Shown one piece after another: positions 1 through 64,000 of a DNA stretch of 64,000 nucleotides. The first letter of the stretch is position 1; the number at the start of each line of letters is the position of its first letter. The notes beneath the pieces were generated by a model, which was not told where the DNA came from, made no database searches, and saw only the letters and a list, made by a program, of their open reading frames with translations. The translations under genes and the position numbers were made by a program. This DNA is from Candidatus Omnitrophota bacterium (GTDB lineage: Bacteria > Omnitrophota > Gorgyraeia > Gorgyraeales > Gorgyraeaceae), in assembly GCA_018824145.1 (NCBI GenBank), contig JAHJHC010000088.1, forward strand, positions 2,696-66,695. The letters run 5' to 3'.

Positions 1-1101
1 TTCGTTCTTTTCGGCGAATATGAATCTACCCTTTTTGAATTAGTAAAAAATATTATCGAAGGAAAAAAAGAATTTTCTTCTATAGATGGCCTCATTTGGA
101 AGGATGATAAGAATAATGTAATTAAAAATAAACCACGGGATCTCTTTGATTTAAATATGTTGCCGTGGCCTTATAGGGATAGCGTACCGATGAAGAAATA
201 TTGGGATTTACCTGGGGATATCCCTCATCCTTCTGTTCAAATGGTTGCGTCAAGAGGCTGCCCTTTTTCATGTAATTTTTGCCTCTGGCCCCAGATCCTA
301 TTTAACGGAAAGACGTATAGGACGAGGGACGTAAAAGATGTAGTAGATGAGATGGAATATTTAATAAAAGAAAAAGGATTTAAATCCATATATTTTGATG
401 ATGATACTTTCAATATAGGTAAGACTAGAATGATGAATTTATGTAATGAGATTGTAAAAAGAGGCTTAAATGACACTCCTTGGGCTGTGATGGCTAGAGC
501 TGACCTGATGGATGAACAAATACTTAATGCAATGAAAACTGCGGGTTTACACGCAGTAAAATATGGAGTTGAGAGTGTATCTCAGGATATAGTCAATAGA
601 TGCGGTAAATGTTTAGATTTGAAGAAAGCCGAAGAGATGATCAAATATACTAAATCCTTAGGGATATATGTTCATTTAACTTTTTCTTTTGGCTTGCCTG
701 GCGAGACAAAAGAAACAATTAAAAGAGCTATAGATTATGCCTTGCAGCTAAATCCGCAATCTGTGCAATTCTCTATTATTACCCCTTTTCCAGGAACAAG
801 GCTTTTTGAAGAATTAGATGGGAAACAACGGATTTTAACCAAAGATTGGTCTTTGTATGATGGCCATTATAACTGTATTTTTCAACCAGATAACCTTTCT
901 ACGCGCGAATTAGAAGATGCAAAGCAATATGCTTACAGGATGTGGTCTGAACATCAGAGAAGGAATAGAGGGTTTCGTGGAGACGTCAGGAGATTTTTTG
1001 ATTATTATCATAATTATGGCTTGGGCGTAGTCTCTAGAAAGACAGTAAGTTATTTAAGTTATTTTTTATTCAATAGAAAAAAATTCATAGGTAAAATATG
1101 A
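1..1101 (+). CDS. Cobalamin-binding (class B) radical SAM protein, C-terminal part; 5' end lies upstream of the window
   Basis: The frame is open from position 1. It contains the CxxxCxxC cluster motif (SRGCPFSCNFC), a glycine-rich SAM motif and the TIM-barrel layout shared with the paralogs at 6877, 12211 and 16287. Confidence 0.8.
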   Translation, partial: FVLFGEYESTLFELVKNIIEGKKEFSSIDGLIWKDDKNNVIKNKPRDLFDLNMLPWPYRDSVPMKKYWDLPGDIPHPSVQMVASRGCPFSCNFCLWPQILFNGKTYRTRDVKDVVDEMEYLIKEKGFKSIYFDDDTFNIGKTRMMNLCNEIVKRGLNDTPWAVMARADLMDEQILNAMKTAGLHAVKYGVESVSQDIVNRCGKCLDLKKAEEMIKYTKSLGIYVHLTFSFGLPGETKETIKRAIDYALQLNPQSVQFSIITPFPGTRLFEELDGKQRILTKDWSLYDGHYNCIFQPDNLSTRELEDAKQYAYRMWSEHQRRNRGFRGDVRRFFDYYHNYGLGVVSRKTVSYLSYFLFNRKKFIGKI

Positions 1102-4100
1102 ATATTTGGCAGGAGATATTTAGAGGAATAGAAAACGAGAAGCAGGCATTTTGTGGGCCGCACACTGTACAAATAGACTTGACTGATAGATGTAACAATA
1201 CCTGTATTGCTTGCTGGGTGCATTCTCCTTTGTTGGATAAGAAGGAAGTTTTCCCTGAGAGAGAAAAAGAGATCTCATTTCCATTCGTAGAACAGTTAAT
1301 ATGTCAGCTGCGTGTATTGGGGACTAAAGAGATAATTCTTTCTGGCTCAGGTGAACCATTTATGTATCCGCAAATTAAAGAAGCGATATCGCTCATAAAA
1401 AAATCCGGGATATATTTGAATATTATTACCAACGGGACACTTCTTAATAAAGATATGGTTCGTTTTATTGTTGATAAGGGTGTTGATTTGATTACTTTAA
1501 GTATGTGGGCTGGGACGCCGCAGGCTTATGTGAATACACACCCAGGGAGAAGTTTAAGGGATTTCGAAGAGATAAAAGAAAAACTAAAAAACCTGAATTG
1601 CTATAAACAGCAAAGTGGACTTTTATTGCCTCATGTGAAGGTCTACAATGTTTTATGTAACAGAAATCATGATGATGTCGAAGCTATGGTTGATTTTGCG
1701 AAGGATATTGATGCGGGTTTTGTGGAATTTCAAATCGTAGACGTAATAAAAGGAAAAACAGATAATTTGCTTCTCAATAACGAGTTACAGAAAAAGATCA
1801 TTGCTCAGTTTGACAAGATCTCTAAAAGGCATGATTTTGTAAAATGGCACGACTTAAATGTAAAACTTAAGGGTAAAGATACTATGCAGGATTTGCGGGA
1901 TTTCGGGAAACTGTGGAAAAATTATAGATCGGATTTCGTTCTTTTGAAAAAGGCGCAAAATATTATATGTTCAAAGGAAAAATTTTGTGAAAAAATAGAA
2001 CAAAAGAATATCTTATTGCCTCCTGGTCATTTTCAACATCTTGGGTTTCGTTTCTCGTTCAATGAAGAAGTCTGTAAGATTTGCGCACATTTTAGCCGAT
2101 GCTTTCCATCTCAGGAATGTATTGTTGATGCGAATCTTCTGAATGTTTTAGGAATAGGTACGCTTATGAGGAGATTTTCTTCTCCTAAGTCAGAGTTGGG
2201 ATTATATGAAAGACATGTGGATTATTTTCCCTGTTATATCGGTTGGTATTATGCGCGGATCCTTACGAACGGAGATGTAATACCATGTTGTAAGGCGCAT
2301 TTGCATCCCTTAGGTAATATTTACAGAAAGTCATTTTCTGATATATGGGGTTCCAACGCATATAGAAAATTCAGGGTTAAGGCAAAAAGAGCCCCGAAAA
2401 CCGACCCTTATTTTTCCCTGATCAATTGTATTAAAAGTTGTGATAACTGGGGAATGAATGTGGAGATATCTAATAGGACTAAAACTTTTTTACATGACAG
2501 AACTATAACGTCGAAGATGAAATCTGAAAGACAGATTATCGTTTTAGCCAAAGATTATATAGATAGTAATTTTAATCCCAGCTATCACGATTTTGGCAAA
2601 GGACTTGTTATCGACGGCGGACATAAAGTCGGATTTGCTAAGTATAGATTTAGTATAGATGAAGATGGAGAATATGAATTTTGGTCGAGATATGCAAGTA
2701 ATGCTATAAGACCAGTTGATATTTACATGGATGGGATTTTATTGAAAAAGGGAGGACTAAACAAGATTACGGATGGATGGACTTCCAAGTTCCTTAAGTG
2801 GTATGAGGAATTTACAATAGAGTTGAAGAAAGGTGAGCATCTGTTCGGAATACGTTCTTCAAACAGCATTCCCCATATTGAAAAATTTATTCTTTTCAAA
2901 AAAGATAATCCCCCTGCCTTTATAAAAAAAGACAAGCATAAGTTTTTTTATAAAAAATTATCTCAATATATAACAGGAAAAAAAAGGTTGGAATCTTCTC
3001 TTGTAAAGGCAGTGAAAAATAGGTATATCGAAAGTTTAGGTATATATGATGGCGAATATGGATATAAGGGACCGTTTCATGTACAAATAGATTTGACCAA
3101 TAACTGTAATAATACCTGTATTGCATGTTGGTGCAATTCTCCTCTTTTAAAGGAAAAGAGGTTGTCTCCAAGAGAAAAGGAGCAATATCTCCCTATGGGA
3201 CTGGTTAAAGAACTTCTCGATGAAACTTCGGCTAAAGGAGCAACAGAGGTTTATTATTCGGGTAGCGGAGAGCCGTTCATGCACCCTGATATTATGCAAA
3301 TTTTAGAATATAGTAAGAAGAAAAATTTGATTTGTCACGTAAATACTAATTTTAGTCTCCTTACAAAAGAGAAATTAAGATGCCTTATTGATATTGGATT
3401 GGATTTTCTTACTGTAAGTACATGGGCAGCCACACCTGAAACGTATGTTAAGACGCATCCAAATCGAACAAAGGAAGATTTTTATAAAATAAGAGAGAAC
3501 CTATTATATTTAAATACACATAAGAAAGATAAGCCTTGTATCAAGCTTTACAATGTCATTTTTAATATGAATTATTTTGAAGTCGAAAAGATGGTGGAGT
3601 TCGCTAAAGAGACTATGTCTGAATCGTTAGAATTTACATTGGTTGATACCATGCCTAATGCAACAGACATCCTCGTTTTAAACAAAGAGCAATTGATGGA
3701 ATTAAAAAAAGCATTAGATAGGATTAAGTGCGTTCTAGATGAAGATAATAGGGTAAGGGATGCAAATATATTGATTTTTCAATTTGACCAGTTTTTGAGA
3801 AGAATTTATGTGGTTGATGACGTTAAGGAAGCAAAATATGATAGAAATATCATAGATAGGATGCCTTGTTATATTGGCTGGCTTTTTGCAAGAATAATTC
3901 CTAACGGAGAGGTTCATTCCTGTCTTAAGGCACACAGGATTCCCACGGGGTCTTTGTACAAAGATAGATTTTTAGAAATATGGAATTCCCAGAAACAGTA
4001 TCACTTTCGTAAAAAAACATTGGTTTGTAAAAAAGATGACCCGTTTTTCAGGTCTATTGGCAATGATTCTAATATAGAAGAGGCTGGCTGTTATAAGAGT

Positions 4101-5336
4101 TGTGATGATATCGGAAGGAATACCTGGATGTACGACAGGATGAAGGCATTCACTATGCCAGAGAGATTATTACTCGAAGGTATGGCTAAAACCTTAAAAG
4201 TTATAAGAAACATTAAACCTGTAAAAAATGATTATAGAGAGTATCATGAAGATCCGATGTTTGCAGGCATTTTTCACGGGAGGAAGGCCTTTACAGGTCC
4301 GGAGCACGTTGTGATTGACCCTACGAATAAATGTAATTTAAAGTGCATTTCTTGTTGGCTTTACTCACCTTTACTTACTAGTGATAAACCGGATCCCGAT
4401 TTCCTGAAAAAAGAATTACCTAAGGATGTGCTTGTTAAGTTAATAGATGATTTGTCATCTTTGGGGACAAAACGCATTCGTTTTACTGGTGGCGGAGAAC
4501 CTTTTATGCACAAGGATTTAATGGAGATTATAGAGTATGCCCGCAGAAAAAAGCTTCTTGTTGCCTTGTCTACTAATTTTGGTATGGCCTCCAAAAAAGA
4601 TATAAAAAAGCTCATAGATTTAGGTTTAGAAGAATTGTGCATAAGTATATGGGGGTCTAATTCTCAGATTTACGACAAAATCCATCCCGGTGTTTCTTCT
4701 AGTTATTTTGAAAGATTGAAGGAAAATCTACTTTTTCTTAAGGAGACAAAGAAGAACGGGCCTCGTGTTACCTTTGCTAATGTAATTATGAATTTAAATT
4801 TCGAAGATTTTCAAGATATGTATAAATTCGGTTTACAATACGGAGCTGATGCGGTTTATTTTACTCTGGTAGATATATTTCAGAAACAAACAGACAAACT
4901 TTTATTGAATGAAGAAGAAAGAAAGAAGTTGTTAAATATGGCTATGGAGGTTAAAGAGAGAAATAAAGATGACAGTCTACATCTGGAGTTTTTTGATGGT
5001 TTTTTAAGAAGATTATCTAAGTCTTGTGAGGATTTCGAAAAGGGAGAGTATGATAAGTTCGATGTTGATAAGATTCCGTGTTATGTCGGCTGGTTTTTTG
5101 CTAGGGTTTTGGCCAATGGTAATATAGTTCCTTGTTGCCGCGGAGTGAAAAAGGTATTAGGTAATATAAATAAGAAATCCTTTAAAGATATATGGTTTTC
5201 AGAAAAATACAATGAATTTAGAGCAAGGGCAAAGTATTTATCAAAAAATGATATTTATTTTCAGAAAATAGGTTGCATAAAAGAATGTGATAATCTGATG
5301 CATAATGAAGAGATGCATAGTAAGATAGCATCTTAA
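1098..5336 (+). CDS. Giant 1412-aa protein with three tandem radical SAM domains, each followed by a SPASM/twitch-like Cys-rich region
   Basis: Three repeats of about 410 aa each. Each starts with a CxxxCxxCW motif (DRCNNTCIACW, NNCNNTCIACW, NKCNLKCISCW) plus a GSGEPF/GGGEPF motif. Each ends with CYIGW...NG-V-PCC...LGNI...IW, a SPASM-like signature. Repeats 1 and 2 are also similar at the nucleotide level (for example 1161-1245 versus 3078-3160). Confidence 0.8.
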   Translation: MNIWQEIFRGIENEKQAFCGPHTVQIDLTDRCNNTCIACWVHSPLLDKKEVFPEREKEISFPFVEQLICQLRVLGTKEIILSGSGEPFMYPQIKEAISLIKKSGIYLNIITNGTLLNKDMVRFIVDKGVDLITLSMWAGTPQAYVNTHPGRSLRDFEEIKEKLKNLNCYKQQSGLLLPHVKVYNVLCNRNHDDVEAMVDFAKDIDAGFVEFQIVDVIKGKTDNLLLNNELQKKIIAQFDKISKRHDFVKWHDLNVKLKGKDTMQDLRDFGKLWKNYRSDFVLLKKAQNIICSKEKFCEKIEQKNILLPPGHFQHLGFRFSFNEEVCKICAHFSRCFPSQECIVDANLLNVLGIGTLMRRFSSPKSELGLYERHVDYFPCYIGWYYARILTNGDVIPCCKAHLHPLGNIYRKSFSDIWGSNAYRKFRVKAKRAPKTDPYFSLINCIKSCDNWGMNVEISNRTKTFLHDRTITSKMKSERQIIVLAKDYIDSNFNPSYHDFGKGLVIDGGHKVGFAKYRFSIDEDGEYEFWSRYASNAIRPVDIYMDGILLKKGGLNKITDGWTSKFLKWYEEFTIELKKGEHLFGIRSSNSIPHIEKFILFKKDNPPAFIKKDKHKFFYKKLSQYITGKKRLESSLVKAVKNRYIESLGIYDGEYGYKGPFHVQIDLTNNCNNTCIACWCNSPLLKEKRLSPREKEQYLPMGLVKELLDETSAKGATEVYYSGSGEPFMHPDIMQILEYSKKKNLICHVNTNFSLLTKEKLRCLIDIGLDFLTVSTWAATPETYVKTHPNRTKEDFYKIRENLLYLNTHKKDKPCIKLYNVIFNMNYFEVEKMVEFAKETMSESLEFTLVDTMPNATDILVLNKEQLMELKKALDRIKCVLDEDNRVRDANILIFQFDQFLRRIYVVDDVKEAKYDRNIIDRMPCYIGWLFARIIPNGEVHSCLKAHRIPTGSLYKDRFLEIWNSQKQYHFRKKTLVCKKDDPFFRSIGNDSNIEEAGCYKSCDDIGRNTWMYDRMKAFTMPERLLLEGMAKTLKVIRNIKPVKNDYREYHEDPMFAGIFHGRKAFTGPEHVVIDPTNKCNLKCISCWLYSPLLTSDKPDPDFLKKELPKDVLVKLIDDLSSLGTKRIRFTGGGEPFMHKDLMEIIEYARRKKLLVALSTNFGMASKKDIKKLIDLGLEELCISIWGSNSQIYDKIHPGVSSSYFERLKENLLFLKETKKNGPRVTFANVIMNLNFEDFQDMYKFGLQYGADAVYFTLVDIFQKQTDKLLLNEEERKKLLNMAMEVKERNKDDSLHLEFFDGFLRRLSKSCEDFEKGEYDKFDVDKIPCYVGWFFARVLANGNIVPCCRGVKKVLGNINKKSFKDIWFSEKYNEFRARAKYLSKNDIYFQKIGCIKECDNLMHNEEMHSKIAS

Positions 5337-5362
5337 AGTAAAGCTGTTAAATTTACTAAGAC

Positions 5363-6777
5363 ATGGAGAAATTCGACATCATTCTTACTGTTTGTCCACC
5401 ATGGGGAAGTCCTTCTGTACCTATAGGCCTTGCGTATTTAGCCAGTTATCTTAAAGACAAAAAATTAAATCCAAAAGTTTTAGATTTGAACTTAGAAGTG
5501 TTTGATAATTTGAGCAACGAGGGATTCGAAAAATACTGGCTTTCTAGATATTGTAAGCATTGGAGTGACCAGAAATTGTTTTGCGAGTTTATTAAGAATA
5601 TACCTGAACAAATAGAATATTGCGTAGGTAGATTGCTTTCTTTTGGCACGGAAATCATAGGTTTTTCAATTAATCAAAGTAATCGAAATTTTTCAGTTGT
5701 AATTGCCCAAGAGTTAAAAAAAGAAATGAAAAGTTAAAGATAATATTTGGCGGTATGGGTGTCTTCATAAGAGGAGAGCGAATGTTAATTGCGCCTGACA
5801 TTGTGGATGCATATGTTTTAGGTGAAGGTGAAGAATCCCTTTTTGAACTTATATCCAGAATCAAAGAAAATAAAAGTTGTTTGGATGTTCCAGGAGTTTT
5901 AGTAGAGTCTTTCGAAGCCAATTATACCCCTAGAAAGAAAATCAAAAATTTAGATGAGATACCGTTTCCTACATATGAAGACTTTGCTCTAGATAGATAT
6001 CCAGAATCAAATACAATATCTATAATTTCTAGCAGAGGATGTATGAATAAATGTGTTTTTTGTGGAAATTGGCCATTTTGGGGGCAATTCAGGCATAGGA
6101 GTGGAAAGAATATTTTTGATGAGATAAAACATCACTATGAAAGACATGAAATTACTACATTTAAATTTAACGATTTAGCCTGCAATTGGAATTTAGAAGA
6201 ACTTAAACGGCTCTGTAATCTTGTTATAAATAATAAAATGCGTATTACTTGGCAGAGCTATGCAGTATTGGATAATCTATTGACGGATGATATTTTAAAA
6301 GATATGAAATTAACTGGTTGTTGTGCCCTTTCGTTCGGTGTGGAATCAGGATCCAATAGGATCCTTAAATCTATGGATAAAAACCATAGTGCTGAAGTCG
6401 CAGAAAAGGTACTTCGCAGAACTTATAATGCTGGGATTCAGACAAATATTAATATTATGGTAGGCTTTCCAGGTGAAGGTGAACAAGAATTACAGGAAAC
6501 TATAGATTTTTTGATTAGAAATGTTAAGTACATAAGTGTAATCGAAGCTATATCAGTCTGTTATATTAAACCTTTGTCAATATTAGCAAATAATCCACTT
6601 GCCTATAACATAGTTCTTCCTCCCGGACCAGATCGATGGTACAATTGGTCTGCATCTGATGGAACCAGCGACTATGGCAATAGAAAAAACTTTGCAGATA
6701 GAATTTTAAGATTAGTGAAAGACTTGAATTTAAACTTCGATGTAGATAACCTATATGGATATTTTTATATTTTTTAG
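5363..6777 (+). pseudogene. Cobalamin-binding radical SAM gene split by an apparent frameshift in an A7 homopolymer (about 5714-5720); pseudogene or sequencing error
   Basis: ORF 5363-5737 encodes the B12-binding N-terminal region (ILTVCPPWGSPSVPIGLAYLASYL). ORF 5755-6777, in another frame, continues with the paralog-conserved KIIFGG...VLGEGEE region and the rSAM cluster motif (SSRGCMNKCVFC). The frame switch coincides with the run ttaaaaaaag. Confidence 0.6.
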
Positions 6778-6876
6778 ATAATTCATTATAATTGTAACTA
6801 TTAGTGGCCCTGTAACTTTATGGAAAATAATTAGATGGAAAAACATTGATGTAGTTTATATTGTAATGAGGGGAAA

Positions 6877-8349
6877 ATGAGTATGAATAAAGATATAGTT
6901 TTAGTATCTCCTCCGCCAGGCTGGCAAAGGACGTTGCCTATTGGATTAGGATTTTTAGCATCATATTTAAGTAAGAGCGGATTTTCCGCTGTTATTTATG
7001 ATATGGCTTTAGATATGATCGGAAAAGTAAAAGATGAGGATCGCGATTGTCTGTGGGGATTAAAAGCAAAAAATCTTTGGTTAGATCCAGAGGTGTTTAA
7101 ATTATTCGTCACTAAATATGAAAAAGAGATTCAGTCTTGTGTAGACCATATACTTTCTTTTAGTTCATCTATTATAGGTTTTTCGGTTATTCATTCAAAG
7201 CAACTTGTTACTTTAGAGATTATTCGCAGGATTAAAAAGATAGACCCATCTATTACTATAATTGTCGGGGGACCGGCTTGTTTTTATGATGAGGACCGCT
7301 ATATTCTCGAAGCACCTAAGATCATAGACATATTTGTATTAGGTGAAGGAGAGAAGACTTTGTACGAATGCCTTGTTAATATCAAACAAAATAAGCCGCT
7401 TGACGAAATAAAAGGTGTTAGGACTTTGGAGTCTAATTACAAGGGATATATATCCAGAGACCCTATTGAAGATTTAGATACTATTCCTTTTCCTGAATAC
7501 CCTGGTTTGAAGATTGAAGACTATCAACCGGATCCAGTGCCGCTATTCTGTAGCCGCGGATGTTTTGGCAAATGTTCTTTTTGTGAAATTAAAAATATAT
7601 GGAAGAGTTATAGAACAAGGAGTGCCGAGAGTATTTTTGAGGAGATTAAATTCTATGTAGAAAAGAAAGAGATATTTCATTTTTCACTATTCGATTCCAT
7701 AGTGAACGGTGATCCGAAAAATTTAGAAAGGTTATGTGATTTTGTTATTAAATCTATGTATAAGATCCGTTGGGAAGGCAACGTGCTTGCTTTACCTTCG
7801 ATGAATAGGGATATTTATTCAAAAATGCAAAAGGCTGGCTGTGAACTTGTATATTTTGGTGTCGAAACAGGATCTGAATACGTTTGCAAAAAGATGAAGA
7901 AGCCGTTTACGATTTTTGAAGCGGAAAGGAATATTCGCTTAGCGCATGAGGCAGGCATAGAGGTTTCCGTAAATTTCATTACTGGTTTTCCAGGAGAGGA
8001 TGAAGAACATTTTCAGCAAACGATAGATTTCACTAAAAGAAATAGCCAATATATAGATAGAGTCGATTTTATTACCGAATGTCAAGTAGCTAGGGGAACG
8101 CACCTGTTTTTACACCCTGCTGATTACGGAATAGTTATACCAGAAGATTGGCAAGGCTATAAATGGTATACTAATGACGAGAAAAATACCATCTCTGTAA
8201 GACAAGCAAGAACTTTGATTCTTGGGAAGTATTTAGATTCACTGGGGGTTAAAATTAACGTAAATTTTAATCTTGATGATGGAAGCCAAAAAGTCAAGGG
8301 TAAGATAGTCGTTAATTTAAAGAAGGATATTAATAAGGGGACCTTATGA
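6877..8349 (+). CDS. Cobalamin-binding (class B) radical SAM protein
   Basis: N-terminal B12-binding-like region (VLVSPPPGWQRTLPIGLGFLASYL), then IIVGGP and VLGEGE motifs, then the rSAM CxxxCxxC motif (CSRGCFGKCSFC). Confidence 0.8.
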   Translation: MSMNKDIVLVSPPPGWQRTLPIGLGFLASYLSKSGFSAVIYDMALDMIGKVKDEDRDCLWGLKAKNLWLDPEVFKLFVTKYEKEIQSCVDHILSFSSSIIGFSVIHSKQLVTLEIIRRIKKIDPSITIIVGGPACFYDEDRYILEAPKIIDIFVLGEGEKTLYECLVNIKQNKPLDEIKGVRTLESNYKGYISRDPIEDLDTIPFPEYPGLKIEDYQPDPVPLFCSRGCFGKCSFCEIKNIWKSYRTRSAESIFEEIKFYVEKKEIFHFSLFDSIVNGDPKNLERLCDFVIKSMYKIRWEGNVLALPSMNRDIYSKMQKAGCELVYFGVETGSEYVCKKMKKPFTIFEAERNIRLAHEAGIEVSVNFITGFPGEDEEHFQQTIDFTKRNSQYIDRVDFITECQVARGTHLFLHPADYGIVIPEDWQGYKWYTNDEKNTISVRQARTLILGKYLDSLGVKINVNFNLDDGSQKVKGKIVVNLKKDINKGTL

Positions 8350-9143
8350 AAGTTTCTGCCTTAGACTTTCAAATTTTTCTTGTAAGACTAGGGCATGAAT
8401 ATTTTTTTCAGGGATTTTATTATTTCAAATTTCTGGAATACCCTTTAGTTTATAATAATCTTAACCTTGATCCCAGAGATAAATATCTTGATATTGGAAG
8501 CGGCCAATCAATTTTCCCTCTTTTTGCCTTAGTAAAAAATGATTGTTATGTACAAGTCTATGACGATTATTCTCTAATAAAAGATAGCATGGAATATTAT
8601 AAGAATATCATAGAAAAAATGAGCTTAAGCCCTTCTAGTAAAGAGAAATTTACTATCAATGAAACAACAGAGACAGACTTGCCAAGCGATTATTTTGATA
8701 AGATTTCTTGTATTTCTGTATTAGAGCATAGTAGAGGGAATGGCGATACCGAAACAATAAAAACAATTTCAAGGATTTTGAAGAAAAGGGGTAAAGTCGT
8801 AATGACTTTACCTTTTAATAATGGTGAATATATTGAAGAAGAAAATCCAGAAGATATTGGATTTTTTCAGCGCTTGTATAGTTTGGATGCAATAAAACAT
8901 AGAATAGGCGATCCTTCCGGCTTAGAGGTAGAAAAGGTTATATATTTTGGCGAATGTAATGCGCACATAGGCAGATTATATCGACAAAATAAATTTCATA
9001 GATTAAAGTGGATTATGCCATTTTTTCCCTCATTTTTTTGGCGAATATGCCATAGCTATGAAGGGGGGTTTCGTTGTTTTCATGAAAAAGAATTAGATAA
9101 AAAGTATATAGGTGTAAGTTGTATCGTAATGAGAAAGAAATGA
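8346..9143 (+). CDS. Putative class I SAM-dependent methyltransferase
   Basis: Glycine-rich motif I (YLDIGSGQSIFPL) followed by acidic motif II-like residues. Start overlaps the upstream stop by 4 nt, suggesting translational coupling. Confidence 0.45.
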   Translation: MKVSALDFQIFLVRLGHEYFFQGFYYFKFLEYPLVYNNLNLDPRDKYLDIGSGQSIFPLFALVKNDCYVQVYDDYSLIKDSMEYYKNIIEKMSLSPSSKEKFTINETTETDLPSDYFDKISCISVLEHSRGNGDTETIKTISRILKKRGKVVMTLPFNNGEYIEEENPEDIGFFQRLYSLDAIKHRIGDPSGLEVEKVIYFGECNAHIGRLYRQNKFHRLKWIMPFFPSFFWRICHSYEGGFRCFHEKELDKKYIGVSCIVMRKK

Positions 9144-12100
9144 ATTTTCCCAAATATTTATCTATCCAAACTACTTCTTTGTGTAATGCATCTTGTGTAT
9201 TCTGCCCTTACAGGGAGATGCAAGATATATTTCCCCCAAAAATAATGGACATGAATTTGTACAATAAGATTATAGATGAATGTGCAAATTATAAAAATGT
9301 AGAAAGAATTATTCTTTATATGAATAACGAACCGTTAACCGACCCTTATTTATTAGAAAGAATAAATTATGCAAAAGAAAAGATTCCATGGGCAAATGTC
9401 CATATTCTTACAAATGGATTATTGCTCACGGAAGAAATGGCGGAGAGGCTTATAAATTCTAAATTAGATTGGATCGGTATAAGTTTTCATGGGATAAGAC
9501 AAGAGACGATAGAGAATGCAATGGGTATTCCGTTTGGGGTTACTTTAAAGAGGATAGATGGTTTTGTAGAGAGGGCAAGGAGTAAAAAGGATATAAAAGA
9601 ATATGTTATGATTACGTTTTTAAGACATGAATATTTGACAGGAGAAGAAAAGGAAGAAGTAATCGGTTATTGGAAGAGTAAAGGGATAGAAAGGATTAGT
9701 TACTTTGATGGACCTGTTTCTCGTGCAGGGAACGTTAAACGTTTGGCAAAGACTCATAATAAAGGGAGAATTGTAGGTTGTAACTCTATTTGGGCAGATG
9801 AAATGATTCATATTGTTGAGGATGGTAAGATGGTTCTGTGTTGTATGGATTGGAGAAGAGAGCATGTGCTTGGAGATTTGAATAATCAGAGCATTTATGA
9901 GATATGGAATGGAGAAAGAAATAAGACATGGCAACTTATTTATGGTAAAGGAGATATGCCCGACGGCTTTCTTTGTCGAAAATGTGAAGAGGCACAAATA
10001 TCAGAGGAGGATCTATTGCTTATTATGACCCCTCCCTGGCAGACTAAAATGCCCCCGTTAGGCGCAGCATACTTAAGCAGTTTTTTAAGGTCCGAAGGGT
10101 TTAAAATAAAAGTAATAGATTTAAATGTAAAATTACATAATAGTGCTTCCGAGGATAAGAGATCTTTGTGGGATATTTCTACGATAAATAACTTTCCTCC
10201 AGATAAGATTGCAGAGAAATTTGTCCATGAGTTTCAGGGTGAATTAGAAGATTTTATTATGGAGGCATGTAATTCATCTGCAAAGCTTATAGGATTTTCT
10301 ACTACAATAGCCAGCATTACAATTGCTGTCTATTTAGCGCATCAGATTAAATTGAGAGATCCTTCTAAAATTACTATAATAGGAGGTCCTGGCGCTTATT
10401 GGAATACTTTTGACATTGATCCAAAGAAGTTAATAGATATATTTGTAGTCGGAGAAGGGGAATTACCTTTATTGGAGATACTAAAGTGGTCTAAGAGAGA
10501 ATTATCTCTTTCAGGTTTAATTGGAATACCAGGAACCGTAATATGCATAGATCAACAATACCTAAGTTTCCTACCTCCTAATCCTATTAAAAGAATAGAT
10601 GATATACCTTTTCCCGATTTTCTCGAATTTAATCTCAAAGATTATAATAAAGAGGACGGATATAAACCCTTACCGTTGCTTATTAGCAGAGGATGTATTA
10701 ATAGATGCAGTTTTTGTATTGACCACAAGATGAATAATCCTTTTAGAATAAAAGATCCGCATAAAGTGGTTGAAGAGATGAAATTTCATGTGAAACATTA
10801 TGATACCAGAGAATTTGAATTTAATGATTTATTATGCAATGGAAATTTAAAACAGTTGGAAAAGATATGCGATTTGATTATCGAGGAGAATATTGATATA
10901 AAATGGTCAAGTTATGCGGCGATAAGAGAAGGAATGAGTTTAGAATTATGTAGGAAGATGTACAAATCAGGATGTATGGGGATTTGTTATGGAATGGAGT
11001 CTGCTTCAGACATTGTTTTGAAAAAGATGAATAAAAGATATGATTCTCAGCTGGCCGAGGAGGTTATTCGCAATACTCACAATGCAGGTATAAAGAGTTG
11101 CATAAATATAGTTATCGGGCATCCAGGTGAGACTGAGAGAGAATTTAGAAATACTTATGAGTTTATACGAAGAAATAAAGATTATATAGATCAGGTAACT
11201 AATGTTTCTACGTGTTTTGTTTTATCGGAGACTGACCTTATGAATAACCCCAGTAAATTCGGTGTTTATTTTAAATGGCCTTTAAAGACTCGATGGAGAG
11301 CTTTTATTAAAAAGGATGGATTGTGCCCAAATTATACAGAATATTATACTGGACCAGATAATGGCCCTTATTCACGGGCACGTCGACTTAGGAGATTTTT
11401 AGGGCTCCTTCATAAGGAGAATGTCCCTTATCTTATTATAAATTACATAAAACCACACAATGAAAATTTGGATGAGTTTATCGAGGCAGACAAGCGTAAG
11501 AGAAATTTGAAATATAAATATTTTGAGTTAAATGTTTCAGAACAAGGGCGATGTAAATTGTTCTGTAAAAATTTAGAATTGACTAGGGATGTAGGAATGA
11601 ATGCTTCTTTTTTTGTTAATAACAAATGGATTGATTCTTCCACAGCGCGATGGGATGTTAAGCGACATAATGCATTTGTTGACATTAAGATAAGGTGGCC
11701 GGAATTTCCTATTACTCAGCATTGGACGGTAAAATTTACTAGTAGGTCTATAGATTGGGGTATAGAAATATTTTTTCACGAAGGACTAAGAATTTTTCAA
11801 AGTAAAATAGGTGTAATGTTAGTGAATAAATATAATAAATATATATTAAATGATTCAATAGCTAATTTTCCTAGCTTTTCTACAAAAAAGTGGCAAGAGA
11901 TTTTGTTCTCAAGAATTTCCGAAATAGGCTTGGTTTCAAGTAGTCCTTTTCCGGGAATCGTTCTAAAACCGAAATTTGAAAAAGAAGTTTTTATTCAATT
12001 GCAGAATTCCCCTTCTTCTTTATTGACAAGGATGGTCAATGTTTGTTTTTTTGAAAATAGCAATCCCGAAGGATTTAATAATGACGGACATTATTTCAAA

Positions 12101-12148
12101 AAGGGGGAAGTCATAAAAGGTAAGATAGCAATGTCTTTAGATATTTGA
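9119..12148 (+). CDS. 1009-aa fusion: an N-terminal rSAM/SPASM-like domain, a cobalamin-binding rSAM domain, and a C-terminal extension of about 280 aa with no recognisable domain
   Basis: First rSAM motif SLCNASCVFCPY with a downstream Cys-rich region (CNSIW...LCCMDW...LGDL...IW). Second half has a B12-binding-like region (LLIMTPPWQTKMPPLGAAYLSSFL) and a second rSAM motif (ISRGCINRCSFC). An alternative start is at 9140. Confidence 0.8.
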   Translation: MYRNEKEMNFPKYLSIQTTSLCNASCVFCPYREMQDIFPPKIMDMNLYNKIIDECANYKNVERIILYMNNEPLTDPYLLERINYAKEKIPWANVHILTNGLLLTEEMAERLINSKLDWIGISFHGIRQETIENAMGIPFGVTLKRIDGFVERARSKKDIKEYVMITFLRHEYLTGEEKEEVIGYWKSKGIERISYFDGPVSRAGNVKRLAKTHNKGRIVGCNSIWADEMIHIVEDGKMVLCCMDWRREHVLGDLNNQSIYEIWNGERNKTWQLIYGKGDMPDGFLCRKCEEAQISEEDLLLIMTPPWQTKMPPLGAAYLSSFLRSEGFKIKVIDLNVKLHNSASEDKRSLWDISTINNFPPDKIAEKFVHEFQGELEDFIMEACNSSAKLIGFSTTIASITIAVYLAHQIKLRDPSKITIIGGPGAYWNTFDIDPKKLIDIFVVGEGELPLLEILKWSKRELSLSGLIGIPGTVICIDQQYLSFLPPNPIKRIDDIPFPDFLEFNLKDYNKEDGYKPLPLLISRGCINRCSFCIDHKMNNPFRIKDPHKVVEEMKFHVKHYDTREFEFNDLLCNGNLKQLEKICDLIIEENIDIKWSSYAAIREGMSLELCRKMYKSGCMGICYGMESASDIVLKKMNKRYDSQLAEEVIRNTHNAGIKSCINIVIGHPGETEREFRNTYEFIRRNKDYIDQVTNVSTCFVLSETDLMNNPSKFGVYFKWPLKTRWRAFIKKDGLCPNYTEYYTGPDNGPYSRARRLRRFLGLLHKENVPYLIINYIKPHNENLDEFIEADKRKRNLKYKYFELNVSEQGRCKLFCKNLELTRDVGMNASFFVNNKWIDSSTARWDVKRHNAFVDIKIRWPEFPITQHWTVKFTSRSIDWGIEIFFHEGLRIFQSKIGVMLVNKYNKYILNDSIANFPSFSTKKWQEILFSRISEIGLVSSSPFPGIVLKPKFEKEVFIQLQNSPSSLLTRMVNVCFFENSNPEGFNNDGHYFKKGEVIKGKIAMSLDI

Positions 12149-12210
12149 ACATTAAGATGCTAGTAGGTTGGTTTGCCTATAGACAAAAAAGAGATTGAGG
12201 AAATGAGAAA

Positions 12211-15200
12211 ATGAAAGAGTTCAAGGATAAGAAAGAAGTCCCTGATATATTTCTTGTAATTTCACCACCATGGGGCATAGAAGATCCTCCTTTGGGATTA
12301 GCTTGCCTTTCTACGTACCTTAAGATTAGGGGTTTTAAGCCAGAAGTGTTTGATTTTAATATTTATATGTATGACAATGCAAACCAGTCATATAAATACC
12401 TCTGGGAGATGGGAAGTGCAAACGATTGGAGAGGCAAGGGTGCATCTAACGAGATATTTTCTATCTTTAAAAAAGAAATAGATTATTGTGTAGAGAAGAT
12501 TGTTTCTTCTGGCGCTGAGATAGTAGGATTTTCTATGCTTTCTAACTCGCAGGATTTGATTACCGCGAAGATTATAAAAGAAGTTAAGACAAAGAGACCT
12601 AATATCAAGATAATTTTAGGGGGGATTTCTATCTCTGTCTCTGAGCAGAGGGCTTTCTTTGAAGCAAAGGGCAATAATTTAATCGATGCTTATATTATAG
12701 GAGAAGGAGAAGAGAGTTTATGTCAGCTATTGCAAGCCATTAAATCGGCACAATCACTTGAAGGTATTCAGGGCGTTTTAATTTATAAAGATGACAACGT
12801 AATTCACTCACCCAGGATTTTAAAGGAAAATCTTGATGAATTTCCCTTTCCAACATTTGAAGAGTTCGATTTTAATATGTATCTTAATAAAGGCAATAGT
12901 CTTGCTATGGAGTGGTCGAGAGGTTGTATCGGTCATTGTTCTTTCTGTGCCTTTAAAACATCATCATATATGTTTAGAAAAAAGTGTCCGGAGTTAATAG
13001 TTAAAACGGTAGAATATTATATTAAAAAATATAAAACTAATCATTTTTCCCTAGTAGATTCAGCTATAAACGGGGATTTAAAATATCTTGAGGAAATTTG
13101 CAATTTACTCATTAGATATAAACTAAATGTCAAATTTTCCGCTTTAGCTATCCCAAGAAGAGATATGAGCAAGAGATTATTAGGGATAATGAAAGAGGCA
13201 GGATTTATAAGAATAGAATATGGCGTGGAGAGTGGTTCGGATAAGGTCTTAAAGGAAATGAAAAAGGTTTATGCCTCAAGAGACGTTGAGAATATTATAA
13301 AAGCGACTCATGAAACAGGGATTGCAACAGTAATTTATTTGATTATAGGTTTTCCGGGGGAAGGGGAAGTCGAGTTTGCAGAGACAATTGAGTTTTTAAA
13401 GAGTAACAGTGAATATATCGATCTTGTTAAATCTATAAACCCGCTATATCTAATGGCTGGGTCGCATATTTATAAGCATCATAAGCATTATGGGATTACA
13501 TTACCAGCTGTTGACTCTGATATTAAGTGGTTTATAGGTAGAGAAAATACATACAAAATAAGAGTAGAACGGGTAAATAAAATCAGGTATCTTCTGAAAG
13601 AAATAGGTGTTAAATATCATAGTAAAGATAACCAGTTCGAACGCGAAGTGAGTTTTTCACAGGTTTCTTCAGATAGAACTTTAGACTTTTTGTTGGTCAA
13701 TTTGCCTCCCTGGTCGCAGGAAAATCCTCATATAGGGATAGGATTTTTAAGTAGTTATTTGAGGAGTAAGTCTGTTGCTCTGAAAGTGTTGGATTTAAAC
13801 AAAGCCTTTTTTATCAACAACCCGGATTTTAGAATGCTATGGCATGTAGAAAATAAAAATTTTTGGTCAAACAAAGATACATTCCCGTTAATTTTGGAAA
13901 TATTCCAAAAAGATATTGAAAAGTCCGTAGAAGATATTTTGTCTTTTGATTGTGCTGTGTTAGGTTTTTCCGTGGTCGATCCCAAAGAGAAATTAACCAT
14001 AGAGTTTATAGAAAGGATAAAAGAAAAATCCCCGGATAAAAAAATAATTTTAGGGGGACCGGCTACTTCTACTCCTGAACAGAGGAAAATATTTTTAGAT
14101 GCTGCAGGAGAAGACATAGATGTTTTTGTTGTGGGTGAAGGAGAGGAAACTTTGTTTTATTTATTAGAGATGTTTTTACGTAAGAAAGATATCAAGATAA
14201 CAGGAGAGTGCTATATAAAAAATAACGGAAGATGGGTGCATAGAGGTGTGAGACCTATGATTGCTTTGGATGGTATCCCCTTTCCTACTTATGAAGAATT
14301 TGATTTAAATTTATACGGTAAGTCTCTTTTGGTTGAATGGTCTAGAGGATGTAAAGGTAGATGCGCATTTTGTAAGAATTACAGGTTGTTTTCTATGTAC
14401 AGATTTAAACCAGCAGATTGTATAGTGCAAGAGTTGAAATATCATAAAGAAAAATACAATATATGCGAGTTTACAGTTACTGATAGTATTTTAAACGGAG
14501 ATTTAGAGAATTTAAACCAGGTGTGTAATAAGGTGATCTTGGATAACCTAAAGATAAAATGGACAGGGCAGATAGCACCTCATAAATATATGGGTTTTGA
14601 TTTTTTTAAAAAGATGAAAGAAGCTGGATGTTTTAAGCTTCAGATAGGACTGGAATCCGGATCTAATAGGGTTTTAAGGTCTATGCGAAAGACTTTTACG
14701 GCAGAAATCTCTGAAATGAACATAAGGTTTGCTAAAAAAGCTGGGATTGAAACTGAGATCTTTGTAATGGTAGGATTTCCTTCTGAGACAGAGAGAGATT
14801 TTAAGGAGACTTACAATTTTATCAGGAGAAATTCTAATTATATAGATACGATAAAATCAATTAATACCTTGCATTTGATAGCAGGGACAGATATATATGA
14901 AAACAGAGAGAAGTACGGTATTAAACCTTTGCCTGAAAAAGATTGGCATTATTTATGGGAGACTTATGATGGAAATATATATAACTTGAGAAAAGAAAAA
15001 ACGCAAAGGTTATTGGATTTGTCAAATGACTTAGGGTTGAAAGTTATGGAGGCTAATATACAAGAAGGAAAAGAAAATATAGTTGAAACAATAATAGGAA
15101 AACAAGATTTAAAAGAAAAGATCCTAATACTTAAAGAATCCGTGAATAGCTTACAAAGACTTCCGCAGAAAAGGATGATTACAAGAAGAAGTCGGAAGCT

Positions 15201-15315
15201 GTCTAGATGGCTGATCTTGATTTTCCTGTGTTTTTATACATTTTTTTATATTATTTATTTCTGGATCTATATGAAGCTTAGGAATAAGGTATTGTTGGGC
15301 GGTAGGAGAAAATAA
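12211..15315 (+). CDS. 1034-aa tandem fusion of two cobalamin-binding rSAM modules with a C-terminal transmembrane anchor
   Basis: Two copies of the B12-binding region (LVISPPWGIEDPPLGLACLSTYL; LLVNLPPWSQENPHIGIGFLSSYL) and two rSAM motifs (EWSRGCIGHCSFC; EWSRGCKGRCAFC). The C-terminus carries a hydrophobic helix (WLILIFLCFYTFFYIIYFWIY). Confidence 0.8.
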   Translation: MKEFKDKKEVPDIFLVISPPWGIEDPPLGLACLSTYLKIRGFKPEVFDFNIYMYDNANQSYKYLWEMGSANDWRGKGASNEIFSIFKKEIDYCVEKIVSSGAEIVGFSMLSNSQDLITAKIIKEVKTKRPNIKIILGGISISVSEQRAFFEAKGNNLIDAYIIGEGEESLCQLLQAIKSAQSLEGIQGVLIYKDDNVIHSPRILKENLDEFPFPTFEEFDFNMYLNKGNSLAMEWSRGCIGHCSFCAFKTSSYMFRKKCPELIVKTVEYYIKKYKTNHFSLVDSAINGDLKYLEEICNLLIRYKLNVKFSALAIPRRDMSKRLLGIMKEAGFIRIEYGVESGSDKVLKEMKKVYASRDVENIIKATHETGIATVIYLIIGFPGEGEVEFAETIEFLKSNSEYIDLVKSINPLYLMAGSHIYKHHKHYGITLPAVDSDIKWFIGRENTYKIRVERVNKIRYLLKEIGVKYHSKDNQFEREVSFSQVSSDRTLDFLLVNLPPWSQENPHIGIGFLSSYLRSKSVALKVLDLNKAFFINNPDFRMLWHVENKNFWSNKDTFPLILEIFQKDIEKSVEDILSFDCAVLGFSVVDPKEKLTIEFIERIKEKSPDKKIILGGPATSTPEQRKIFLDAAGEDIDVFVVGEGEETLFYLLEMFLRKKDIKITGECYIKNNGRWVHRGVRPMIALDGIPFPTYEEFDLNLYGKSLLVEWSRGCKGRCAFCKNYRLFSMYRFKPADCIVQELKYHKEKYNICEFTVTDSILNGDLENLNQVCNKVILDNLKIKWTGQIAPHKYMGFDFFKKMKEAGCFKLQIGLESGSNRVLRSMRKTFTAEISEMNIRFAKKAGIETEIFVMVGFPSETERDFKETYNFIRRNSNYIDTIKSINTLHLIAGTDIYENREKYGIKPLPEKDWHYLWETYDGNIYNLRKEKTQRLLDLSNDLGLKVMEANIQEGKENIVETIIGKQDLKEKILILKESVNSLQRLPQKRMITRRSRKLSRWLILIFLCFYTFFYIIYFWIYMKLRNKVLLGGRRK

Positions 15316-15337
15316 TCTCAAATAAACGGGGAGAGTT

Positions 15338-16285
15338 ATGACAGGAGACAAAATCAAGTTTTCAGTAGTAGTGCCTTTTTATAATGAAGAAGACAATGTA
15401 AAAATACTCCACAAGGAATTGATTTCTGCGCTGAAAGGGCATGAATATGAGTTAGTTTATGTTAATGACGGAAGCACAGATTCTACTTATTCTAGACTTA
15501 TAAAAGAGACAGAAGACCTTAAGCCGCCGCATGCAAAAATAATTAATTTCACTAAAAATCTTGGTCAGTCGTTTGCGTTCAAGGCAGGATTGGATAATAC
15601 TTCTTTTGATACAATAGTTTTTATAGACGGGGATTTACAAAATGATCCTCGCGATATCCCTTTGTTATTAGAGAAATTTCTAGAGGGATATGATTTGGCC
15701 CAGGGTATAAGGGCGAGGAGGAAGGACCCGTTTTTTTCTAAGATAGTGCCTTCAAAAATAGCCAATTTAATTTTAAGAATTTTATGCGGAAGTAAATTTA
15801 AAGATTTGGGATGTTCTTTAAAAGTATTTTCTAAAAAGATTACCGATAGATTGTTTTTTTATAAAGGGTTTCACAGGCTCCTACCCGTATATTTTTCTTT
15901 AAAAGGCGCTAAGGTTACAGAAGTAAAAGTAAACCACAGAAGTCGAAAATCAGGAAAGAGTAAATATGGATTTTCAAGGACGATAGAAGTGTTATTTGAG
16001 GTTATAAAGATAAATTTTTTCGAGAAAGGCTCAAATAATTTTATATATATTACAATAGGTGTGGGAATGACTTTGGTTATCTTAAGTTTTTTAGTGGGGT
16101 TCAATTTTATTAAATATATCAATTTATACTCCTTTATGGCCCTTCTTTCTTTTGTATTAGGGCTATATCTTTTTGTAATAGCATCAAGTCTTTATATTAT
16201 AAGGTCTTTTTATAGTTATTATCAAAAATATAAAGAATTTGATGCATATTTATTATCAGTTGTAAATTATAGTCAAAATCCCTAA
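15338..16285 (+). CDS. GT2 polyprenol-phosphate glycosyltransferase (GtrB/ArnC/DPM1-like) with C-terminal TM helices
   Basis: N-terminal FSVVVPFYNEE, then DGS...D and DGDLQNDP motifs typical of GT-A family GT2 dolichol-phosphate sugar synthases, followed by two C-terminal hydrophobic helices. Confidence 0.8.
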   Translation: MTGDKIKFSVVVPFYNEEDNVKILHKELISALKGHEYELVYVNDGSTDSTYSRLIKETEDLKPPHAKIINFTKNLGQSFAFKAGLDNTSFDTIVFIDGDLQNDPRDIPLLLEKFLEGYDLAQGIRARRKDPFFSKIVPSKIANLILRILCGSKFKDLGCSLKVFSKKITDRLFFYKGFHRLLPVYFSLKGAKVTEVKVNHRSRKSGKSKYGFSRTIEVLFEVIKINFFEKGSNNFIYITIGVGMTLVILSFLVGFNFIKYINLYSFMALLSFVLGLYLFVIASSLYIIRSFYSYYQKYKEFDAYLLSVVNYSQNP

Positions 16286-16286
16286 T

Positions 16287-17756
16287 ATGATTGCTGTTGG
16301 AAAGGACAATTTTATGCAAGGAATAAAGTTTTGTTTGGTTTTCCCCCCTTATAAAGAAAGTGAAGATATCTTTTTCTTGAAAACCGCGAGAAATAATTTA
16401 GGGAAGATTCCTCCTCTTAGTTTATTGGCTGTGGCTGCAATATTAGAGAAATACGGTGCTGAGGTTAAGCTTATAGATGCAAATGCGTCAGGGCTTTCTG
16501 TAGATGAGGTGATCCAAACTGCTGTTGAATTTTCTCCTGATTTTTTGGGATTCACCTTATCTACATATCAGTTCCATTTTACCTTAGAATGGATAAGGAA
16601 GCTTCGGTCGAAAGTTGACGTTCCTGTAATAGTAGGTGGTCCTCATGCAAGAATATATCCTCGGGAGGTATTAACTCATGAGTGCATCGATTATTGTGTT
16701 ATGGGGGATGCAGAAGATATATTGCCCCAGTTGACCTATTCATTAGTCGAGAAAAAGAGCTTAACTGAAGTAGGGGGGATAGCATATAAAAATAATGAAG
16801 GAGATGTAAAGTCAAACGACTTTTCTTTGTATATTGACAGTTTAGATGGTGCCCCGTTTCCTTCGCGGCATTTATCGGACAATTCTTTATACTATTCTTT
16901 GATATCTAAATATAAAAACTTTACGGCAATGACTTCAAGCAGGGGATGTGTTTTTCAGTGCACATTTTGTGATAATCATTGTATTCCTTACAGGGCTATG
17001 AGTCCTAAGAGGGTTGTGGATGAGATGGAGATTTGCAAAAAAGATTTTGCTATAAATGAAATAGATATGTTTGACGGGGTTTTTTCTGTTAATAAAAAGA
17101 GATTGTTGGAAGTAAGCGATCAAATAGTAAAAAGAAAGCTTAAAATATATTGGTCATTTAGGACCAGGGCTGATTTGATTGATAAAGAGACGCTAACGGC
17201 ATTAAAATCAGCGGGATGTATAAGGATATATTATGGAATAGAAAGTGGTTCCGCTAAGATTTTAAAAAATATTAAGAAGAATGTGGAAATCGAAAATATT
17301 AAATATATACTGAAATTGACAAAAGGCGCAGGGATAGATACCTTTGGATATTTTATGGTTGGAAATTATGGGGAAACCTATGAGACGATCAGCGAGACTA
17401 TGGATCTAATGCTATCTCTCCCCTTGGATTACATACAGATAGCTCCGATATTTTATCCTCCTAATACTGAGGTTTATTCTGATTTAATGAAGGTAATAAA
17501 ACGGGATTATTGGAAGGACTATACCGTAGATTCCGAGTTAGAGATGGAATTCCCTATAATAGGGACTGATTTTAATAAAAGTCAAATCCATTCTATTGTC
17601 AGAAAAATGTATTTACGTTTTTATTTAAGGCCTAAATTTATTATCAAATTCATATTTAGTTTAAAATCTTTTAGCCAATTAGCACGATCGGTAAAGGCAG
17701 TTTTTGATATGGTCAGAGAATCTGTAATAGACAATTCTGCAAATAAGGAGTTTTAA
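16287..17756 (+). CDS. Cobalamin-binding (class B) radical SAM protein
   Basis: B12-binding-like N-terminal region (IVGGPHA, MGDAED) and rSAM motif SSRGCVFQCTFC. Confidence 0.8.
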   Translation: MIAVGKDNFMQGIKFCLVFPPYKESEDIFFLKTARNNLGKIPPLSLLAVAAILEKYGAEVKLIDANASGLSVDEVIQTAVEFSPDFLGFTLSTYQFHFTLEWIRKLRSKVDVPVIVGGPHARIYPREVLTHECIDYCVMGDAEDILPQLTYSLVEKKSLTEVGGIAYKNNEGDVKSNDFSLYIDSLDGAPFPSRHLSDNSLYYSLISKYKNFTAMTSSRGCVFQCTFCDNHCIPYRAMSPKRVVDEMEICKKDFAINEIDMFDGVFSVNKKRLLEVSDQIVKRKLKIYWSFRTRADLIDKETLTALKSAGCIRIYYGIESGSAKILKNIKKNVEIENIKYILKLTKGAGIDTFGYFMVGNYGETYETISETMDLMLSLPLDYIQIAPIFYPPNTEVYSDLMKVIKRDYWKDYTVDSELEMEFPIIGTDFNKSQIHSIVRKMYLRFYLRPKFIIKFIFSLKSFSQLARSVKAVFDMVRESVIDNSANKEF

Positions 17757-17788
17757 AGGATAAAGACATATCCATAGGGTTTGTTGCC

Positions 17789-19237
17789 ATGCGTAAAAAA
17801 AGAAGGATTTTATTAATAGTAATTTTTTTTATTGGGATAAGTTTACGTTTGGCTTCTTTTTCTTTTAATCAGGACAACTTGGATATGGATGATGACGAAC
17901 CTTGGTCGAGAATAAATTTAGCAATGGTCTGGCTTGAATCTGGAGAAGGGATTGTCGATTTAAATTTCAGCCCTCTTTATACTTATATGGTATCGACATT
18001 GCGGTTTTTTGATAAAAAAAATTTTATTTTACTTACACGTCTTGTAAGCCTTGTTTTCGGTAGTCTTTTTATATTTTTATATTTTAATTCAGTAGAGAAG
18101 ATATTTAATGCAAAGATAGCTTATCTTTCCGCTTTTTTTGTAGCCGTTTACCCTTTACACATTCATCTAAGCACGCTTTCTTTACCCGAGGTCATAGCTT
18201 GTTTCTTCTTATTCGCGTCTTTATTTTTTCTGCATCAATTTTTATATGTTTCGGATAGATGGACTAATCTGATTATCTCCGCATTATTTTTAACATATGC
18301 TTGTATGCTGCGATTCGAGTGTTGGCTGTTTATTTTAATATTTTCCACATGGATTTTTGTTAAACGTAAAATTTCTAAGGGGTTATTGATATTTTTGTTT
18401 TTGTCTTTAATTTTTCCTTCGGTATGGATGTTTGTGAATTATAGATATACGGGCAATCCCGTAAATTTTGTATTTATTTCGGCAGAAGCTACCAAGTATT
18501 TTATGTCTACGGAAGATTTATCGTTAAGAGATAAAATCTGGGGATGGCCCAAGGTATTGTATTATACGTTAGGCAGCCCTTTATTTATACTTTGTTGTAT
18601 GGGTTTTATCGTCCCTCTTGTTTTTAGGAAATTTAGAAATGTATTTTATTATTCATTTGCGATATTCTTTTCAATTTATATGGTTAAGTCTATTAATAAT
18701 ACTTATAGTTTCGATATTTGGAGGTATAGTTTGCCATTAGGCTTATTTTTTATTCCCTTTGCTGGTGTAATTATCTACTCATCGCCGGCTTTTTTTCAAA
18801 GAAAAAAATATTTTATAATGTTCATTTGTCTGCTTGTGTTTTTTGCTTGCATTAAAACGTCATATGTTTTTTCTAAAGGAAGTCAAGCGCCTGAAACTTT
18901 AAATAAAGTGGTGGAATGGATAAAAGCGAATATTTCTGATTCAAACAAAAGAATTTTACTGGAAATATCGCCGAGATATCCTTTGAATCACCCCTATATA
19001 GTAATAAATTCCAATCTTAAATCTTATCAGCACCTCGGATTTTTTTCTACTGGCATGGAAGAGTCTGATGAGAAGTGGGATGAATTTCTCTGTTTGCTTG
19101 GAGATGCAAATTATATACTAGTCAATAAAGAAGAAAGTTTTTTCTCTGAAATATTTTCCGAAGAAAAAGAAATCATAGAAAAGAATGTTATAAAGGTATT
19201 CGAAAATGAAGATTGGTTTATTTGTAAACTTGAATAA
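17789..19237 (+). CDS. Polytopic membrane protein, GT-C superfamily glycosyltransferase (ArnT/PMT-like)
   Basis: More than 10 predicted TM helices. Has an acidic DDDE motif in the first extracytoplasmic loop. Sits directly downstream of a polyprenol-phosphate sugar synthase gene. Confidence 0.55.
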   Translation: MRKKRRILLIVIFFIGISLRLASFSFNQDNLDMDDDEPWSRINLAMVWLESGEGIVDLNFSPLYTYMVSTLRFFDKKNFILLTRLVSLVFGSLFIFLYFNSVEKIFNAKIAYLSAFFVAVYPLHIHLSTLSLPEVIACFFLFASLFFLHQFLYVSDRWTNLIISALFLTYACMLRFECWLFILIFSTWIFVKRKISKGLLIFLFLSLIFPSVWMFVNYRYTGNPVNFVFISAEATKYFMSTEDLSLRDKIWGWPKVLYYTLGSPLFILCCMGFIVPLVFRKFRNVFYYSFAIFFSIYMVKSINNTYSFDIWRYSLPLGLFFIPFAGVIIYSSPAFFQRKKYFIMFICLLVFFACIKTSYVFSKGSQAPETLNKVVEWIKANISDSNKRILLEISPRYPLNHPYIVINSNLKSYQHLGFFSTGMEESDEKWDEFLCLLGDANYILVNKEESFFSEIFSEEKEIIEKNVIKVFENEDWFICKLE

Positions 19238-20693
19238 GCGTATAATCATTGCCCTTTTGATTTTGTTTTTTTTCATAATAAGGGCATGGTTTTTTCTGAA
19301 TACCGATAATCTTTATGGAGCCATACCTTCTCAAAAAATAATTCATTCCCAGTTGATTCTGGAAAATCCATTCGATGTATGGGATGTGAACCCGTTATTA
19401 TACCCTTATCTTTTGGGCGCATGGATAAAAGTTACAAACGATATACTCGTATCTCCGCGAATTTTAAGTCTTGTGTTTTCAGTGTTAATGGTTGTGCCTT
19501 TTTTTAAGTTTTGCGAGATCTTATTTAGGGAAAAGAGAAAGGCAGTGCTGGCTACGGTTTTATTGGGTATTTTTCCTGTGCATATTATGCAAAGCGTAGT
19601 TTCCATGGAAGAAGTCTTTTTCTATTTCTTTTTATTTTTTTCGCTCTACTTTTTTTTGAAATATAAATATGAAAAACAGAATATAAAGATTTTGATTGTA
19701 TCGGCGCTTTTACTCACTATTTCTTGCGGATTTAGGTTTGAGGGATTTTTGTACCCGGCTTTACTTTTTCTCTTTCTTTTAGGAAAGGATAAAAAGCCGT
19801 GTTTGATTTTTCTGGGTATTTCTATGGCTGTTCCGGTTTTATGGGGATTAATAAGTTATGTTAAGTGGCATAATCCTTTTTCTTCGTTTTGGATACAAGA
19901 TGCCGTTGCTTCTTTGGAAATCGAATTGTACAATCAAAAATTTAAGAATGTTTTCGAAAGTGTTATGACTTGTTTACCTTTAGCCGCAATAATTTTTGGT
20001 TTTTTGGGGCTATTGGCAGGCTTAAAAAATAAAAGGTTGTCTGTTGTATATTTATGTTTCTTTGTGTTTTTAGGCATATTTACATTTAAGATATTAAACA
20101 AGGGGTTGTTGTTTCAGGAGCGGTATGTCCTGGCTTTTTCTATTTTTTTTATAATTTTCATTGCAGAAGGTGTTTATTCTATGCTTGATAGGCTTTCTAA
20201 AGTGTGGATAAGAAACTCTATTGTCGTTATTTTGTGCATGTATTATTTTTTTTATACCGCCCATTTATTTAGAGAAAATGAGTTTTTTGGAATGAAAGCA
20301 CCTGAGGAGATAAGGCATATAATTGCATTATTAAGGGATGAACAGAGAAACGATGCAATTATACTGCTGGATGTAGATATGTTTCATGAGTATCCGGAAT
20401 ATATTAATGTTTCAGCTGGATTTAGCCCAAAGAGGGCCGTAATGCCACTGGTTGAAGAAATAATGCATAGGAGACTTACGCCTGGAACCAAGAAAGAGCA
20501 TACGGAATTCGATAAGAGAATTTTGCGCCTATTAAAGGAAAAGAAGATTAATTACATCCTTTATTGTACTAAGGATGGATATTTAAAATATCTTTTTCCT
20601 TTATCGGGTGATTTGGATCAGATAGAAGGTTCTTACTATAAAAGGATTTTCAAAGGAAATATTTTTTGGTTATATAAAATATCACAGGGCTGA
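19206..20693 (+). CDS. Polytopic membrane protein, paralog of 17789-19237 (GT-C-like)
   Basis: Multi-TM protein. Its first-loop region aligns with the upstream paralog (N-x-DNL ... L-E ... D-x-N-PLxY-Y). Confidence 0.5.
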   Translation: MKIGLFVNLNKRIIIALLILFFFIIRAWFFLNTDNLYGAIPSQKIIHSQLILENPFDVWDVNPLLYPYLLGAWIKVTNDILVSPRILSLVFSVLMVVPFFKFCEILFREKRKAVLATVLLGIFPVHIMQSVVSMEEVFFYFFLFFSLYFFLKYKYEKQNIKILIVSALLLTISCGFRFEGFLYPALLFLFLLGKDKKPCLIFLGISMAVPVLWGLISYVKWHNPFSSFWIQDAVASLEIELYNQKFKNVFESVMTCLPLAAIIFGFLGLLAGLKNKRLSVVYLCFFVFLGIFTFKILNKGLLFQERYVLAFSIFFIIFIAEGVYSMLDRLSKVWIRNSIVVILCMYYFFYTAHLFRENEFFGMKAPEEIRHIIALLRDEQRNDAIILLDVDMFHEYPEYINVSAGFSPKRAVMPLVEEIMHRRLTPGTKKEHTEFDKRILRLLKEKKINYILYCTKDGYLKYLFPLSGDLDQIEGSYYKRIFKGNIFWLYKISQG

Positions 20694-20699
20694 TAAATT

Positions 20700-22577
20700 A
20701 TGTGTGGAATTTGCGGTATAAAAGGATTGTCTTTTAAAGAATCCAGTGTTTATTTGGATGATATGCTTAAAGTCTTATCGCATCGCGGGCCAGATACAGA
20801 AGGTAGATATGCTGAAGAAAATTTATCTATGGGAGTAAAAAGATTAAGTATTATAGATTTAGTTGCGGGGTCACAACCAGTATACAGTGAAGATAAGAGT
20901 ATAGTTTTAGTATGTAATGGGGAAATTTATAATTTTCATTCATTGAAAAATAAGCTTGTCAAAAAAGGCCATAATTTTTATACCGGAACAGATATAGAAG
21001 TTATAGTGCATCTATACGAAGAATCAGGACCAGCGTGTTTAGAGGAACTTGAAGGCATGTTTGCCTTTGCAATATGGGATAAAAAGAAAAAGCTTCTTTT
21101 TATCGCGAGAGATAGATTGGGGATAAAACCACTTTATTATTTTAATAAAAATGGATTATTTGGTTTTGGTTCAGAGCTGAAAGCATTATTGACATTGCCA
21201 TTTGTCCCTAAGATTTTAAATCCTGATGTAGCAGATTTATATTTTTCTTTAGAATATGTCCCTTCACCTTTATCGATTTTTAGAGACATTTTCAAATTAA
21301 AGCCGGGTCATTATCTGATTTATAAAGATTCACAGTTAGAGATCAATCGTTATTGGGATTTAAAATCCTTGGATATAGATAGAAATATAAGAATCTCTGA
21401 AGCAGAAGACAGATTGAAATATCTTCTAAGAAATTCCATAAAAACCCATATATTAAGTGATGTTCCTTTGGGTATATTTTTGAGTGGAGGGATTGATTCG
21501 AGTACTTTGATTGCCTTTGCAAGAGATATGTTCCCGCAGGATCTTAACACTTTTTCTATGGGGTTTGCTGATAAAGGATTCGATGAATCGAAATACGCGG
21601 GAGCTGTTTCGCGACATTTCAATACACAACATCATAGTTTTATCTTTACAATAAAAGATTTAATAAATATCTTTCCGGAAGTCACTGCTGCTTTAGATGA
21701 ACCATTTGCTGATATGTCTATTTTTCCGACCTATTTACTTTGTAAATTTTCTCGCCAGTTTGTTAAGGTGGCGTTGTCCGGAGAAGGAGGGGATGAGCTG
21801 TTTATGGGATACCCGACTTATCGCGCCCATCGATATATGCAGTTGTATCAAAAAATCCCGGAATATATAAGGAAATCTATAATAACTCCGTTTGTGAATC
21901 ATTTACCGGTTTCGCTTGAATATTTTAGCCTGGATTTTAAATTGAAACAATTTCTGAAAGCCCAATCTTCACAAAGCCCTTATTTGCAGCATCTATTATG
22001 GATGGGTTCATTTACGTCTTCAGATAAAGAAGACCTCTTTCAAGGAGACTTTAGGAAGAAAAGCTCTGAAAAATTATTGGAAGATTATGTCAAGTCACTG
22101 CTGGATACTAAAGGAGCGCCTTCGGGTTTAAAAGGGATTCAGTATTTGGATATTTTTAGCTATTTATCGGAAGATTTGCTGGTGAAGGCTGACAGGGCTA
22201 GTATGGCTGCCTCGTTAGAGACAAGGGTCCCATATTTAGATTATAAATTAGTAGAGTTTATCTGGAGTCTACCGTCACAGTTGATCTTTCAAAAGCGATT
22301 GTTAAAACATCTAATGAGAAATATTTTACCTTCAAGTATTATAACACGGCCCAAAAAGGGATTTTCATTGCCTTTTTCAAAATTGATATTAGATAAGGAT
22401 GTTTTTATATTATTCGAAGGATTATTCAGTAAGGATTTTATTCTTCGGCAGAATATATTTAATTATAAATATATAAGAAGGCTTCTTGATGAGCATATTG
22501 CTGTGAAAAAAGATAATCGCAAAAAACTGAGTACTTACATGATGTTCCAGTCTTGGTATAAAAATTATTTCTCTTGA
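20700..22577 (+). CDS. asnB: Asparagine synthetase (glutamine-hydrolysing), AsnB family amidotransferase
   Basis: N-terminal MCGICGI, placing the Ntn nucleophile at Cys2. PP-loop motif SGGIDSS is present. Length is 625 aa. Confidence 0.9.
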   Translation: MCGICGIKGLSFKESSVYLDDMLKVLSHRGPDTEGRYAEENLSMGVKRLSIIDLVAGSQPVYSEDKSIVLVCNGEIYNFHSLKNKLVKKGHNFYTGTDIEVIVHLYEESGPACLEELEGMFAFAIWDKKKKLLFIARDRLGIKPLYYFNKNGLFGFGSELKALLTLPFVPKILNPDVADLYFSLEYVPSPLSIFRDIFKLKPGHYLIYKDSQLEINRYWDLKSLDIDRNIRISEAEDRLKYLLRNSIKTHILSDVPLGIFLSGGIDSSTLIAFARDMFPQDLNTFSMGFADKGFDESKYAGAVSRHFNTQHHSFIFTIKDLINIFPEVTAALDEPFADMSIFPTYLLCKFSRQFVKVALSGEGGDELFMGYPTYRAHRYMQLYQKIPEYIRKSIITPFVNHLPVSLEYFSLDFKLKQFLKAQSSQSPYLQHLLWMGSFTSSDKEDLFQGDFRKKSSEKLLEDYVKSLLDTKGAPSGLKGIQYLDIFSYLSEDLLVKADRASMAASLETRVPYLDYKLVEFIWSLPSQLIFQKRLLKHLMRNILPSSIITRPKKGFSLPFSKLILDKDVFILFEGLFSKDFILRQNIFNYKYIRRLLDEHIAVKKDNRKKLSTYMMFQSWYKNYFS

Positions 22578-22621
22578 TGAGGATTATGCGGGAGAAAAGA
22601 ATGGATGGAGGCTGATTTGTT

Positions 22622-23785
22622 ATGAATATTTTGATGGTTCACCCTCATGATATATTTGATAAGTCCGAGCCCTGGACAATAAGGATTAAAAGCATAGCTA
22701 AGGAGGTCGTCGAAAGGTCTCACGAAGTAAAATTATGTTATTTTCCTTTAACGATCAATGAAAGGTACTTGCCCAAAAAAATAAATTCGATAGAGCTGAT
22801 TCCTTTAGATAGAACGCCTTCGCCTAAGGCATTTATTTTGAATATCATAAGACTTATAAAATTATGTAAATGGGCAGATGTCGTCCATTTTCAAAAGTGT
22901 CAGCATTATGCTGCTATCCCTACGTTAATCGCAGCATATATTGCCGGGAGGACGTTACATTACGATTGGGATGACTGGGAGGAGAAGATATGGTATGAAT
23001 CCTGTGGTAGATCTTTAAACTCAAGATTTATAGGCTTCTCTTTTAAAGTGCTGGAAAGGTTTATTCCTTTATTGGTTGATTCTGTTTCATGCGCAAGCAG
23101 TCATTTGAAATATCTGACTCATAAATTTGGAGTGAAGAAGGAATGTATATTTGATGCCCCTGTAGGAGCTGATTTAGTAAAATTCAAGCCTGATTTAGAT
23201 GGGAGGGGGATAAAAGAGAGACATGATATAAGAGGTGAGCTGGTTTTATATATAGGTCAGCTTCATGGAGCTCAATATGTCAATTTATTTATAAAGTCAG
23301 CCAACATAGTTTTACACAGATACCCGAATGTGACTTTTATGATTGTAGGGGAAGGGTTTTTAGAAAATAAATTAAGAGATCTTGTCTATAGTTTAGGTAT
23401 AGACGATAGAGTTGTTTTTACCGGAAGCGTACCTCATGATGATATCCCTTACTATATCGCAGCTTCAGATATCTGTGTAGCTGCTTTTATGGAAACAGAG
23501 GTAACAATATGTAAAAGTCCTTTGAAGATTGTAGAATATTTGGCAAGTGGCAAGCCTATAACAGCAAGTAACGTAGGTGAAGTTAGAAGAATGGTAGGAG
23601 GCGTAGGGGTTTTGGTTGAGCCTTCTAGCCAGCATTTTTTAGCAGATGGCATTATTCAGCTTTTAAAGGATAAGGATTTAAGAGGTAGATTAGGAAAAAA
23701 TGCAAGACGTAGGGCAGAAGAAAAATACAATTGGAGCCGTACCTCTGAGAATATTTTGAAGGCATATCAATCTCAACTCACATAG
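22622..23785 (+). CDS. GT4 (GT-B fold) glycosyltransferase
   Basis: C-terminal E-x7-E-like region (KIVEYLASGKPITASNVGEV) typical of GT4/RfaB-type enzymes. Confidence 0.8.
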   Translation: MNILMVHPHDIFDKSEPWTIRIKSIAKEVVERSHEVKLCYFPLTINERYLPKKINSIELIPLDRTPSPKAFILNIIRLIKLCKWADVVHFQKCQHYAAIPTLIAAYIAGRTLHYDWDDWEEKIWYESCGRSLNSRFIGFSFKVLERFIPLLVDSVSCASSHLKYLTHKFGVKKECIFDAPVGADLVKFKPDLDGRGIKERHDIRGELVLYIGQLHGAQYVNLFIKSANIVLHRYPNVTFMIVGEGFLENKLRDLVYSLGIDDRVVFTGSVPHDDIPYYIAASDICVAAFMETEVTICKSPLKIVEYLASGKPITASNVGEVRRMVGGVGVLVEPSSQHFLADGIIQLLKDKDLRGRLGKNARRRAEEKYNWSRTSENILKAYQSQLT

Positions 23786-23792
23786 GATTTTT

Positions 23793-24893
23793 GTGAAAGT
23801 TATTTTTGTTACAAGAGAAGGTCATGGCCTATCTGGCGCAAGGGTAAGATGTTATAACTTTGCCCGTGTATTGAGACGGTATGGAATAACCACAGAGGTG
23901 TTTTCTTTTGCTGATAATTTAGGTGCTAAATACGGCGAGAAAGAGTTTGAAATGTCTTATTTAGAGAAACTCAGATATAATATCAAGGCATTTAAACTAC
24001 TGTTAAGAGAAGAAAAGGATGCGGTTTTTTTTATACAGCGATTAAATTATCATACTATAGCTCCTTTCATGGTTTCTTTATTAAAAAAAAATAGATTTAT
24101 ATTTGATTGTGATGACTGGAATATACGGGAAGATCCCATATATTATTTTAATTTATTTCCTAGTTCTAAGATGGAATTTTTAACACGTAAGATTACTAGA
24201 TATGCAAACATTTGTACTGTGGCAAGTGTATTTTTAAAAGATTATTTATGTAGATTTAATAAGAAGATTTATTATCTTCCTACAGGAGTGGATACAGCTA
24301 TTTTTAATCCCAACGACAGTCATAATAACAGTTCAAAAATTAGTTTTTCTTGGATTGGTACTTTGTACCATAAGGAAATGCAGGAAAATATTAGATTTAT
24401 TTTAGCTTGCTTTTCTGAGTTAGCCGATAGATATCGTAACATTTTTTTAAATCTTGCTGGCGAGGGGGTATATTTTCGTGAAATCAGCCGGTATGTAGCT
24501 ACTCTGCGATATAGAGACAGAATAATGATAAATAATTGGATCCCACCGGATAAAATCCCCGACCACCTTTCGCATATCGATATTGGTCTTTTGCCTCTGA
24601 TCCAGCATACAAAATTCAATAAATCAAAAAGCCCCACCAAGCTTTTTGAATACATGGCAATGGGAAAACCCACTGTTTCAAGCAATATTGGAGAAGCAGC
24701 GCATATTATTCATAATGGTGAAAATGGTTTTTTGGCAGGCACAAAAGAAGAATTTGTGGCCAGGATGGAAGAGTTAATTAATGATCCTATTTTGTGTAGG
24801 AGCATTGGGGATAGCGCTAGGAAAAGTGTAGAAGAAAAGTATTCTCTTAATGTGTTAAGCAGGCGCCTCTACGATATATTAAAAACAATATAA
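23793..24893 (+). CDS. GT4 (GT-B fold) glycosyltransferase
   Basis: KLFEYMAMGKPTVSSNIGE motif near the C-terminus, within a GT-B layout. Confidence 0.75.
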   Translation: MKVIFVTREGHGLSGARVRCYNFARVLRRYGITTEVFSFADNLGAKYGEKEFEMSYLEKLRYNIKAFKLLLREEKDAVFFIQRLNYHTIAPFMVSLLKKNRFIFDCDDWNIREDPIYYFNLFPSSKMEFLTRKITRYANICTVASVFLKDYLCRFNKKIYYLPTGVDTAIFNPNDSHNNSSKISFSWIGTLYHKEMQENIRFILACFSELADRYRNIFLNLAGEGVYFREISRYVATLRYRDRIMINNWIPPDKIPDHLSHIDIGLLPLIQHTKFNKSKSPTKLFEYMAMGKPTVSSNIGEAAHIIHNGENGFLAGTKEEFVARMEELINDPILCRSIGDSARKSVEEKYSLNVLSRRLYDILKTI

Positions 24894-25840
24894 TGATAAA
24901 TATATCCATTATAATTTTAACTTTTAATAGCTCTGAGCATATTAAATCTTGTCTGGATTCTGTATTTAGACAAAGTTATCGGAATTTTGAGGCGATTTTA
25001 GTAGATAATGGTTCAATAGATGACACCTTATCATTGGTAAAAAGGGATTATCCAAAAGTTAGATTGGTTGAGAATAAAAGAAATCTTGGTGCTTGTGCGG
25101 CAAGAAATAAAGCTATTGGTCTCGCTAAAGGGAGGTGGATTCTGACCTTGGATTGCGATGTTATTTTAAAAAAGGATTTTATTGAGAAAATAGTCGGATT
25201 TATAGGAGAGGCTGGAGAGTCAATAGGCATGTTTCAACCGAAGATCTTACAAATAGATAGAAAGACTATTTATTCTTGTGGGATATATCTTTCTAATATG
25301 AGAAGATTCCATGACATTGGCAGAGGGATTCCTGAAAATGGTAGATTTGACATGACAAAAGATATTTTCGGTGCTTGTTCTGCTGCGGCGGTGTACAAAA
25401 AACAGATGTTAGAAGAAATAAAAGAAACCACGGGTTATTTTGATGAAAGATTTTTCTTCTTAGTAGAGGATGTGGACTTAGCATGGCGGGCACAAAGAAA
25501 GGGTTGGGGAGCAAAATTTTATTCTGAAGCAGTTTGTTATCATTATGGCAATTCTTCAGGGTCGGATAAAAAACTCAGGCAATTTCTTTCTTTTCGCAAT
25601 CGATATTACACCATAATAAAAAATGAGGGCCTTAGAAAATATATTAAGAAATTTTTTCCATTATTGTGTTATGATTTTCCGAGATTAGTATATTTGTTTT
25701 TTACTAATAAGTATATTTTAAGAACAGTTAAAGATAAAGTATCTATATCCCTGAAGGGTGAATTTCTACATGTTGCTATAACTCTCCTGTTAACTCACCG
25801 ATTACTTGACAGGCTGTTGTATGTATGGGAAAATTATTAA
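24893..25840 (+). CDS. GT2 glycosyltransferase (rhamnosyltransferase-like)
   Basis: ISIIILTFNSSEHIKSCLDSV...VDNGSIDDT and a DCDV motif. Paralog of the gene at 40963-41856. Confidence 0.8.
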   Translation: MINISIIILTFNSSEHIKSCLDSVFRQSYRNFEAILVDNGSIDDTLSLVKRDYPKVRLVENKRNLGACAARNKAIGLAKGRWILTLDCDVILKKDFIEKIVGFIGEAGESIGMFQPKILQIDRKTIYSCGIYLSNMRRFHDIGRGIPENGRFDMTKDIFGACSAAAVYKKQMLEEIKETTGYFDERFFFLVEDVDLAWRAQRKGWGAKFYSEAVCYHYGNSSGSDKKLRQFLSFRNRYYTIIKNEGLRKYIKKFFPLLCYDFPRLVYLFFTNKYILRTVKDKVSISLKGEFLHVAITLLLTHRLLDRLLYVWENY

Positions 25841-26631
25841 CAATGGATTACGCTATAGAGATAAAAAACCTAAAGAAAATATTTTTTGAAAGAAAAGGAT
25901 TTACTGAAATACTGCGTTGTCCTTTTAAGAGAAAGGAAGGCAAGCTTGTTTTATATAATGTTAATTTAGGCATAGAAAAGGGTTCCATATTTTGTCTTTT
26001 GGGGCCAAACGGAGCAGGTAAGACTACACTTATAAAAATAATATGTACTTTGATACTCCCTACGGAAGGGAAGGTTTTTGTAAATGGAGTTGATGTAGAA
26101 AAAGAAGAATGGAGGGCTAAGGGTTTTATTGGGCTTGTGACAGGAGAAGAAAGGAGTTTTTTCTGGAGGCTTTCAGGTAGAGAAAACCTGCTTTTTTTCG
26201 CCTCTTTATATAATATCCATGGAAAAAAAGCATCTAAGAAGGTTTCCGAAGTCTTAGAAATAGTTAGGATAGATGACCCTAAAAAGAGATATCAGGAATA
26301 TTCCGGTGGAATGAAACAGAGATTGGGAATTGCAAGAGCCCTTTTAGGAAACCCTGAAATTCTTTTAATGGATGAGCCTACTAAAAGTTTAGATCCTATA
26401 GCAGCCGAAGAATTAAGAAAATTTCTAAAGGAAAAACTCTGTAGAGAATTGAAAACAACGATTTTTTTTACTACACATCAACTTAACGAGGCAGAGAAAC
26501 TCGCTAGTAAGATTGCTATAATAAATAAAGGTGAAATCAAGGTTTCAGGGACATTAGATGAGCTTATGAGTGGAGTGAAGCAAGATAACGTAGATTTAGA
26601 TAAGATGTATGCCTATTATGTCAATTCGTAA
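25825..26631 (+). CDS. ABC transporter ATP-binding protein (Wzt/TagH-like)
   Basis: Walker A GPNGAGKTT, ABC signature LSGGMKQR, Walker B LLMDEPT. Confidence 0.9.
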   Translation: MGKLLTMDYAIEIKNLKKIFFERKGFTEILRCPFKRKEGKLVLYNVNLGIEKGSIFCLLGPNGAGKTTLIKIICTLILPTEGKVFVNGVDVEKEEWRAKGFIGLVTGEERSFFWRLSGRENLLFFASLYNIHGKKASKKVSEVLEIVRIDDPKKRYQEYSGGMKQRLGIARALLGNPEILLMDEPTKSLDPIAAEELRKFLKEKLCRELKTTIFFTTHQLNEAEKLASKIAIINKGEIKVSGTLDELMSGVKQDNVDLDKMYAYYVNS

Positions 26632-27397
26632 AATATTATCATTTATCCGCAAAGATGCAATAATAAACATGAGTTATAGAACTATTTTTTTGATGTCTTT
26701 TGTAAGAATAATATCTTCCACGTTGATTTTCTTTTTTATGGCTAAATTATTTCGCAAACCGGAATACTTCCCGTTTGTATTAATAGGCATTGCATTTACC
26801 TCATATTTATACACTTCTCTCGGAACTTTTTCAAGTAGATTTAGAGACGAACAAGCTGCAGGAACTTTAGAGGCTATGTTGGTAGCGCCGACTAAAACAA
26901 AGGATATATTTATAGGGATCGGGGCATGGGATTATTTGTTCACTACTTTTAGAGTGTTTATATATATATTATTGGGGGTTCTGTTTTTTGGGGTTAATTT
27001 AAATAATGCTAATATATTAGCAGCAATATTGATACTATGTCTCAGTATAATTTGTTTTAGTTGCATGGGAATTAGTGCCGCAGGTCTTGTTTTAATCTTT
27101 AAAAGAATGAATCCCGTGACATGGATAATAGGAGGATTTACTGGTCTTGTTGGAGGAGTATATTTTCCTGTAGAGATATTGCCGATATGGATAAGGGGTA
27201 TCTCATATATACTACCGCTTACATATTCATTGAAAGGACTTAGGGGTGCTCTGCTTTATGGCAATTCTATCAGAGAATTGATGCCAGAGATATTACTATT
27301 GTGTATCTTTATAATTGTTTTATTTCCACTAAGCACATTAATTTTTAAAAAAGCAATGAAAAAAACAAAAATAGATGGTAGTCTCGTGCATTATTAA
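26609..27397 (+). CDS. ABC-2 type transporter permease (Wzm/TagG-like)
   Basis: Six predicted TM helices in 262 aa. Start overlaps the ATPase gene. Confidence 0.8.
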   Translation: MPIMSIRKILSFIRKDAIINMSYRTIFLMSFVRIISSTLIFFFMAKLFRKPEYFPFVLIGIAFTSYLYTSLGTFSSRFRDEQAAGTLEAMLVAPTKTKDIFIGIGAWDYLFTTFRVFIYILLGVLFFGVNLNNANILAAILILCLSIICFSCMGISAAGLVLIFKRMNPVTWIIGGFTGLVGGVYFPVEILPIWIRGISYILPLTYSLKGLRGALLYGNSIRELMPEILLLCIFIIVLFPLSTLIFKKAMKKTKIDGSLVHY

Positions 27398-27402
27398 TCA
27401 GA

Positions 27403-27594
27403 ATGCCAGAAAAAGATAATATGGAAATAGAAAAAATATATCCGAAGATTAGTAGATTTAAAGATAACGGCAAACATTATTTCCGGGAAAAAGGCGATAA
27501 CTCTAGTAGTATAGGGGCTATTCAAGAAAATGATGTAATAGGAAGGTTGGAATATGTAAAAGAAGGTGAAGGGCAGAGCAAGAAATATTTGTAG
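27403..27594 (+). CDS. Small hypothetical ORF (63 aa)
   Basis: Open frame only. Hydrophilic, with no recognisable motif. Confidence 0.25.
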   Translation: MPEKDNMEIEKIYPKISRFKDNGKHYFREKGDNSSSIGAIQENDVIGRLEYVKEGEGQSKKYL

Positions 27595-27615
27595 ATAGTT
27601 TAATCTGTATTAGAG

Positions 27616-27649
27616 ATTGCTTCGGCCACCTTTCGGTGGCCTCGCAATG
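27616..27649 (+). terminator. Stable stem-loop (GGCCACC-TTTC-GGTGGCC closed by an ATTGC/GCAAT outer stem) downstream of the ABC genes; possible terminator or rearrangement scar
   Basis: Perfect 7-bp GC-rich inner stem plus a 5-bp outer stem. No canonical U-tract follows. Confidence 0.35.
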
Positions 27650-27770
27650 ACAGGCTTTTAGAAGAGCTGGACCGTTACGGTTTGGAGAGGCATTGGCGAG
27701 TAGGAAACTTTCCTGAAAAAAATCTTCCCAATGAGCCATATATATAATATACTTATGGGGTTTGGTGGGA

Positions 27771-28307
27771 TTTGCAGAAGATTCAGAAAAGTCCATAGGC
27801 ATACTTCAACCAAAGATTTTACAAATAGACCGGAAGAATATTTATTCTTGAGACACATATCTCCCCAATATAAAAAGGTTCCATGACATAAGTAGAGGGG
27901 AGCTTAATAATGGTAAATTCGAGAAGGTAAAGGATATCTTTGGAGCTTGCTCTGCAACGGCACTGTACAAAAGACAGATGTTGGAGGAAATAAGGGAAAG
28001 TACAGGCTATTTTGATGAGAGATTCTTTTTCTTGGTAGAGGATGTAGATTTAGCCTGGCGTGCACAGAGAAAAAGTTGGAAAGCAAGATTCTATCCTGGA
28101 GCAGTCTGTTATCACTATGGTAATTCGTCAGGTTTAGATAAGAAATTTAGACAATATCTGTCTTTTCGTAATAGGCACTATTCTATAATAAAAAATGAAG
28201 GGCTTAAAAATTATTTTAAAAAATTCTTTCCGTTGTTGTTTTATGATATTCCTCGGTTATTATATTTGGTTTTTACTAATCGTTATATCTTAAGAAAAAT
28301 AAATTAA
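27771..28307 (+). pseudogene. Truncated, degenerate duplicate of the 3' 60% of the GT2 gene at 24893-25840
   Basis: Nucleotide and protein collinearity with 25216-25840. Remnant reads SIGILQPKILQIDRK...YS*...FHDISRG...MLEEIRESTGYFDERFFFLVEDVDLAWRAQRK; parent reads SIGMFQPKILQIDRK...MLEEIKETTGYFDERFFFLVEDVDLAWRAQRK. An in-frame TGA at about 27849 disrupts the upstream part. Only the last 109 codons stay open. Confidence 0.7.
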
Positions 28308-28309
28308 AC

Positions 28310-29806
28310 ATGAGATTTTTTAAAGAGTATATTCTGAAAGATAAAATATTTAAAAATTGGCAGATTTTATTAATACTTATGGTTTCTTTATGTTTGCGCC
28401 TGTATCATCTTGGTTATCATGATTTCTGGTATGACGAGATAGGTACAGTGGATTATGCTCAACATCCTTGGAATAATTGGAATGCCCCTTTTTACTGGAT
28501 ATTGCTTCATTTTTGGATAAAAGTTTTTAAAATTTCAGAATTCGGTTTACGTTTTCCTTCTTTAGTTTTTAGTTTTTTTTCTATAATTCTCGTTTTCTTA
28601 ATAGGAAAAAGACTTTTTAATAAGAAGGCTGGCCTTTTAGCTAGCATATTTATGGGGCTTTCTCCTTTTCATATTTGGTATGCTCAGGAAGCACGTGATT
28701 ACAGTATGTTATTATTTTGGGGTACGCTTTCCTCATGGTTACTCCTCAAAGCAATTAAAAAACAAAGATTGAAATCCTGGGTAATCTTTACAATGGTTTC
28801 TATAGCAGGGTTTTACACCAATTATTTTTATACTTTCCTTTTTGTCGCACATATTATTTTTGTTGTTACATTTTTTAAGCGTTTGAAATTAAAACTGAAG
28901 AATTTGATTCCCTTCTTTGTCGTTAGTCTGTGTTTTTCGCTATACTTAAACCGTTTTTTAGGCAAATTTTTTAGTGTCTGGCAGGGTTTTTGGATTCCTG
29001 AACCAGAAGTACGCTCTTTGGTTATTACTATAGAAAATTTTATTCTTGGTTATAACGCCAATTTCCCTTCATATCTCATTGTAAGCATTTTAATAGCAGT
29101 ATTTTTTACCATTGTAATTATAAAATTGAAAGATATCCGGTTTCGACCTGCAATTGTATTTTGTCTATATTTGTTCTTAACCCCCATTGTTTTAGCTTTT
29201 CTTTTTTCAAAAACATTTTTTTCGGTTTATCTTGATCGCGGTTTGATTGTTACAAGTCCCTATTTTTATCTGATATTATCTTTTGGCGTGTTTAGCTTGA
29301 ACAAAAGGTATTTAAGAACAGGTAGTCTGGTTATTTTATTTTCTTTAATTTGCATAGCCCTTTATGGGTATTATATGGATTGGATGCCTACATCTTCTTT
29401 TCATTATACAGGAGTCCATCTTAAAAAATCCATAAAGCCAGTAGTTAAATTTATAGAAGATGAGTTAAGAGTACGAGATAGGATTGTTTTTACTAACGAA
29501 TCAGTACTGCCATCTTTTCGGTTTTATAGTCCCCAAGAAAGATCTTTTCATTTTTTATTTGTACCAGGAGAGGCGTTCGACCCTTTTTCCCAAAGGCCGG
29601 TATATGAAAACAGATATTACCTTTCGACCTATAACTTAAGAGATTTTGAATTTGATAGATTATGGGTTATATCTTGCGATTGGTCAAGAGATGGGAGTTT
29701 AGACGGAAATTCTCAAGCAGTAAAAGATTTCTTGGATAGGAATTTTAGATTACAATTCATCCGAGAATTTGATGGATTATGGGTATTTAGATATGATACA
29801 TTTTAG
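28310..29806 (+). CDS. Polytopic membrane GT-C superfamily glycosyltransferase (ArnT/PMT family-like)
   Basis: More than 10 TM helices. First-loop DE motif (FWYDEIGTVDYA) is characteristic of GT39/GT83-type transferases. Confidence 0.6.
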   Translation: MRFFKEYILKDKIFKNWQILLILMVSLCLRLYHLGYHDFWYDEIGTVDYAQHPWNNWNAPFYWILLHFWIKVFKISEFGLRFPSLVFSFFSIILVFLIGKRLFNKKAGLLASIFMGLSPFHIWYAQEARDYSMLLFWGTLSSWLLLKAIKKQRLKSWVIFTMVSIAGFYTNYFYTFLFVAHIIFVVTFFKRLKLKLKNLIPFFVVSLCFSLYLNRFLGKFFSVWQGFWIPEPEVRSLVITIENFILGYNANFPSYLIVSILIAVFFTIVIIKLKDIRFRPAIVFCLYLFLTPIVLAFLFSKTFFSVYLDRGLIVTSPYFYLILSFGVFSLNKRYLRTGSLVILFSLICIALYGYYMDWMPTSSFHYTGVHLKKSIKPVVKFIEDELRVRDRIVFTNESVLPSFRFYSPQERSFHFLFVPGEAFDPFSQRPVYENRYYLSTYNLRDFEFDRLWVISCDWSRDGSLDGNSQAVKDFLDRNFRLQFIREFDGLWVFRYDTF

Positions 29807-31031
29807 CTCGATAAAAGAGACTGACATCGAGAGTCGGTTGGCTTTGCTTTTAGCAAGATGGATAATATATGATAATGGTTTTGAAAAGATAGAAAATTTA
29901 TTGATGCAGGAAAAGATCGAATGGAAGAAGTTCCGAGAGATCATTGTATATCATGAATTGTGTGCTTTTGCCTACATTTGTTTAAAAAAACATCTTTATT
30001 TGTTGCCTAATAACAGCATGGAGTTATTAAAAAAAGATTACTATTTTTGTTTAACCCATCAGGTTTTTTTATGGCGTGAATTCTTACGCATAGCACATAT
30101 TTTCAGAGATAAAAATATAGAGTTTACACCGTTAAAAGGAATAGCTTTTTTTATAGACAATATGTATGGTGAAAGAAGATATTTGAGACCCATGGTGGAT
30201 ATAGACCTTATGGTTAAAAAGGAAACGTTGCCTTTGGTTGAAAGAATCCTGGGAAGTCTTGGGTATGAGAAACATTTGGGAGGCAATAAAGAGGATTATT
30301 GGAAAAGCCAAAACTATCATTTACCATTTATAAAAAAAAGACAAAAAGGATTGCCTTGTATGGCCGAAATGCATTGGGACCTAGATTATAAAAGAAAGAA
30401 TCCCTTGCTGCCTTATTTATGGAGCAGGATAAAAAAAATGCGTTTGGATGGCAAAGAGATATCCCTCCTTAGTCCAGAAGATACACTTTTTAGTATTGCG
30501 CTCCATCATCGCCGATTCGGAAAAATGCTTTGTTTAAAGAATGTTTGTGACACAGCAATGTTGCTGGAACGATACAAGGATGATATTGACTGGCATTACA
30601 TATTAAGGGAGGCAGAAAGAGAGGGGATGAGGACGATACTATATTTTATATTTACTCAGGCAACTCTTTTGCTTGACGTAAAAATACCCCCTTTCGTTTT
30701 AAGAAGACTAGATATACCTGGGTATAAGAGGCAGTTAATTGAACGATTTATTCTTAGCAATACTTTTGCGGTAGAGTCGGGGTTAAATAACTATAAATCT
30801 CTTTATCTCAGGACTCATTTTTTAATTTATGATAATATATGGGATCCAGTTAAATGTGTACTAGGTCTTCCTCTAGAACAATTTGCTAAATTTTATAGTT
30901 TACAACCTTATTCCAGAAGAACTAACTTGCTTTACAAGATTCGTTATCTATATTTCTTGAAGAGTCTTCTTGTGATTATACTAAATGCAACAACTAAAAG
31001 AATGTCGAAGTTGCTAAAAAATAAGAAATGA
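29769..31031 (+). CDS. Uncharacterised nucleotidyltransferase family protein (NTP_transf_5-like)
   Basis: MVDIDLMVKK motif typical of minimal nucleotidyltransferase folds. Members of this family co-occur with HprK-related kinases and PqqD/rSAM genes. Confidence 0.55.
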   Translation: MMDYGYLDMIHFSSIKETDIESRLALLLARWIIYDNGFEKIENLLMQEKIEWKKFREIIVYHELCAFAYICLKKHLYLLPNNSMELLKKDYYFCLTHQVFLWREFLRIAHIFRDKNIEFTPLKGIAFFIDNMYGERRYLRPMVDIDLMVKKETLPLVERILGSLGYEKHLGGNKEDYWKSQNYHLPFIKKRQKGLPCMAEMHWDLDYKRKNPLLPYLWSRIKKMRLDGKEISLLSPEDTLFSIALHHRRFGKMLCLKNVCDTAMLLERYKDDIDWHYILREAEREGMRTILYFIFTQATLLLDVKIPPFVLRRLDIPGYKRQLIERFILSNTFAVESGLNNYKSLYLRTHFLIYDNIWDPVKCVLGLPLEQFAKFYSLQPYSRRTNLLYKIRYLYFLKSLLVIILNATTKRMSKLLKNKK

Positions 31032-31246
31032 CAATCACTCTCGTATTTCCACTTTTAATGGCAGAACGGAATTTTATGGTGAGAAGATTTCTTTTTGAAT
31101 GTACTAAAGAAATAGATTGGAAGGGAATTAATGAGATGGGAAAGAAATTGTTAAATAAACCTAAAAAATCGGCTACAGAATAAATTTTTGAGTCATTCTC
31201 ATGCTCATATGTTAATTCATGCCGCTTTAAAATGAAAAGTTCTCCT

Positions 31247-31274
31247 TTGAACATAGCTGAAGATATGGTAAAAT
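31247..31274 (+). promoter_or_regulatory. Putative sigma70-type promoter: TTGAAC, 16-nt spacer, TGgTAAAAT extended -10
   Basis: Read directly from sequence, 23 nt upstream of the ATG at 31297. It lies in the only sizeable intergenic gap (31032-31296) of this block. Confidence 0.35.
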
Positions 31275-31296
31275 TTGCTTGTAAATCGGATAGGAC

Positions 31297-32694
31297 ATGA
31301 TGAAAACCGTGAAATTTTCTATAGGATATAACCATGACATGGGATTGTTAGATCTTTTGGAGGAATTTAAAAGTAATATTGAAGCAGTTTATTTCCCTGT
31401 TCCTTATCAGTTTTTAAGTTCAGGTAGAAATCTTCCTCAGGGAAAAGATTACATTGGCGAAATTGTAAAAATAATTAAGAAATGTAATTCATTAAATATT
31501 ATACCCGAATTATTATTGAATGCTACTTGTGATGGAGGAAGAGGATTAAAAAAGAACTTTCCAGCGGACATGATTAAATATATTAAGGAGTTGAAGGATT
31601 TAGGGTTAAAGAATATTATAGTTACAAACCCTGTTTATATTAGTAGGATCAGAAAAGAGATCAAAGATATTACCATCGAATCTTCCGTTAATTGTTATAT
31701 AAAAACCGTAGAACATGCTTCATATTTGAAAGATTTAGGCGTGGATATTTTAACTATTGATAGGGATATAAATAGAGATATACCTTTGATAAAAAAAATC
31801 AAAAAATCTACCGGACTTAAAATAAAGATAATGCTTAACGAAGGGTGCTTGAAAAATTGCCCTTTCAGAAATGTTCATTATAATTATCTTTCTCATAGTA
31901 CTACGAAGGAAAATTCTCAAAATAGCATTCTTTCAGATTATTTTTGTTATACTATATATTCAAAAAATCCTGAAAAAGTATTTAAAACACCGTTCATACC
32001 GCCAGAGGCATTGGGATATTATATTGATTTTGTGGATTATTTTAAGTTATCTACCAGAGTATTTGATTTACCCAGGATAAAGCGATGCTTGGAGGCTTAT
32101 AAAGAGCAGAGATTTAGCGGTAATTTATTAAATATATTAGATAGCCCAGGTCTTTCTTATTTTAGTTTCATAAATCATGATGCTTTGAAAAAAAACAACT
32201 ACTTTTTAAAGATGCTTAAATGTGACGAGAATTGTGCCGAATGTAATTATTGTAATAGATTAAAGCAAGAAGCGGCTATTATAAATACCAGTTTATTGAA
32301 AGGAGAAGAAAGAAACAAAGAAGATGCAAAAGCTATTGTTGTCTTTGAGAGACTTTTAAAAGATTTCCCAAAGGAATCTGCTATTTATTTAGGTTTAGCA
32401 AAAGCATATTTACACTTTAAAAAGTATAAAGAAGCTATTGAGATTTTGAGTAAAGCCTTATCTTTTAATTTAAATAACGCTAACATTTGCTATCTGTTAG
32501 GTGTTTGTTATGTAGGGGTAGAAGACTTTAATAATGCAATAGAGAATCTTAAAAAAGCCAAAGAAAAAGGTTTTAAGAGTGCTAGAGTAAATTTTTTACT
32601 TTCAGGATGTTACAGAAGAATCAAGATGAAAAAGAAAGCGCTTAGAGAATTAGATGAAGGGATTCAAAAGATAAAAGAGGTAAATGTGGTTTAA
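31297..32694 (+). CDS. Hypothetical protein with an N-terminal domain of unknown function, a C4 Cys cluster (CDENCAECNYC) and C-terminal TPR repeats
   Basis: TPR-like helical repeats (AIYLGLAKAYLHFKKYKEAIEIL; ANICYLLGVCYVGVEDFNNAIENL). I could not assign the N-terminal domain securely. Confidence 0.6.
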   Translation: MMKTVKFSIGYNHDMGLLDLLEEFKSNIEAVYFPVPYQFLSSGRNLPQGKDYIGEIVKIIKKCNSLNIIPELLLNATCDGGRGLKKNFPADMIKYIKELKDLGLKNIIVTNPVYISRIRKEIKDITIESSVNCYIKTVEHASYLKDLGVDILTIDRDINRDIPLIKKIKKSTGLKIKIMLNEGCLKNCPFRNVHYNYLSHSTTKENSQNSILSDYFCYTIYSKNPEKVFKTPFIPPEALGYYIDFVDYFKLSTRVFDLPRIKRCLEAYKEQRFSGNLLNILDSPGLSYFSFINHDALKKNNYFLKMLKCDENCAECNYCNRLKQEAAIINTSLLKGEERNKEDAKAIVVFERLLKDFPKESAIYLGLAKAYLHFKKYKEAIEILSKALSFNLNNANICYLLGVCYVGVEDFNNAIENLKKAKEKGFKSARVNFLLSGCYRRIKMKKKALRELDEGIQKIKEVNVV

Positions 32695-33595
32695 AGCAGT
32701 ACGCTATCGGGAGAACTATTTTATGAAAAATCATATGTTTAGCTGCGAATTTTTTAAACTAGGGCCTTTTACCGTTTGTATTAATTTTGAAAATGATGAA
32801 TTAAGAAAAGAGGTAACCTCTCTTTTTAAAGAAAACTGGCCGGTAATTAGTGTTTATCAGATAACACCTAATGTAGTAGACTGTTATTGTCATGTTTTTA
32901 TCAGTGAGAGGTATTATAAAGATTATATTGAAAAAACTCCAAAAGATAATACGAGCTATTGTTATGCGGCAGATAATAGATTATTGACCTATTCTTCGGA
33001 TTTTAAGCTTATAAGATACTTTATAAACACGACAAGCAATTATATTGCATATATTTTAGACTTTATAGGCAAATTATTTATTTTTTCACCATTTTTATTA
33101 AGGCATAATTCGCTTATGTTGCATGCCGCCGGAGTAGTTTATAAAAATAAGGGATTTATTTTTGCAGGCCCTGCAGGTATAGGTAAAACAACTATTTGTA
33201 AGATTCTCTGTCGTGGCGGTGCGTATCCTTTATCGGATGATAGAGTTATCGTGCGTAATGAAGGGGGTAAATTCACGGTTTATCCTTTATGGATTTTCTC
33301 TTCGGATGGCATGGACTTGAGCTATGAATTTATGAAATTGCAATTTCATTCTTTTCCATTGAAAGCGATATTTTTTTTACAACAAAGTAAAAAATTTGCT
33401 TTAAAAGAGATGAATTTTTTGGACAAGATAAGTATGATTTCAAAAAACTCCCTTTTGTTTTCCGAGAACATCAGAGATTCGAGAGAGGATTTTTTTTTAA
33501 GCGTACACAGCATATCCAAAAATAAGCATATTTACAAGCTTTGCTATGATAGAAGCGATAAAATATTCCCTTTATTAGATTCTTATGATGAGTGA
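32684..33595 (+). CDS. HPr kinase/phosphorylase-related (HprK C-terminal domain-like) putative kinase
   Basis: LHAAGVVYKNKGFIFAGPAGIGKTT matches the HprK-like core (LHAsav...G.gvL..G.sG.GKS) and includes a P-loop. Confidence 0.6.
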   Translation: MWFKAVRYRENYFMKNHMFSCEFFKLGPFTVCINFENDELRKEVTSLFKENWPVISVYQITPNVVDCYCHVFISERYYKDYIEKTPKDNTSYCYAADNRLLTYSSDFKLIRYFINTTSNYIAYILDFIGKLFIFSPFLLRHNSLMLHAAGVVYKNKGFIFAGPAGIGKTTICKILCRGGAYPLSDDRVIVRNEGGKFTVYPLWIFSSDGMDLSYEFMKLQFHSFPLKAIFFLQQSKKFALKEMNFLDKISMISKNSLLFSENIRDSREDFFLSVHSISKNKHIYKLCYDRSDKIFPLLDSYDE

Positions 33596-34877
33596 TCGTT
33601 TTATAGTTTTAAAAAGAAAACATAAAAAATCGTGGTTATTTGACAAACTCGAAGGGAAAATTTTTTCTCTCAATCGGACCGCAGCCGAAATATTAAAGTT
33701 AATATGCGAAAATAGAAAAAAAGAGGAAATAAAGAAAATTTTTACCGAGAAATTAGATATTAAAGATGTCCGGATTTTCAAAAAAGATTTTGATCGCTTT
33801 AAATCCATGGTCGAAAGTAAAAAAATATCCGATGTTTCGCATAGAAAAATTCCTCCTCGTGCACTTAGAAATATACAGTTGTGTTTGACCTATAGGTGTA
33901 ATCTATCTTGCCGCCATTGTTATCAGAGTAATCATAATGCTGTCGGTTATATGCCGTTAGGATTAGTAAAAAAAGCATTAGGAGAAATTTCAAGGATGCA
34001 TAGTATTGAATCAGTGGTTTTATCAGGAGGCGAGCCTTTTTTACATAAAGATATTTTTGCAATATTTGAATCCGTCTCTTCTCTTTTAGACTTGGGCAAA
34101 AGGGTTAGGGTATGTACTAACGGAACTATTTTTAGACCGAGCGAGATTAGGAGAATAGACAATAGAATGGAGTTTTTCGTTAGTCTTGATGGAAGCACAG
34201 AGAAACAAAACCGTATAATTAGAGGCCCTGGTAAATTTCGAGCTACTTTGCGAATAATAGAATCCCTCGTAAATAATGGCAACGTAGTAATAATTAATTT
34301 TGTTGTAAACCGCTATACCTGGAAAGATATGCTAAAAATATGTAGTTTAGGTAAAAAATTAGGGATATCCAGAATAAATTTTCTACCAACGATTTTTATA
34401 AATAAGTCCGAAGCCTATGTGCGAAGACTGATTATACCTCGGGAGAAACGGGTTGCTTTTTTAAAAGAAAAAGAAAAGATAAAGCATCAATTTGACAGGA
34501 ATTTTTTTTTGGGGAGATTCCTAGAGCTGAATTTTCTTTCGGGTACTTCTAAAAGAAAATTCCCGATTATTTTGCTACCTTGCCCTGCAGGGACTCAAAA
34601 GTGTTATGTCGAACCAAGTGGGGATGTGGTCCCTTGTTATTATCTAGGAGGACATGTGGGGGGGAATTTTAAAAGTTTTTCCATGAAACAAATTTGGAAT
34701 TTCCCTGCTGTGCAATTTGAACGCGCACGTTTTCCTTATATTGTTGACGAAGAAGATATGCCTGGATGTACGGATTGTGAATATGTTTTTCAATGTTTCG
34801 AGGAAAATTTCGATAATGTATTATTTTCAAATTTACGCGGGGAAGTAATAAAAGAAATTATCTGTTATAAACTGTAA
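33585..34877 (+). CDS. Radical SAM/SPASM domain protein with an N-terminal PqqD-like (RRE) domain
   Basis: N-terminal region of about 90 aa resembles PqqD (LNRTAAEILKLICENRKKEEI). rSAM motif LTYRCNLSCRHC plus GGEPF. The C-terminus carries SPASM cysteines (CPAGTQKCYVEPSGDVVPCYYL ... GCTDCEYVFQC). Confidence 0.8.
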   Translation: MMSDRFIVLKRKHKKSWLFDKLEGKIFSLNRTAAEILKLICENRKKEEIKKIFTEKLDIKDVRIFKKDFDRFKSMVESKKISDVSHRKIPPRALRNIQLCLTYRCNLSCRHCYQSNHNAVGYMPLGLVKKALGEISRMHSIESVVLSGGEPFLHKDIFAIFESVSSLLDLGKRVRVCTNGTIFRPSEIRRIDNRMEFFVSLDGSTEKQNRIIRGPGKFRATLRIIESLVNNGNVVIINFVVNRYTWKDMLKICSLGKKLGISRINFLPTIFINKSEAYVRRLIIPREKRVAFLKEKEKIKHQFDRNFFLGRFLELNFLSGTSKRKFPIILLPCPAGTQKCYVEPSGDVVPCYYLGGHVGGNFKSFSMKQIWNFPAVQFERARFPYIVDEEDMPGCTDCEYVFQCFEENFDNVLFSNLRGEVIKEIICYKL

Positions 34878-34918
34878 TAGGATTTTTTTCAACCTATTGC
34901 CATCAAAATTCCACAAAA

Positions 34919-36286
34919 ATGAAGACACCAAAGTTGGCTTTTGTTGAACGATCAGAAAGTGATTTTATCAGCGCGAAAATTGCTAACGAAAACTTTATAA
35001 ATTTTTTATCCAAATACATGGAGGTAGACAGAATTTCTGTAGCAGAAAAAAAAGATTTAAAAGAGACCTTTGAAAACATCGAAAATGATAAATTCGACTA
35101 TGTATATATCGATAGTTTTAATTTTCTTTTAGAGACGTTTCTTTTAAGGGATAGATATCAACTAAATATATCTATAATTGCCCGCCTCGATTCAATTATT
35201 CACCAAGAACAAAATAACTTTGCCTATCTAATACCATTGATAAGGGAAGGTGATATGCTTTTTACCCCATCACGATATTCTCAAAATTCTTACTACAGAA
35301 TATCAGATAAGGTAAAAATCCATTGCATTCCACACGCCATAGATATAAATTTAATCCAAAAAAATATGAACCCAAATATTAAAAACGATAAAATTATCAT
35401 AACTTATTTGGGAAGGTTGGCAGACCAAAAAGGTGTTAGCATATTAATAGAATCTATGCCTCGAATTTTTTCTGAAGTAAGAAATGTACAATTGAATGTA
35501 ATAGGTCCATTAAGTGGGGATAGAATAACTAATTATCCGCAAACAGAATATGTTAAAAAAATAAAGGAGCGCGTAAAAGAACTAAATTTAGCTGAAATTA
35601 TCCACTTTAAGGGAGTCCAATTTGGTGCGGATAAATATAAACTTTTATCTCAGTCAGTAATCTTGGTTAACCCGACTATTGCTGCGGAAGAGACTTTTGG
35701 TATAGTAAATATAGAGGCTTTGTCGTGTGGAGTACCAGTGGTAGCAACCAATTGGGCAGGTATAAATGAAATAATTAATGATAAAATAAATGGAGTCCTG
35801 GTAGATATCGAGTGTAAGAAGTTTAAGAGAGGTAATTTCACAGGTAAGAGTTATAAAGTGAACCAGAGACAACTGGTGAATTCAATAGTAAGTATTTTGC
35901 AAAGCAAGACACTCCAGCTAAAATTAAAGCAAAATGCCTTGATAAGTGCAAAAGATTATGATTATCGAAAAATAATGCCTTGTCTTGTCGATTTATTAAA
36001 TAAGACAAATAGAGGGCGGTTACAAAAGAGGGCGTGGGGATCAATAAAAACTAAAAAAGCAACAGATTTTGACTATCTTTATAATAGGGATTTCCTTTTT
36101 TTTCTTTATTACTTTAAATATAATTTATATACATATTCTGAGTTGTATCAAAAATTTTTCGGCAGTGACGTTTTATCTTTCAATGAACCGAAAGCAGGGA
36201 GAAATTTTAACATTAAAGAATCTGATAAGGATAGGAATAGGAACATTCTCAGGGTTTACTCAGATTATTTAATGTTAAGAGATTAA
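34919..36286 (+). CDS. GT4 (GT-B fold) glycosyltransferase
   Basis: NIEALSCGVPVVATNWAGINEIINDKINGVLV near the C-terminus, a GT4 E-x7-E region. Confidence 0.75.
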   Translation: MKTPKLAFVERSESDFISAKIANENFINFLSKYMEVDRISVAEKKDLKETFENIENDKFDYVYIDSFNFLLETFLLRDRYQLNISIIARLDSIIHQEQNNFAYLIPLIREGDMLFTPSRYSQNSYYRISDKVKIHCIPHAIDINLIQKNMNPNIKNDKIIITYLGRLADQKGVSILIESMPRIFSEVRNVQLNVIGPLSGDRITNYPQTEYVKKIKERVKELNLAEIIHFKGVQFGADKYKLLSQSVILVNPTIAAEETFGIVNIEALSCGVPVVATNWAGINEIINDKINGVLVDIECKKFKRGNFTGKSYKVNQRQLVNSIVSILQSKTLQLKLKQNALISAKDYDYRKIMPCLVDLLNKTNRGRLQKRAWGSIKTKKATDFDYLYNRDFLFFLYYFKYNLYTYSELYQKFFGSDVLSFNEPKAGRNFNIKESDKDRNRNILRVYSDYLMLRD

Positions 36287-36306
36287 AAAGGTACGATTTA
36301 AATTAC

Positions 36307-36335
36307 TTTACAAGATAAGTGGCGTGTTGTATAAT
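36307..36335 (+). promoter_or_regulatory. Putative sigma70-type promoter: TTTACA, 17-nt spacer, TATAAT
   Basis: Read directly from sequence. Followed by RBS GGGAGG and the ATG at 36355 of the PqqD gene. Confidence 0.4.
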
Positions 36336-36354
36336 TTCATTGGCTGGGAGGCAT

Positions 36355-36672
36355 ATGATGAAATGGAAAGATGAAAGACCTATCAGGAAAAATAATACTG
36401 TCCTAAGGGAAATAGAAGGCGAGAGTCTGTTGGTTCCGATCGCCCAGTTTGATGACCCATTTTTGATTTTGTACACCCTTAATGACGCAGGCAGATTCAT
36501 TTGGGATATTATCGGTACTTCTTGTTCGGCAGGAGAGATTGTCAAAAAGTTGATGGAACAATATGAAGTCGATGAAAAATGCGCCCAAAAAGACGTAGAA
36601 ATGTTTCTTTCCCTCTTGCATGATAAAGATTTGATTTCTTTCAATAAGGTAGAAAATGACCGAAACATGTAA
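36355..36672 (+). CDS. PqqD-family protein (RiPP recognition element / peptide chaperone)
   Basis: LNDAGRFIWDIIGTSCSAGEIVKKLMEQYEVDEKCAQKDVEMFLSLLHDKDLI matches the PqqD consensus LNetgafiWeLldG.rtveeIv..l.e.ydv..e.a..Dv.eFl..L...gLi. Start chosen at the ATG after the GGGAGG RBS; the ORF track starts it at 36319. Confidence 0.75.
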   Translation: MMKWKDERPIRKNNTVLREIEGESLLVPIAQFDDPFLILYTLNDAGRFIWDIIGTSCSAGEIVKKLMEQYEVDEKCAQKDVEMFLSLLHDKDLISFNKVENDRNM

Positions 36673-37825
36673 TCGTTATTATAGTACGCGTTATTTTTTA
36701 AGCACTCGTGATAGAAATAAACAATCAGCTACTCATAAGGTAGGCATAAAAGCTATTTTGTTTTCTTTGTTTATCAATCTTACCCATTGCTGCAATTTAG
36801 ACTGTTCAATATGTTTAGTGAAGAGTGATTTGTCTTCAAGAAAAAAACAAGAACTAGATACACGCACTATAAAACAAATTTTAGATGAAGCAGCTTCTTT
36901 AGGAGCGTTAAATGTTGGTTTTTCTGGAGGAGAACCTTTATTACGCGAGGACTTCGAAGATGTTTATGTTTATGCAATTAAAAAAGGATTTTTAGTATCA
37001 ATATATTCTAATATCACTTTATTAACTAGTTCTACACTTGATCTTTTTCAAAGATATCCCCCTGACAGGATTCAGGTTTCCGTTTATGGTTTATCTAGAG
37101 AGATATATGAGAAAGTTACAAGGGTTCCAGGATCTTTCGACTCTTTTATGAATAACCTTGCTGGGTTGAGAGAGAGAAGAATTAGGCTTAGCTTGCAATT
37201 TACCCTTTGTTCCAGTAATGAAAAAGAATGTGAACATTTCATCCATTCTTTCCCAAAGAAAGATTACGAGCTTAAAAATGCTACAATTTATTTATATAAA
37301 CATATGAGATCCGATGCTAGGAGAAATGCTTTAATTGAACAGGTGATGTTGCCGCCAGCTAAGATGGCTTATTATGTGTTTAAATATCAGTTTAGTAGCC
37401 GGATGGGCTTCTTGTTTTCTCCTTCTGATAGGAGAAAGATAAGGGGTCAAAATAAACTTTTTTGGAGATGTTTAAAAGATATAGAAACACTTAGTATTAG
37501 TCCTTCAGGTGAATGTTGCTTTTGTTACGAGATGCCTGTACCCGAAAATAGACGTCAGTATAAACCAGGTAAGTTGAAGGAAATTGTACGGGTGCTTTTA
37601 GAAGAGAAAAAAAATGCAATCATGCCGGATATAGAATGTCGAGATTGTCCTAATCTTTTATATTGCGAGTGGTGTCCACTTTATGCTTACGTATTTATGG
37701 GAAAGTTAGCACCTATTCCTTATTTCTGCGAAGTTATGAAAGAATTAAATTTACTGGGTGTGCCTATGCTTACAGAGGAGGTAATTTATGCCGGAAAAGA
37801 AAAGGAACAAAAAGAAAAAGTATGA
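36656..37825 (+). CDS. Radical SAM/SPASM domain peptide-modifying enzyme
   Basis: rSAM cluster motif LTHCCNLDCSIC, GGEPL motif, and C-terminal SPASM cysteines (CCFCYE ... CRDCPNLLYCEWCP). Start overlaps the end of the PqqD gene. Confidence 0.85.
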   Translation: MTETCNRYYSTRYFLSTRDRNKQSATHKVGIKAILFSLFINLTHCCNLDCSICLVKSDLSSRKKQELDTRTIKQILDEAASLGALNVGFSGGEPLLREDFEDVYVYAIKKGFLVSIYSNITLLTSSTLDLFQRYPPDRIQVSVYGLSREIYEKVTRVPGSFDSFMNNLAGLRERRIRLSLQFTLCSSNEKECEHFIHSFPKKDYELKNATIYLYKHMRSDARRNALIEQVMLPPAKMAYYVFKYQFSSRMGFLFSPSDRRKIRGQNKLFWRCLKDIETLSISPSGECCFCYEMPVPENRRQYKPGKLKEIVRVLLEEKKNAIMPDIECRDCPNLLYCEWCPLYAYVFMGKLAPIPYFCEVMKELNLLGVPMLTEEVIYAGKEKEQKEKV

Positions 37826-37952
37826 AGCACCTTGCTTAGAAGAAGTATCTATTCAGGAAGGTGGAGGAATAGCTACTGGTTGTTCTAACTGGAGAGGTGT
37901 ACATGAACTCTGCAGTTGTGGTTGCGAAAATGGGGGTAGCGCGGTCAACTAA
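37788..37952 (+). CDS. Candidate RiPP precursor peptide (54 aa): MPEKKRNKKKKYEAPCLEEVSIQEGGGIATGCSNWRGVHELCSCGCENGGSAVN
   Basis: Not in the supplied ORF track because it is under 60 aa. The ATG at 37788 is preceded by a perfect Shine-Dalgarno GAGGAGG with a 5-nt spacer. It has a Lys-rich leader, a Gly-Gly-Gly junction and a C-terminal core with 4 Cys. It lies directly 3' of, and overlapping, the rSAM/SPASM gene. Confidence 0.6.
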   Translation: MPEKKRNKKKKYEAPCLEEVSIQEGGGIATGCSNWRGVHELCSCGCENGGSAVN

Positions 37953-38019
37953 TGAGATTGCAAATGATAATTTGTAATAAGATTTTAGAAGATAGGCACC
38001 AGTTTCTTAAACTTAAGCC

Positions 38020-38547
38020 ATGATAAACCAAATAATAAAAGAGCTTGAAATAGAAAGGATAAAAAGTCTTTTAGACGATAGGAAATACTTCTGGTTAAGT
38101 GTTCGTGGTAAGTCTATGGAGCCAGTTTTAAGAGCTGATTATAAAGTAAAAATTAGAAAAGTAGATGTAAATAAAATTAAAGTCGGAGATATTATAGTTT
38201 TTGGCAGGGGACAAATTGTCTGCCACAGAGTTATTAGGAGGTTGAAGTTTTTTAACGAAACTTACTTTATCCATAAAGGAGATAATGTCGTTATTGGGGA
38301 CATAGTTACTGGTAGCGATTTAATCGGTAAAGTAGAAACAATAATAGACGACAAAAAACAGGAAATCAATAAAGAAGCCTGGCAATATCGCGCCCCTAAT
38401 ATGAAAAGGTTTGCGGAATTGCACTATATTTATTTAATCTGTGTCCTAGTAAAAAAAAGAATTTTAAAAGAGAGAAGGAATAAGTTTACAGAATTATTAA
38501 AGAGAATTTTTTGGAAAATAATAGTAACCCCGCTAAATGCCGTCTAA
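38020..38547 (+). CDS. S26-type signal peptidase I-like (S24/S26 superfamily) peptidase lacking an obvious N-terminal TM anchor
   Basis: GKSMEPVL (compare the GDSMxPTL Ser box), CHRVIRRL (compare the KRVIG Lys box) and KGDNV (compare the GDNR box). Confidence 0.55.
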   Translation: MINQIIKELEIERIKSLLDDRKYFWLSVRGKSMEPVLRADYKVKIRKVDVNKIKVGDIIVFGRGQIVCHRVIRRLKFFNETYFIHKGDNVVIGDIVTGSDLIGKVETIIDDKKQEINKEAWQYRAPNMKRFAELHYIYLICVLVKKRILKERRNKFTELLKRIFWKIIVTPLNAV

Positions 38548-38660
38548 TTGCTATTGAAGGCATGCTAAATTTAATTGAAAATTCAGCGTACTAATATAAG
38601 AAATTTTCATTATGCCTGTCAAGGTCATGTATAAAGTTAGAAAATATAGAAATTTTCTCC

Positions 38661-39390
38661 ATGGCCTATGTCATAGATATATCTAGGCTAACCAAAGAAT
38701 TTATACCTGCTAAAATTCCCCATCACTTTATAGTACATCTTTTTAAAAAACAAAGACCTGTTTTGGCGATCAATAAAGTTAGCCTTCAAATTAAAAAAGG
38801 TGATACATTTGCACTGGTAGGGCCAAATGGTGCTGGGAAAACTACTCTGATCAAGATCTTGTCCGGTCTTATCTTGCCTACAAAAGGAAGAGCCAAAGTT
38901 GCTGGTTATGACATTTTAGACGAAAAGATGATTAAAGTGTCAGTGGGCCTAGTGAGTGGCGATGAGCGAAGTTTTTATTGGAGGTTAACTCTGTGGCAGA
39001 CCCTTTCTTTTTTTCTGCACTTTATAACCTTTCTGCTACACAGTCTAAAAGTAGAATAGAGAAATTAAGCGGTTTATTAGAGATTACTTCACAGTTAGAT
39101 AAGAGATTTCAGGAATGTTCTACCGGTGTAAAAGAGAGGGTAGTTATTGCTCGTGGCCTTTTGAATAATCCCAAAGTTTTATTTATGGACGAACCTACGA
39201 AAAGTTTGGATTTTGAAACAGGTAGAAATTTAAGAAGCTTTACAAGAAATAGATTAGTGAATAAAGAGGAATGGTGTTATTTGTCTTTAAATGATGATGC
39301 GAAGAAAGCTAACGCTAAAAGCTATCAGTATTTCATGTTTAATTCCGTAGGGTTAAGAGTCAGAGGGGAGGAGTATGTTTTGCCGGAGGA
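38661..39390 (+). pseudogene. ABC transporter ATP-binding protein paralog (of 25825-26631) disrupted by a frameshift near 38985-39000, with a degenerate C-terminus
   Basis: ORF 38661-39059 has Walker A GPNGAGKTT ... DERSFYWRLT. ORF 38978-39502, in another frame, continues with PFFFSALYN ... the signature-like CSTGVKER ... Walker B LFMDEPTKSLD. Together they are collinear with the intact paralog. Confidence 0.6.
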
Positions 39391-39399
39391 ACCTCAGGT

Positions 39400-39744
39400 T
39401 GTACAAGATAATATCATTGGAATAGAAAACCGTGCAGGGGATACCTGGAAATTGAAACGATGGAATAAATATTCTGAATTGATAAGTTTATTAAAGATAT
39501 AAATGATTGTAAGATTATTGTAACCGGAGATACTTTGGCGATGCATCTTGGTTTGGGATTGAAAAAGAAAACAGTGGTAATGTTCGGACCTACTTCAAGT
39601 TCTGAGATATACTCTTATGGCAGAATGATAAAAGCAGTTTCTCCTATTACGTGCCAATGTTGTTATAAAAGGGAATGTTTAAAGAATCCAAGTTGCATGG
39701 ATTTGATTCCAGTCAAAAAGGTCTTTGATGTAATATTAGATTAA
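39400..39744 (+). pseudogene. GT9 (heptosyltransferase-like) C-terminal fragment spread over two frames
   Basis: Frame 2 reads GDTWKLKRWNKYSELISLL (compare GT9 K-x-W-p-x-e-x-f-x-x-L). Frame 1 reads CKIIVTGDTLAMHLGLGLKKKTVVMFGPT (compare GT9 lvItnDSGpmHLAaAlg.PtValFGpT). There is no N-terminal half. Confidence 0.5.
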
Positions 39745-40947
39745 AGCCAGCAATATCCAGAAAAAAAGACCTACCTGAGGAATGAAATATGTGTTGTCTA
39801 TTAGATTGTGCGAGAAGAAAGCTAACCCGCCTAACAGTATAATGCTATTTTTCGGGTCTTCCTTGAATTTCCTTAAAAATAGGATGATTAAATATACTAC
39901 GCTTAGAAGTCCTAATATACCTGTTTCAACGCCTTGATGTAGGAGTATGTTGTGTGCATAGCGTGTATTTGTGGTTACGCCAACCTTATACTTTAGGAAT
40001 ACTTCTTTGAAGTTTCCTGCGCCTACGCCGGTTATAGGATGGGCTTTTATAATAGCCATTGAAGTGCGCCAGTAATTTAGGCGCTGGGTTATGGAATTTT
40101 GTGGGTTTTCAAGGTTCGTCAGGCGTTCCCATCGGTTTATTAGAATGAAAGTAATGACAATAGCTATAAGGATAAAGGTTGTTATAGGGATTATCTTTTG
40201 TTTTTTGAGGGATTTGTATGAAAGGATGACTAATATGGTTAACGCGAAGGTAAGGCTTAACCATGCCCCCATTGATTTTGTGAAGATAAGGGCAATAGCT
40301 ATTAAAAGTGATGCTGCGTACCAAAATAAGGGACGGAGCCCATTTTTTAAAAAATGGGCTCCGTCCCTTATTAAATGCAATGAAAAGAAAAACATTATTA
40401 TCAAATATCCCCCAAAAACAGTAGGGGAGGGGAATGTTCCTATTGTGCGCTTTGCGATTAATATATCTTTTGCATAGGAAGATTTTAAGAGGAAGTCGCT
40501 ATTTATCTTTCTGAGATAGTCTAAAGTGCGCTGGTATCCCCAGAAATATTGATATATTGAGTATATGCTTATTATTACACTAGCTATGACAATGGTTTTA
40601 ATCAGTAAATTTTTCTGCTTTTCGTTAAGTTGACTTACAGTAAAGAAAATAGCGAAAAAACTCACGAACTTAATAGTTTCTCTGATGGAATTCTGGAAAT
40701 TGACCGAGAAGACAGTGGATATAGTATAGGCCAAGAAAATCAGTAAGATCGGAACATGGAAGGCATTTTTTGAAATCATTTTTTTATTAACGAGCAAGGT
40801 TAGAATTGCAAGAAATATAATAACATTCTGATAGTAAGTTTCTACCGTTGGATAAGCAAGGCCGGAGAAAAAAGGCCTAATAAAGACAAAGAATACTAAA
40901 GGGATAAATATGAAATATGATAAAGGTTTAGATTTTGAGGAAGTCAT
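39736..40947 (-). CDS. O-antigen ligase / Wzy_C family polytopic membrane protein
   Basis: More than 10 TM helices and a YAHNILLHQGVETGILG motif resembling the Wzy_C / O-antigen ligase conserved region. The only minus-strand gene in the first 50 kb. Confidence 0.5.
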   Translation of the reverse strand: MTSSKSKPLSYFIFIPLVFFVFIRPFFSGLAYPTVETYYQNVIIFLAILTLLVNKKMISKNAFHVPILLIFLAYTISTVFSVNFQNSIRETIKFVSFFAIFFTVSQLNEKQKNLLIKTIVIASVIISIYSIYQYFWGYQRTLDYLRKINSDFLLKSSYAKDILIAKRTIGTFPSPTVFGGYLIIMFFFSLHLIRDGAHFLKNGLRPLFWYAASLLIAIALIFTKSMGAWLSLTFALTILVILSYKSLKKQKIIPITTFILIAIVITFILINRWERLTNLENPQNSITQRLNYWRTSMAIIKAHPITGVGAGNFKEVFLKYKVGVTTNTRYAHNILLHQGVETGILGLLSVVYLIILFLRKFKEDPKNSIILLGGLAFFSHNLIDNTYFIPQVGLFFWILLALI

Positions 40948-40962
40948 GATATAATTTATTTT

Positions 40963-41856
40963 ATGATATCAGTAATTATTGTAAATTACAATAAGAAAGA
41001 TTTATTGAAGAGATGTCTGGATTCTGTTAGGGGACAGGGTTTTAAGGACATAGAGATTATTGTGGTGGATAATGCGTCTCCGGACGATAGCGTTGAAATG
41101 GTTAGGATGTATTATCCTGAAGCTAAATTGATATGGAATACAAGAAATTTGCTTTTTTGTAAGGCATATAATCAGGGGATAGATGCCTCGAAAGGGAATT
41201 TTATAGTATGTTTAAATAATGATGTTGTCTTGGATAAAGATTATTTAAAAGAGGCCTTGTTTGCAATAGGTCTGGATAATAGAATTGGCATGGTCAGCGG
41301 CAAGATTTTAAGGGTGGACAAAAAGACAATAGATTCTGCGGGTCTTTTCCTGGGTAAGAATAGGAAACCTATCGAAAGAGGTTATGGAAAACAGGATGAA
41401 GCGCAATATGAAAAACCAGGTTATGTCTTTGGAGTGAGCGGTGCCTGCGCTTTTTTTAGAAGGAGCATACTCATGGATATAAAAGATGAGAATGGATATT
41501 TTGACGAGAGATTTGGTATGTATTATGAGGATCTGGATTTATGTTGGAGGGCACAGAAAAAAGGATGGAAGGCTTATTATTATCCGAAGGCTGTAGCATA
41601 TCATGTTAGATCTGCAACAGCAGTTGGCCGGATAGGGATAAAGAAAATAAACTTGCCTTACCTGACAGATAGTTTAAAGAGGATGTATATTAAGAATAGA
41701 TACTTATGCATGAAGAAAAATGATTCTCTGAGAGGAATTTTGTTGAACTTGCCGTTTATTATATGCTATGAGATGAAAATATGGTTATACATGTTTTTTA
41801 ATTTAGCTCTCAAGAGCTCTCAAGAGATTTTTCTTGACCGTGATAAAAAAACATAG
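40963..41856 (+). CDS. GT2 glycosyltransferase (rhamnosyltransferase-like), paralog of 24893-25840
   Basis: MISVIIVNYNKKDLLKRCLDSV ... VDNASPDDS ... YFDERFGMYYEDLDLCWRAQKKGW. Confidence 0.8.
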   Translation: MISVIIVNYNKKDLLKRCLDSVRGQGFKDIEIIVVDNASPDDSVEMVRMYYPEAKLIWNTRNLLFCKAYNQGIDASKGNFIVCLNNDVVLDKDYLKEALFAIGLDNRIGMVSGKILRVDKKTIDSAGLFLGKNRKPIERGYGKQDEAQYEKPGYVFGVSGACAFFRRSILMDIKDENGYFDERFGMYYEDLDLCWRAQKKGWKAYYYPKAVAYHVRSATAVGRIGIKKINLPYLTDSLKRMYIKNRYLCMKKNDSLRGILLNLPFIICYEMKIWLYMFFNLALKSSQEIFLDRDKKT

Positions 41857-41882
41857 TATAATCCTCTTCGATAGGGGGAGAA

Positions 41883-42152
41883 ATGGCAGTAGTAAAAGAG
41901 AAGAAAAAAGAGCTCATAAAGGGGTTTGCTGAACACGAAAAAGATACTGGTTCTTGCAGTGTGCAGGTAGCTTTACTAACCGAACGGATTAATAATCTTA
42001 CGGAACATTTTAAGTCACATAAAAAAGATTTTAATTCCAGGGTAGGTCTTTTACGTTTGGTCAGTCAAAGAAAGAGGCTCCTGGATTATCTAAAAAAAGA
42101 GAATACTGAAAGATATCGCGAGCTTATAGGAAAATTAAAACTGAAGAAATAG
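41883..42152 (+). CDS. rpsO: 30S ribosomal protein S15
   Basis: 89-aa protein with TGS...VQVA.LTERI..L..H...HKKD..SRRGLL motifs typical of S15. Located immediately upstream of pnp. Confidence 0.95.
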
Positions 42153-42157
42153 ATGGA

Positions 42158-42230
42158 AAGCGGATTTATCGGCCCTGGGATAATATGTATTTTATAAATA
42201 AGAGACAGGGGACATGATTCCGCTTTTTTT
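42158..42230 (+). terminator. Putative rpsO intrinsic terminator: a long imperfect hairpin (GCGGA...CCCTG...CAGGG...TCCGC) followed by T7
   Basis: Nested complementary arms ending in tccgcttttttt at 42219-42230. Confidence 0.35.
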
Positions 42231-42243
42231 ATAACACAGCAAT

Positions 42244-42296
42244 GTAGCTGCAGCATCTTATGCTGCATAGAAGGCATGGCAAGGCCATGCAACTAC
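42244..42296 (+). repeat. 53-nt structured motif, copy A: closing arms GTAGCTGC/GCAACTAC around two triloop hairpins (GCAGCAT-CTT-ATGCTGC; GCATGGC-AAG-GCCATGC), in the pnp leader
   Basis: Read directly from sequence. It has the same length and architecture as copy B at 44404-44456, with compensatory stem changes. Confidence 0.5.
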
Positions 42297-42314
42297 AGAG
42301 TGATAGGAGAAATT

Positions 42315-44402
42315 ATGGATCATATTAAAGTCGAGACAAAGATTGGCAGAGAAAATTTGATTATCGAAGTCGGAAAAATGGCAAAGCAGGCAAATGGGTC
42401 AGTCTGCGTGCAATATGGCGGCACAGTGGTTTTGGTTGCAGCCGTGTGTTCTAAGGAATTGCGCGAAGGTATAGATTTTTTTCCTCTTACAGTAGAATAT
42501 CAGGAAAAGACTTATGCAGCAGGTAAGATCCCCGGCGGATACTTTAAACGGGAAGGCAGGCCTTCGGAGAAGGAGATATTGACTGCCAGACTGATAGACC
42601 GGCCTATAAGACCGCTATTTCCAAAGGGATTTATGAACGAGGTCCAGATCTTCAGCATAGTATTTTCAAGTGACGGAGAGAATGATTCTGATATCCCTGC
42701 CATAATAGGTGCTTCAGCTGCATTGACTATTTCAGATATACCTTTTTCAGGGCCTATCGGTGCAGTGAAGGTCGGTTTAGTAGATGATAAGTTTATCGCA
42801 AATCCGACTTTTAAAGAGCTTGAAAATAGTGCCTTGGAGCTGGTTGTGGTTGGTTTTAAGGATAAGATCATTATGCTGGAGGCAGGCGCTAACGAGGTTT
42901 CCGAAGATAAAATGCTTGAGGCTATAGAGTTTGCACAAAAGCATATAAGCGAGACTATTGCTTTACAGGAAGATCTGCAGAAGAAGGTCGGCAAGGAGAA
43001 ATTTGAACCAGAGTTGAAAGTGACGCAGGAAGGATTGTATGGAAAGGTCAGGGACTTGTCTGTCCCTGAATTGCAGAAAATAAATTCGCTTCCAATAGAA
43101 GAGCAAAGAAAAGAGGCCTTGGATATTTTAAGTAAATCTATAGTAGAGAAATTAAAGGCTGAAGACGGAGCCTTGAACGATACCGATATAAAGAATGCCT
43201 TGGGCAAGGTTGAAAAAGAGGAGATCAGAAAGTTTATTCTTGGGAAAAGGACAAGGGTTGACGGAAGAAAGGATACGGATATAAGGACTATAAGTTGTGA
43301 AGTCGGGATATTACCGAGGACTCATGGGTCCGGTCTTTTTACCAGGGGCCAGACACAGAGTTTATCCACCACTACACTTGGAACTAGTCAGGATGAACAG
43401 CGGTTGGATGACCTTGAAGGAGAGAGGTTTAAGAGCTTTATGTTGCATTATAATTTTCCGCCTTTCAGCGTAGGTGAGGTTAGGCCCGCCAGAGGGCCTG
43501 GCAGAAGGGAAATCGGCCACGGCGCTTTAGCAGAAAGGGCACTTAAGGCAGTAATGCCTTCCAATGAGGAATTTCCTTATACAGTGAGAGTGGTTTCGGA
43601 TATCTTGGAATCAAATGGCTCTAGCAGTATGGCAACTGTATGTGCGGCAACCCTTTCCCTTATGGATGCAGGTGTTCCCATAAAGAAACCTGTTGTAGGG
43701 ATAGCAATGGGTTTGATAAAAGAGGATAAGGATACGATGATCTTGACTGATATTGCGGGTATTGAGGACCATTTTGGCGATATGGATTTTAAAATTACGA
43801 GCACGGATTCCGGAATTACTGCTCTTCAGATGGATCTGAAGATCGACGGTATAGATATTGCATTAATAAAAAAGATAGTAAAGCAGGCGAGCCCTGCCAG
43901 GGATTTTATCCTAAATAAAATCTCAGAAGTGATAGGTAAACCCAGGGAAGAGGTTTCGGAATACGCGCCTAAGATAATTTCAATCACCATTAATAAGGAA
44001 AAGATCAGAGATCTGATAGGTCCCGGAGGAAAAGTAATAAAGAGGATAATTAAGGATACGGGCGCAACTGTCGAGGTGGAAGATGACGGTAAGGTCTCTG
44101 TATCATCAGATAGCCAGGAGTCTATCACGAAGGCCATAGAAATCATAAAGGGCATAACAGGCGAGGCAGAGATAGGTACGGTTTACGAAGGCACGGTTAC
44201 CCGTGTGATGAATTTTGGTGCGTTTTGTGAAATATTCCCCGGTAAAGAAGGCCTGGTTCATGTGTCTGAAATAGCAGATAAGTTCGTGAAGAATGTAGAG
44301 GATGTTATCAAGGTGGGCGATAAGGTCAAAGTGAAGCTTATTAAAATAGATGAGATGGGCAGGTATAATCTCAGCATAAAACAGGCCCAGGTCCAAGAAT
44401 AA
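42315..44402 (+). CDS. pnp: Polyribonucleotide nucleotidyltransferase (PNPase)
   Basis: Two RNase PH domains, a KH domain and a C-terminal S1 domain (GTVTRVMNFGAFCEI...GLVHVSEI). Start set at the ATG at 42315 (MDHIKVETKIG), after the AGGAGA RBS. The ORF track's 42276 start would overlap the structured leader. Confidence 0.95.
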   Translation: MDHIKVETKIGRENLIIEVGKMAKQANGSVCVQYGGTVVLVAAVCSKELREGIDFFPLTVEYQEKTYAAGKIPGGYFKREGRPSEKEILTARLIDRPIRPLFPKGFMNEVQIFSIVFSSDGENDSDIPAIIGASAALTISDIPFSGPIGAVKVGLVDDKFIANPTFKELENSALELVVVGFKDKIIMLEAGANEVSEDKMLEAIEFAQKHISETIALQEDLQKKVGKEKFEPELKVTQEGLYGKVRDLSVPELQKINSLPIEEQRKEALDILSKSIVEKLKAEDGALNDTDIKNALGKVEKEEIRKFILGKRTRVDGRKDTDIRTISCEVGILPRTHGSGLFTRGQTQSLSTTTLGTSQDEQRLDDLEGERFKSFMLHYNFPPFSVGEVRPARGPGRREIGHGALAERALKAVMPSNEEFPYTVRVVSDILESNGSSSMATVCAATLSLMDAGVPIKKPVVGIAMGLIKEDKDTMILTDIAGIEDHFGDMDFKITSTDSGITALQMDLKIDGIDIALIKKIVKQASPARDFILNKISEVIGKPREEVSEYAPKIISITINKEKIRDLIGPGGKVIKRIIKDTGATVEVEDDGKVSVSSDSQESITKAIEIIKGITGEAEIGTVYEGTVTRVMNFGAFCEIFPGKEGLVHVSEIADKFVKNVEDVIKVGDKVKVKLIKIDEMGRYNLSIKQAQVQE

Positions 44403-44403
44403 C

Positions 44404-44456
44404 GTAGTTGCAGCACCTTGTGCTGCCAATGTAGCACCATGAGATGGTGCAGCTAC
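44404..44456 (+). repeat. 53-nt structured motif, copy B: arms GTAGTTGC/GCAGCTAC around hairpins GCAGCAC-CTT-GTGCTGC and GCACCAT-GAG-ATGGTGC, in the uppP leader
   Basis: Read directly from sequence. It shows co-variation relative to copy A. Confidence 0.5.
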
Positions 44457-44462
44457 ATTTAT

Positions 44463-45209
44463 ATGACATTGTTTGAAGCGATAATTTCAGGCATTGTGCA
44501 AGGCCTGACAGAGTTTCTTCCTATCTCGAGCTCCGGCCATCTTGTTATTCTCCACAGAATAATTGGACTCCAGGAGCCTCAAATAGCCTTTGATATTTTT
44601 TTGCATGTAGGTACTCTCATAGCAATATTTATAGTATTCTGGAGAGATATCCTGGATGTTTTTGGTTCTAAAAAGAAGACAGGCATTTTAATTTTATTAG
44701 GGACTGCTCCAACAGCGATTTTTATAGCGCTCTTCGGAGAAAAAGTTGCGGCTTCATTTACAAATGTTAGATTTGTTGGAGCCATGCTGATTGTAACCGG
44801 ACTCTGGTTGATCTTGGGGAATTTCTTCAGGTATGGTACGACGCAATTCTCAGGATTTAAGGCTATTTTTATCGGATTAGCGCAGGGCATCGCTGCCTTC
44901 CCGGGAATATCAAGAAGCGGTGCGACTATTTCCACTGCACTATTTCTGGGAATCGATCCTAAAAGCGCTGCCAGGTTTTCTTTTTTATTAGCTATCCCGG
45001 CGATTATAGGGGCCTTTTTATTGAAGATAAAGGACTTCTCTCTTAACGGAAGCAATATGAATAACTACATCCTTGGCCTAGTCGTATCTTGTATCGTCGG
45101 TATTTTGTCATTAAAATTGTTATTAAGGGTTCTTTATAGGAATAAATTTCATTTGTTTGGGATTTATTGTATAGTGGCCGGGCTGCTGGTGCTCGGATTT
45201 TTAAAATGA
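44463..45209 (+). CDS. uppP: Undecaprenyl-diphosphatase (BacA/UppP)
   Basis: IISGIVQGLTEFLPISSSGHLVI matches the BacA signature. The protein has eight TM segments. Start moved to the ATG at 44463. Confidence 0.9.
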   Translation: MTLFEAIISGIVQGLTEFLPISSSGHLVILHRIIGLQEPQIAFDIFLHVGTLIAIFIVFWRDILDVFGSKKKTGILILLGTAPTAIFIALFGEKVAASFTNVRFVGAMLIVTGLWLILGNFFRYGTTQFSGFKAIFIGLAQGIAAFPGISRSGATISTALFLGIDPKSAARFSFLLAIPAIIGAFLLKIKDFSLNGSNMNNYILGLVVSCIVGILSLKLLLRVLYRNKFHLFGIYCIVAGLLVLGFLK

Positions 45210-47482
45210 AAAAAAACAAAAAAAACCTTATAGTTTCTTTTGGATTATTCGGTCTGGCATTGTTGTTGCTGGCGGCGTTGATTTCTTATTCTCCTTACGA
45301 TATCCGTTTTGAGACATCTAAGCCTAATCTCTCTACAAGAAATTATATCGGCATAGTCGGTGCCTACACCGCGTGGATTATATTCAAGATCGTAGGATAT
45401 GCGGGGTTTCTTATACCGCTCTTGTGCGTGGTCTGGGGCATGGGTATGCTCACTGAAAAATTGACACAGCGGCCGGTATTTAGATTCCTGGGGATAATCT
45501 TATTGTTTTCTTCAGCTGCTACGCTTTTTAGTTTGACCGGTATAGATGACCCTGTGTTTATGGTCGAAAGGGGAGGCATCCTCGGTTTTTATATAGCGAA
45601 TATCCTTCTTGAATACTTTGGGATCATGGGAGGGTATATAATAACTACTACTTTGAGTATTTTAGCGCTTTTAGCCTGCACTGAATTTCTGATCTTAACC
45701 TTTGCCTCATTTTTGGTTTTACGCACATGGAATCTGTATAAAGGCTTGAAAATAAAACGGGCCCAGAAAAAAATATTTAAACCTAAAGAGCGTATCGAAC
45801 CAAGGCCGAGATTAAAGCCAGCAGTGAAGATGCCTTCCTACGCCAAGACTTCGGATGACAGGTTGGATGGCAGGCAGAAGACACCTCTTGAACCCCGAGC
45901 CTGTCAAGAGGGCATTTTAGATAGGGAAGAAGATGACCAAAGGGGGTCCCGAGCGGAGTCGAGGGAAAGGCCAAGAATAATTTTACCTAAAGTTAAACCA
46001 GCGCCAAAGCCGGTCCCTAAAAAACCAGTAAAGATCGAACCGCGCATAGTAGGTGACTATAAACTGCCTACCCTGGACTTGTTGGACTTAGCCCCGCCTG
46101 AATCAGAAAGGACGTTGGATGATGGTTTAGAGGACAGTGCCGGGATCCTGGAAGATACGTTACGTGATTTTGGCATAGAGTCAAAGGTGGTGGATATAAG
46201 TAAAGGCCCTGTGATTACCAGATACGAATTGCAACTTGCCCCAGGGGTGAAGGTAAATAGGATCACGGCTTTGAGTGATGATATAGCCCTTACTATGAAG
46301 GCCCCGACTGTTAGGATCGTTGCCCCTATACCGGGAAAATCAGCAGTGGGTATAGAGGTCCCTAATCAGAAAACAGCACTGGTATATATAAGGGAAATAC
46401 TTGAATCCAAGGAATATCAGAAAATGGCATCTAGTTCAAAACTTGCCATAGCACTTGGAAAAGATATCTCGGGTAAGAGTGTTGTAGCGGATATCGGTGA
46501 TATGCCGCATCTTTTTATTGCAGGTACTACTGGTTCAGGGAAAACAGTATGTGTTAATTCTTTGATAATGAGCATGATTTATAACGCTACCCCGGATGAG
46601 TTGAAATTTTTAATGATTGATCCCAAAATGGTGGAATTGGCTATCTATAATGGCCTACCCCATCTTTTATGTCCAGTGGTTACTGATGCGAAAAAGGCTA
46701 AGGCAGCCCTTGGTTGGGTGGTAAGTGAGATGGAAGCAAGATATAAATTGCTGGCAAATCTTACTGTCAGGAACATCGATGCGTTTAATGTAAAGTCAGA
46801 AGATAAACTCCCTTATATAGTGGTAATTATAGATGAGCTTGCAGACCTTATGATGACAGTCCAGGAAGATGTGGAAAATGCGATTACCAGGCTTGCCCAG
46901 CTTTCAAGGGCAGTGGGCATACATATGATACTTGCAACGCAAAGGCCGTCGGTTGATGTGGTAACAGGCGTAATAAAGGCAAACTTCCCGGCAAGGGTCT
47001 CTTTTAAGGTGGCGTCAAAAGTGGATTCAAGGACTGTTTTGGATATGAACGGTGCTGATAAATTACTGGGAAAAGGGGATATGTTGTTTTTAAAGCCTGG
47101 TAACGAGAAGCCGATAAGGGCCCAGGGTACACTTCTTACTGATGCGGAGATAGAAAAGGTCGTTACTATGGTAAAGGAACAGAGGGAGCCTGTTTATAGT
47201 GACGAGATACTCGAGGAACAGGCAAAGGGTGTATCCGGTACATCAGGATTTTCGAAGGATGAATTTTTTGATGAGGCAGTAAAGATGGTGCTCCAAACAG
47301 GCCAGGCATCTGTATCAATGCTCCAGCGCAGGCTTAGGCTGGGTTATACGAGGGCTGCAAGATTGATAGACACTATGGAAGAACAGGGGATAATAGGCCC
47401 TTTTAGAGGAAGCAAGCCGAGAGAGATTTTGGTAAAAGAATATAAAAGTGAAGTAGAACCCTCTGAAGAAGATACATTATAG
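45206..47482 (+). CDS. ftsK: DNA translocase FtsK/SpoIIIE
   Basis: N-terminal TM helices, a Pro/Lys-rich linker, Walker A GTTGSGKT, ATQRPSVDV and a C-terminal gamma winged-helix domain. Start moved to MKKNKKN at 45206. Confidence 0.9.
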   Translation: MKKNKKNLIVSFGLFGLALLLLAALISYSPYDIRFETSKPNLSTRNYIGIVGAYTAWIIFKIVGYAGFLIPLLCVVWGMGMLTEKLTQRPVFRFLGIILLFSSAATLFSLTGIDDPVFMVERGGILGFYIANILLEYFGIMGGYIITTTLSILALLACTEFLILTFASFLVLRTWNLYKGLKIKRAQKKIFKPKERIEPRPRLKPAVKMPSYAKTSDDRLDGRQKTPLEPRACQEGILDREEDDQRGSRAESRERPRIILPKVKPAPKPVPKKPVKIEPRIVGDYKLPTLDLLDLAPPESERTLDDGLEDSAGILEDTLRDFGIESKVVDISKGPVITRYELQLAPGVKVNRITALSDDIALTMKAPTVRIVAPIPGKSAVGIEVPNQKTALVYIREILESKEYQKMASSSKLAIALGKDISGKSVVADIGDMPHLFIAGTTGSGKTVCVNSLIMSMIYNATPDELKFLMIDPKMVELAIYNGLPHLLCPVVTDAKKAKAALGWVVSEMEARYKLLANLTVRNIDAFNVKSEDKLPYIVVIIDELADLMMTVQEDVENAITRLAQLSRAVGIHMILATQRPSVDVVTGVIKANFPARVSFKVASKVDSRTVLDMNGADKLLGKGDMLFLKPGNEKPIRAQGTLLTDAEIEKVVTMVKEQREPVYSDEILEEQAKGVSGTSGFSKDEFFDEAVKMVLQTGQASVSMLQRRLRLGYTRAARLIDTMEEQGIIGPFRGSKPREILVKEYKSEVEPSEEDTL

Positions 47483-47524
47483 TTAGTTTAGCCCGTTGCA
47501 TAGAATTAACGGAGTCAACGGATT

Positions 47525-48427
47525 ATGTCCGATTCACTAGGAAAAACACTCAAAAGGATTAGAGAAGCTAAAAAGCTTTCCATAGAAGAGGCTTCAGAAA
47601 AAACCCGCATATCTAAAAAAATCCTGCAGACCATAGAAGAAGATAGATTAAACGAGCTCCCTTCAGAGTTTTATGCCAGGGGTTTTATAAAGACATACTC
47701 CAGGTTCCTTAATGCGTCCGAAGAAAAGAAAATAAAAGAATATTTATCAGGTATCCAGCAAAAAGAAAAGCCTATCCTTATATTGGAAGGCGAGAAAGTC
47801 CCGGGGGACTGGTTTTTGAAGCATAAAAAGTATATCGGCATAGCAGTTATTGCGATTTTCAGTATGTGGACGATTTTATTCAGTGTTGTGCAGGTAACGA
47901 AATTTGTAAAAAATACTTCTGCAAAGTTCAAGATACAGATGGCTAAGAGACGGGAGGCAAAAGAGGAGCAAAAAAAGAAGATAGAGCAAAAAAAGAAGGC
48001 AGATGAAGAGAAAAAGAAGAAAGAAGCTGCAGAGAAAAAGAAGGCAGCTGCAAAGATTGCCCGCCCTGAGCAAAGTCGAAAGGATTTACCTGCACCTTCG
48101 TCTGCAGCTACTGCTACGGTCGCATCTAGTAAAGTAAGTTCAGAAACGACAACGCCCGTAAAAAAAGAAAATATCGAGCTTGAGATCATAGCGCATTATA
48201 ACTCCTGGGTCGAGATCATTAGCGACGGAGAGCTTGTATTTAGAGGCATATTGAAAAAAGGGACTGAGGATATTTGGAAGGCAAAAAAAGAGATGAAGTT
48301 GGAAGTCGGCAACGCAGGCGGCGTAGAGCTGACGCTCAATGAGAAAAAACTCGGTACCCCCGGCAAAAAGGGAGAGAAGAAGGAAGTCATTATTACGGAA
48401 GACGGGTATAAAATAAGTGCGCTGTAG
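47525..48427 (+). CDS. rodZ: RodZ-like cytoskeletal protein (HTH-XRE domain, TM segment, K/E-rich linker, C-terminal DUF4115-like domain)
   Basis: N-terminal HTH (LGKTLKRIREAKKLSIEEASEKTRISKKILQTIEE), one TM helix, a KE-rich low-complexity linker and a C-terminal beta-rich domain. Confidence 0.55.
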   Translation: MSDSLGKTLKRIREAKKLSIEEASEKTRISKKILQTIEEDRLNELPSEFYARGFIKTYSRFLNASEEKKIKEYLSGIQQKEKPILILEGEKVPGDWFLKHKKYIGIAVIAIFSMWTILFSVVQVTKFVKNTSAKFKIQMAKRREAKEEQKKKIEQKKKADEEKKKKEAAEKKKAAAKIARPEQSRKDLPAPSSAATATVASSKVSSETTTPVKKENIELEIIAHYNSWVEIISDGELVFRGILKKGTEDIWKAKKEMKLEVGNAGGVELTLNEKKLGTPGKKGEKKEVIITEDGYKISAL

Positions 48428-48461
48428 CGCCAGACGTACAGTGAGTGTCACTAGTACAAAA

Positions 48462-48484
48462 GGGGACGAATGTCCCCATTTTTT
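48462..48484 (+). terminator. Intrinsic terminator hairpin GGGGAC-GAAT-GTCCCC followed by ATTTTTT
   Basis: Perfect 6-bp GC stem plus a T-tract, immediately before the rimO ATG at 48485. Confidence 0.55.
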
Positions 48485-49744
48485 ATGAAGAAGACATTTA
48501 GTATAATAAGCCTGGGTTGTCCGCGGAATCTTGTGGATTCAGAGTGCATTATCTCTGAATTTAAAAAGAAAAGATATGCATATAAGGAAAAAATTGACAA
48601 TATAGACATACTGATCATCAATACATGCGCCTTTATTGAAGACGCCAAAAAAGAATCCATAGACACTATTCTAAAAGCCATAGATGCGAAAGAAAATGAC
48701 ACAATAAAAAGAATCATAGTGACAGGGTGTCTTTCCCAGAGGTATAAGAAGGAATTACAAAGTGAATTTAAAGGCGTAGATGAGTTTAGAGGTGTCGTGG
48801 ATTTCAAGGCCACCTTTAAAAGGGATCTTACGGATTCTTTGACACCGAGCCATTCCGCGTATATTAAGATATCAGAGGGATGCAGGAATAGATGCAGCTA
48901 TTGTATAATACCTTACATTAAAGGGCCTTATAGGAGCAGGCCTATGGACTCAATAGTAAAAGAATCCGAAGACTTATTTAAGAAAGGTGTCAGAGAGATT
49001 GTCTTAGTGGGACAGGACACGTCTCTTTATGGCGTAGATTTATACAAGAAAAAAATCCTGGGTGTGTTATTGAAAAAATTAGACAAGATCTCAGGAGAGA
49101 ATTGGGTCAGAGTCCTTTACTCTCATCCTGCGAATTTAGATAGAAGCATAATAGAGATAATCAGGGACAGTAAGAATATCTGCAGATATATTGATTTACC
49201 CATTGAACACATAAGCGACAGGATATTGCGACAGATGGGACGGAAGACTAAAAAGAAAGATATAATTTCATTGATCGGATATATCCGTAGTAGCGTGCCT
49301 GATATAGCATTGCGAACATCTATAATCGTCGGCTTTCCCGGCGAGACAGAAAGGGATTTCCAGGAGCTTTTGTCATTTATTAAGGCGATTAAATTTGAAA
49401 GATTGGGACTCTTCAGGTATTCTAGAGAGGAAGGTACCCCTGCAGCTAAGTTTAAAAACCAGTTGTCAGAGAAAGAAAAAGACCGGCGTTTTAATGAAGC
49501 GATGTCGCTCCAGCAGGCAATATCCAGCGAGATAAACGAGAATTTCAAGGATAAAGTATTAAAGGTCTTGATCGAAAATAGGGAAGAGGATTATTATATA
49601 GCTAGGACCCAATACGACGCGCCGGAGGTGGACGGGGTGGTGTATGTAAAAGGTGAAAATTTAAGGATAGGCGATTTTTACAATGTCCGTATAACCGATA
49701 CCTACGAGTATGATTTAGTAGGAGAATATGAACCTTGCAAATAA
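48485..49744 (+). CDS. rimO: MiaB-family methylthiotransferase, probably ribosomal protein S12 methylthiotransferase RimO
   Basis: N-terminal MTTase domain (ISLGCPRNLVDSE), rSAM motif EGCRNRCSYC and a C-terminal TRAM domain. Start moved to MKKTFSII, downstream of the terminator. Confidence 0.65.
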   Translation: MKKTFSIISLGCPRNLVDSECIISEFKKKRYAYKEKIDNIDILIINTCAFIEDAKKESIDTILKAIDAKENDTIKRIIVTGCLSQRYKKELQSEFKGVDEFRGVVDFKATFKRDLTDSLTPSHSAYIKISEGCRNRCSYCIIPYIKGPYRSRPMDSIVKESEDLFKKGVREIVLVGQDTSLYGVDLYKKKILGVLLKKLDKISGENWVRVLYSHPANLDRSIIEIIRDSKNICRYIDLPIEHISDRILRQMGRKTKKKDIISLIGYIRSSVPDIALRTSIIVGFPGETERDFQELLSFIKAIKFERLGLFRYSREEGTPAAKFKNQLSEKEKDRRFNEAMSLQQAISSEINENFKDKVLKVLIENREEDYYIARTQYDAPEVDGVVYVKGENLRIGDFYNVRITDTYEYDLVGEYEPCK

Positions 49745-50294
49745 ACTAACGATTTCCAGGATGATCCTGGCAGTCATATTTATACTTTCTTTATTTATCA
49801 GAGGTGTGGGTGCAAAATTTTTTGCCCTAGCCGTATTCTTGACTGCTTGCGTTACGGATTATTACGACGGGTTAATAGCAAGGAAGAAGGAGATTATTAC
49901 AGAATTCGGCAAACTCATGGACCCGATCGCTGATAAGATCTTGATTTTAGGCGCCTTTCTGGCATTTGTTGAGATGAAAATAATACCTTCATGGATGGTG
50001 ATGGTGATTATTGCCAGAGAACTTGTTATTACAGGGATAAGGATAATTGCTCTATCAAGAAAAAAAGTCCTCTCAGCCTCAATGGCAGGGAAGCATAAAA
50101 CAGTTTCGCAGATGGTGGCAGTGTTGTCTGTACTGATCTTTTTGATAATCAGGGATTCGGGGTTTACTTTCCAATATATAGAGTATTATAGTTCAGGCGT
50201 CTATATGCTTATGTTAATTACTGTTTTGATGACATTGACATCCGGCGTTTCCTTTATGCTAAAAAATAAATATATTTTCATGGGTGAAGAATGA
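49728..50294 (+). CDS. pgsA: CDP-diacylglycerol--glycerol-3-phosphate 3-phosphatidyltransferase
   Basis: CDP-alcohol phosphatidyltransferase motif DYYDGLIARKK...GKLMDPIADKIL. Confidence 0.85.
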   Translation: MNLANKLTISRMILAVIFILSLFIRGVGAKFFALAVFLTACVTDYYDGLIARKKEIITEFGKLMDPIADKILILGAFLAFVEMKIIPSWMVMVIIARELVITGIRIIALSRKKVLSASMAGKHKTVSQMVAVLSVLIFLIIRDSGFTFQYIEYYSSGVYMLMLITVLMTLTSGVSFMLKNKYIFMGEE

Positions 50295-50743
50295 AGATAA
50301 TCGATAATTTATGTAAAATAATCGCAAGTGTTTTCTATATAGGATATTTTCCCGTGGCCCCGGGCAGCATGGGGAGCTTTGCGGCGCTGTTTTTATACTA
50401 TTTTATAAAAGAGAGTCCGCTGCTTATGGGGGTTGCTATTATAGTAGCTCTTATACTCGGCCTTATAACTGCAGGCAGGGCAGATAGCCTTTTTGGAGGA
50501 AAAGATTCAGGTGAGATTATAATAGATGAATTCATGGGCATGCTGGTGAGCTTGATCTTTTTACCTGCGACCATGGGTTATATAGTATCAGCATTCTTAC
50601 TCTTCAGATTTTTCGATATAATAAAGCCTAAACCCATATCTGGTCTTGAAGAATTAGGCGGAGGCCTGGGGATAATGGCAGACGACCTGATGGCTGGGAT
50701 ATATACGAATTTGATATTACAGGTTGTGTATAGATTGTTGTAG
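50291..50743 (+). CDS. pgpA: Phosphatidylglycerophosphatase A
   Basis: GYFPVAPGSMGSFAAL matches the PgpA consensus. Small membrane protein co-located with pgsA. Confidence 0.7.
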   Translation: MKIIDNLCKIIASVFYIGYFPVAPGSMGSFAALFLYYFIKESPLLMGVAIIVALILGLITAGRADSLFGGKDSGEIIIDEFMGMLVSLIFLPATMGYIVSAFLLFRFFDIIKPKPISGLEELGGGLGIMADDLMAGIYTNLILQVVYRLL

Positions 50744-50752
50744 TTGCAGCTA
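50739..50752. repeat. Palindrome GTAGTTGCAGCTAC, equal to the two closing arms of the 53-nt motif without the internal hairpins. It contains the stop codons of convergent pgpA (TAG) and ligT (CTA)
   Basis: Read directly from sequence. Confidence 0.4.
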
Positions 50753-51325
50753 CATTGGTTTGGTTAGATACGATTCTGCCAAAGGTGTATAGATAGCGCC
50801 TTTTGGCGTGAGCGTGCTTTGGAAGAGGATGAGCTTATCAATCTTGATCTCATCCTGAAACTGAAGCCCTGTTTCAGAGATGATTTTTGTAAGTCCTGAT
50901 ATATTTTTTAAAGATTTGACCCTTCCGAGCGTGAGATGGGTCTTGAACTCACGCTTTTCTTTTGCGAAGTTCAATCTTTCCAAAGCTGTCTCTACTGAAT
51001 TAGCTAAAAGTATTACATTTTCTTTACCTTTATCAATCCCTATCCAGATAACCCTTGGTCGCTGCAGGTTAGGGAATGCTCCTATCTTTGAAAGTTTGAT
51101 ATTAAACTGAGTAAAATTTTCTGATATATTCTTAAGCGCTTCGGAGATATTTGGCACTAGACTCCCATCTATATTCCCAAGGAATTTCAGAGTCAGATGC
51201 ATCTGGTTTTCAGTTACCCATTTGATCTGGGTGTTGGATTTTTTGAATTGGGTTATGAGATCGGAGAGTTTTTGTTTATTGGGCTCGTCTATTTCTATAG
51301 CTACAAAAGCACGGATTGTGTCCAT
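50750..51325 (-). CDS. thpR: RNA 2',3'-cyclic phosphodiesterase (2'-5' RNA ligase family, ThpR/LigT)
   Basis: Two H-x-T-x motifs (HLTLKFLG; HLTLGRV) in a protein of about 190 aa. Confidence 0.8.
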   Translation of the reverse strand: MDTIRAFVAIEIDEPNKQKLSDLITQFKKSNTQIKWVTENQMHLTLKFLGNIDGSLVPNISEALKNISENFTQFNIKLSKIGAFPNLQRPRVIWIGIDKGKENVILLANSVETALERLNFAKEKREFKTHLTLGRVKSLKNISGLTKIISETGLQFQDEIKIDKLILFQSTLTPKGAIYTPLAESYLTKPM

Positions 51326-51327
51326 AG

Positions 51328-52581
51328 TTAGTGTAATCGCATCATATCGAGCGCTGCCTGCGTGGCCTTACGCTTTATTATCTCACGCTGTCCCAGAAAG
51401 TAGAATTCTTTACATACGCATTTATTTTTCTTGGAGAGAGCTATATACACCTGTCCCACAGGCTTTTTCTTAGTGCCGCCTCCTGGCCCGGCAATGCCGC
51501 TTATGCCAATGCCTATGTCGGACCCTCCTAATAATCTTACATTTTTTGCCATTAAGCTGGCGACATTTTTTGAAACTGCGCCGTATTGTGTTATTGTTTT
51601 AGGAGGGATGTTGAGAATCTTGGTTTTTGCCTCGTTACTATAAGCTACAATCCCCATTTTAAAATATTCAGAACTTCCTGGTATATTTGTAATTCTATTT
51701 GCAAGAAGCCCGCCTGTACAGGATTCAGCGATAGACAAGGATTTTTTACTTTTCAAAAGACTTTTTCCGACGACTTCTTCCAGGGTCTCATTGTCATATC
51801 CGAAGATATGATTTTTCAGCCGCGCCTCGATCTTTTTTTCTATTTTACTTATAGTAAAATCCACGTTTTTTTTATCTTGGTCAGTCACGGTTATCTTTAC
51901 AGATATTTCTCCTGGATGAGGATATATGCCCATTTGGACATTGCCCTCGATTTTTAATATATCCTCGATTTTTTCATTTACCTCTGATTCCGGGAGCCCG
52001 GTTATTTTTATTATTCTGGATTTAATTATTTTATCTGGCCGGAATCTATCTTTAAGGAAATTGCTCACGTCTTTTTCTATCATGGGTTGCATCTCAAAAG
52101 GTACGCCTGGCAGGGCTATTAATATTTTCTTGCGTGCAGGGATTATTAATCCCGGTGCAGTCCCGATGTCATTTAATATTACCTTAGCGCCTTCCGGGAT
52201 ATAGGCCTGGCGGAGATTATTGGCAGGCATTTTTAATTTCCGCTTTTTAAAGTGTGCCTTTATATGATTTTCAACGACTTTACTAAAGATTAATTTTCTG
52301 TAGAGTGCTTGTGATATGCATTCTAGCGTTAGATCATCTACAGTAGGGCCAAGCCCGCCGGTAAGTATAACGATATTGGAGTCGGTAAGAGATTCTTTTA
52401 TAGAAGAGATTATGACTACAGGATCGTCAGGGATGGATATCTCTCTAATGGTCTTTATGCCGATACTAGAGAGTCTCCTTGCTATGTACTGGGCATTGGT
52501 ATTATTAATATGGCCCAGCATGATCTCGTTTCCTATACAAATTATGTGAGCGGATATTTCCATGAATATTATTATATGCAA
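51328..52581 (-). CDS. cinA: CinA family competence/damage-inducible protein (nicotinamide-nucleotide amidohydrolase PncC-like)
   Basis: N-terminal MoCF-biosynthesis-like domain (EIICIGNEIMLG) and a C-terminal CinA domain (SLSIAESCTGGLLANRIT). Confidence 0.85.
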   Translation of the reverse strand: MHIIIFMEISAHIICIGNEIMLGHINNTNAQYIARRLSSIGIKTIREISIPDDPVVIISSIKESLTDSNIVILTGGLGPTVDDLTLECISQALYRKLIFSKVVENHIKAHFKKRKLKMPANNLRQAYIPEGAKVILNDIGTAPGLIIPARKKILIALPGVPFEMQPMIEKDVSNFLKDRFRPDKIIKSRIIKITGLPESEVNEKIEDILKIEGNVQMGIYPHPGEISVKITVTDQDKKNVDFTISKIEKKIEARLKNHIFGYDNETLEEVVGKSLLKSKKSLSIAESCTGGLLANRITNIPGSSEYFKMGIVAYSNEAKTKILNIPPKTITQYGAVSKNVASLMAKNVRLLGGSDIGIGISGIAGPGGGTKKKPVGQVYIALSKKNKCVCKEFYFLGQREIIKRKATQAALDMMRLH

Positions 52582-52750
52582 TATCTATCCTATAAGCAAT
52601 ATTTTAAAAAATTTAAAAATATATGAAAGAAAATACATATGATTGGTGTCTGATATATAAGGAGGTGATGCCATAATTTGCTTTACTTTAAGGAGTTGGA
52701 GCTGTATAATTTTAATAATATTGTGCTGTAAAAAAAACCGGAGGTATATC

Positions 52751-53782
52751 ATGGCAAAAAAAGAAGAGAAAAAGATAATAGCTGTAGTAGATAAAGATGG
52801 AAAGGAAAAGGCGTTAAATCTGGCAGTTACGCAGATAGAGAAACAGTTTGGCAAAGGTTCTATAATGCGGCTTGGTAAAGAGACAAAGTTCGAGGTTGAC
52901 GCAATCCCAACCGGCGCATTGTCTTTGGACCTTGCTTTGGGTATAGGCGGTGTTCCTAGAGGTAGGGTTATAGAGATTTTCGGGCCTGAGGCAGGAGGGA
53001 AGACCACATTGACCTTGAGCATTATTTCAGAGGTACAGAAGCGTGGCGGAGTAGCTGCGTTTATAGATGCCGAACATGCATTGGATCCTAGCTATGCCAA
53101 GAAATTAAGGGTAAATCTGGATGACCTTTTGATCTCACAGCCGGACACAGGTGAACAGGCCCTTGATATTGCAGAGATGCTCGTAAGGAGCAATGCAGTT
53201 GATTTGATTGTTGTGGATTCAGTGGCTGCGCTTGTGCCAAGGGCAGAGATAGAGGGAGAAATGGGAGATAGGCATATCGGGCTTCAGGCTAGGCTCATGT
53301 CACAGGCATTGAGGAAGTTGACAGCTATCATCTCAAAGACGAATACATGTGTTGTTTTTATAAATCAGATAAGAGAAAAGATCGGCGTTATGTTTGGTAA
53401 CCCCGAGACCACTACAGGCGGCAGGGCATTAAAATTTTATTCTTCAGTGAGGCTTGATTTAAGAAAGATAAGCAGCATAAAAACAGGGGATAGTATAATC
53501 GGCGCAAGGATAAGGGCAAAGGTTGTAAAGAATAAAGTTGCCCCTCCTTTTAGAAACGCAGAATTTGACATTATGCACGACGAAGGCATCTCAAAATCAG
53601 GGAGCATTTTGGATTTAGGCGTAAATATGGGGATTTTAGAAAAATCCGGTACATGGATGACATTCGGAAGTGAAAAGATCGGCCAGGGTAGAGAATCAGC
53701 CCGGGAATTCTTAAAGAGTAATGCCAAGGTTTGTAATGATATAGAAAAAAAGATCAGAGAAACTATAGCAGCCAAAAAATAA
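52751..53782 (+). CDS. recA: Recombinase RecA
   Basis: Walker [11 protein letters not shown], plus the L1 and L2 loop regions. Start set at the ATG at 52751, after the GGAGG RBS. Confidence 0.95.
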
Positions 53783-53797
53783 TTAACGACTACGACA

Positions 53798-53826
53798 TTC
53801 GGCAACACGTGCCCCGTGCTGCCGAA
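53798..53826 (+). terminator. Stem-loop (TTCGGCAACACG-TGCCCC-GTGCTGCCGAA) after recA; possible terminator without a canonical U-tract
   Basis: 11 of 12 bp paired, read from sequence. Confidence 0.3.
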
Positions 53827-53838
53827 AGGGTTAAAAAA

Positions 53839-55287
53839 ATGCAAAGAATAAAAATACCTCTTTTAACCATCACAATTCTCCTGTTGGCAACCCTTTCTTA
53901 TGCAGAACCTCCAAAGGAAGCGCTTTGTCTGCAGGATGCTTTCTCTAAGGTCTCTGAAGAAGTAGGTCCTGCAGTAGTCAATATAAGCATAGTACAGACA
54001 GAGCGCTATCAGAGGGTATATTACCCGTTTTCCCAATTTGAGGATGAATTTTTCAAGGACTTCTTTGATGATTTTTTTGTGGACGGCCCTCAAAGGGAAT
54101 ATAAAAAAGTAGGGGTAGGTTCCGGTGTTATTATCGATAAACAGGGACACATCCTTACCAACGAACATGTTATCCAAAACGCTGATAAGATTACAGTCAC
54201 TCTTTCTGACGGAAGGGAGTTCGAAGGCCTATTGACAGGGTCTGACGTATATTCAGACCTGGCTATTATAGAGATCGACCCTAAAGGCGAAGACCTGCCG
54301 TTTGCAAGGCTGGGTGATTCAGACGGGGTAAAGATAGGGCAATGGGCAATAGCCATTGGCAATCCTTTTGCGTTTGCAGTAAAAAATCCAGAACCGACAC
54401 TTACAGTAGGTGTTGTAAGCGCCTTAAATAGAAGCCTCCCCAGGACAGATAAACGGGTCAGGGAATATTCTGATTTGATTCAGACAGACGCGTCCATTAA
54501 TCCCGGCAATAGCGGAGGGCCTCTTTTAAATATCTATGGAGAAATCATAGGCATAAATGTCGCTATTTTTACATTGAGCGGAGGTTCAGAGGGAATAGGT
54601 TTTGCAATCCCGATAAATGCTGCTAAAAAGATAATGAAGGATTTGATTGAAGGCAGACAAGTCCTTCACGGCTGGCTTGGCGTCGTGATTCAGGATGTCG
54701 ACGCTGATATCGCCGGATATTTTGGTTTCAGAGATAATCAAGGTGTCTTGGTTTCCATGGTTGTGGAAGGCAGCCCTGCCGAGTATGCTGGTTTAAGATC
54801 AAAGGATGTTATAATCTCTTTTGAAAATGAAAATATAAGGAACACCCAGGATCTAATAAGAAGGGTCCTGAAAAAAGAAGTTGGAGATAAAGCTACTCTT
54901 GGCGTCATCAGGGGAGGCAGGCAATATTCAGTGGATGTAGAGATAGGGGCAAGGCCTGGGGAACAACCACAGGAGGCATTTGAAAAGAAAGAGGATATAA
55001 AATCAGCTGAGGTTAAAGATATAAAATATTGGAGAGGGCTTGAAGCCTCTGATATCACATCTGAAATGGCTTTGCGATATAAGCTGGAGGTTGATAGCGG
55101 AGTAATAGTGATAAACGTAGAGCCGGCTAGCCCTGCAGAGAATGCCGGAATAAGAAGGGGAGATATTATTTACGAGATAAATAGAGCGCCTATCAATAGT
55201 ATGAGAGATTATATAAATATAGTCAGCAGGGTTTCAGGCGACGCTTTGGTCGGGACGTATAGAGGGTATGTGGTGGTTAAGGAGTAA
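53839..55287 (+). CDS. htrA: HtrA/DegP-family periplasmic serine endoprotease with two PDZ domains
   Basis: Signal peptide, catalytic triad context (LTNEHVI; DLAIIEI; GNSGGPLLN) and two PDZ domains. Start moved to MQRIKIPLL. Confidence 0.85.
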   Translation: MQRIKIPLLTITILLLATLSYAEPPKEALCLQDAFSKVSEEVGPAVVNISIVQTERYQRVYYPFSQFEDEFFKDFFDDFFVDGPQREYKKVGVGSGVIIDKQGHILTNEHVIQNADKITVTLSDGREFEGLLTGSDVYSDLAIIEIDPKGEDLPFARLGDSDGVKIGQWAIAIGNPFAFAVKNPEPTLTVGVVSALNRSLPRTDKRVREYSDLIQTDASINPGNSGGPLLNIYGEIIGINVAIFTLSGGSEGIGFAIPINAAKKIMKDLIEGRQVLHGWLGVVIQDVDADIAGYFGFRDNQGVLVSMVVEGSPAEYAGLRSKDVIISFENENIRNTQDLIRRVLKKEVGDKATLGVIRGGRQYSVDVEIGARPGEQPQEAFEKKEDIKSAEVKDIKYWRGLEASDITSEMALRYKLEVDSGVIVINVEPASPAENAGIRRGDIIYEINRAPINSMRDYINIVSRVSGDALVGTYRGYVVVKE

Positions 55288-55300
55288 AAAGGGTATAAAG

Positions 55301-55684
55301 ATGAGATCTAAAAAACAACTGTTTGTCGTATTATCCGTGATTGTTGTGCTTATTATAAGCGGTATCTTTGTTGTTTATCGTTATACTATCGCTGATATGG
55401 TATTTTCTCCGCATTCTCTACCTCGTGTTGACTTGGATGCATGGGGACAGTTACAGAAGGGTATGACAAAAGAAGATGTTATAGCCTTACTTGGTGATTC
55501 ACATAGTAAAACCAGCCCTGTCATAACAGCAGAAAGTAACAAAACCAGCTCCGTAGATAAAGAATATTGGGAGTACAACTGGACAGACGGTCTTTCCGGC
55601 GTTTTCGGCCCTTCCCTTAGGGCTTATGTTGTTTATTTCGACGGACAAGGTAAGGTTGTTTCTTTTAGGGAACCGGTTAAGTAA
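55301..55684 (+). CDS. SmpA/OmlA (BamE-like) domain protein with an N-terminal membrane anchor
   Basis: LQKGMTKEDVIALLGDS matches the BamE motif L..GMTK.qV...LG.P. Confidence 0.45.
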   Translation: MRSKKQLFVVLSVIVVLIISGIFVVYRYTIADMVFSPHSLPRVDLDAWGQLQKGMTKEDVIALLGDSHSKTSPVITAESNKTSSVDKEYWEYNWTDGLSGVFGPSLRAYVVYFDGQGKVVSFREPVK

Positions 55685-55846
55685 TAATAGATGGAAAAAC
55701 TATCAATAGCAGCAGCAATTCCCTCAGATGAATGTTCAATAATTACAATAGAGAAAATAGAAATCATGGACACTTCCTGCTTTTCGCATAAAAATTCAGT
55801 AAATTAGGATGTGTCCCTAATTTAAAATTTAAAAAAGGAGATAGGA

Positions 55847-56260
55847 ATGAGAATTGGGAGGGTTATAGTTGGAGGTGTTGTTGTCACGGTATTTGATGCG
55901 ATTGTGGGAGCGGTTACTTGTGGCGGGGTTTTTAACTGGGTTTATAAGCTTGAGCCTGTGAATGTTTGGAAACCAATGGAAGGTGCTCCGGGGATCGGGT
56001 ATTACATAGGTGCGTTGTTGCTTAATATTTTATTTGTTGCAGTTTACGCTATGTTACAAAAGGGTATACCTGGAAAAAATAGACTGCGTAAGGGGCTGTT
56101 ATTTGGACTGTGTGTGTGGGCAGTTGGGATTCTACCTGGTATGTTTGCCACATATATGTTTATGACTGTTGCTCCTGCTGTTGTATTTTATTGGGCAATT
56201 TTGGCTTTAATCCAAGAACCACTAAAGGGATTAATAGGTGCTGCTGTATATGGGGAATAG
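55847..56260 (+). CDS. Small hypothetical membrane protein (3-4 TM helices)
   Basis: ORF with hydrophobic segments. A 9-bp perfect hairpin lies immediately downstream. Confidence 0.4.
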   Translation: MRIGRVIVGGVVVTVFDAIVGAVTCGGVFNWVYKLEPVNVWKPMEGAPGIGYYIGALLLNILFVAVYAMLQKGIPGKNRLRKGLLFGLCVWAVGILPGMFATYMFMTVAPAVVFYWAILALIQEPLKGLIGAAVYGE

Positions 56261-56267
56261 TAGTAGT

Positions 56268-56289
56268 AGGGGAGACTTAAGTCTCCCCT
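56268..56289 (+). terminator. Perfect 9-bp stem-loop AGGGGAGAC-TTAA-GTCTCCCCT downstream of 55847-56260
   Basis: Read from sequence. No U-tract follows. Confidence 0.35.
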
Positions 56290-56295
56290 ACAGTT

Positions 56296-56718
56296 GTGGA
56301 TAACTTTACTATGGGCGTGTATGTTTATTGCATAAAAGAAGATTATGTGTATAAATCTTCTATAAAAGGGCGAGAGTTTGAGAATGAGTGGTTTCGATTG
56401 GCGAAGGATGGGACAGTGATTGTGAAAGGGTCGAATAAAAGAGGGTATGCTTGGGATGGTTGTAGTCTCAAATTCAAGATTAAGGATGTTTATTTTGGGA
56501 CACCTGAAGCTGTTTTGAATGTTTCCACAGGAAAGAGTAAGACGTATTATGCTTCCATGATCCACGATATTTTTTATCAATTCAGTAAAGATGTGAAGTC
56601 GTTTATTAAGCGTAAAGAAGTTGACAAGGAGTTTTATGTTATTCTGAAAAGAGACAATTTTAGATTTTCAAAATTATATTATAGATTTGTACGTATGTTA
56701 GGGTGGTTATTCTGGTAA
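56296..56718 (+). CDS. Hypothetical protein
   Basis: ORF only, with no recognisable motif. Confidence 0.3.
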   Translation: MDNFTMGVYVYCIKEDYVYKSSIKGREFENEWFRLAKDGTVIVKGSNKRGYAWDGCSLKFKIKDVYFGTPEAVLNVSTGKSKTYYASMIHDIFYQFSKDVKSFIKRKEVDKEFYVILKRDNFRFSKLYYRFVRMLGWLFW

Positions 56719-56793
56719 GTAGCATGGGGACACTTTTAATCTTGAAAAAGGGGACAGGTGCAAAGCTAAAATCGCAAACGGTACAATAATTTT

Positions 56794-59367
56794 ATGAAGG
56801 TTGATGAGATACGGGATAGGTTTTTGGGGTTTTTTGAGAAGTATGGGCATCGGGTTTATCCTAGTGATTCGCTTGTGCCCGGGAAGGATCCTACACTTCT
56901 TTTTACGGGTGCTGGGATGAATCAGTTTAAGGATGAGTTTTTGGGTAGGGTGACTGGGGCTAGGAGGGCAGCTACTTGTCAAAAGTGCATAAGGACCGGA
57001 GATCTTGAAAATGTCGGCAGGACGCCGGACCATCATACGTTTTTTGAGATGCTTGGGAATTTTTCTTTCGGGGATTATTTTAAGAAAGAGGCGATTTTGT
57101 GGGCGTGGGAGTTTCTTACGGAAGAATTGGCCTTGAAAGAAAAGGATTTGTGGGTGTCTGTGTATACAGATGATGTTGAGGCGTATAATATTTGGAAGGA
57201 TATTATCAAAGTCCATGTAGAAAAAATATTGAAGCTTGGCGCAAAGGAGAATTTTTGGCCTTCAAATGCGCCTAGTGACGGGCCGAATGGGCCGTGTGGG
57301 CCGTGTTCAGAGATCTTTTATGGCGGGGCTGATGGGGTCGAGGTGTGGAATCTTGTGTTTACACAGTTTGATAGGAAGGGTGGGGGAGAACTGGCAGCTT
57401 TACCGAGTAAGAATATAGATACTGGGATGGGGCTTGAGAGGATTGCAAGGGTTATGCAGGGTAAGGAGACAAACTTTGAGATAGATTCGTTTGAGCCGAT
57501 AGTTAGTGAAATAAAAAAATATGCGGGAAGAAGTCAGAAGATTAATACTATTAATGCTATTAGTGACCATATACGCGCAGTTACATTTGCGATCGGGGAC
57601 GGGGTCTTGCCGTCCAATGAGGAAAGAGGTTATGTTATCCGTAAGTTGATCCGCAGGGCGTTCTGGTATGGAAGGGTCATTGGTACAGGAGGTCAGCCGT
57701 TTTTGTATAAAGTAGTGCCTATCGTCGCTAAAGTAATGAAAAGGCCTTATCCGGAGATTACAAAGCAAAGAGAGGATATTGCCCAGGTAGTCCTTGCAGA
57801 GGAAGAGAGGTTTAGAAATACTATTGAGGAAGGCCTTGAGAAGTTAAACCAGATGATCGGTGATGCTAGATATAAAGGCATTCTTTCCGGAGAAGGTGTC
57901 TTTAAATTGTATGATACGTATGGGTTTCCTTTGGAGTTGACTCAGGAGATTGCAACATCTAGTAATATAAAAGTGGACCTGAAAGGATTTGAAAAATGTA
58001 TGGCCGAGCAGCGTACTAAGTCACGCCAGAGTAGTAAGATAAAAGAGTCTATTTTTGATGCAATATCTCTTGAAGACAGGCTGGATATAGATAAGACCGG
58101 ATTTATAGAAGATAAAAAGGAGATGGATACCAGGGTTTTGAAGATAATAGTGGGAAACGAGGTGAAAGAAGAGATTAAAAAGAATGAAAAAGGGAATGTG
58201 TTTTTGAAAGAGACGAATTTCTACGGAGAGAAGGGCGGCCAGGTCGGTGATACAGGGGTGTTATTGAAGGGTGGCAAGGTGATAGCAGATGTCCTTAGTG
58301 CAATTGACACAGCAGGTGTAGTGCGGCATGAGGTCTTGGTAAAAGAGGGTGTTTTAAAGGCAGGGGATACTGTAGTAGCGCGGATAGATATAACTCGCAG
58401 AGAAAATATCATGAAGAATCATACTGCCACGCATCTTTTGCATAATGCTTTGAGGAAGGTATTGGGGCAGCATGTAAAACAGTCAGGGTCATTAGTTGCT
58501 TCTGACAGGTTGAGGTTTGATTTTACGCATTTTAAGGCGCTTACGGATGAGGAGCTCTCCAGGGTAGAGGGTCTTGTAAATGAATACATAAAGAATGATA
58601 GTTCAGTAGCGACTAAAGAGATTGCCTTTAATGAAGCCAGTGACGAGGGTGCAATAGCCATTTTCGGAGAGAAATACGGGGATAAGGTGAGGATGGTTTC
58701 CGTAGGAGATTATAGTAAGGAGTTATGCGGGGGTACACATGTAGAGAAGACCAGTGATATAGAAGTCTTTAAGATAATTTCAGAGTCTTCTATTGCAAGC
58801 GGTGTGAGGAGGATCGAGGCTGTTACAGCCGGAGAGGCGCATAAAAAGATTAAAGAGAATCAGGATTTGATTAAGGAGCTTGCGAGTTCTCTGGAAACTG
58901 CTCCTTGGGATATCCCTAAACAAATAGAAAAATTATCGGATATGCTTAAGAAAGCAGAGAGGAGATTAGATAGTATAAGTAATACACTTATTGCCTCTAG
59001 CATGGATAATATCCTGGATAACGCGAAAAAGGTAAAAGACTGCGAAGTTATTATCATGGAGTTGACAAATGTGGATATGGGTTTTTTGAGGAAGGCCAGT
59101 GATATAATAAAAAGCAGAATGAAAAAAGGTATTTTTGTATTATTATCCAGTAAGGATGAGAAGTTTTCTATTTGTTTGGGGATGAGTGAGGCGCTTAAAA
59201 AAGAAAAATTGGATGCAGTTAAGCTCTTGGATGAGATAGGCAGCAGTTTTGGTATAAAAGGCGGAGGCCGGCCTGACTTTGCGCAGGCAGGCGGGAAAGC
59301 AGGTATTGATATTAAGGGTATGTTGAAAAGGGCCCAGGAGATAGTTGTAAAAAATATTAAGGGGTAA
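56794..59367 (+). CDS. alaS: Alanine--tRNA ligase
   Basis: Class II aaRS AlaRS N-terminus (FLGFFEKYGHRVYPSDSLVP..DPTLLFTGAGMNQFK), editing domain HxxxH (HTATHLLH...) and C-terminal DHHA1-like domain (GGGRPDFAQAGG). Confidence 0.95.
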   Translation: MKVDEIRDRFLGFFEKYGHRVYPSDSLVPGKDPTLLFTGAGMNQFKDEFLGRVTGARRAATCQKCIRTGDLENVGRTPDHHTFFEMLGNFSFGDYFKKEAILWAWEFLTEELALKEKDLWVSVYTDDVEAYNIWKDIIKVHVEKILKLGAKENFWPSNAPSDGPNGPCGPCSEIFYGGADGVEVWNLVFTQFDRKGGGELAALPSKNIDTGMGLERIARVMQGKETNFEIDSFEPIVSEIKKYAGRSQKINTINAISDHIRAVTFAIGDGVLPSNEERGYVIRKLIRRAFWYGRVIGTGGQPFLYKVVPIVAKVMKRPYPEITKQREDIAQVVLAEEERFRNTIEEGLEKLNQMIGDARYKGILSGEGVFKLYDTYGFPLELTQEIATSSNIKVDLKGFEKCMAEQRTKSRQSSKIKESIFDAISLEDRLDIDKTGFIEDKKEMDTRVLKIIVGNEVKEEIKKNEKGNVFLKETNFYGEKGGQVGDTGVLLKGGKVIADVLSAIDTAGVVRHEVLVKEGVLKAGDTVVARIDITRRENIMKNHTATHLLHNALRKVLGQHVKQSGSLVASDRLRFDFTHFKALTDEELSRVEGLVNEYIKNDSSVATKEIAFNEASDEGAIAIFGEKYGDKVRMVSVGDYSKELCGGTHVEKTSDIEVFKIISESSIASGVRRIEAVTAGEAHKKIKENQDLIKELASSLETAPWDIPKQIEKLSDMLKKAERRLDSISNTLIASSMDNILDNAKKVKDCEVIIMELTNVDMGFLRKASDIIKSRMKKGIFVLLSSKDEKFSICLGMSEALKKEKLDAVKLLDEIGSSFGIKGGGRPDFAQAGGKAGIDIKGMLKRAQEIVVKNIKG

Positions 59368-59370
59368 GAC

Positions 59371-60594
59371 ATGAAGATTCTAAGGTTATCGAGTAAAGAG
59401 ATACAGAATTTATGCGAGAGGTATTATTATCATAAAAAAAGGGTCCAGGAAAAGGTGCGTAAGATCGTGCAGGATGTGAGGGATGAAGGTGATAAGGCGC
59501 TTATTAGATATACCAGAAAGTTTGATAAGGTTAAGCTTATGCCTCGTGATTTAAAGGTGCCTGCAAATGAGATCAATGGTGCTTATCAAAATATAGATAC
59601 GGATTTTATATCAAACCTTAAGGCTATCATTGAAAATATACAAAAGTTCCACAAGAAACAATTGCCGAAGCCGTGGAAGATAAAACAAGAAGAAGGAGTG
59701 GAGTTGGGCGAGATATTCAGGCCTATTGATAGGGTAGGGATCTATGTGCCGGCTGGCACTGCGCCTTTGGTTTCAAGTGTTTATATGAGTGTTTTACCTG
59801 CGAAGATAGCTGGCGTGAAGAAGATAATCCTTGTTACGCCTCCATCTAGCTCCGGAAGGGTGGACTCGCATATACTTTCAGTAGCGAATCTTTTGAAGGT
59901 GGATGAGATTTATAGGGTAGGCGGTGCGCAGGCAATAGCAGCCCTGGCCTTTGGTACAAAGACTATTCCAAAGGTTGATAAGATAGTAGGGCCGGGTAAT
60001 GATTATGTAACTGAGGCTAAGCGTCAGGTCTATGGATATGTTGATATAGATATGCTGGCAGGGCCTAGTGAAGTGGTGATATTGGCCAATCAGTTTTCGG
60101 ATAAGGATTATGTAGTGCATGATCTCTTGGCACAGGCAGAACATCTTAAGGGCCTGGCAGTGGTGGTTACTACATCCAAGAAGTTTGCCAAGATGATCAA
60201 GAAGGAGATTGATAAGGGGTATGTTGTGCTCGCAAAGAATATTGAGCAGGCTGCCGAGATTATAAATAGGATTGCGCCTGAACATCTTGAGATACTTATA
60301 AGGAGGCCCACTAGAGTTTTGAAGCTGATAAATAATGCAGGCGCTATATTTATAGGGCCTTATTCACCTGTTTGTATAGGTGATTATGTTGCTGGACCAA
60401 GTCATGTATTGCCTACAGGAGGTACAGCTAGATTCTTTTCAGGCCTTGGCGTAAGGTCTTTTCTTAAAAGTACACATACTATTACGTATTCAAAGAAGGC
60501 ACTTGAGAAAGAAGGACCTGGCATTGAAAAAATGACAAAGATAGAAGGGCTCCAGAAGCATTTGGAGTCGTATAAGGTGAGGTTTTCCGCTTAG
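59371..60594 (+). CDS. hisD: Histidinol dehydrogenase
   Basis: IDMLAGPSEVVIL, QAEH and APEHLEI motifs. Confidence 0.85.
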   Translation: MKILRLSSKEIQNLCERYYYHKKRVQEKVRKIVQDVRDEGDKALIRYTRKFDKVKLMPRDLKVPANEINGAYQNIDTDFISNLKAIIENIQKFHKKQLPKPWKIKQEEGVELGEIFRPIDRVGIYVPAGTAPLVSSVYMSVLPAKIAGVKKIILVTPPSSSGRVDSHILSVANLLKVDEIYRVGGAQAIAALAFGTKTIPKVDKIVGPGNDYVTEAKRQVYGYVDIDMLAGPSEVVILANQFSDKDYVVHDLLAQAEHLKGLAVVVTTSKKFAKMIKKEIDKGYVVLAKNIEQAAEIINRIAPEHLEILIRRPTRVLKLINNAGAIFIGPYSPVCIGDYVAGPSHVLPTGGTARFFSGLGVRSFLKSTHTITYSKKALEKEGPGIEKMTKIEGLQKHLESYKVRFSA

Positions 60595-60600
60595 AAAGAT

Positions 60601-61248
60601 ATGAAGGTTATTGACTTAGGCATTACAGATTATTTAGAGGCTTATGAGATTCAGATGGGCCTGGTGAAAGAGGTTTCTGCAGGGATATCTGAAGATACAT
60701 TGCTTATTACAGAACACAGGCCTGTTATAACAATAGGCAGGAAAGGGTCGTGGGATAGTATTTTGAGATCAAAAGAAGAGCTTTTTTCCAGAGGCATAGA
60801 TGTTTTTAACATTGACAGAGGCGGAGATGTTACGTATCATAGCCCTGGTCAAATAGTCAGTTACCCTATTTTTAGATTAATAGATGAGGCCCGGGATATA
60901 CATAATTTTTTGGATTTTTTAGAGGCAGTTGGTAAGAGTTTTTTGATGCAATATGGTATTATTTCCGAGGACAGGCCTGGAGATAGGGGCCTGTGGGTTG
61001 AAGGGAAAAAGATCGGTTCGATAGGAATAGGCGTGAAAAAATGGGTTACATATCACGGCATAGCAATAAATATCGATCCGGACATGGCTCCTTTTTCATT
61101 TATTAAGCCCTGTGGCATGGAATCAGTGAAGGTGACTTCTTTAAGGGATGTGTTGTGCCGGGAAATAGACCTGGAAGATGCTAAAAGTAAACTCGAATTA
61201 TCGTTCAAAAAGGTTTCCTTATTGGCTTCGGCAGTCAGTTCGAACTGA
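60601..61248 (+). CDS. lipB: Lipoyl(octanoyl) transferase
   Basis: RGGDVTYHSPGQIVSYPIF, an active-site Cys in KPCG, and GIAINI. Confidence 0.85.
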   Translation: MKVIDLGITDYLEAYEIQMGLVKEVSAGISEDTLLITEHRPVITIGRKGSWDSILRSKEELFSRGIDVFNIDRGGDVTYHSPGQIVSYPIFRLIDEARDIHNFLDFLEAVGKSFLMQYGIISEDRPGDRGLWVEGKKIGSIGIGVKKWVTYHGIAINIDPDMAPFSFIKPCGMESVKVTSLRDVLCREIDLEDAKSKLELSFKKVSLLASAVSSN

Positions 61249-62056
61249 TGACGCTGTCAGAGACACTAAAGAGCTTATCCGTGATTTGCGGCTTAACACT
61301 GTATGCCAGAGTGCTCAATGCCCGAATATATACGACTGTTTTGCTAAGAAAAGATGCACGTTTTTGCTCTTAGGGAATCGTTGCACAAGAAATTGTAGGT
61401 TCTGTGCCGTTGAAAAGCGAAAGACACAAACTTTACAGGCACCGCAGAAAGAAGAACTTTTTAATATTAAAGAGGCAGTCAGAAGATTGGATTTACGCAA
61501 GGTGGTTATAACTTCTGTTACAAGAGATGATTTGAGTGACGGAGGTGCGGGACATTTTGCAGAGTGTATTGAGATTTTGAAAGGTCTTAGTGCGGGGTTA
61601 GACATAGAAGTCCTTGTGCCTGATTTTCTTGGAAAAAAGGAATCGATTGAAAAAGTCGTTTCTGGAGGGCCCAGGGGGTTTTCGCATAACGTAGAGACTG
61701 TCCCAAGGCTTTTTACCAGGGTCAGGCCAGAGGCAGAATATCAGAGATCCCTGGATGCCATAAGATATGCCAAAGAAATAGCGCCGTGGCTGATTACAAA
61801 GAGTGGCCTGATGGTAGGGCTTGGCGAAACAAGAAAAGAAGTTTATAATGTAATGAAGGATTTGAAAGAGTCGGGGTGTGATATAATTACAATCGGCCAG
61901 TACCTGATGCCAAACCCGCATTGTCTGGAGGTCGAGGAGTTTTTGCACCCTGATGAATTTGTACAATTTTCAAAATGGGCTCGGGAACTGGGGTTTGAAA
62001 AATTTAGTTGTAGCCCGTTTACGAGGTCGTCAAAGGAGGGAATATGGCAGAGTTGA
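61178..62056 (+). CDS. lipA: Lipoyl synthase
   Basis: Auxiliary cluster CQSAQCPNIYDC and rSAM cluster CTRNCRFCAV. Start is uncertain: the listed ORF overlaps lipB by 71 nt. Confidence 0.9.
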   Translation: MLKVNSNYRSKRFPYWLRQSVRTDDAVRDTKELIRDLRLNTVCQSAQCPNIYDCFAKKRCTFLLLGNRCTRNCRFCAVEKRKTQTLQAPQKEELFNIKEAVRRLDLRKVVITSVTRDDLSDGGAGHFAECIEILKGLSAGLDIEVLVPDFLGKKESIEKVVSGGPRGFSHNVETVPRLFTRVRPEAEYQRSLDAIRYAKEIAPWLITKSGLMVGLGETRKEVYNVMKDLKESGCDIITIGQYLMPNPHCLEVEEFLHPDEFVQFSKWARELGFEKFSCSPFTRSSKEGIWQS

Positions 62057-62274
62057 AGTTACCTGAACTGGCAGAAGGTGTAAACGAGGCAGTTGTTTCC
62101 TTTTGGCATTTTAAAGAAGGTGACAGTGTTAAGGAAGGCGATGAAATAGTTGAGATGGCTACTGATAAGGCAGCGTTTAATGTCCCTTCGAAAGCCTCGG
62201 GGACGTTGAAAAAGATCATGGTAAATGAAGGTGATACTGTTAAGGTAGGACAGTCATTAGCTATTATAGAGTAA
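62044..62274 (+). CDS. Stand-alone lipoyl/biotinyl-attachment domain protein (76 aa)
   Basis: Single hybrid-motif domain with a probable lipoyl-lysine in EMATDKAAF. Sits immediately downstream of lipB-lipA. Confidence 0.6.
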   Translation: MAELKLPELAEGVNEAVVSFWHFKEGDSVKEGDEIVEMATDKAAFNVPSKASGTLKKIMVNEGDTVKVGQSLAIIE

Positions 62275-62283
62275 GGGGGAGAT

Positions 62284-62769
62284 ATGAAAGAAATACTGGA
62301 AATTTTAGAAAAAGATGCACGGTTGACACCTGAGGAGATATCCAAAACCTTAAAGAAGAGTGTTGGCACAGTAAAAAAGGCCATTAAGAAATTTGAGAAA
62401 GACGGCGTTATACTTAAATATAAAACAATCATTAATAGGGAACTTGTCAGAGAGGAAACAAGTAGTGTTCGGGCCTTGATAGAGGTAAAGATCGCGCCAC
62501 AGAGAGGATATGGCTTTGATCATATAGCTGAAAGGATATATAGGTTCCAGGAGGTGGTGAGTTGTTATCTCCTTTCAGGCACGTATGATCTTTTATTGGT
62601 CGTGGAGGGAAGAGATATACATGCAGTAAGCAGTTTTGTTTCCGAGCGGCTGGCTACCCTTGATAATGTGAGGGGTACTGTTACGCATTTTCTTTTGAAA
62701 AAATATAAAGAAGACGGGGATATATTAAAACGGGCAGAACGCGATAAACGTATAGCTATATCGTTTTGA
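62284..62769 (+). CDS. Lrp/AsnC family transcriptional regulator
   Basis: N-terminal HTH (ILEILEKDARLTPEEISKTLKKSVGTVKKAIKKFEKDGVI) plus a C-terminal RAM domain. Confidence 0.8.
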   Translation: MKEILEILEKDARLTPEEISKTLKKSVGTVKKAIKKFEKDGVILKYKTIINRELVREETSSVRALIEVKIAPQRGYGFDHIAERIYRFQEVVSCYLLSGTYDLLLVVEGRDIHAVSSFVSERLATLDNVRGTVTHFLLKKYKEDGDILKRAERDKRIAISF

Positions 62770-62784
62770 AGAGGATAAAAGAAA

Positions 62785-63939
62785 ATGAAGATTTCTAAAA
62801 AAGTACGCGAAATCCCGCCTTCAGGGATAAGAGAATTTTTCGAGCTTGTTATAGGGATGAAGGATGTTATATCCCTTGGTGTGGGGGAGCCGGATTTCGT
62901 TACACCTTGGAATATTTGCGAGGCTAGTATATTTTCTATTGAAAAGGGGTATACCTCGTATACATCCAATAAAGGTCTTTACGAGTTAAGGTCGCAGATT
63001 TCCAGATTTTTAAAGGCCAAACATAACCTAAACTATGACCCTGAAGAGGAGATACTTATTACTACGGGTGTGAGTGAGGCCTTAGACCTTGCTTTGAGGG
63101 CGCTTATAAATCCAAGGGATAAAGTCTTAGTGCCGAATCCTTATTATGTATCGTATTATCCTGTTGCGTTTTTAGCGGGTGGTGTTCCTATATTTGTTAA
63201 TACAAAAGACACGGCTTTTAAACTGACGCCGTCTATAGTGGAGAGATATGTGTCGAAGGGGGTAATGGCGATTCTCTTAAACTACCCTACTAATCCTACG
63301 GGTGTGTCTTATTCGAAAAAAGAGCTCTTGGAACTATCGAAGGTTTTTATAAAGAATAATTTGATTGTTATTAGTGATGAGATCTATGATGAGCTGACCT
63401 ATGATTTTTCACATACGCCGATCAGTTCTTTAAAGAGCATGAAAGAGAGGACTGTCTACCTGAATGGTTTTTCTAAAAGTTTTGCAATGACAGGGTGGAG
63501 GGTAGGGTTTGCATGCGGGCCGAGAGAGATTATAAGCGCAATGACTAAGATACATCAATACACTATGTTATGTGCTCCTATAATGGGGCAAATAGGAGCA
63601 ATAGAGGCATTAAGAGGATCAAACCGTTATGTAATGGAAATGAAGCGTGAGTATAAAAGAAGGCGCGAGTTTATAGTGGAGAGACTGAATGAAATAGGGC
63701 TCCTGTGCCCTAAGCCGGACGGCGCTTTTTATGTATTTCCTTCCATAGAAAATACAGGCATGGACTCCTTAGAGTTTGCAAAAAAACTGTTAAAGAAAGA
63801 AAAAGTGGCAGTTGTCCCCGGGACCGCATTTGGTTCGCAGGGGAAAGGTCATATACGGATCTCTTACGCATCTTGCATGTCGGATTTAAAAGAGGCATGT
63901 GTAAGGATAGAGAGGTTTCTTAAGGCAAGAAATGGCTGA
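62785..63939 (+). CDS. Class I/II PLP-dependent aminotransferase (aspartate aminotransferase-like)
   Basis: PLP-Lys motif NGFSKSFAMTGWRVGF in a protein of about 384 aa. Confidence 0.85.
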   Translation: MKISKKVREIPPSGIREFFELVIGMKDVISLGVGEPDFVTPWNICEASIFSIEKGYTSYTSNKGLYELRSQISRFLKAKHNLNYDPEEEILITTGVSEALDLALRALINPRDKVLVPNPYYVSYYPVAFLAGGVPIFVNTKDTAFKLTPSIVERYVSKGVMAILLNYPTNPTGVSYSKKELLELSKVFIKNNLIVISDEIYDELTYDFSHTPISSLKSMKERTVYLNGFSKSFAMTGWRVGFACGPREIISAMTKIHQYTMLCAPIMGQIGAIEALRGSNRYVMEMKREYKRRREFIVERLNEIGLLCPKPDGAFYVFPSIENTGMDSLEFAKKLLKKEKVAVVPGTAFGSQGKGHIRISYASCMSDLKEACVRIERFLKARNG

Positions 63940-64000
63940 AGTTAAGAGAGTACTATTAATGTATATAACATTGAATTCCGGGCACCATCGTGCCAGTTCG

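Follow-up and report, generated by a model that had tools for sequence, protein, structure and literature searches.

A conserved four-cysteine peptide gene in a radical SAM/SPASM cluster of an uncultured Omnitrophota bacterium, a probable precursor of a ribosomally synthesised and modified peptide

Genes and features of the locus

The window, which is the whole 64,000-nt stretch of DNA that was analysed, carries a 2.2-kb unit composed of a predicted promoter, a PqqD-family gene, a radical SAM (rSAM)/SPASM gene, a 54-codon ORF and a peptidase gene (Table 1). The first-pass annotation had described this unit as a compact, co-directional module with its own promoter. It is not self-contained but forms the 3′ end of a larger cluster, about 9 kb long and set in a polysaccharide locus; upstream lie genes for a GT4 glycosyltransferase, a second rSAM/SPASM enzyme, a kinase, a U32 protein and an NTP transferase. 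The two rSAM/SPASM genes are conserved core genes of the cluster. The NTP_transf_5 gene has an equivalent place in L001, L006 and L010, and the U32-TPR gene is conserved in L006 and L010, both of which have extra U32 genes. U32 proteins are of the protease type or of the O2-independent hydroxylase type, and both are candidate roles for this product. The GT4 gene between the two rSAM modules is conserved in L006 and absent from L010. The kinase translation contains a Walker A motif (GPAGIGKTT), and a precomputed Pfam match to ScmC (PF27840) exists for the identical product; its ScmC and HprK_rel matches in Table 1 are all below the cutoffs.

The promoter, the GGGAGG ribosome-binding site and the PqqD-family gene were all found where the first-pass annotation had placed them. 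The predicted promoter matches 11/12 positions and is the best plus-strand match in 29-40 kb, a region in which the number of promoter-like sites equals the shuffle expectation (46 observed, 47.1 expected). Upstream of the PqqD gene of L006 (9577-9605), both hexamers are kept with a different spacer; the site was not found in L010, where the genes are only 13 nt apart.

The S26-like peptidase without an N-terminal anchor, proposed earlier, is present at the 3′ side, and no segment of it makes a convincing membrane helix (hydropathy over 19 residues peaks at 1.19). It matches TIGR02228 (archaeal-type signal peptidase I) at 1.6e-13, its 50.8 bits falling just short of the 51.85 cutoff. It aligns to SEC11A across GKS32MEP, CH69RV and KGD88N, and the spacing of S32/H69/D88 matches that of the LppS triad S29/H68/D93. 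A peptidase gene also lies 3′ of the precursor in L010 and L012. The ABC ATPase that follows is split by a frameshift, which is also seen in the independent contig L001, and has no membrane partner. It is possibly a decayed exporter gene; no intact dedicated exporter was found in the cluster, and an ABC-2 pair is located 9 kb upstream in the polysaccharide part.

Table 1. Features of the cluster and its 3′ flank, numbered from the first letter of the window
Feature	Position	Strand	Evidence or remarks
NTP_transf_5 nucleotidyltransferase (LppN-like tailoring enzyme)	29769..31031	+	Pfam PF14907 E 1.3e-40
Peptidase_U32 domain fused to TPR repeats	31297..32694	+	Pfam Peptidase_U32 E 2.7e-7; several TPR models
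ScmC/HprK-like P-loop kinase (LppK-like)	32684..33595	+	NCBIfam ScmC 4.3e-11, HprK_rel_B 7.6e-10, HprK_rel_A 5.4e-8
Radical SAM/SPASM maturase A	33585..34877	+	Pfam Radical_SAM 4.9e-20, SPASM 4.5e-8
GT4 glycosyltransferase inside the cluster	34919..36286	+	Pfam Glycos_transf_1 2.9e-27
Sigma-70-like promoter TTTACA-17-TATAAT (predicted)	36307..36335	+	TTTACA 36307-36312, 17-nt spacer, TATAAT 36330-36335
Discrete PqqD-type RiPP recognition element (RRE), lasso/LPP type	36355..36672	+	GGGAGG, then ATG 36355; Pfam PqqD 9.9e-15
Radical SAM/SPASM maturase B, no fused RRE	36656..37825	+	Pfam Radical_SAM 2.1e-22
Shine-Dalgarno sequence GAGGAGG of the precursor gene	37775-37781	+	6 nt from there to the ATG
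Small ORF, 54 aa	37788-37952	+	ATG 37788; 38-nt overlap with the rSAM stop
Predicted leader, residues 1-30	37788..37877	+	N-terminus rich in Lys; putative RRE-binding motif Y12-x-x-P15-x-L17-E-E; cleavage predicted after I-A-T30
Predicted core, residues 31-54, and stop codon	37878..37952	+	GCSNWRGVHELCSCGCENGGSAVN; four Cys; Ser33 candidate phosphorylation site
Archaeal/ER-type signal-peptidase-I-like (SipW/LppS-like) serine peptidase	38020..38547	+	Pfam Peptidase_S24 E 6e-6; predicted RRE-dependent leader peptidase
ABC ATPase split by frameshift, two overlapping ORFs	38661..39502	+	ABC_tran profile 2-70 in 38661-39059, 80-136 in 38978-39502

Conservation of the 54-codon ORF

The translation of the ORF is exactly that given by the first-pass annotation, its C-x9-C-x-C-x-C core is present as C32/C42/C44/C46, and the GAGGAGG sequence and the overlap with the rSAM stop codon lie at the coordinates given there. 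The peptide had been called unannotated. This is correct for the NCBI MAG record of the same sequence (L005) only, as the ORF is called by three independent pipelines (Logan, ENA and JGI).

The ORF is kept at the equivalent position in four divergent loci (the window, L006, L010 and L012), and the identity of the maturase to that of the window is 72, 50 and 39 % across the other three, with L006 at 72 %. Synonymous change among the orthologues is near saturation. pS is 0.62-0.85 and pN/pS is 0.38-0.51 (0.40-0.51 in the part not overlapping the rSAM gene), indicating purifying selection in frame, and the Cys and Gly codons of the core carry synonymous changes among the window, L006 and L010. 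The Shine-Dalgarno sequence is also present at all four loci (AGGAGG/AAGGAG at the equivalent place in L006, L010 and L012), and in L012 it is intergenic, outside the rSAM coding sequence. Judged by these comparisons, the ORF is a real, conserved gene of this uncultured Omnitrophota bacterium.

The first-pass annotation had raised two doubts, that the ORF might lack conservation and that GAGGAGG might belong only to the rSAM coding sequence. A chance ORF in the AT-rich overlap behind the rSAM gene is barely conceivable, although some observations fit it. Many random ORFs of at least 50 codons occur in the window, and the length of the small ORF alone is not beyond chance. The ORF is missing from the NCBI annotation of the identical sequence, and up to E 10 the 54-aa precursor had no match among the NCBIfam and Pfam families, SCIFF/ranthipeptide precursor models included. 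The ORF is considered non-random because it is conserved, not because of its length: neither doubt agrees with its retention in orthologous loci or with the Shine-Dalgarno sequence of L012. In addition, the leader bears the motif expected for the adjacent RRE, and in the window the 54-aa ORF is the only one that carries it. As far as sequence analysis reaches, a chance origin is ruled out by the orthologues, the pN/pS values and the conserved Shine-Dalgarno sequence.

Leader recognition, core chemistry and predicted maturation

In the Lys-rich leader noted earlier, K9-K11 are invariant in the four orthologues together with Y12, P15, L17, E18 and E19 (leader motif KKKY-x-x-P-x-LEE; Y12-E-A-P15-C-L17 in the window). 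Leader motifs of the form [Y/W]xxPx[L/V] are bound by the RREs of lasso peptides and of linear polyphosphorylated peptides (LPP) (Popov et al. 2026, PMC13381572). The best NCBIfam match of the PqqD protein is lasso_PqqD_Bac (6e-12), and its best PDB matches are PbaB1 9x90_B and LppB 9x8z_B (5.3e-5), with TbiB1 also among the nearest. The leader-contact residues N33/Y60/D70/F74/L83 of LppB have their equivalents kept as N43/Y70/D80/F84/L93, among them the Asn that in LppB holds the Pro kink and the Asp that bonds to the Tyr hydroxyl. By profile, PDB matches and pocket residues, the PqqD protein is assigned as an RRE of the lasso/LPP type, in agreement with its earlier designation as an RRE.

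The core sequence C-S-[NH]-W-R-G-V-x3-C-x-C-x-C-E is conserved in the window, L006 and L010. All four orthologues keep four Cys, with rearranged spacing and without the Trp in L012. Conservation of Trp35, Arg36 and Gly37 equals that of the cysteines; the C-terminus is variable. Neither Cys16 nor the GGG is conserved in the orthologues, so the earlier proposal of a GGG junction was not retained; the conserved candidate site for cleavage lies three residues downstream. This putative site, [IVA]-[AS]-[TSA]↓x-C-[SG], reads IAT↓GCS in the window and ASA↓T in L012, and its pattern fits the -3/-1 rule. Cleavage is predicted here because of this pattern and the LPP site FET↓AQS. The likeness of IAT↓GCSNW to FET↓AQS(N/W)(W/N) was seen by eye, and MAFFT did not recover it.

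The rSAM/SPASM identity of maturase B was confirmed. Its CX3CX2C motif (C46/C50/C53) and its complete 7-Cys SPASM pattern, C272-x12-G285-x4-C290 ... C328-x2-C331-x5-C337-x2-C340 ... C358, are unchanged across 43 homologues. Between the last two cysteines before C358 the spacing is x2, versus x3 in the motif CX9-15GX4C ... CX2CX5CX3C ... C, and the Pfam SPASM model gave no match to this enzyme. Among solved structures, those of SkfB and CteB, both thioether-forming enzymes, are nearest. SkfB is the top PDB profile match (6.5e-19), and the top Foldseek matches of the AF2 model (pLDDT 79.3) are SkfB, CteB, SuiB, PqqE and anSME (E 3e-11 to 2e-8, TM about 0.45-0.58). The similarity to SkfB/CteB is low (TM about 0.5, 17-18 % identity), and it does not tell thioether chemistry apart from C-C, C-O or epimerase chemistry. 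Among NCBIfam models, PqqE is at the top with 79 bits (cutoff 381); MftC has 69 bits (cutoff 265) and StsB 58.7 bits (cutoff 625), and no ranthipeptide maturase model is among the best 25 matches. Maturase A has a weak PqqD-like (RRE) segment at its N-terminus (residues 23-60, 0.0014, 19.3 bits versus a cutoff of 23.4) and matches the ranthipeptide maturase PapB (NF047865) with 57.7 bits against a cutoff of 340. The sactipeptide maturase models StsB, AlbA and SkfB all score far below cutoff, and none of the curated RiPP maturase or precursor models of NCBIfam and Pfam reaches its cutoff.

Taken as a whole, the evidence makes it likely that the 54-aa ORF encodes the precursor of a peptide made on ribosomes and modified after translation, and that its cluster of about 9 kb extends over 29769-38547. 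We infer the chemistry and order of the steps as follows. The discrete PqqD protein would bind the leader via Tyr12-x-x-Pro15-x-Leu17, like lasso and LPP RREs. It would then present the core to maturase B, which is without its own RRE; maturase A, whose fused N-terminal segment resembles an RRE, probably works on this peptide as well. The rSAM enzymes would cross-link the four-Cys core (C32, C42, C44 and C46), most likely through Cys-to-carbon thioethers. The HprK-like ScmC kinase, NTP_transf_5 and GT4 may phosphorylate and further decorate a Ser, for which Ser33, at +3 from the predicted cleavage site, is the best candidate. The target of the kinase is uncertain, because the peptides of the window subfamily end in Asn, whereas those of the wider family typically have Ser at the C-terminus. 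Finally, the SipW-like peptidase would cut off the leader in an RRE-dependent manner, as predicted after Thr30 (IAT↓GCSNWRG). Its earlier proposed role as leader remover is supported by analogy with LppS, an S26-type precedent that was experimentally shown to be an RRE-dependent leader peptidase (Popov et al. 2026, PMC13381572). An association of the product with the envelope or with polysaccharide is suggested by the genomic context only. Against the reading as a whole stand the frameshift in the only adjacent ABC ATPase and the tiny size of the subfamily, which counts four distinct peptides among 5.8 billion proteins.

With the same cluster and precursor, the rSAM enzymes might make no thioethers and perform other chemistry on C-S-[NH]-W-R-G-V-[WH], such as C-C or C-O cross-links to Trp, His or Arg, epimerisation, or Cys oxidation, with the CxCxC cysteines then forming disulfides or binding metal. 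We regard this as unlikely, but it keeps some weight. Trp35, Arg36 and Gly37 are conserved equally with the cysteines, SuiB (Lys-Trp C-C), PqqE (C-C), the epimerase EpeE and anSME are nearly equal to SkfB and CteB in Foldseek scores, and the NCBIfam matches to PqqE, MftC and WgkB are as good as that to StsB. However, four Cys are retained in all orthologues even though in L012 their spacing differs and the Trp is lost, the cores of the wider family are mainly defined by 2-4 Cys, and the best sequence and structure matches are thioether enzymes.

It is quite improbable that the peptide serves as a sacrificial scaffold from which a small cofactor or metallophore is derived, following the PQQ or mycofactocin model, and not the source of a secreted natural product. 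The combination of RRE, rSAM/SPASM enzyme, peptidase and glycosyltransferase is as in that model, the mycofactocin pathway includes a glycosyltransferase, the [Y/W]xxP motif is common to PQQ leaders, PqqE is the best NCBIfam match of maturase B and MftC is matched too, and an intact dedicated exporter was not found in the cluster. In contrast, those PqqE and MftC scores are far below their cutoffs, the variable C-terminus has no conserved Glu/Tyr or Val-Tyr pair, redox partner genes were not seen in the cluster, and the cores differ widely among loci, which is natural-product-like and not cofactor-like.

A lasso peptide cluster, to which the paeninodin-like leader (YxxPxL), RRE (lasso_PqqD_Bac), kinase and NTP transferase and an Asn-synthase-like gene at 20700-22577 could point, is very unlikely: that gene, 14 kb away, encodes a genuine glutamine-hydrolysing Asn-synthase-type EPS amidotransferase (TIGR01536 482 bits, cutoff 267; lasso cyclase model 247, cutoff 525), no transglutaminase-type B2 peptidase model was matched by the proteins covered in the general NCBIfam and Pfam scans, and the predicted core is without Asp or Glu at positions 7-9.

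Relation to known peptide systems

SCIFF/ranthipeptides had been named as the closest analogue. No SCIFF or ranthipeptide model was matched, and the closest characterised system is LPP of Bacillota, a family whose first description dates from 2026 (lppA/K/B/S/D/N; Popov et al., Nat Commun 2026, PMC13381572), with SynChlorMet-like cassettes also nearer than SCIFF. The cluster shares with LPP a discrete lasso-type RRE with matching pocket residues and a YxxPx[L/V] leader (binding is predicted here), a SipW-like archaeal-type signal peptidase I with Ser/His/Asp as leader peptidase (here predicted), an HprK-like kinase and NTP_transf_5, the latter an LPP core gene, a position within a polysaccharide/glycosyltransferase locus, and, by eye, a Ser at +3 of the [T]↓ site followed by N/W. 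The differences are also clear. LPP clusters are without rSAM enzymes, whereas two rSAM/SPASM enzymes are present here; the words "radical" and "SPASM" are absent from the text of PMC13381572, and "radical SAM"/"Radical_SAM" from the supplementary files searched. LPP cores are Gly/Pro/Asn-rich and Cys-free, and the LPP product is linear, with polyphosphorylation of core Ser3 as its primary modification and no cross-linking enzymes; the core here has four Cys. LPP clusters have an MsbA-type exporter, and here only the frameshifted ABC ATPase without a membrane domain is found. The U32-TPR protein is a further difference, and so is the Omnitrophota host, as LPPs are reported to be restricted to Bacillota.

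With sacti- and ranthipeptides (SkfB, CteB, PapB, SCIFF) the cluster shares a Cys-rich core, an rSAM/SPASM maturase and (here predicted) RRE-mediated leader recognition. Sactipeptides have Cys S to C-alpha thioethers installed by an rSAM enzyme with a fused N-terminal RRE, and ranthipeptides have Cys S to C-beta/C-gamma thioethers. The cluster differs in its RRE, which is discrete and lasso-type and not fused, in its predicted SipW-like leader peptidase, and in its additional kinase, NTP transferase and GT; the precursor models are unmatched, and the maturases score below every cutoff. Paeninodin-type phosphorylated lasso peptides resemble it in the [W/Y]xxPxL leader, the discrete PqqD B1-type RRE, the HprK-like kinase and NTP_transf_5, but no lasso cyclase or B2 peptidase was seen among the cluster genes here, and rSAM enzymes are present instead. 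In paeninodin the C-terminal Ser is the phosphorylated residue, and the wider family described below resembles paeninodin in its W leader variant and its mostly C-terminal Ser.

The SynChlorMet cassette (ScmC, the PqqD-like ScmD and the rSAM/SPASM proteins ScmE and ScmF) is similar in having an HprK-like ScmC, a PqqD homologue and two PqqE-like rSAM/SPASM proteins, and its anaerobe host range is in common with the wider family. To our knowledge, and according to the NCBIfam/TIGRFAMs model descriptions, its precursor has not been identified. Against the SynChlorMet equivalogs (TIGR04248-04251), the window proteins reached 42.7 bits for ScmC (cutoff 125), 18.7 for ScmD (100), 61.1 for ScmE (400) and 56.2 for ScmF (400), and none of the representative PqqD, ScmC-like and rSAM proteins of L013, L078 and L082 reaches a SynChlorMet cutoff. 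On these scores the window cluster is a related but uncurated cassette, with its putative precursor identified.

A wider cassette of ScmC, rSAM, PqqD, in some cases S24, and rSAM_B, accompanied by a conserved precursor family, was found in 59 of the 80 genome loci examined; in 20 of these 59 a precursor is directly downstream of the rSAM_B orthologue. The SynChlorMet-like architecture recurs across the 80 related loci, and an ScmC-like ORF is detectable in 30 of them. The precursors have the form WxxPxL...CK...C-x6-Ser, with cores that vary widely between loci, and the hosts are anaerobes of the Desulfobacterota, Chlorobi, methanogens and Omnitrophota. This larger uncurated relative, with WxxPxL...CK precursors, is present in at least 59 anaerobe genomes. 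Tentatively, and with our judgement leaning somewhat against it, the window peptide may found a rare Tyr-leader/CxCxC branch of a large, uncharacterised and uncurated RiPP superfamily of anaerobes, both bacteria and archaea, which joins lasso/LPP-type logic with rSAM cross-linking, and the WxxPxL...CK...C-x6-Ser peptides would be the precursors of the wider SynChlorMet-like cassettes. If so, two logics hitherto known only separately would meet in one superfamily: on one side leader recognition of the lasso/LPP type, with phosphorylation of Ser and cleavage by a signal peptidase of the ER/archaeal type that depends on the RRE, and on the other multiple radical SAM/SPASM cross-links in a core rich in Cys. 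A phospho- or glyco-decorated, thioether-bridged peptide from a cell-envelope polysaccharide locus would then be the product.

The precursor gene and its cluster

The first-pass annotation had proposed a compact unit of promoter, PqqD gene, radical-SAM (rSAM) gene, small ORF and peptidase gene in this Candidatus Omnitrophica/Omnitrophota MAG. All of these elements were found at their coordinates when 36100-38800 was read together with the ORF list, and domain scans agreed on the identities of the PqqD, rSAM and peptidase proteins (Pfam; NCBIfam was just below cutoff for the peptidase). The boundaries of the unit had to be revised: it forms the 3' terminal portion of a larger co-directional cluster, which is kept in orthologous contigs.

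Features of the cluster, its surroundings and related loci (window positions unless a locus is named; arrows mark candidate cleavage sites)
Feature	Position	Evidence or sequence
GT1/GT2/GT4 genes, several	within polysaccharide locus	
XrtA/PEP-CTERM-type Asn-synthase (EPS-type) amidotransferase	20700-22577	
ABC-2 transporter genes	25825-27397	
PMT_2	28310-29806	
NTP_transf_5	29769-31031	
U32 domain fused to TPR repeats	31297-32694	
HprK-like P-loop protein, ScmC family	32684-33595	
Second rSAM/SPASM (enzyme A), weak N-terminal PqqD-like segment	33585-34877	
GT4 glycosyltransferase	34919-36286	
PqqD, rSAM B, precursor, peptidase	36355-38547	
Promoter-like site TTTACA-17-TATAAT	36307-36335	sequence
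PqqD gene, GGGAGG upstream	36355-36672	Pfam PqqD, E 9.9e-15
rSAM B (enzyme B) gene, overlaps PqqD gene	36656-37825	Pfam Radical_SAM, E 2.1e-22
GAGGAGG	37775-37781	6 nt upstream of ATG 37788
54-aa ORF, C32-x9-C42-x-C44-x-C46	37788-37952	sequence; IAT↓GCS
175-aa peptidase gene	38020-38547	Pfam Peptidase_S24, E 6e-6
Wzy_C	39736-40947	
L006 precursor		MSEKKRNKKKKYKPPLLEELSVQEGGNVATICSHWRGVWGSCDCHCEQGTDSPIN; VAT↓ICS
L010 precursor		MKKKNAKKKKYKAPRLEEIIVEDTKETIASACSHWRGVWGGCGCHCEQAPGISVN; IAS↓ACS
L012 precursor		MRRKKMDTKKKYTAPHLEEITAKSIKGASATCGHYCGYSPGSSCKTIGGSCTPATQD; ASA↓TCG
Wider-family precursors, example loci	L020 3985-4185; L023 204-389; L030 five copies; L068 6119-6277	

The length of the small ORF is no argument for a gene, because the ORF list contains dozens of chance ORFs of similar size nearby. 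Orthologous loci were taken as the contigs encoding the closest rSAM homologues (L006, L010 and L012; 72, 50 and 39 % identity). Each of them has an ORF of 55-57 aa that overlaps or adjoins the rSAM gene at its 3' end, as the homologue check suggested earlier had sought, and K9-K11, Y12, P15, L17, E18, E19, C32, G37 and C44 are invariant in the four peptides. Codon comparison gave a pN/pS of 0.38-0.51, with pS near saturation (0.62-0.85), and likewise outside the rSAM overlap. In every one of the four loci a Shine-Dalgarno sequence stands 6-8 nt upstream of the ATG; its intergenic position in L012 shows that it is more than a part of the rSAM coding sequence. Both initial doubts, a lack of conservation and a GAGGAGG belonging only to the rSAM gene, are thereby answered. 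Conservation, purifying selection and the Shine-Dalgarno sequence in four loci bear out an overlooked rSAM RiPP precursor, and the gene is almost certainly real. The leader motif occurs in no further ORF of the window. The "GGG junction" first ascribed to the peptide is not conserved, and neither is Cys16. The ORF was skipped in the NCBI annotation of the identical sequence (L005) and is present in the Logan, ENA and JGI gene calls; the loss of this key gene from the NCBI MAG annotation is a shortfall of small-ORF calling.

The Lys-rich start of the precursor and the rSAM tail share DNA in different frames (37788-37825). This overlap is conserved in the window, L006 and L010 but not in L012, and translational coupling of the two genes is possible. 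The rSAM C-terminal tail is disordered and Lys/Glu-rich (pLDDT < 50 for residues 372-385). L006 also carries a second PqqD-rSAM pair (P0005; 15244-16812), followed by a decayed fifth precursor copy, ...ETVASACSHWQGIHSGCDC, with a frameshift in the A-run at its start. Its 3' end is diverged and overlaps an opposite-strand ISL3 transposase gene (16739-17230), which suggests disruption by an IS element. Two other small ORFs were rejected as peptide genes. The 48-aa ORF at L006 15084-15230 resembles, by eye, a remnant of an rSAM C-terminus when set against that of enzyme A, and the 51-aa ORF at 31028-31183, a gene call in the independent contig L001, contains only one Cys, lacks the leader motif and belongs to no family.

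The promoter noted ahead of the PqqD gene stood only in part. The site is the best + strand match within 11 kb, and both hexamers are kept in L006 (9577-9605), where the 17-nt spacer and the flanking sequence differ. Such conservation is a hint of a genuine internal promoter before the PqqD-rSAM-precursor-peptidase sub-operon. Promoter-like matches, however, are equally common in shuffled sequence, and L010 has no space for a promoter ahead of its PqqD gene. Given these observations, a predicted internal promoter is plausible but not universal across the loci.

The cluster is located inside a long polysaccharide/envelope locus (15338-29806 and 39736-41856). The Asn-synthase-like gene of this locus (20700-22577) is an EPS-type amidotransferase, and the reading as a lasso peptide cluster was rejected. 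Directly 3' of the peptidase gene, a frameshift divides an ABC ATPase gene (38661-39502), which lacks a membrane partner, into two ORFs that overlap; farther downstream the C-terminal part of a GT9 domain is weakly matched. The segments 38661-39502 and 39535-39744 look like gene debris, and the ABC ATPase region is in the identical state in L001. U32 proteins are conserved in the clusters (window 31297-32694, L006 11717-12805 and L010 4271-5347). The one in the window is fused to TPR repeats; the relatives carry in addition a stand-alone U32 gene, after which come genes for a DUF7411 protein, a small TPR protein and a 278-aa protein without annotation. The U32 family includes O2-independent hydroxylases, and anaerobic hydroxylation of the peptide by the U32 protein is conceivable.

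Predicted leader recognition and removal

The best NCBIfam match of the PqqD protein is the Bacillota lasso chaperone, and its closest solved relatives are PbaB1 (9x90), LppB (9x8z) and TbiB1. LppB, from the linear polyphosphorylated peptide (LPP; lppA/K/B/S/D/N) system, and PbaB1 have been solved with their leaders, whose [Y/W]xxPx[L/V] motif docks into two pockets; in LppB, N33 holds the kinked Pro in place, D70 makes a bond to the Tyr hydroxyl and F74 stands between the two pockets (Popov et al. 2026, PMC13381572). For the window protein, an ungapped HMMER alignment puts N43, D80 and F84 at these positions, and Y70 and L93 are also kept. The window leader reads Y12-E-A-P15-C-L17, and we infer that PqqD would bind it through Y12-x-x-P15-x-L17. 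Covariation of a Trp or Tyr leader with the Tyr-bonding residue of the RiPP recognition element (RRE) was not observed, this residue being Asp in 73 of 75 sequences.

The peptidase had been described as S26-like without an N-terminal anchor, and this description holds: it aligns with human SEC11A over the motifs GKS32MEP, CH69RV and KGD88N, and no convincing membrane helix was found in it. Its score for the NCBIfam archaeal-type signal peptidase I was 50.8 bits against a cutoff of 51.85. By these motifs it is assigned to the ER/archaeal S26B type with a Ser-His-Asp triad. LppS (S29, H68, D93), the RRE-dependent leader peptidase of LPPs, cuts FET↓AQS (Popov et al. 2026, PMC13381572). In the four peptides, [IVA]-[AS]-[TSA]↓x-C is the sole in-register site fitting the -3/-1 small-or-aliphatic rule, and cleavage there would leave a core of 24 residues, GCSNWRGVHELCSCGCENGGSAVN. 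That the SipW-like peptidase removes the leader is predicted and somewhat favoured, and cleavage precisely after Thr30 is a more tentative prediction. By eye, T↓xxS-N-W-R is like the LPP T↓AQS-(N/W)-(W/N), and Ser3 of the LPP core is polyphosphorylated (Popov et al. 2026, PMC13381572). This likeness was not recovered when two LPP precursors were included in a MAFFT alignment, so phosphorylation of Ser33 is a lead only, and a rather unlikely one.

Probable peptide modification and relation to characterised systems

The Pfam SPASM model did not match enzyme B; its SPASM cysteines are complete and form invariant columns in a 43-homologue alignment (C272-x12-G285-x4-C290, C328-x2-C331-x5-C337-x2-C340 and C358). 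It falls into no curated family, every NCBIfam score being far under cutoff. Among solved proteins its family profile is closest to SkfB (6.5e-19), and the top Foldseek matches of its AF2 model (pLDDT 79) are SkfB, CteB, SuiB, PqqE and anSME. The profile match and the structural neighbours place enzyme B, as modelled, among the peptide-modifying SPASM/twitch enzymes. RRE-guided rSAM modification of the window peptide is considered likely. The neighbours mildly favour thioether formation, and the chance of a thioether in the product is about even. Since a Trp-Arg-Gly adjoining Cys32 is conserved, C-C or C-O links, or epimerisation, by enzyme B are alive as alternatives to the thioether.

Of the defining features tested, the window cluster lacks one or more for the SCIFF/ranthipeptide class, named at first as the closest analogue, and likewise for LPP, the SynChlorMet equivalogs (ScmC/D/E/F) and lasso peptides. 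For the sactipeptide class, with its rSAM carrying a fused N-terminal RRE, enzyme B has no RRE, enzyme A has a sub-threshold PqqD match (E 0.0014; 19.3 bits, cutoff 23.4), and scores on the StsB, AlbA and SkfB models lie far below cutoff. The closest characterised system is LPP. The two agree in the logic of the leader, in the type of RRE and of peptidase, in having a kinase and an NTP transferase, and in a polysaccharide context, which is of the same kind as that described for LPP clusters in Bacilli. In contrast, LPPs have no radical-SAM enzymes (neither "radical" nor "SPASM" occurs in the text of the paper, nor "radical SAM" in the supplementary files searched), and LPP cores are Cys-free whereas the window core is Cys-rich. 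Popov et al. 2026 (PMC13381572) describe LPPs as confined to Bacillota. SynChlorMet resembles the wider cassette in architecture and host range, but the window proteins and representatives from three wider-family loci score below its equivalog cutoffs. The literature search found no description of this cluster type or combination, and survey papers refer to Omnitrophota RiPP BGCs in generic terms only. As an RRE-dependent rSAM/SPASM RiPP the system is of a known kind and not categorically new; its combination of parts is undescribed in the literature searched.

A rare branch and a wider precursor family

Word-indexed and exhaustive HMMER searches with the window peptide recovered only itself and the L010 peptide, and a four-sequence profile recovered only the four known peptides, so the subfamily could not be enlarged by such searches. 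Four distinct window-type sequences are present in 5.8 billion proteins. A genome-contig search with a single rSAM sequence found nothing, and the 43-sequence alignment was needed. The metagenome-contig search with the five closest rSAMs gave no new close loci among the matches listed, which were distant relatives with at most 44 % identity over short segments only. Neither the window peptide nor five wider-family peptides could be assigned to a Pfam or NCBIfam family, the lone trace being a match to the paeninodin leader (E-value 0.27). The window peptide represents a rare branch that has diverged in sequence: its leader carries Tyr, CK is absent, the cysteines include CxCxC, and the C-terminal residue is Asn.

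For rSAM B, 2,446 of 8,000 scored database candidates are homologues at E <= 1e-10, and species-representative genomes contain at least 452 relatives. Family members occur in Desulfobacterota, Chlorobi, methanogens, Aminicenantes, Planctomycetota and Omnitrophota. Across the 80 loci fetched, rSAM, PqqD and rSAM B make up the recurring cassette; a ScmC-like ORF was detected in 30 of these loci and an S24 peptidase in 14, and NTP_transf_5 is frequent. Unbiased all-against-all clustering of the intergenic small ORFs of these loci gave one dominant family, with 83 peptides in 59 of the 80 loci. Its leader is KK-x-W-x-x-P-x-L-x-V-L-x-R-G-x-P-E-E-x-V-L-x-x-C-K, and its core of about 30 aa usually has three Cys. 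The C-terminal residue is Ser in 69 of the 83 peptides, and 64 of the 83 carry exactly six residues past the last Cys. In 20 loci a precursor lies directly 3' of the rSAM B orthologue, like in the window. These peptides match no Pfam or NCBIfam model; where named they are "hypothetical protein", and some are not called.

These results indicate a precursor family for a cassette that is widespread in anaerobes and related to SynChlorMet, and an rSAM/SPASM and PqqD pair named by no curated model gains a conserved, concrete and likely substrate. The RRE-dependent SipW-like leader peptidase, first shown in 2026 for LPPs (PMC13381572), would be extended beyond Bacillota and into radical-SAM RiPPs. 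A minimal co-expression set would comprise precursor, PqqD and rSAM B, to which rSAM A, kinase and peptidase can be added; it may give access to new cross-link chemistry.

Follow-up and report, generated by a model that had tools for sequence, protein, structure and literature searches.

Background

RAYT or TnpA(REP) proteins belong to the HUH single-tyrosine enzymes and are relatives of the IS200 transposases. REPs are palindromes of 20-50 nt with GTAG in front; a REP and an inverted REP joined by a linker form a BIME, BIMEs often occur in tandem, and RAYT genes with REPs on their flanks are called REPtrons (PMC8266576). REPs of group 3 are short perfect palindromes (PMC8266576). GTAG REPs have been described as head-to-head (HH) dimers and as heterodimers, with stems that vary in a complementary way and a dinucleotide left unpaired behind GTAG, and in the E. 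coli family TT, not HH, dimers are predominant according to Di Nocera et al. (PMC3733652).

The window analyzed here, i.e. the whole 64-kb stretch of Omnitrophota DNA, contains two 53-nt doublets, copies A and B, which flank one gene, pnp. We conclude that they are very probably head-to-head REP heterodimers (BIME/REPIN-like), members of a GTAG-tagged family that flanks RAYT/TnpA(REP) genes, and that they were inserted in a lineage-specific manner.

Structure of copies A and B

Inspection of the sequence confirms that A (42244-42296) and B (44404-44456) are each 53 nt long and lie at the positions where the sequence-only reading had placed them. The pattern GTAGYTGC-N(20-50)-GCARCTAC matches only A and B in the window, and gave no match in any of 100 dinucleotide shuffles. 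Taken from its outer ends inward, each 53-mer consists of a single 23-nt unit, GTAG-YT-GCA-NNNN-CTY-NNNN-TGC, present twice in inverted orientation. The GTAG head, the YT dinucleotide, the perfect 7-bp stem and the 3-nt loop are found in all four units of the window; in both copies the heads point outward, the linker is 7 nt long, and the two units have stems that are different in their inner 4 bp. Scores are those of R1, a covariance model of the REP unit, which was run on the window with filters off. The components are the following.

42244-42266, + strand: left REP unit of copy A, subtype Q; GTAG + CT + hairpin GCAGCAT-CTT-ATGCTGC; R1 34.7 bits; ssDNA fold -6.9 kcal/mol, 7-bp/3-nt
42267-42273, no strand: linker of copy A, ATAGAAG, 7 nt, between the two inverted units
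42274-42296, - strand: right inverted REP unit of copy A, subtype S; GTAGTTGCATGGCCTTGCCATGC on the - strand; R1 31.5 bits; ssDNA fold -7.4 kcal/mol
44404-44426, + strand: left REP unit of copy B, subtype Q'; GTAGTTGCAGCACCTTGTGCTGC; R1 34.5 bits
44427-44433, no strand: linker of copy B, CAATGTA, 7 nt, between the two inverted units
44434-44456, - strand: right inverted REP unit of copy B, subtype P; GTAGCTGCACCATCTCATGGTGC on the - strand; R1 31.3 bits

No further unit was detected by R1 in the 64 kb, the four halves scoring 31-35 bits against 13.8 bits for the next best match. This density of two doublets per 64-kb window is low for a REP family. The window has a G+C content of 36% and contains 12 perfect hairpins with a 7-bp stem and a 3-nt loop; the G+C-rich ones are the four of A and B, plus one at 53631 with 3 G/C pairs. 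All four units combine a GTAG head with a short palindromic hairpin, as REPs do, and both A and B associate a REP and an inverted REP across a short variable linker, as in a BIME or HH heterodimer.

In ssDNA folds of all four units the GTAG head stays unpaired. The "arms" of the 53-mers are simply two outward-facing GTAG heads. The 8-bp closing stem described at first was overstated: its inner GC is common to the hairpin stems, the outer arms of A carry a C.A mismatch on the + strand, and the closing stem predicted by RNAfold for A has 4 bp alone and 5 bp in the mRNA context. As for the two triloop hairpins attributed to each copy, 7-bp/3-nt hairpins are indeed present in all units, but the minimum-free-energy RNA fold of B is a single long imperfect hairpin, not two hairpins.

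A REP family associated with RAYT genes

The pattern scan covered 185,579 genomes and the JGI metagenomes. It yielded 47 loci in GTDB species genomes, of which some 26 have the full two-hairpin architecture (about 20 chance matches are expected by our own estimate), and 16 additional loci in metagenomes. GTAG-headed doublets are hosted by Omnitrophica, Elusimicrobia, Nitrospiraceae, Planctomycetota and Dehalococcoidia/Chloroflexi, and also by CPR (Saccharibacteria, Roizmanbacteria, Patescibacteria) and Bacteroidota (Marinifilum, Flectobacillus). Family units form tandem arrays in L032 (5 tandem doublets), L041, L015, L048 and L059, the last with 24 units in 14 kb; arrays are also present in L024 and L051. 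Across 41 doublets the linkers range from 7 to 20 nt and are unconserved. Some doublets lie in frame within ORFs (L016, L037, and the RAYT genes of L059, L076 and L077). The shape alone could recall the three-way junction of a hammerhead or other small ribozyme; this candidate was rejected, as there is no conserved core, the linkers are unconserved and Rfam gave nothing.

RAYT genes flanked by family units were found in six independent contigs (L048, L051/L052, L053, L059, L076 and L077). The L048 RAYT (Y1_Tnp, E 1.5e-11) has inverted doublets on its flanks, and its sole PDB relative is the E. coli TnpA(REP), 4ER8. The L059 RAYT (Y1_Tnp, E 1.6e-11) reaches 81 bits, for a cut-off of 80, with the NCBIfam model "REP-associated tyrosine transposase", and is flanked by P- and R-type doublets. 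The RAYTs of L076 (from SRR22388187) and L077 (from ERZ1292634), samples other than those of the window's species, are flanked by the exact hairpin of the left unit of copy A (Q). In half of the six contigs (L059, L076, L077) the RAYT is flanked by hairpins identical or nearly identical to P and Q of the window. At a threshold of E<=1e-10 the databases contain 1,287 relatives of the RAYT clade, some of which bear the name "REP element-mobilizing transposase RayT". No RAYT was found in the 64-kb window by tblastn with the L048 RAYT and 21 RAYT homologues; a RAYT immediately flanked by its cognate REPs, i.e. a REPtron, is found for the family in other contigs, not in the window.

These data support one option of the sequence-only reading, that of a REP-like repeat or small mobile hairpin element, since these GTAG-headed doublets are found in numerous phyla, in arrays and beside RAYT genes. 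A mobile element of another kind (a MITE moved by a DDE enzyme, or palindromic ends of IS200/IS605 type) that resembles REPs only superficially would also be short and lineage-specific with inverted termini. We consider it barely credible: neither A nor B shows a target-site duplication, the only transposase-like genes found beside family members score 55-81 bits with the RAYT model versus 20-37 bits with the IS200 model, and a GTAG head followed by a hairpin is the defining signature of REPs (PMC8266576).

The subtypes of the window are unequally distributed. Units with the P stem (GCACCAT/ATGGTGC) outnumber all others around the L059 RAYT, and this stem is also present in Omnitrophica L004/L035 and Nitrospiraceae L027; a Q'-like unit exists in L070; S is to date confined to the window's species. 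Across 28 distinct units, five of the seven stem pairs change on both sides. The stem covariation score is 0.70, versus 0.15 in shuffles and at most 0.16 in slid controls, values that are inflated because the units were preselected for six paired positions. The differences between the hairpins of A and B had been taken as a sign of selection for structure rather than of recent copying. With five of seven pairs covarying this holds in substance, but not as compensatory evolution at these loci. Since the stems covary strongly throughout the family, what distinguishes A from B is a set of pre-existing REP subtypes and not locus-level compensatory change; the Q, Q' and P hairpins recur in other contigs.

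By analogy with E. coli, Stenotrophomonas and Marinomonas, a RAYT would bind the folded ssDNA hairpin with its GTAG head, then cut and rejoin the DNA nearby, an activity thought to spread REP units. If nothing but the hairpin fold, its basal pairs and the GTAG head is constrained, the inner stem pairs could covary freely, so that distinct subtypes would arise. The copies of the window may have been inserted by a RAYT into permissive spacers (rpsO/pnp, pnp/uppP and pgpA/ligT). A and B would be transcribed within the rpsO-pnp-uppP message as stem-loops of -22 to -27 kcal/mol, which might act as passive barriers to 3'-exonucleases and block pnp-uppP translational coupling.

Genomic setting around pnp

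Copy A stops 18 nt short of the pnp ATG (42315) and has a canonical rpsO terminator-like hairpin with a U-run just upstream of it. Copy B starts 1 nt past the pnp stop codon, and its other end is 6 nt short of the uppP ATG (44463). Four strain-level contigs, 0.1-1% divergent from the window, carry both doublets with 100% identity, which gives no indication that these are mobile at present.

Intrinsic terminators or attenuators could be suspected here, as the doublets are stable G+C-rich stem-loops located in intergenic spacers of an A+T-rich genome. This reading is very improbable and was rejected for want of a U-tract: A is followed by AGAGTGATAGG and B by ATTTATATGAC. Furthermore a terminator scan calls neither copy, the canonical hairpin with its U-run is already in place just upstream of A, and B leaves only 6 nt before the uppP start codon.

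Five syntenic Omnitrophota relatives (L054, L055, L056, L074 and L075) have a PNPase 79-80% identical and the same gene order. No REP unit was found in them at E<=1, in about 100 kb in total. The element is absent from the rpsO/pnp and pnp/uppP spacers of these five and of L035, and is kept only in same-species contigs; the absence from the five relatives indicates that the doublets are lineage-specific insertions. Conservation at the orthologous position, as would be expected of a cis-regulatory RNA of the pnp operon, was not observed.

The spacers of the relatives are not devoid of structure. Stable hairpins unrelated in sequence occupy the pnp leader position in L054, L056 and L074, and strong unrelated hairpins are present in the pnp/uppP spacer of L054, L074 and L035; L055 has no hairpin in either the rpsO/pnp leader or pnp/uppP. 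In total a strong pnp/uppP hairpin occurs in 4 of 7 lineages and an extra leader hairpin also in 4 of 7, all unrelated in sequence. The RNAfold table is the better control for these junction hairpins, with gene boundaries that come from tblastn and are approximate; a simple palindrome finder overlooked hairpins with long loops or mismatches. The L054 and L056 leader hairpins were considered as repeated mobile elements and rejected, no second copy of either being found among the collected loci. In L074 strong palindromes also occur at ftsK/rodZ, miaB/pgsA and pgpA/ligT, which implies that hairpins are not specific to pnp.

These observations bear on the possibility that the doublets are dedicated cis-regulatory RNAs of rpsO-pnp-uppP, A being an autoregulatory leader cut by RNase III and B a stem-loop that keeps pnp and uppP apart, for 3' protection or processing. 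Copy A does lie where a leader hairpin is expected, past the rpsO terminator-like hairpin and shortly before the pnp start; unrelated hairpins are found at the same leader position and in the pnp/uppP spacer of the relatives just listed; and both copies are stable as RNA (z -2.6 and -4.6). We nevertheless hold this reading to be improbable. Five syntenic relatives lack the element in both spacers, one of them being hairpin-free at both, the palindromes of L074 extend to other junctions, and across phyla this element is found in unrelated settings, within ORFs and around RAYT genes. There was no Rfam match in the whole window at gathering thresholds; at E<=1, region 42100-44600 gave chance-level matches only, and none of these corresponds to the doublets as such, although rliD (14 bits, 42286-42461) overlaps copy A by its final 11 nt. 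RNase III would also be expected to cleave two 7-bp hairpins poorly in comparison with a long duplex of some 20 bp or more. An RNase III or terminator-type processing site coordinating rpsO-pnp-uppP, as suggested initially, is consequently not supported as the identity of the element, given its absence from the five relatives, its unrelated contexts, ORFs included, and the missing U-tract. A secondary, co-opted RNA role of the doublets is conceivable.

In another Omnitrophota lineage (L035/L068) a REP cluster lies just upstream of rpsO. Together with the doublets at pnp, it could hint at selection over neutral insertion. A pnp-specific association across phyla was rejected, true members being near rpsO/pnp only in two Omnitrophota lineages. 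One may imagine the pnp flanks as selected "hairpin slots", located before the RBS and after the stop and filled by lineage-specific palindromes, with REP doublets co-opted for PNPase autoregulation or as an exonuclease block; we regard this as rather unlikely.

The palindromes at other junctions of the same relatives fit a simpler idea, that of permissive insertion sites.

Arms-only palindrome and a separate palindrome

Two further palindromes of the window were considered.

50740-50753, no strand: arms-only palindrome GTAGTTGCAGCTAC, in which two GTAG heads meet with no hairpin between them
56266-56291, no strand: separate perfect palindrome of the form GTAG...CTAC, GTAGGGGAGACTTAAGTCTCCCCTAC, belonging to another REP-like class, 6 nt past the stop of ORF 55847-56260

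The first 14-mer had been described as fused arms spanning two convergent stop codons. This is correct, with a position shifted by one (50740-50753 instead of 50739-50752): the palindrome supplies the TAG stop codons of both genes, that of pgpA at 50741-50743 and that of ligT, on the opposite strand, at 50750-50752. Its sequence is what a deletion between the two TGCAGC direct repeats of copy B would leave, and it is probably a doublet shorn of its hairpins by deletion between TGCAGC repeats. It is absent from the 73 collected loci, and from the syntenic relatives L054, L055 and L056, where the pgpA and ligT ends overlap. A recurrent excision footprint or an empty target site was rejected on the count of 0 in 73 loci, which makes a rare local deletion the better reading.

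The second palindrome folds as ssDNA with -11.6 kcal/mol (z -5.3), and a related one, GTAGGGGAGGTTTAAACCTCCCCTAC, is present in L068. It may be part of the same system as the doublets.

Implications and comparison with known systems

In annotation, the appropriate label for the 53-mers is that of REP/BIME-type repeats; they should not be entered as a new riboswitch-like or processing motif. Covarying REP hairpins mimic structured RNAs, hence some caution is advisable in motif-discovery pipelines applied to MAGs. A single GTAG-YN-GCR REP family with its RAYT clade extends well past Proteobacteria, where REPs are best studied, and is a possible resource on the co-evolution of domesticated HUH transposases and their hairpins.

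In E. coli, a hairpin in the pnp leader is the RNase III site for PNPase autoregulation, and is located in the 5' UTR downstream of the rpsO terminator. Copy A, too, forms a stable stem-loop within the 5' UTR of pnp, past an rpsO terminator-like hairpin, a comparison that concerns possible working only. Unlike the E. coli leader, the window element is unconserved in sequence or position among close relatives, and is also found far from pnp.

Rickettsia palindromic elements (RPEs) are said, after Ogata et al. in 2000, to be inserted in frame within protein-coding genes. Family doublets in frame in the L016 and L037 ORFs and in the L059, L076 and L077 RAYT genes are comparable; the window copies are intergenic. 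RPEs measure about 100-150 nt, longer than the window units, and we know of no GTAG head or RAYT associated with them. The two halves of REPINs are reportedly near-identical and fold as one long hairpin (Bertels and Rainey in 2011), whereas the dimers described here always pair two different stems.

The E. coli REP/BIME system with its TnpA(REP) (REPtron Ec, RAYT group 2) shares with the window family the GTAG head, the pairing, across a linker, of a REP with an inverted REP that belongs to another subtype (Y/Z), tandem arrays (as in L032 with its 5 tandem doublets) and a RAYT with REP flanks. E. coli REPs differ from the window units in being longer, with a bulged imperfect stem needed by the enzyme and a GTAG abutting the stem (PMC8266576).

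The group-3 type, with RAYTs of group 3, differs from the present family in sequence, which is here GTAG-YN-GCR...YGC with CTT/CTTG loops, and in hosts, which are here Omnitrophota and mostly uncultivated phyla rather than Gammaproteobacteria; the density in the window is also low. Resemblances to this type are nevertheless numerous. As in the group-3 REPs/REPINs and SMAGs of Pseudomonas, Stenotrophomonas and Marinomonas, short perfect hairpins follow GTAG with an unpaired dinucleotide (PMC3733652, PMC8266576). As in the GTAG-1/-2-like families of Di Nocera et al. (2013), dimers are mostly head-to-head with short linkers (PMC3733652). Finally, as in the group-3 type, subfamilies are distinguished by complementary stem changes and the cognate RAYT is flanked by units.

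Architecture and genomic setting of the elements

Two 53-nt elements, copies A and B, lie 5' and 3' of pnp in the gene order rpsO-pnp-uppP-ftsK-rodZ-miaB-pgsA-pgpA, which is followed by convergent ligT-cinA and then by recA. The window derives from a Candidatus Omnitrophota MAG, and in near-identical contigs the PNPase is annotated under that name. The elements are real, and the coordinates and length given for them by the sequence-only reading hold. The features of the window are the following:

41834-41862: promoter-like site upstream of rpsO, near-consensus TTGACC-17-TATAAT
42156-42230: long hairpin directly after rpsO, closed by AAAGCGGA...TCCGCTTT, then a U-run
42244-42296: copy A, 3' of the terminator-like hairpin and U-run of rpsO, ending 18 nt 5' of the pnp ATG (42315)
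44404-44456: copy B, filling the 60-nt pnp-uppP spacer, from 1 nt past the TAA stop to 6 nt before the ATG (44463)
50740-50753: 14-mer GTAGTTGCAGCTAC, arms without hairpins, at the pgpA/ligT junction
56266-56291: GTAGGGGAGACTTAAGTCTCCCCTAC, a perfect GTAG...CTAC palindrome of a second kind, 6 nt past the stop of ORF 55847-56260

Every relative examined has a hairpin of the same position and outline as that at 42156-42230, presumably the terminator/attenuator of rpsO.

The pattern GTAGYTGC-N(20-50)-GCARCTAC matched twice in the window (A and B), compared to no match in 100 dinucleotide shuffles. At a window G+C of 36%, the G+C-rich perfect 7-bp hairpins with 3-nt loops are the four internal ones of A and B, plus one at 53631 (7 bp, 3 G/C pairs). 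The closing stem, proposed to be of 8 bp, exists in A but its length was overstated: RNAfold gives 4 bp, or 5 bp in the mRNA context, the inner GC being common to the hairpins and A carrying a C.A mismatch. For B, one long imperfect hairpin was preferred. Read inward from both ends, each 53-mer consists of two inverted 23-nt units, GTAG-YT-GCA-NNNN-CTY-NNNN-TGC; computed as single-stranded DNA, single units fold into an unpaired GTAG-NN head and a 7-bp hairpin. A covariance model run with filters off found no further unit in the 64-kb window, and a pair of doublets, both next to pnp, is a low and oddly local density for 64 kb.

The stem differences between A and B, first read as compensatory covariation, are indeed complementary. 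A and B contain four different units (subtypes Q and S, left and right in A; Q' and P, left and right in B), three of which are also found in other contigs, and the differences reflect these distinct subtypes, not compensatory evolution at this locus. In a set of 28 distinct units, both sides change in five of the seven stem pairs. No variation is seen in the GTAG head or in the two outermost G-C/C-G pairs. The covariation score is 0.70 (shuffles 0.15, slid controls no higher than 0.16), a value inflated because the units were chosen for six paired positions.

Association with RAYT genes

A BIME is composed of a repetitive extragenic palindrome (REP) and an inverted REP with a linker between them, often in tandem; a REPtron is a gene for a REP-associated tyrosine transposase (RAYT) with its flanking REPs (PMC8266576). 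It is well supported that A and B are head-to-head heterodimers of GTAG-tagged REP units of a RAYT-associated family. The REP-like repeat, one of the options of the sequence-only reading, is the best explanation.

In the Marinifilum locus L048, a 150-aa Y1_Tnp ORF lies between doublets of opposite orientation. Its only PDB relative is E. coli TnpA(REP) (4ER8), and it scores 75 bits against the NCBIfam model "REP-associated tyrosine transposase" compared to 32 bits against the IS200 transposase model. Homologues in L051/L052 and L053 are also flanked by GTAG-headed hairpins, whose sequences vary with the enzyme. The RAYT of L059 (81 bits against NCBIfam, curated cut-off 80) has doublets of GTAGCYGCACCATCTTATGGTGC and GTAGCTGCAGCGCCTTGCGCTGC on both sides, the stem of GTAGCYGCACCATCTTATGGTGC being that of the right unit of copy B. 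Two further orthologues, L076 and L077 (73% and 66% identical), are flanked by GTAGCCGCAGCATCTTATGCTGC, whose hairpin is identical to that of the left unit of copy A. At E<=1e-10 this RAYT clade counts 1,287 relatives in the database; the annotation "REP element-mobilizing transposase RayT" is given to some of them, in Elusimicrobia, WOR-3, Zixibacteria and Chloroflexi.

All three RAYT orthologues (identities of 66-73% across the clade) carry their own REP units inserted in frame, each time at one shared position that separates the HUH motif from the motif of the catalytic tyrosine (L059 13396-13490, L076 333-400, L077 ~403-458). The inserts encode peptides, for example NVAAPSYGAN...AAQGAAAT. 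It is unusual for a transposase gene to maintain the enzyme's own substrate repeat stably within its coding sequence.

Age and possible role at the rpsO-pnp-uppP locus

Copy A, copy B or both are unchanged in four strain-level contigs, 0.1-1% divergent from the window. Five relatives (L054, L055, L056, L074 and L075; ~100 kb in total) have the same gene order and a PNPase 79-80% identical, and contain no unit of the A/B family at E<=1. A more distant Omnitrophica lineage, L035/L068 (PNPase 76% identical), shows a REP cluster upstream of rpsO and no REP at the positions of A and B. From these comparisons, A and B are not ancient at this locus.

The arms-only palindrome was confirmed, one base rightward of the position first given (50739-50752). 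It contains the TAG stops of pgpA (50741-50743) and, on the opposite strand, of ligT (50750-50752). In L054, L055 and L056, three of the relatives compared, pgpA and ligT overlap and the 14-mer is lacking; it is also absent from a set of 73 loci. Since by direct reading it matches what a deletion between the two TGCAGC direct repeats of copy B would leave, and given its absence from the 73 loci, it is probably a rare deletion derivative, which would now be fixed as the source of both stop codons. The TAG of a GTAG head also serves as the stop of a RAYT gene (L059 13618-13620) and of pnp (L075 12077-12079).

We infer the role that A and B may have within the operon. Their predicted RNA folds, if transcribed with rpsO-pnp-uppP, reach -22 to -27 kcal/mol. 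E. coli REP stem-loops reportedly hinder 3'-exonucleases including PNPase, and one near a stop codon is said to be able to reduce translation of the upstream gene (Newbury et al. 1987; Khemici & Carpousis 2004; Liang & Deutscher 2015). Because B abuts the pnp stop and leaves no room for a uppP Shine-Dalgarno 5' of the gene, whereas in L055 and L056 uppP overlaps pnp or begins <=12 nt from its stop, the insertion of B has probably altered pnp-uppP coupling.

That A and B are dedicated regulatory elements of the operon is unproven and less likely. In favour of such a role, strong hairpins unrelated in sequence occur in the pnp-uppP spacer of L054, L074 and L035, and in the pnp leader of three relatives, where they are mutually unrelated and lie just upstream of the ribosome-binding site:

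L054 9918-9988: leader segment z -6.6
L056 9945-9979: leader segment z -7.4
L074 5622-5642: hairpin of -16 kcal/mol

These leader hairpins might be RNase III/autoregulation sites. Among the loci compared, those of L054 and L056 have no second copy, but L021 holds, at 2947, a near-copy of the L074 hairpin with 3 mismatches. However, palindromes of L074 are also present at ftsK-rodZ, miaB-pgsA and pgpA-ligT and within cinA, and some of them are themselves repeated families common to different lineages. The simpler reading is that the spacers are permissive sites in a tightly packed gene cluster, colonised by various palindromic repeats.

Related Omnitrophota also have, in this syntenic block, recurrent palindromic families unrelated to GTAGYTGCA units, among them the types CCCCCACCGCGGGGG, AAACCCGCATTG and GTAGGTGACCCTTAAGGGTCACCTAC. 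These are located at junctions between genes:

L074 7757-7793 and L074 12796-12841
L035 3167-3217 (reverse-complement coordinates) and L074 13881-13926
L075 12076-12101 and L074 16926-16951

GTAGGGGAGACTTAAGTCTCCCCTAC, with a similar palindrome at L068 953-978, is probably another REP class of the same genome.

Distribution across phyla and comparison with known repeats

A scan for GTAGYTGCA-N11-TGC-N(12-32)-TGCARCTAC across GTDB, with each species represented by one genome, gave 47 loci, with ~20 chance matches expected by our own estimate. About 26 of the 47 have the full architecture, i.e. outward GTAG heads around two hairpins closed by GCA...TGC, with loops CTT/CTTG on the left and complementary on the right. 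The hosts of the family are Omnitrophica, Elusimicrobia, Nitrospiraceae, Planctomycetota, Dehalococcoidia/Chloroflexi (64-69% G+C), Saccharibacteria, Roizmanbacteria, other Patescibacteria, Marinifilum, Flectobacillus and a Bacillota MAG; members sit in phyla with few REP descriptions so far. Tandem arrays are found in several contigs; in L032, for instance, five doublets follow one another at intervals of ~94 nt. JGI metagenomes, scanned more strictly for the 7-bp/3-nt subtype of the window, added 16 loci, including the window's own species (L061, 99.6% identical); some of these contigs are dense in the window's own hairpin subtypes.

Identical or near-identical 23-nt units GTAGYTGCAACCCTTGTGGTTGC and GTAGYTGCAGGGCTTGTCCCTGC are found in L016, L037, L033, L017, L048 and L015/L024/L032/L041/L043, whose MAGs are classified as members of CPR phyla, Planctomycetota or Bacteroidota or as an unclassified "bacterium"; either REPtron transfer across phyla or mis-binned contigs would account for this. 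GTAGGGGCGG-type palindromes are present in L004, L016 and L017.

The features noted in the sequence-only reading are all described properties of GTAG-tagged REP dimers, as they match those of the 24 GTAG families reported in eight phyla (Di Nocera et al., PMC3733652): head-to-head dimers with GTAG termini outside, heterodimers with different stems, subfamilies separated by complementary stem changes and, in some families, an unpaired dinucleotide between GTAG and stem. Intragenic REPs are described there as well. Doublets lie in frame within long ORFs of CPR contigs (L016 4110-4170, L037 5954-6009, L033 8-63), two of the host ORFs being:

L016 3401-4921: Saccharibacteria, Mur-ligase-like, with a second palindrome, of GTAGGGGCGG type
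L037 5509-7467, minus strand: Roizmanbacteria, 652 aa

Such in-frame doublets are reminiscent of Rickettsia palindromic elements.
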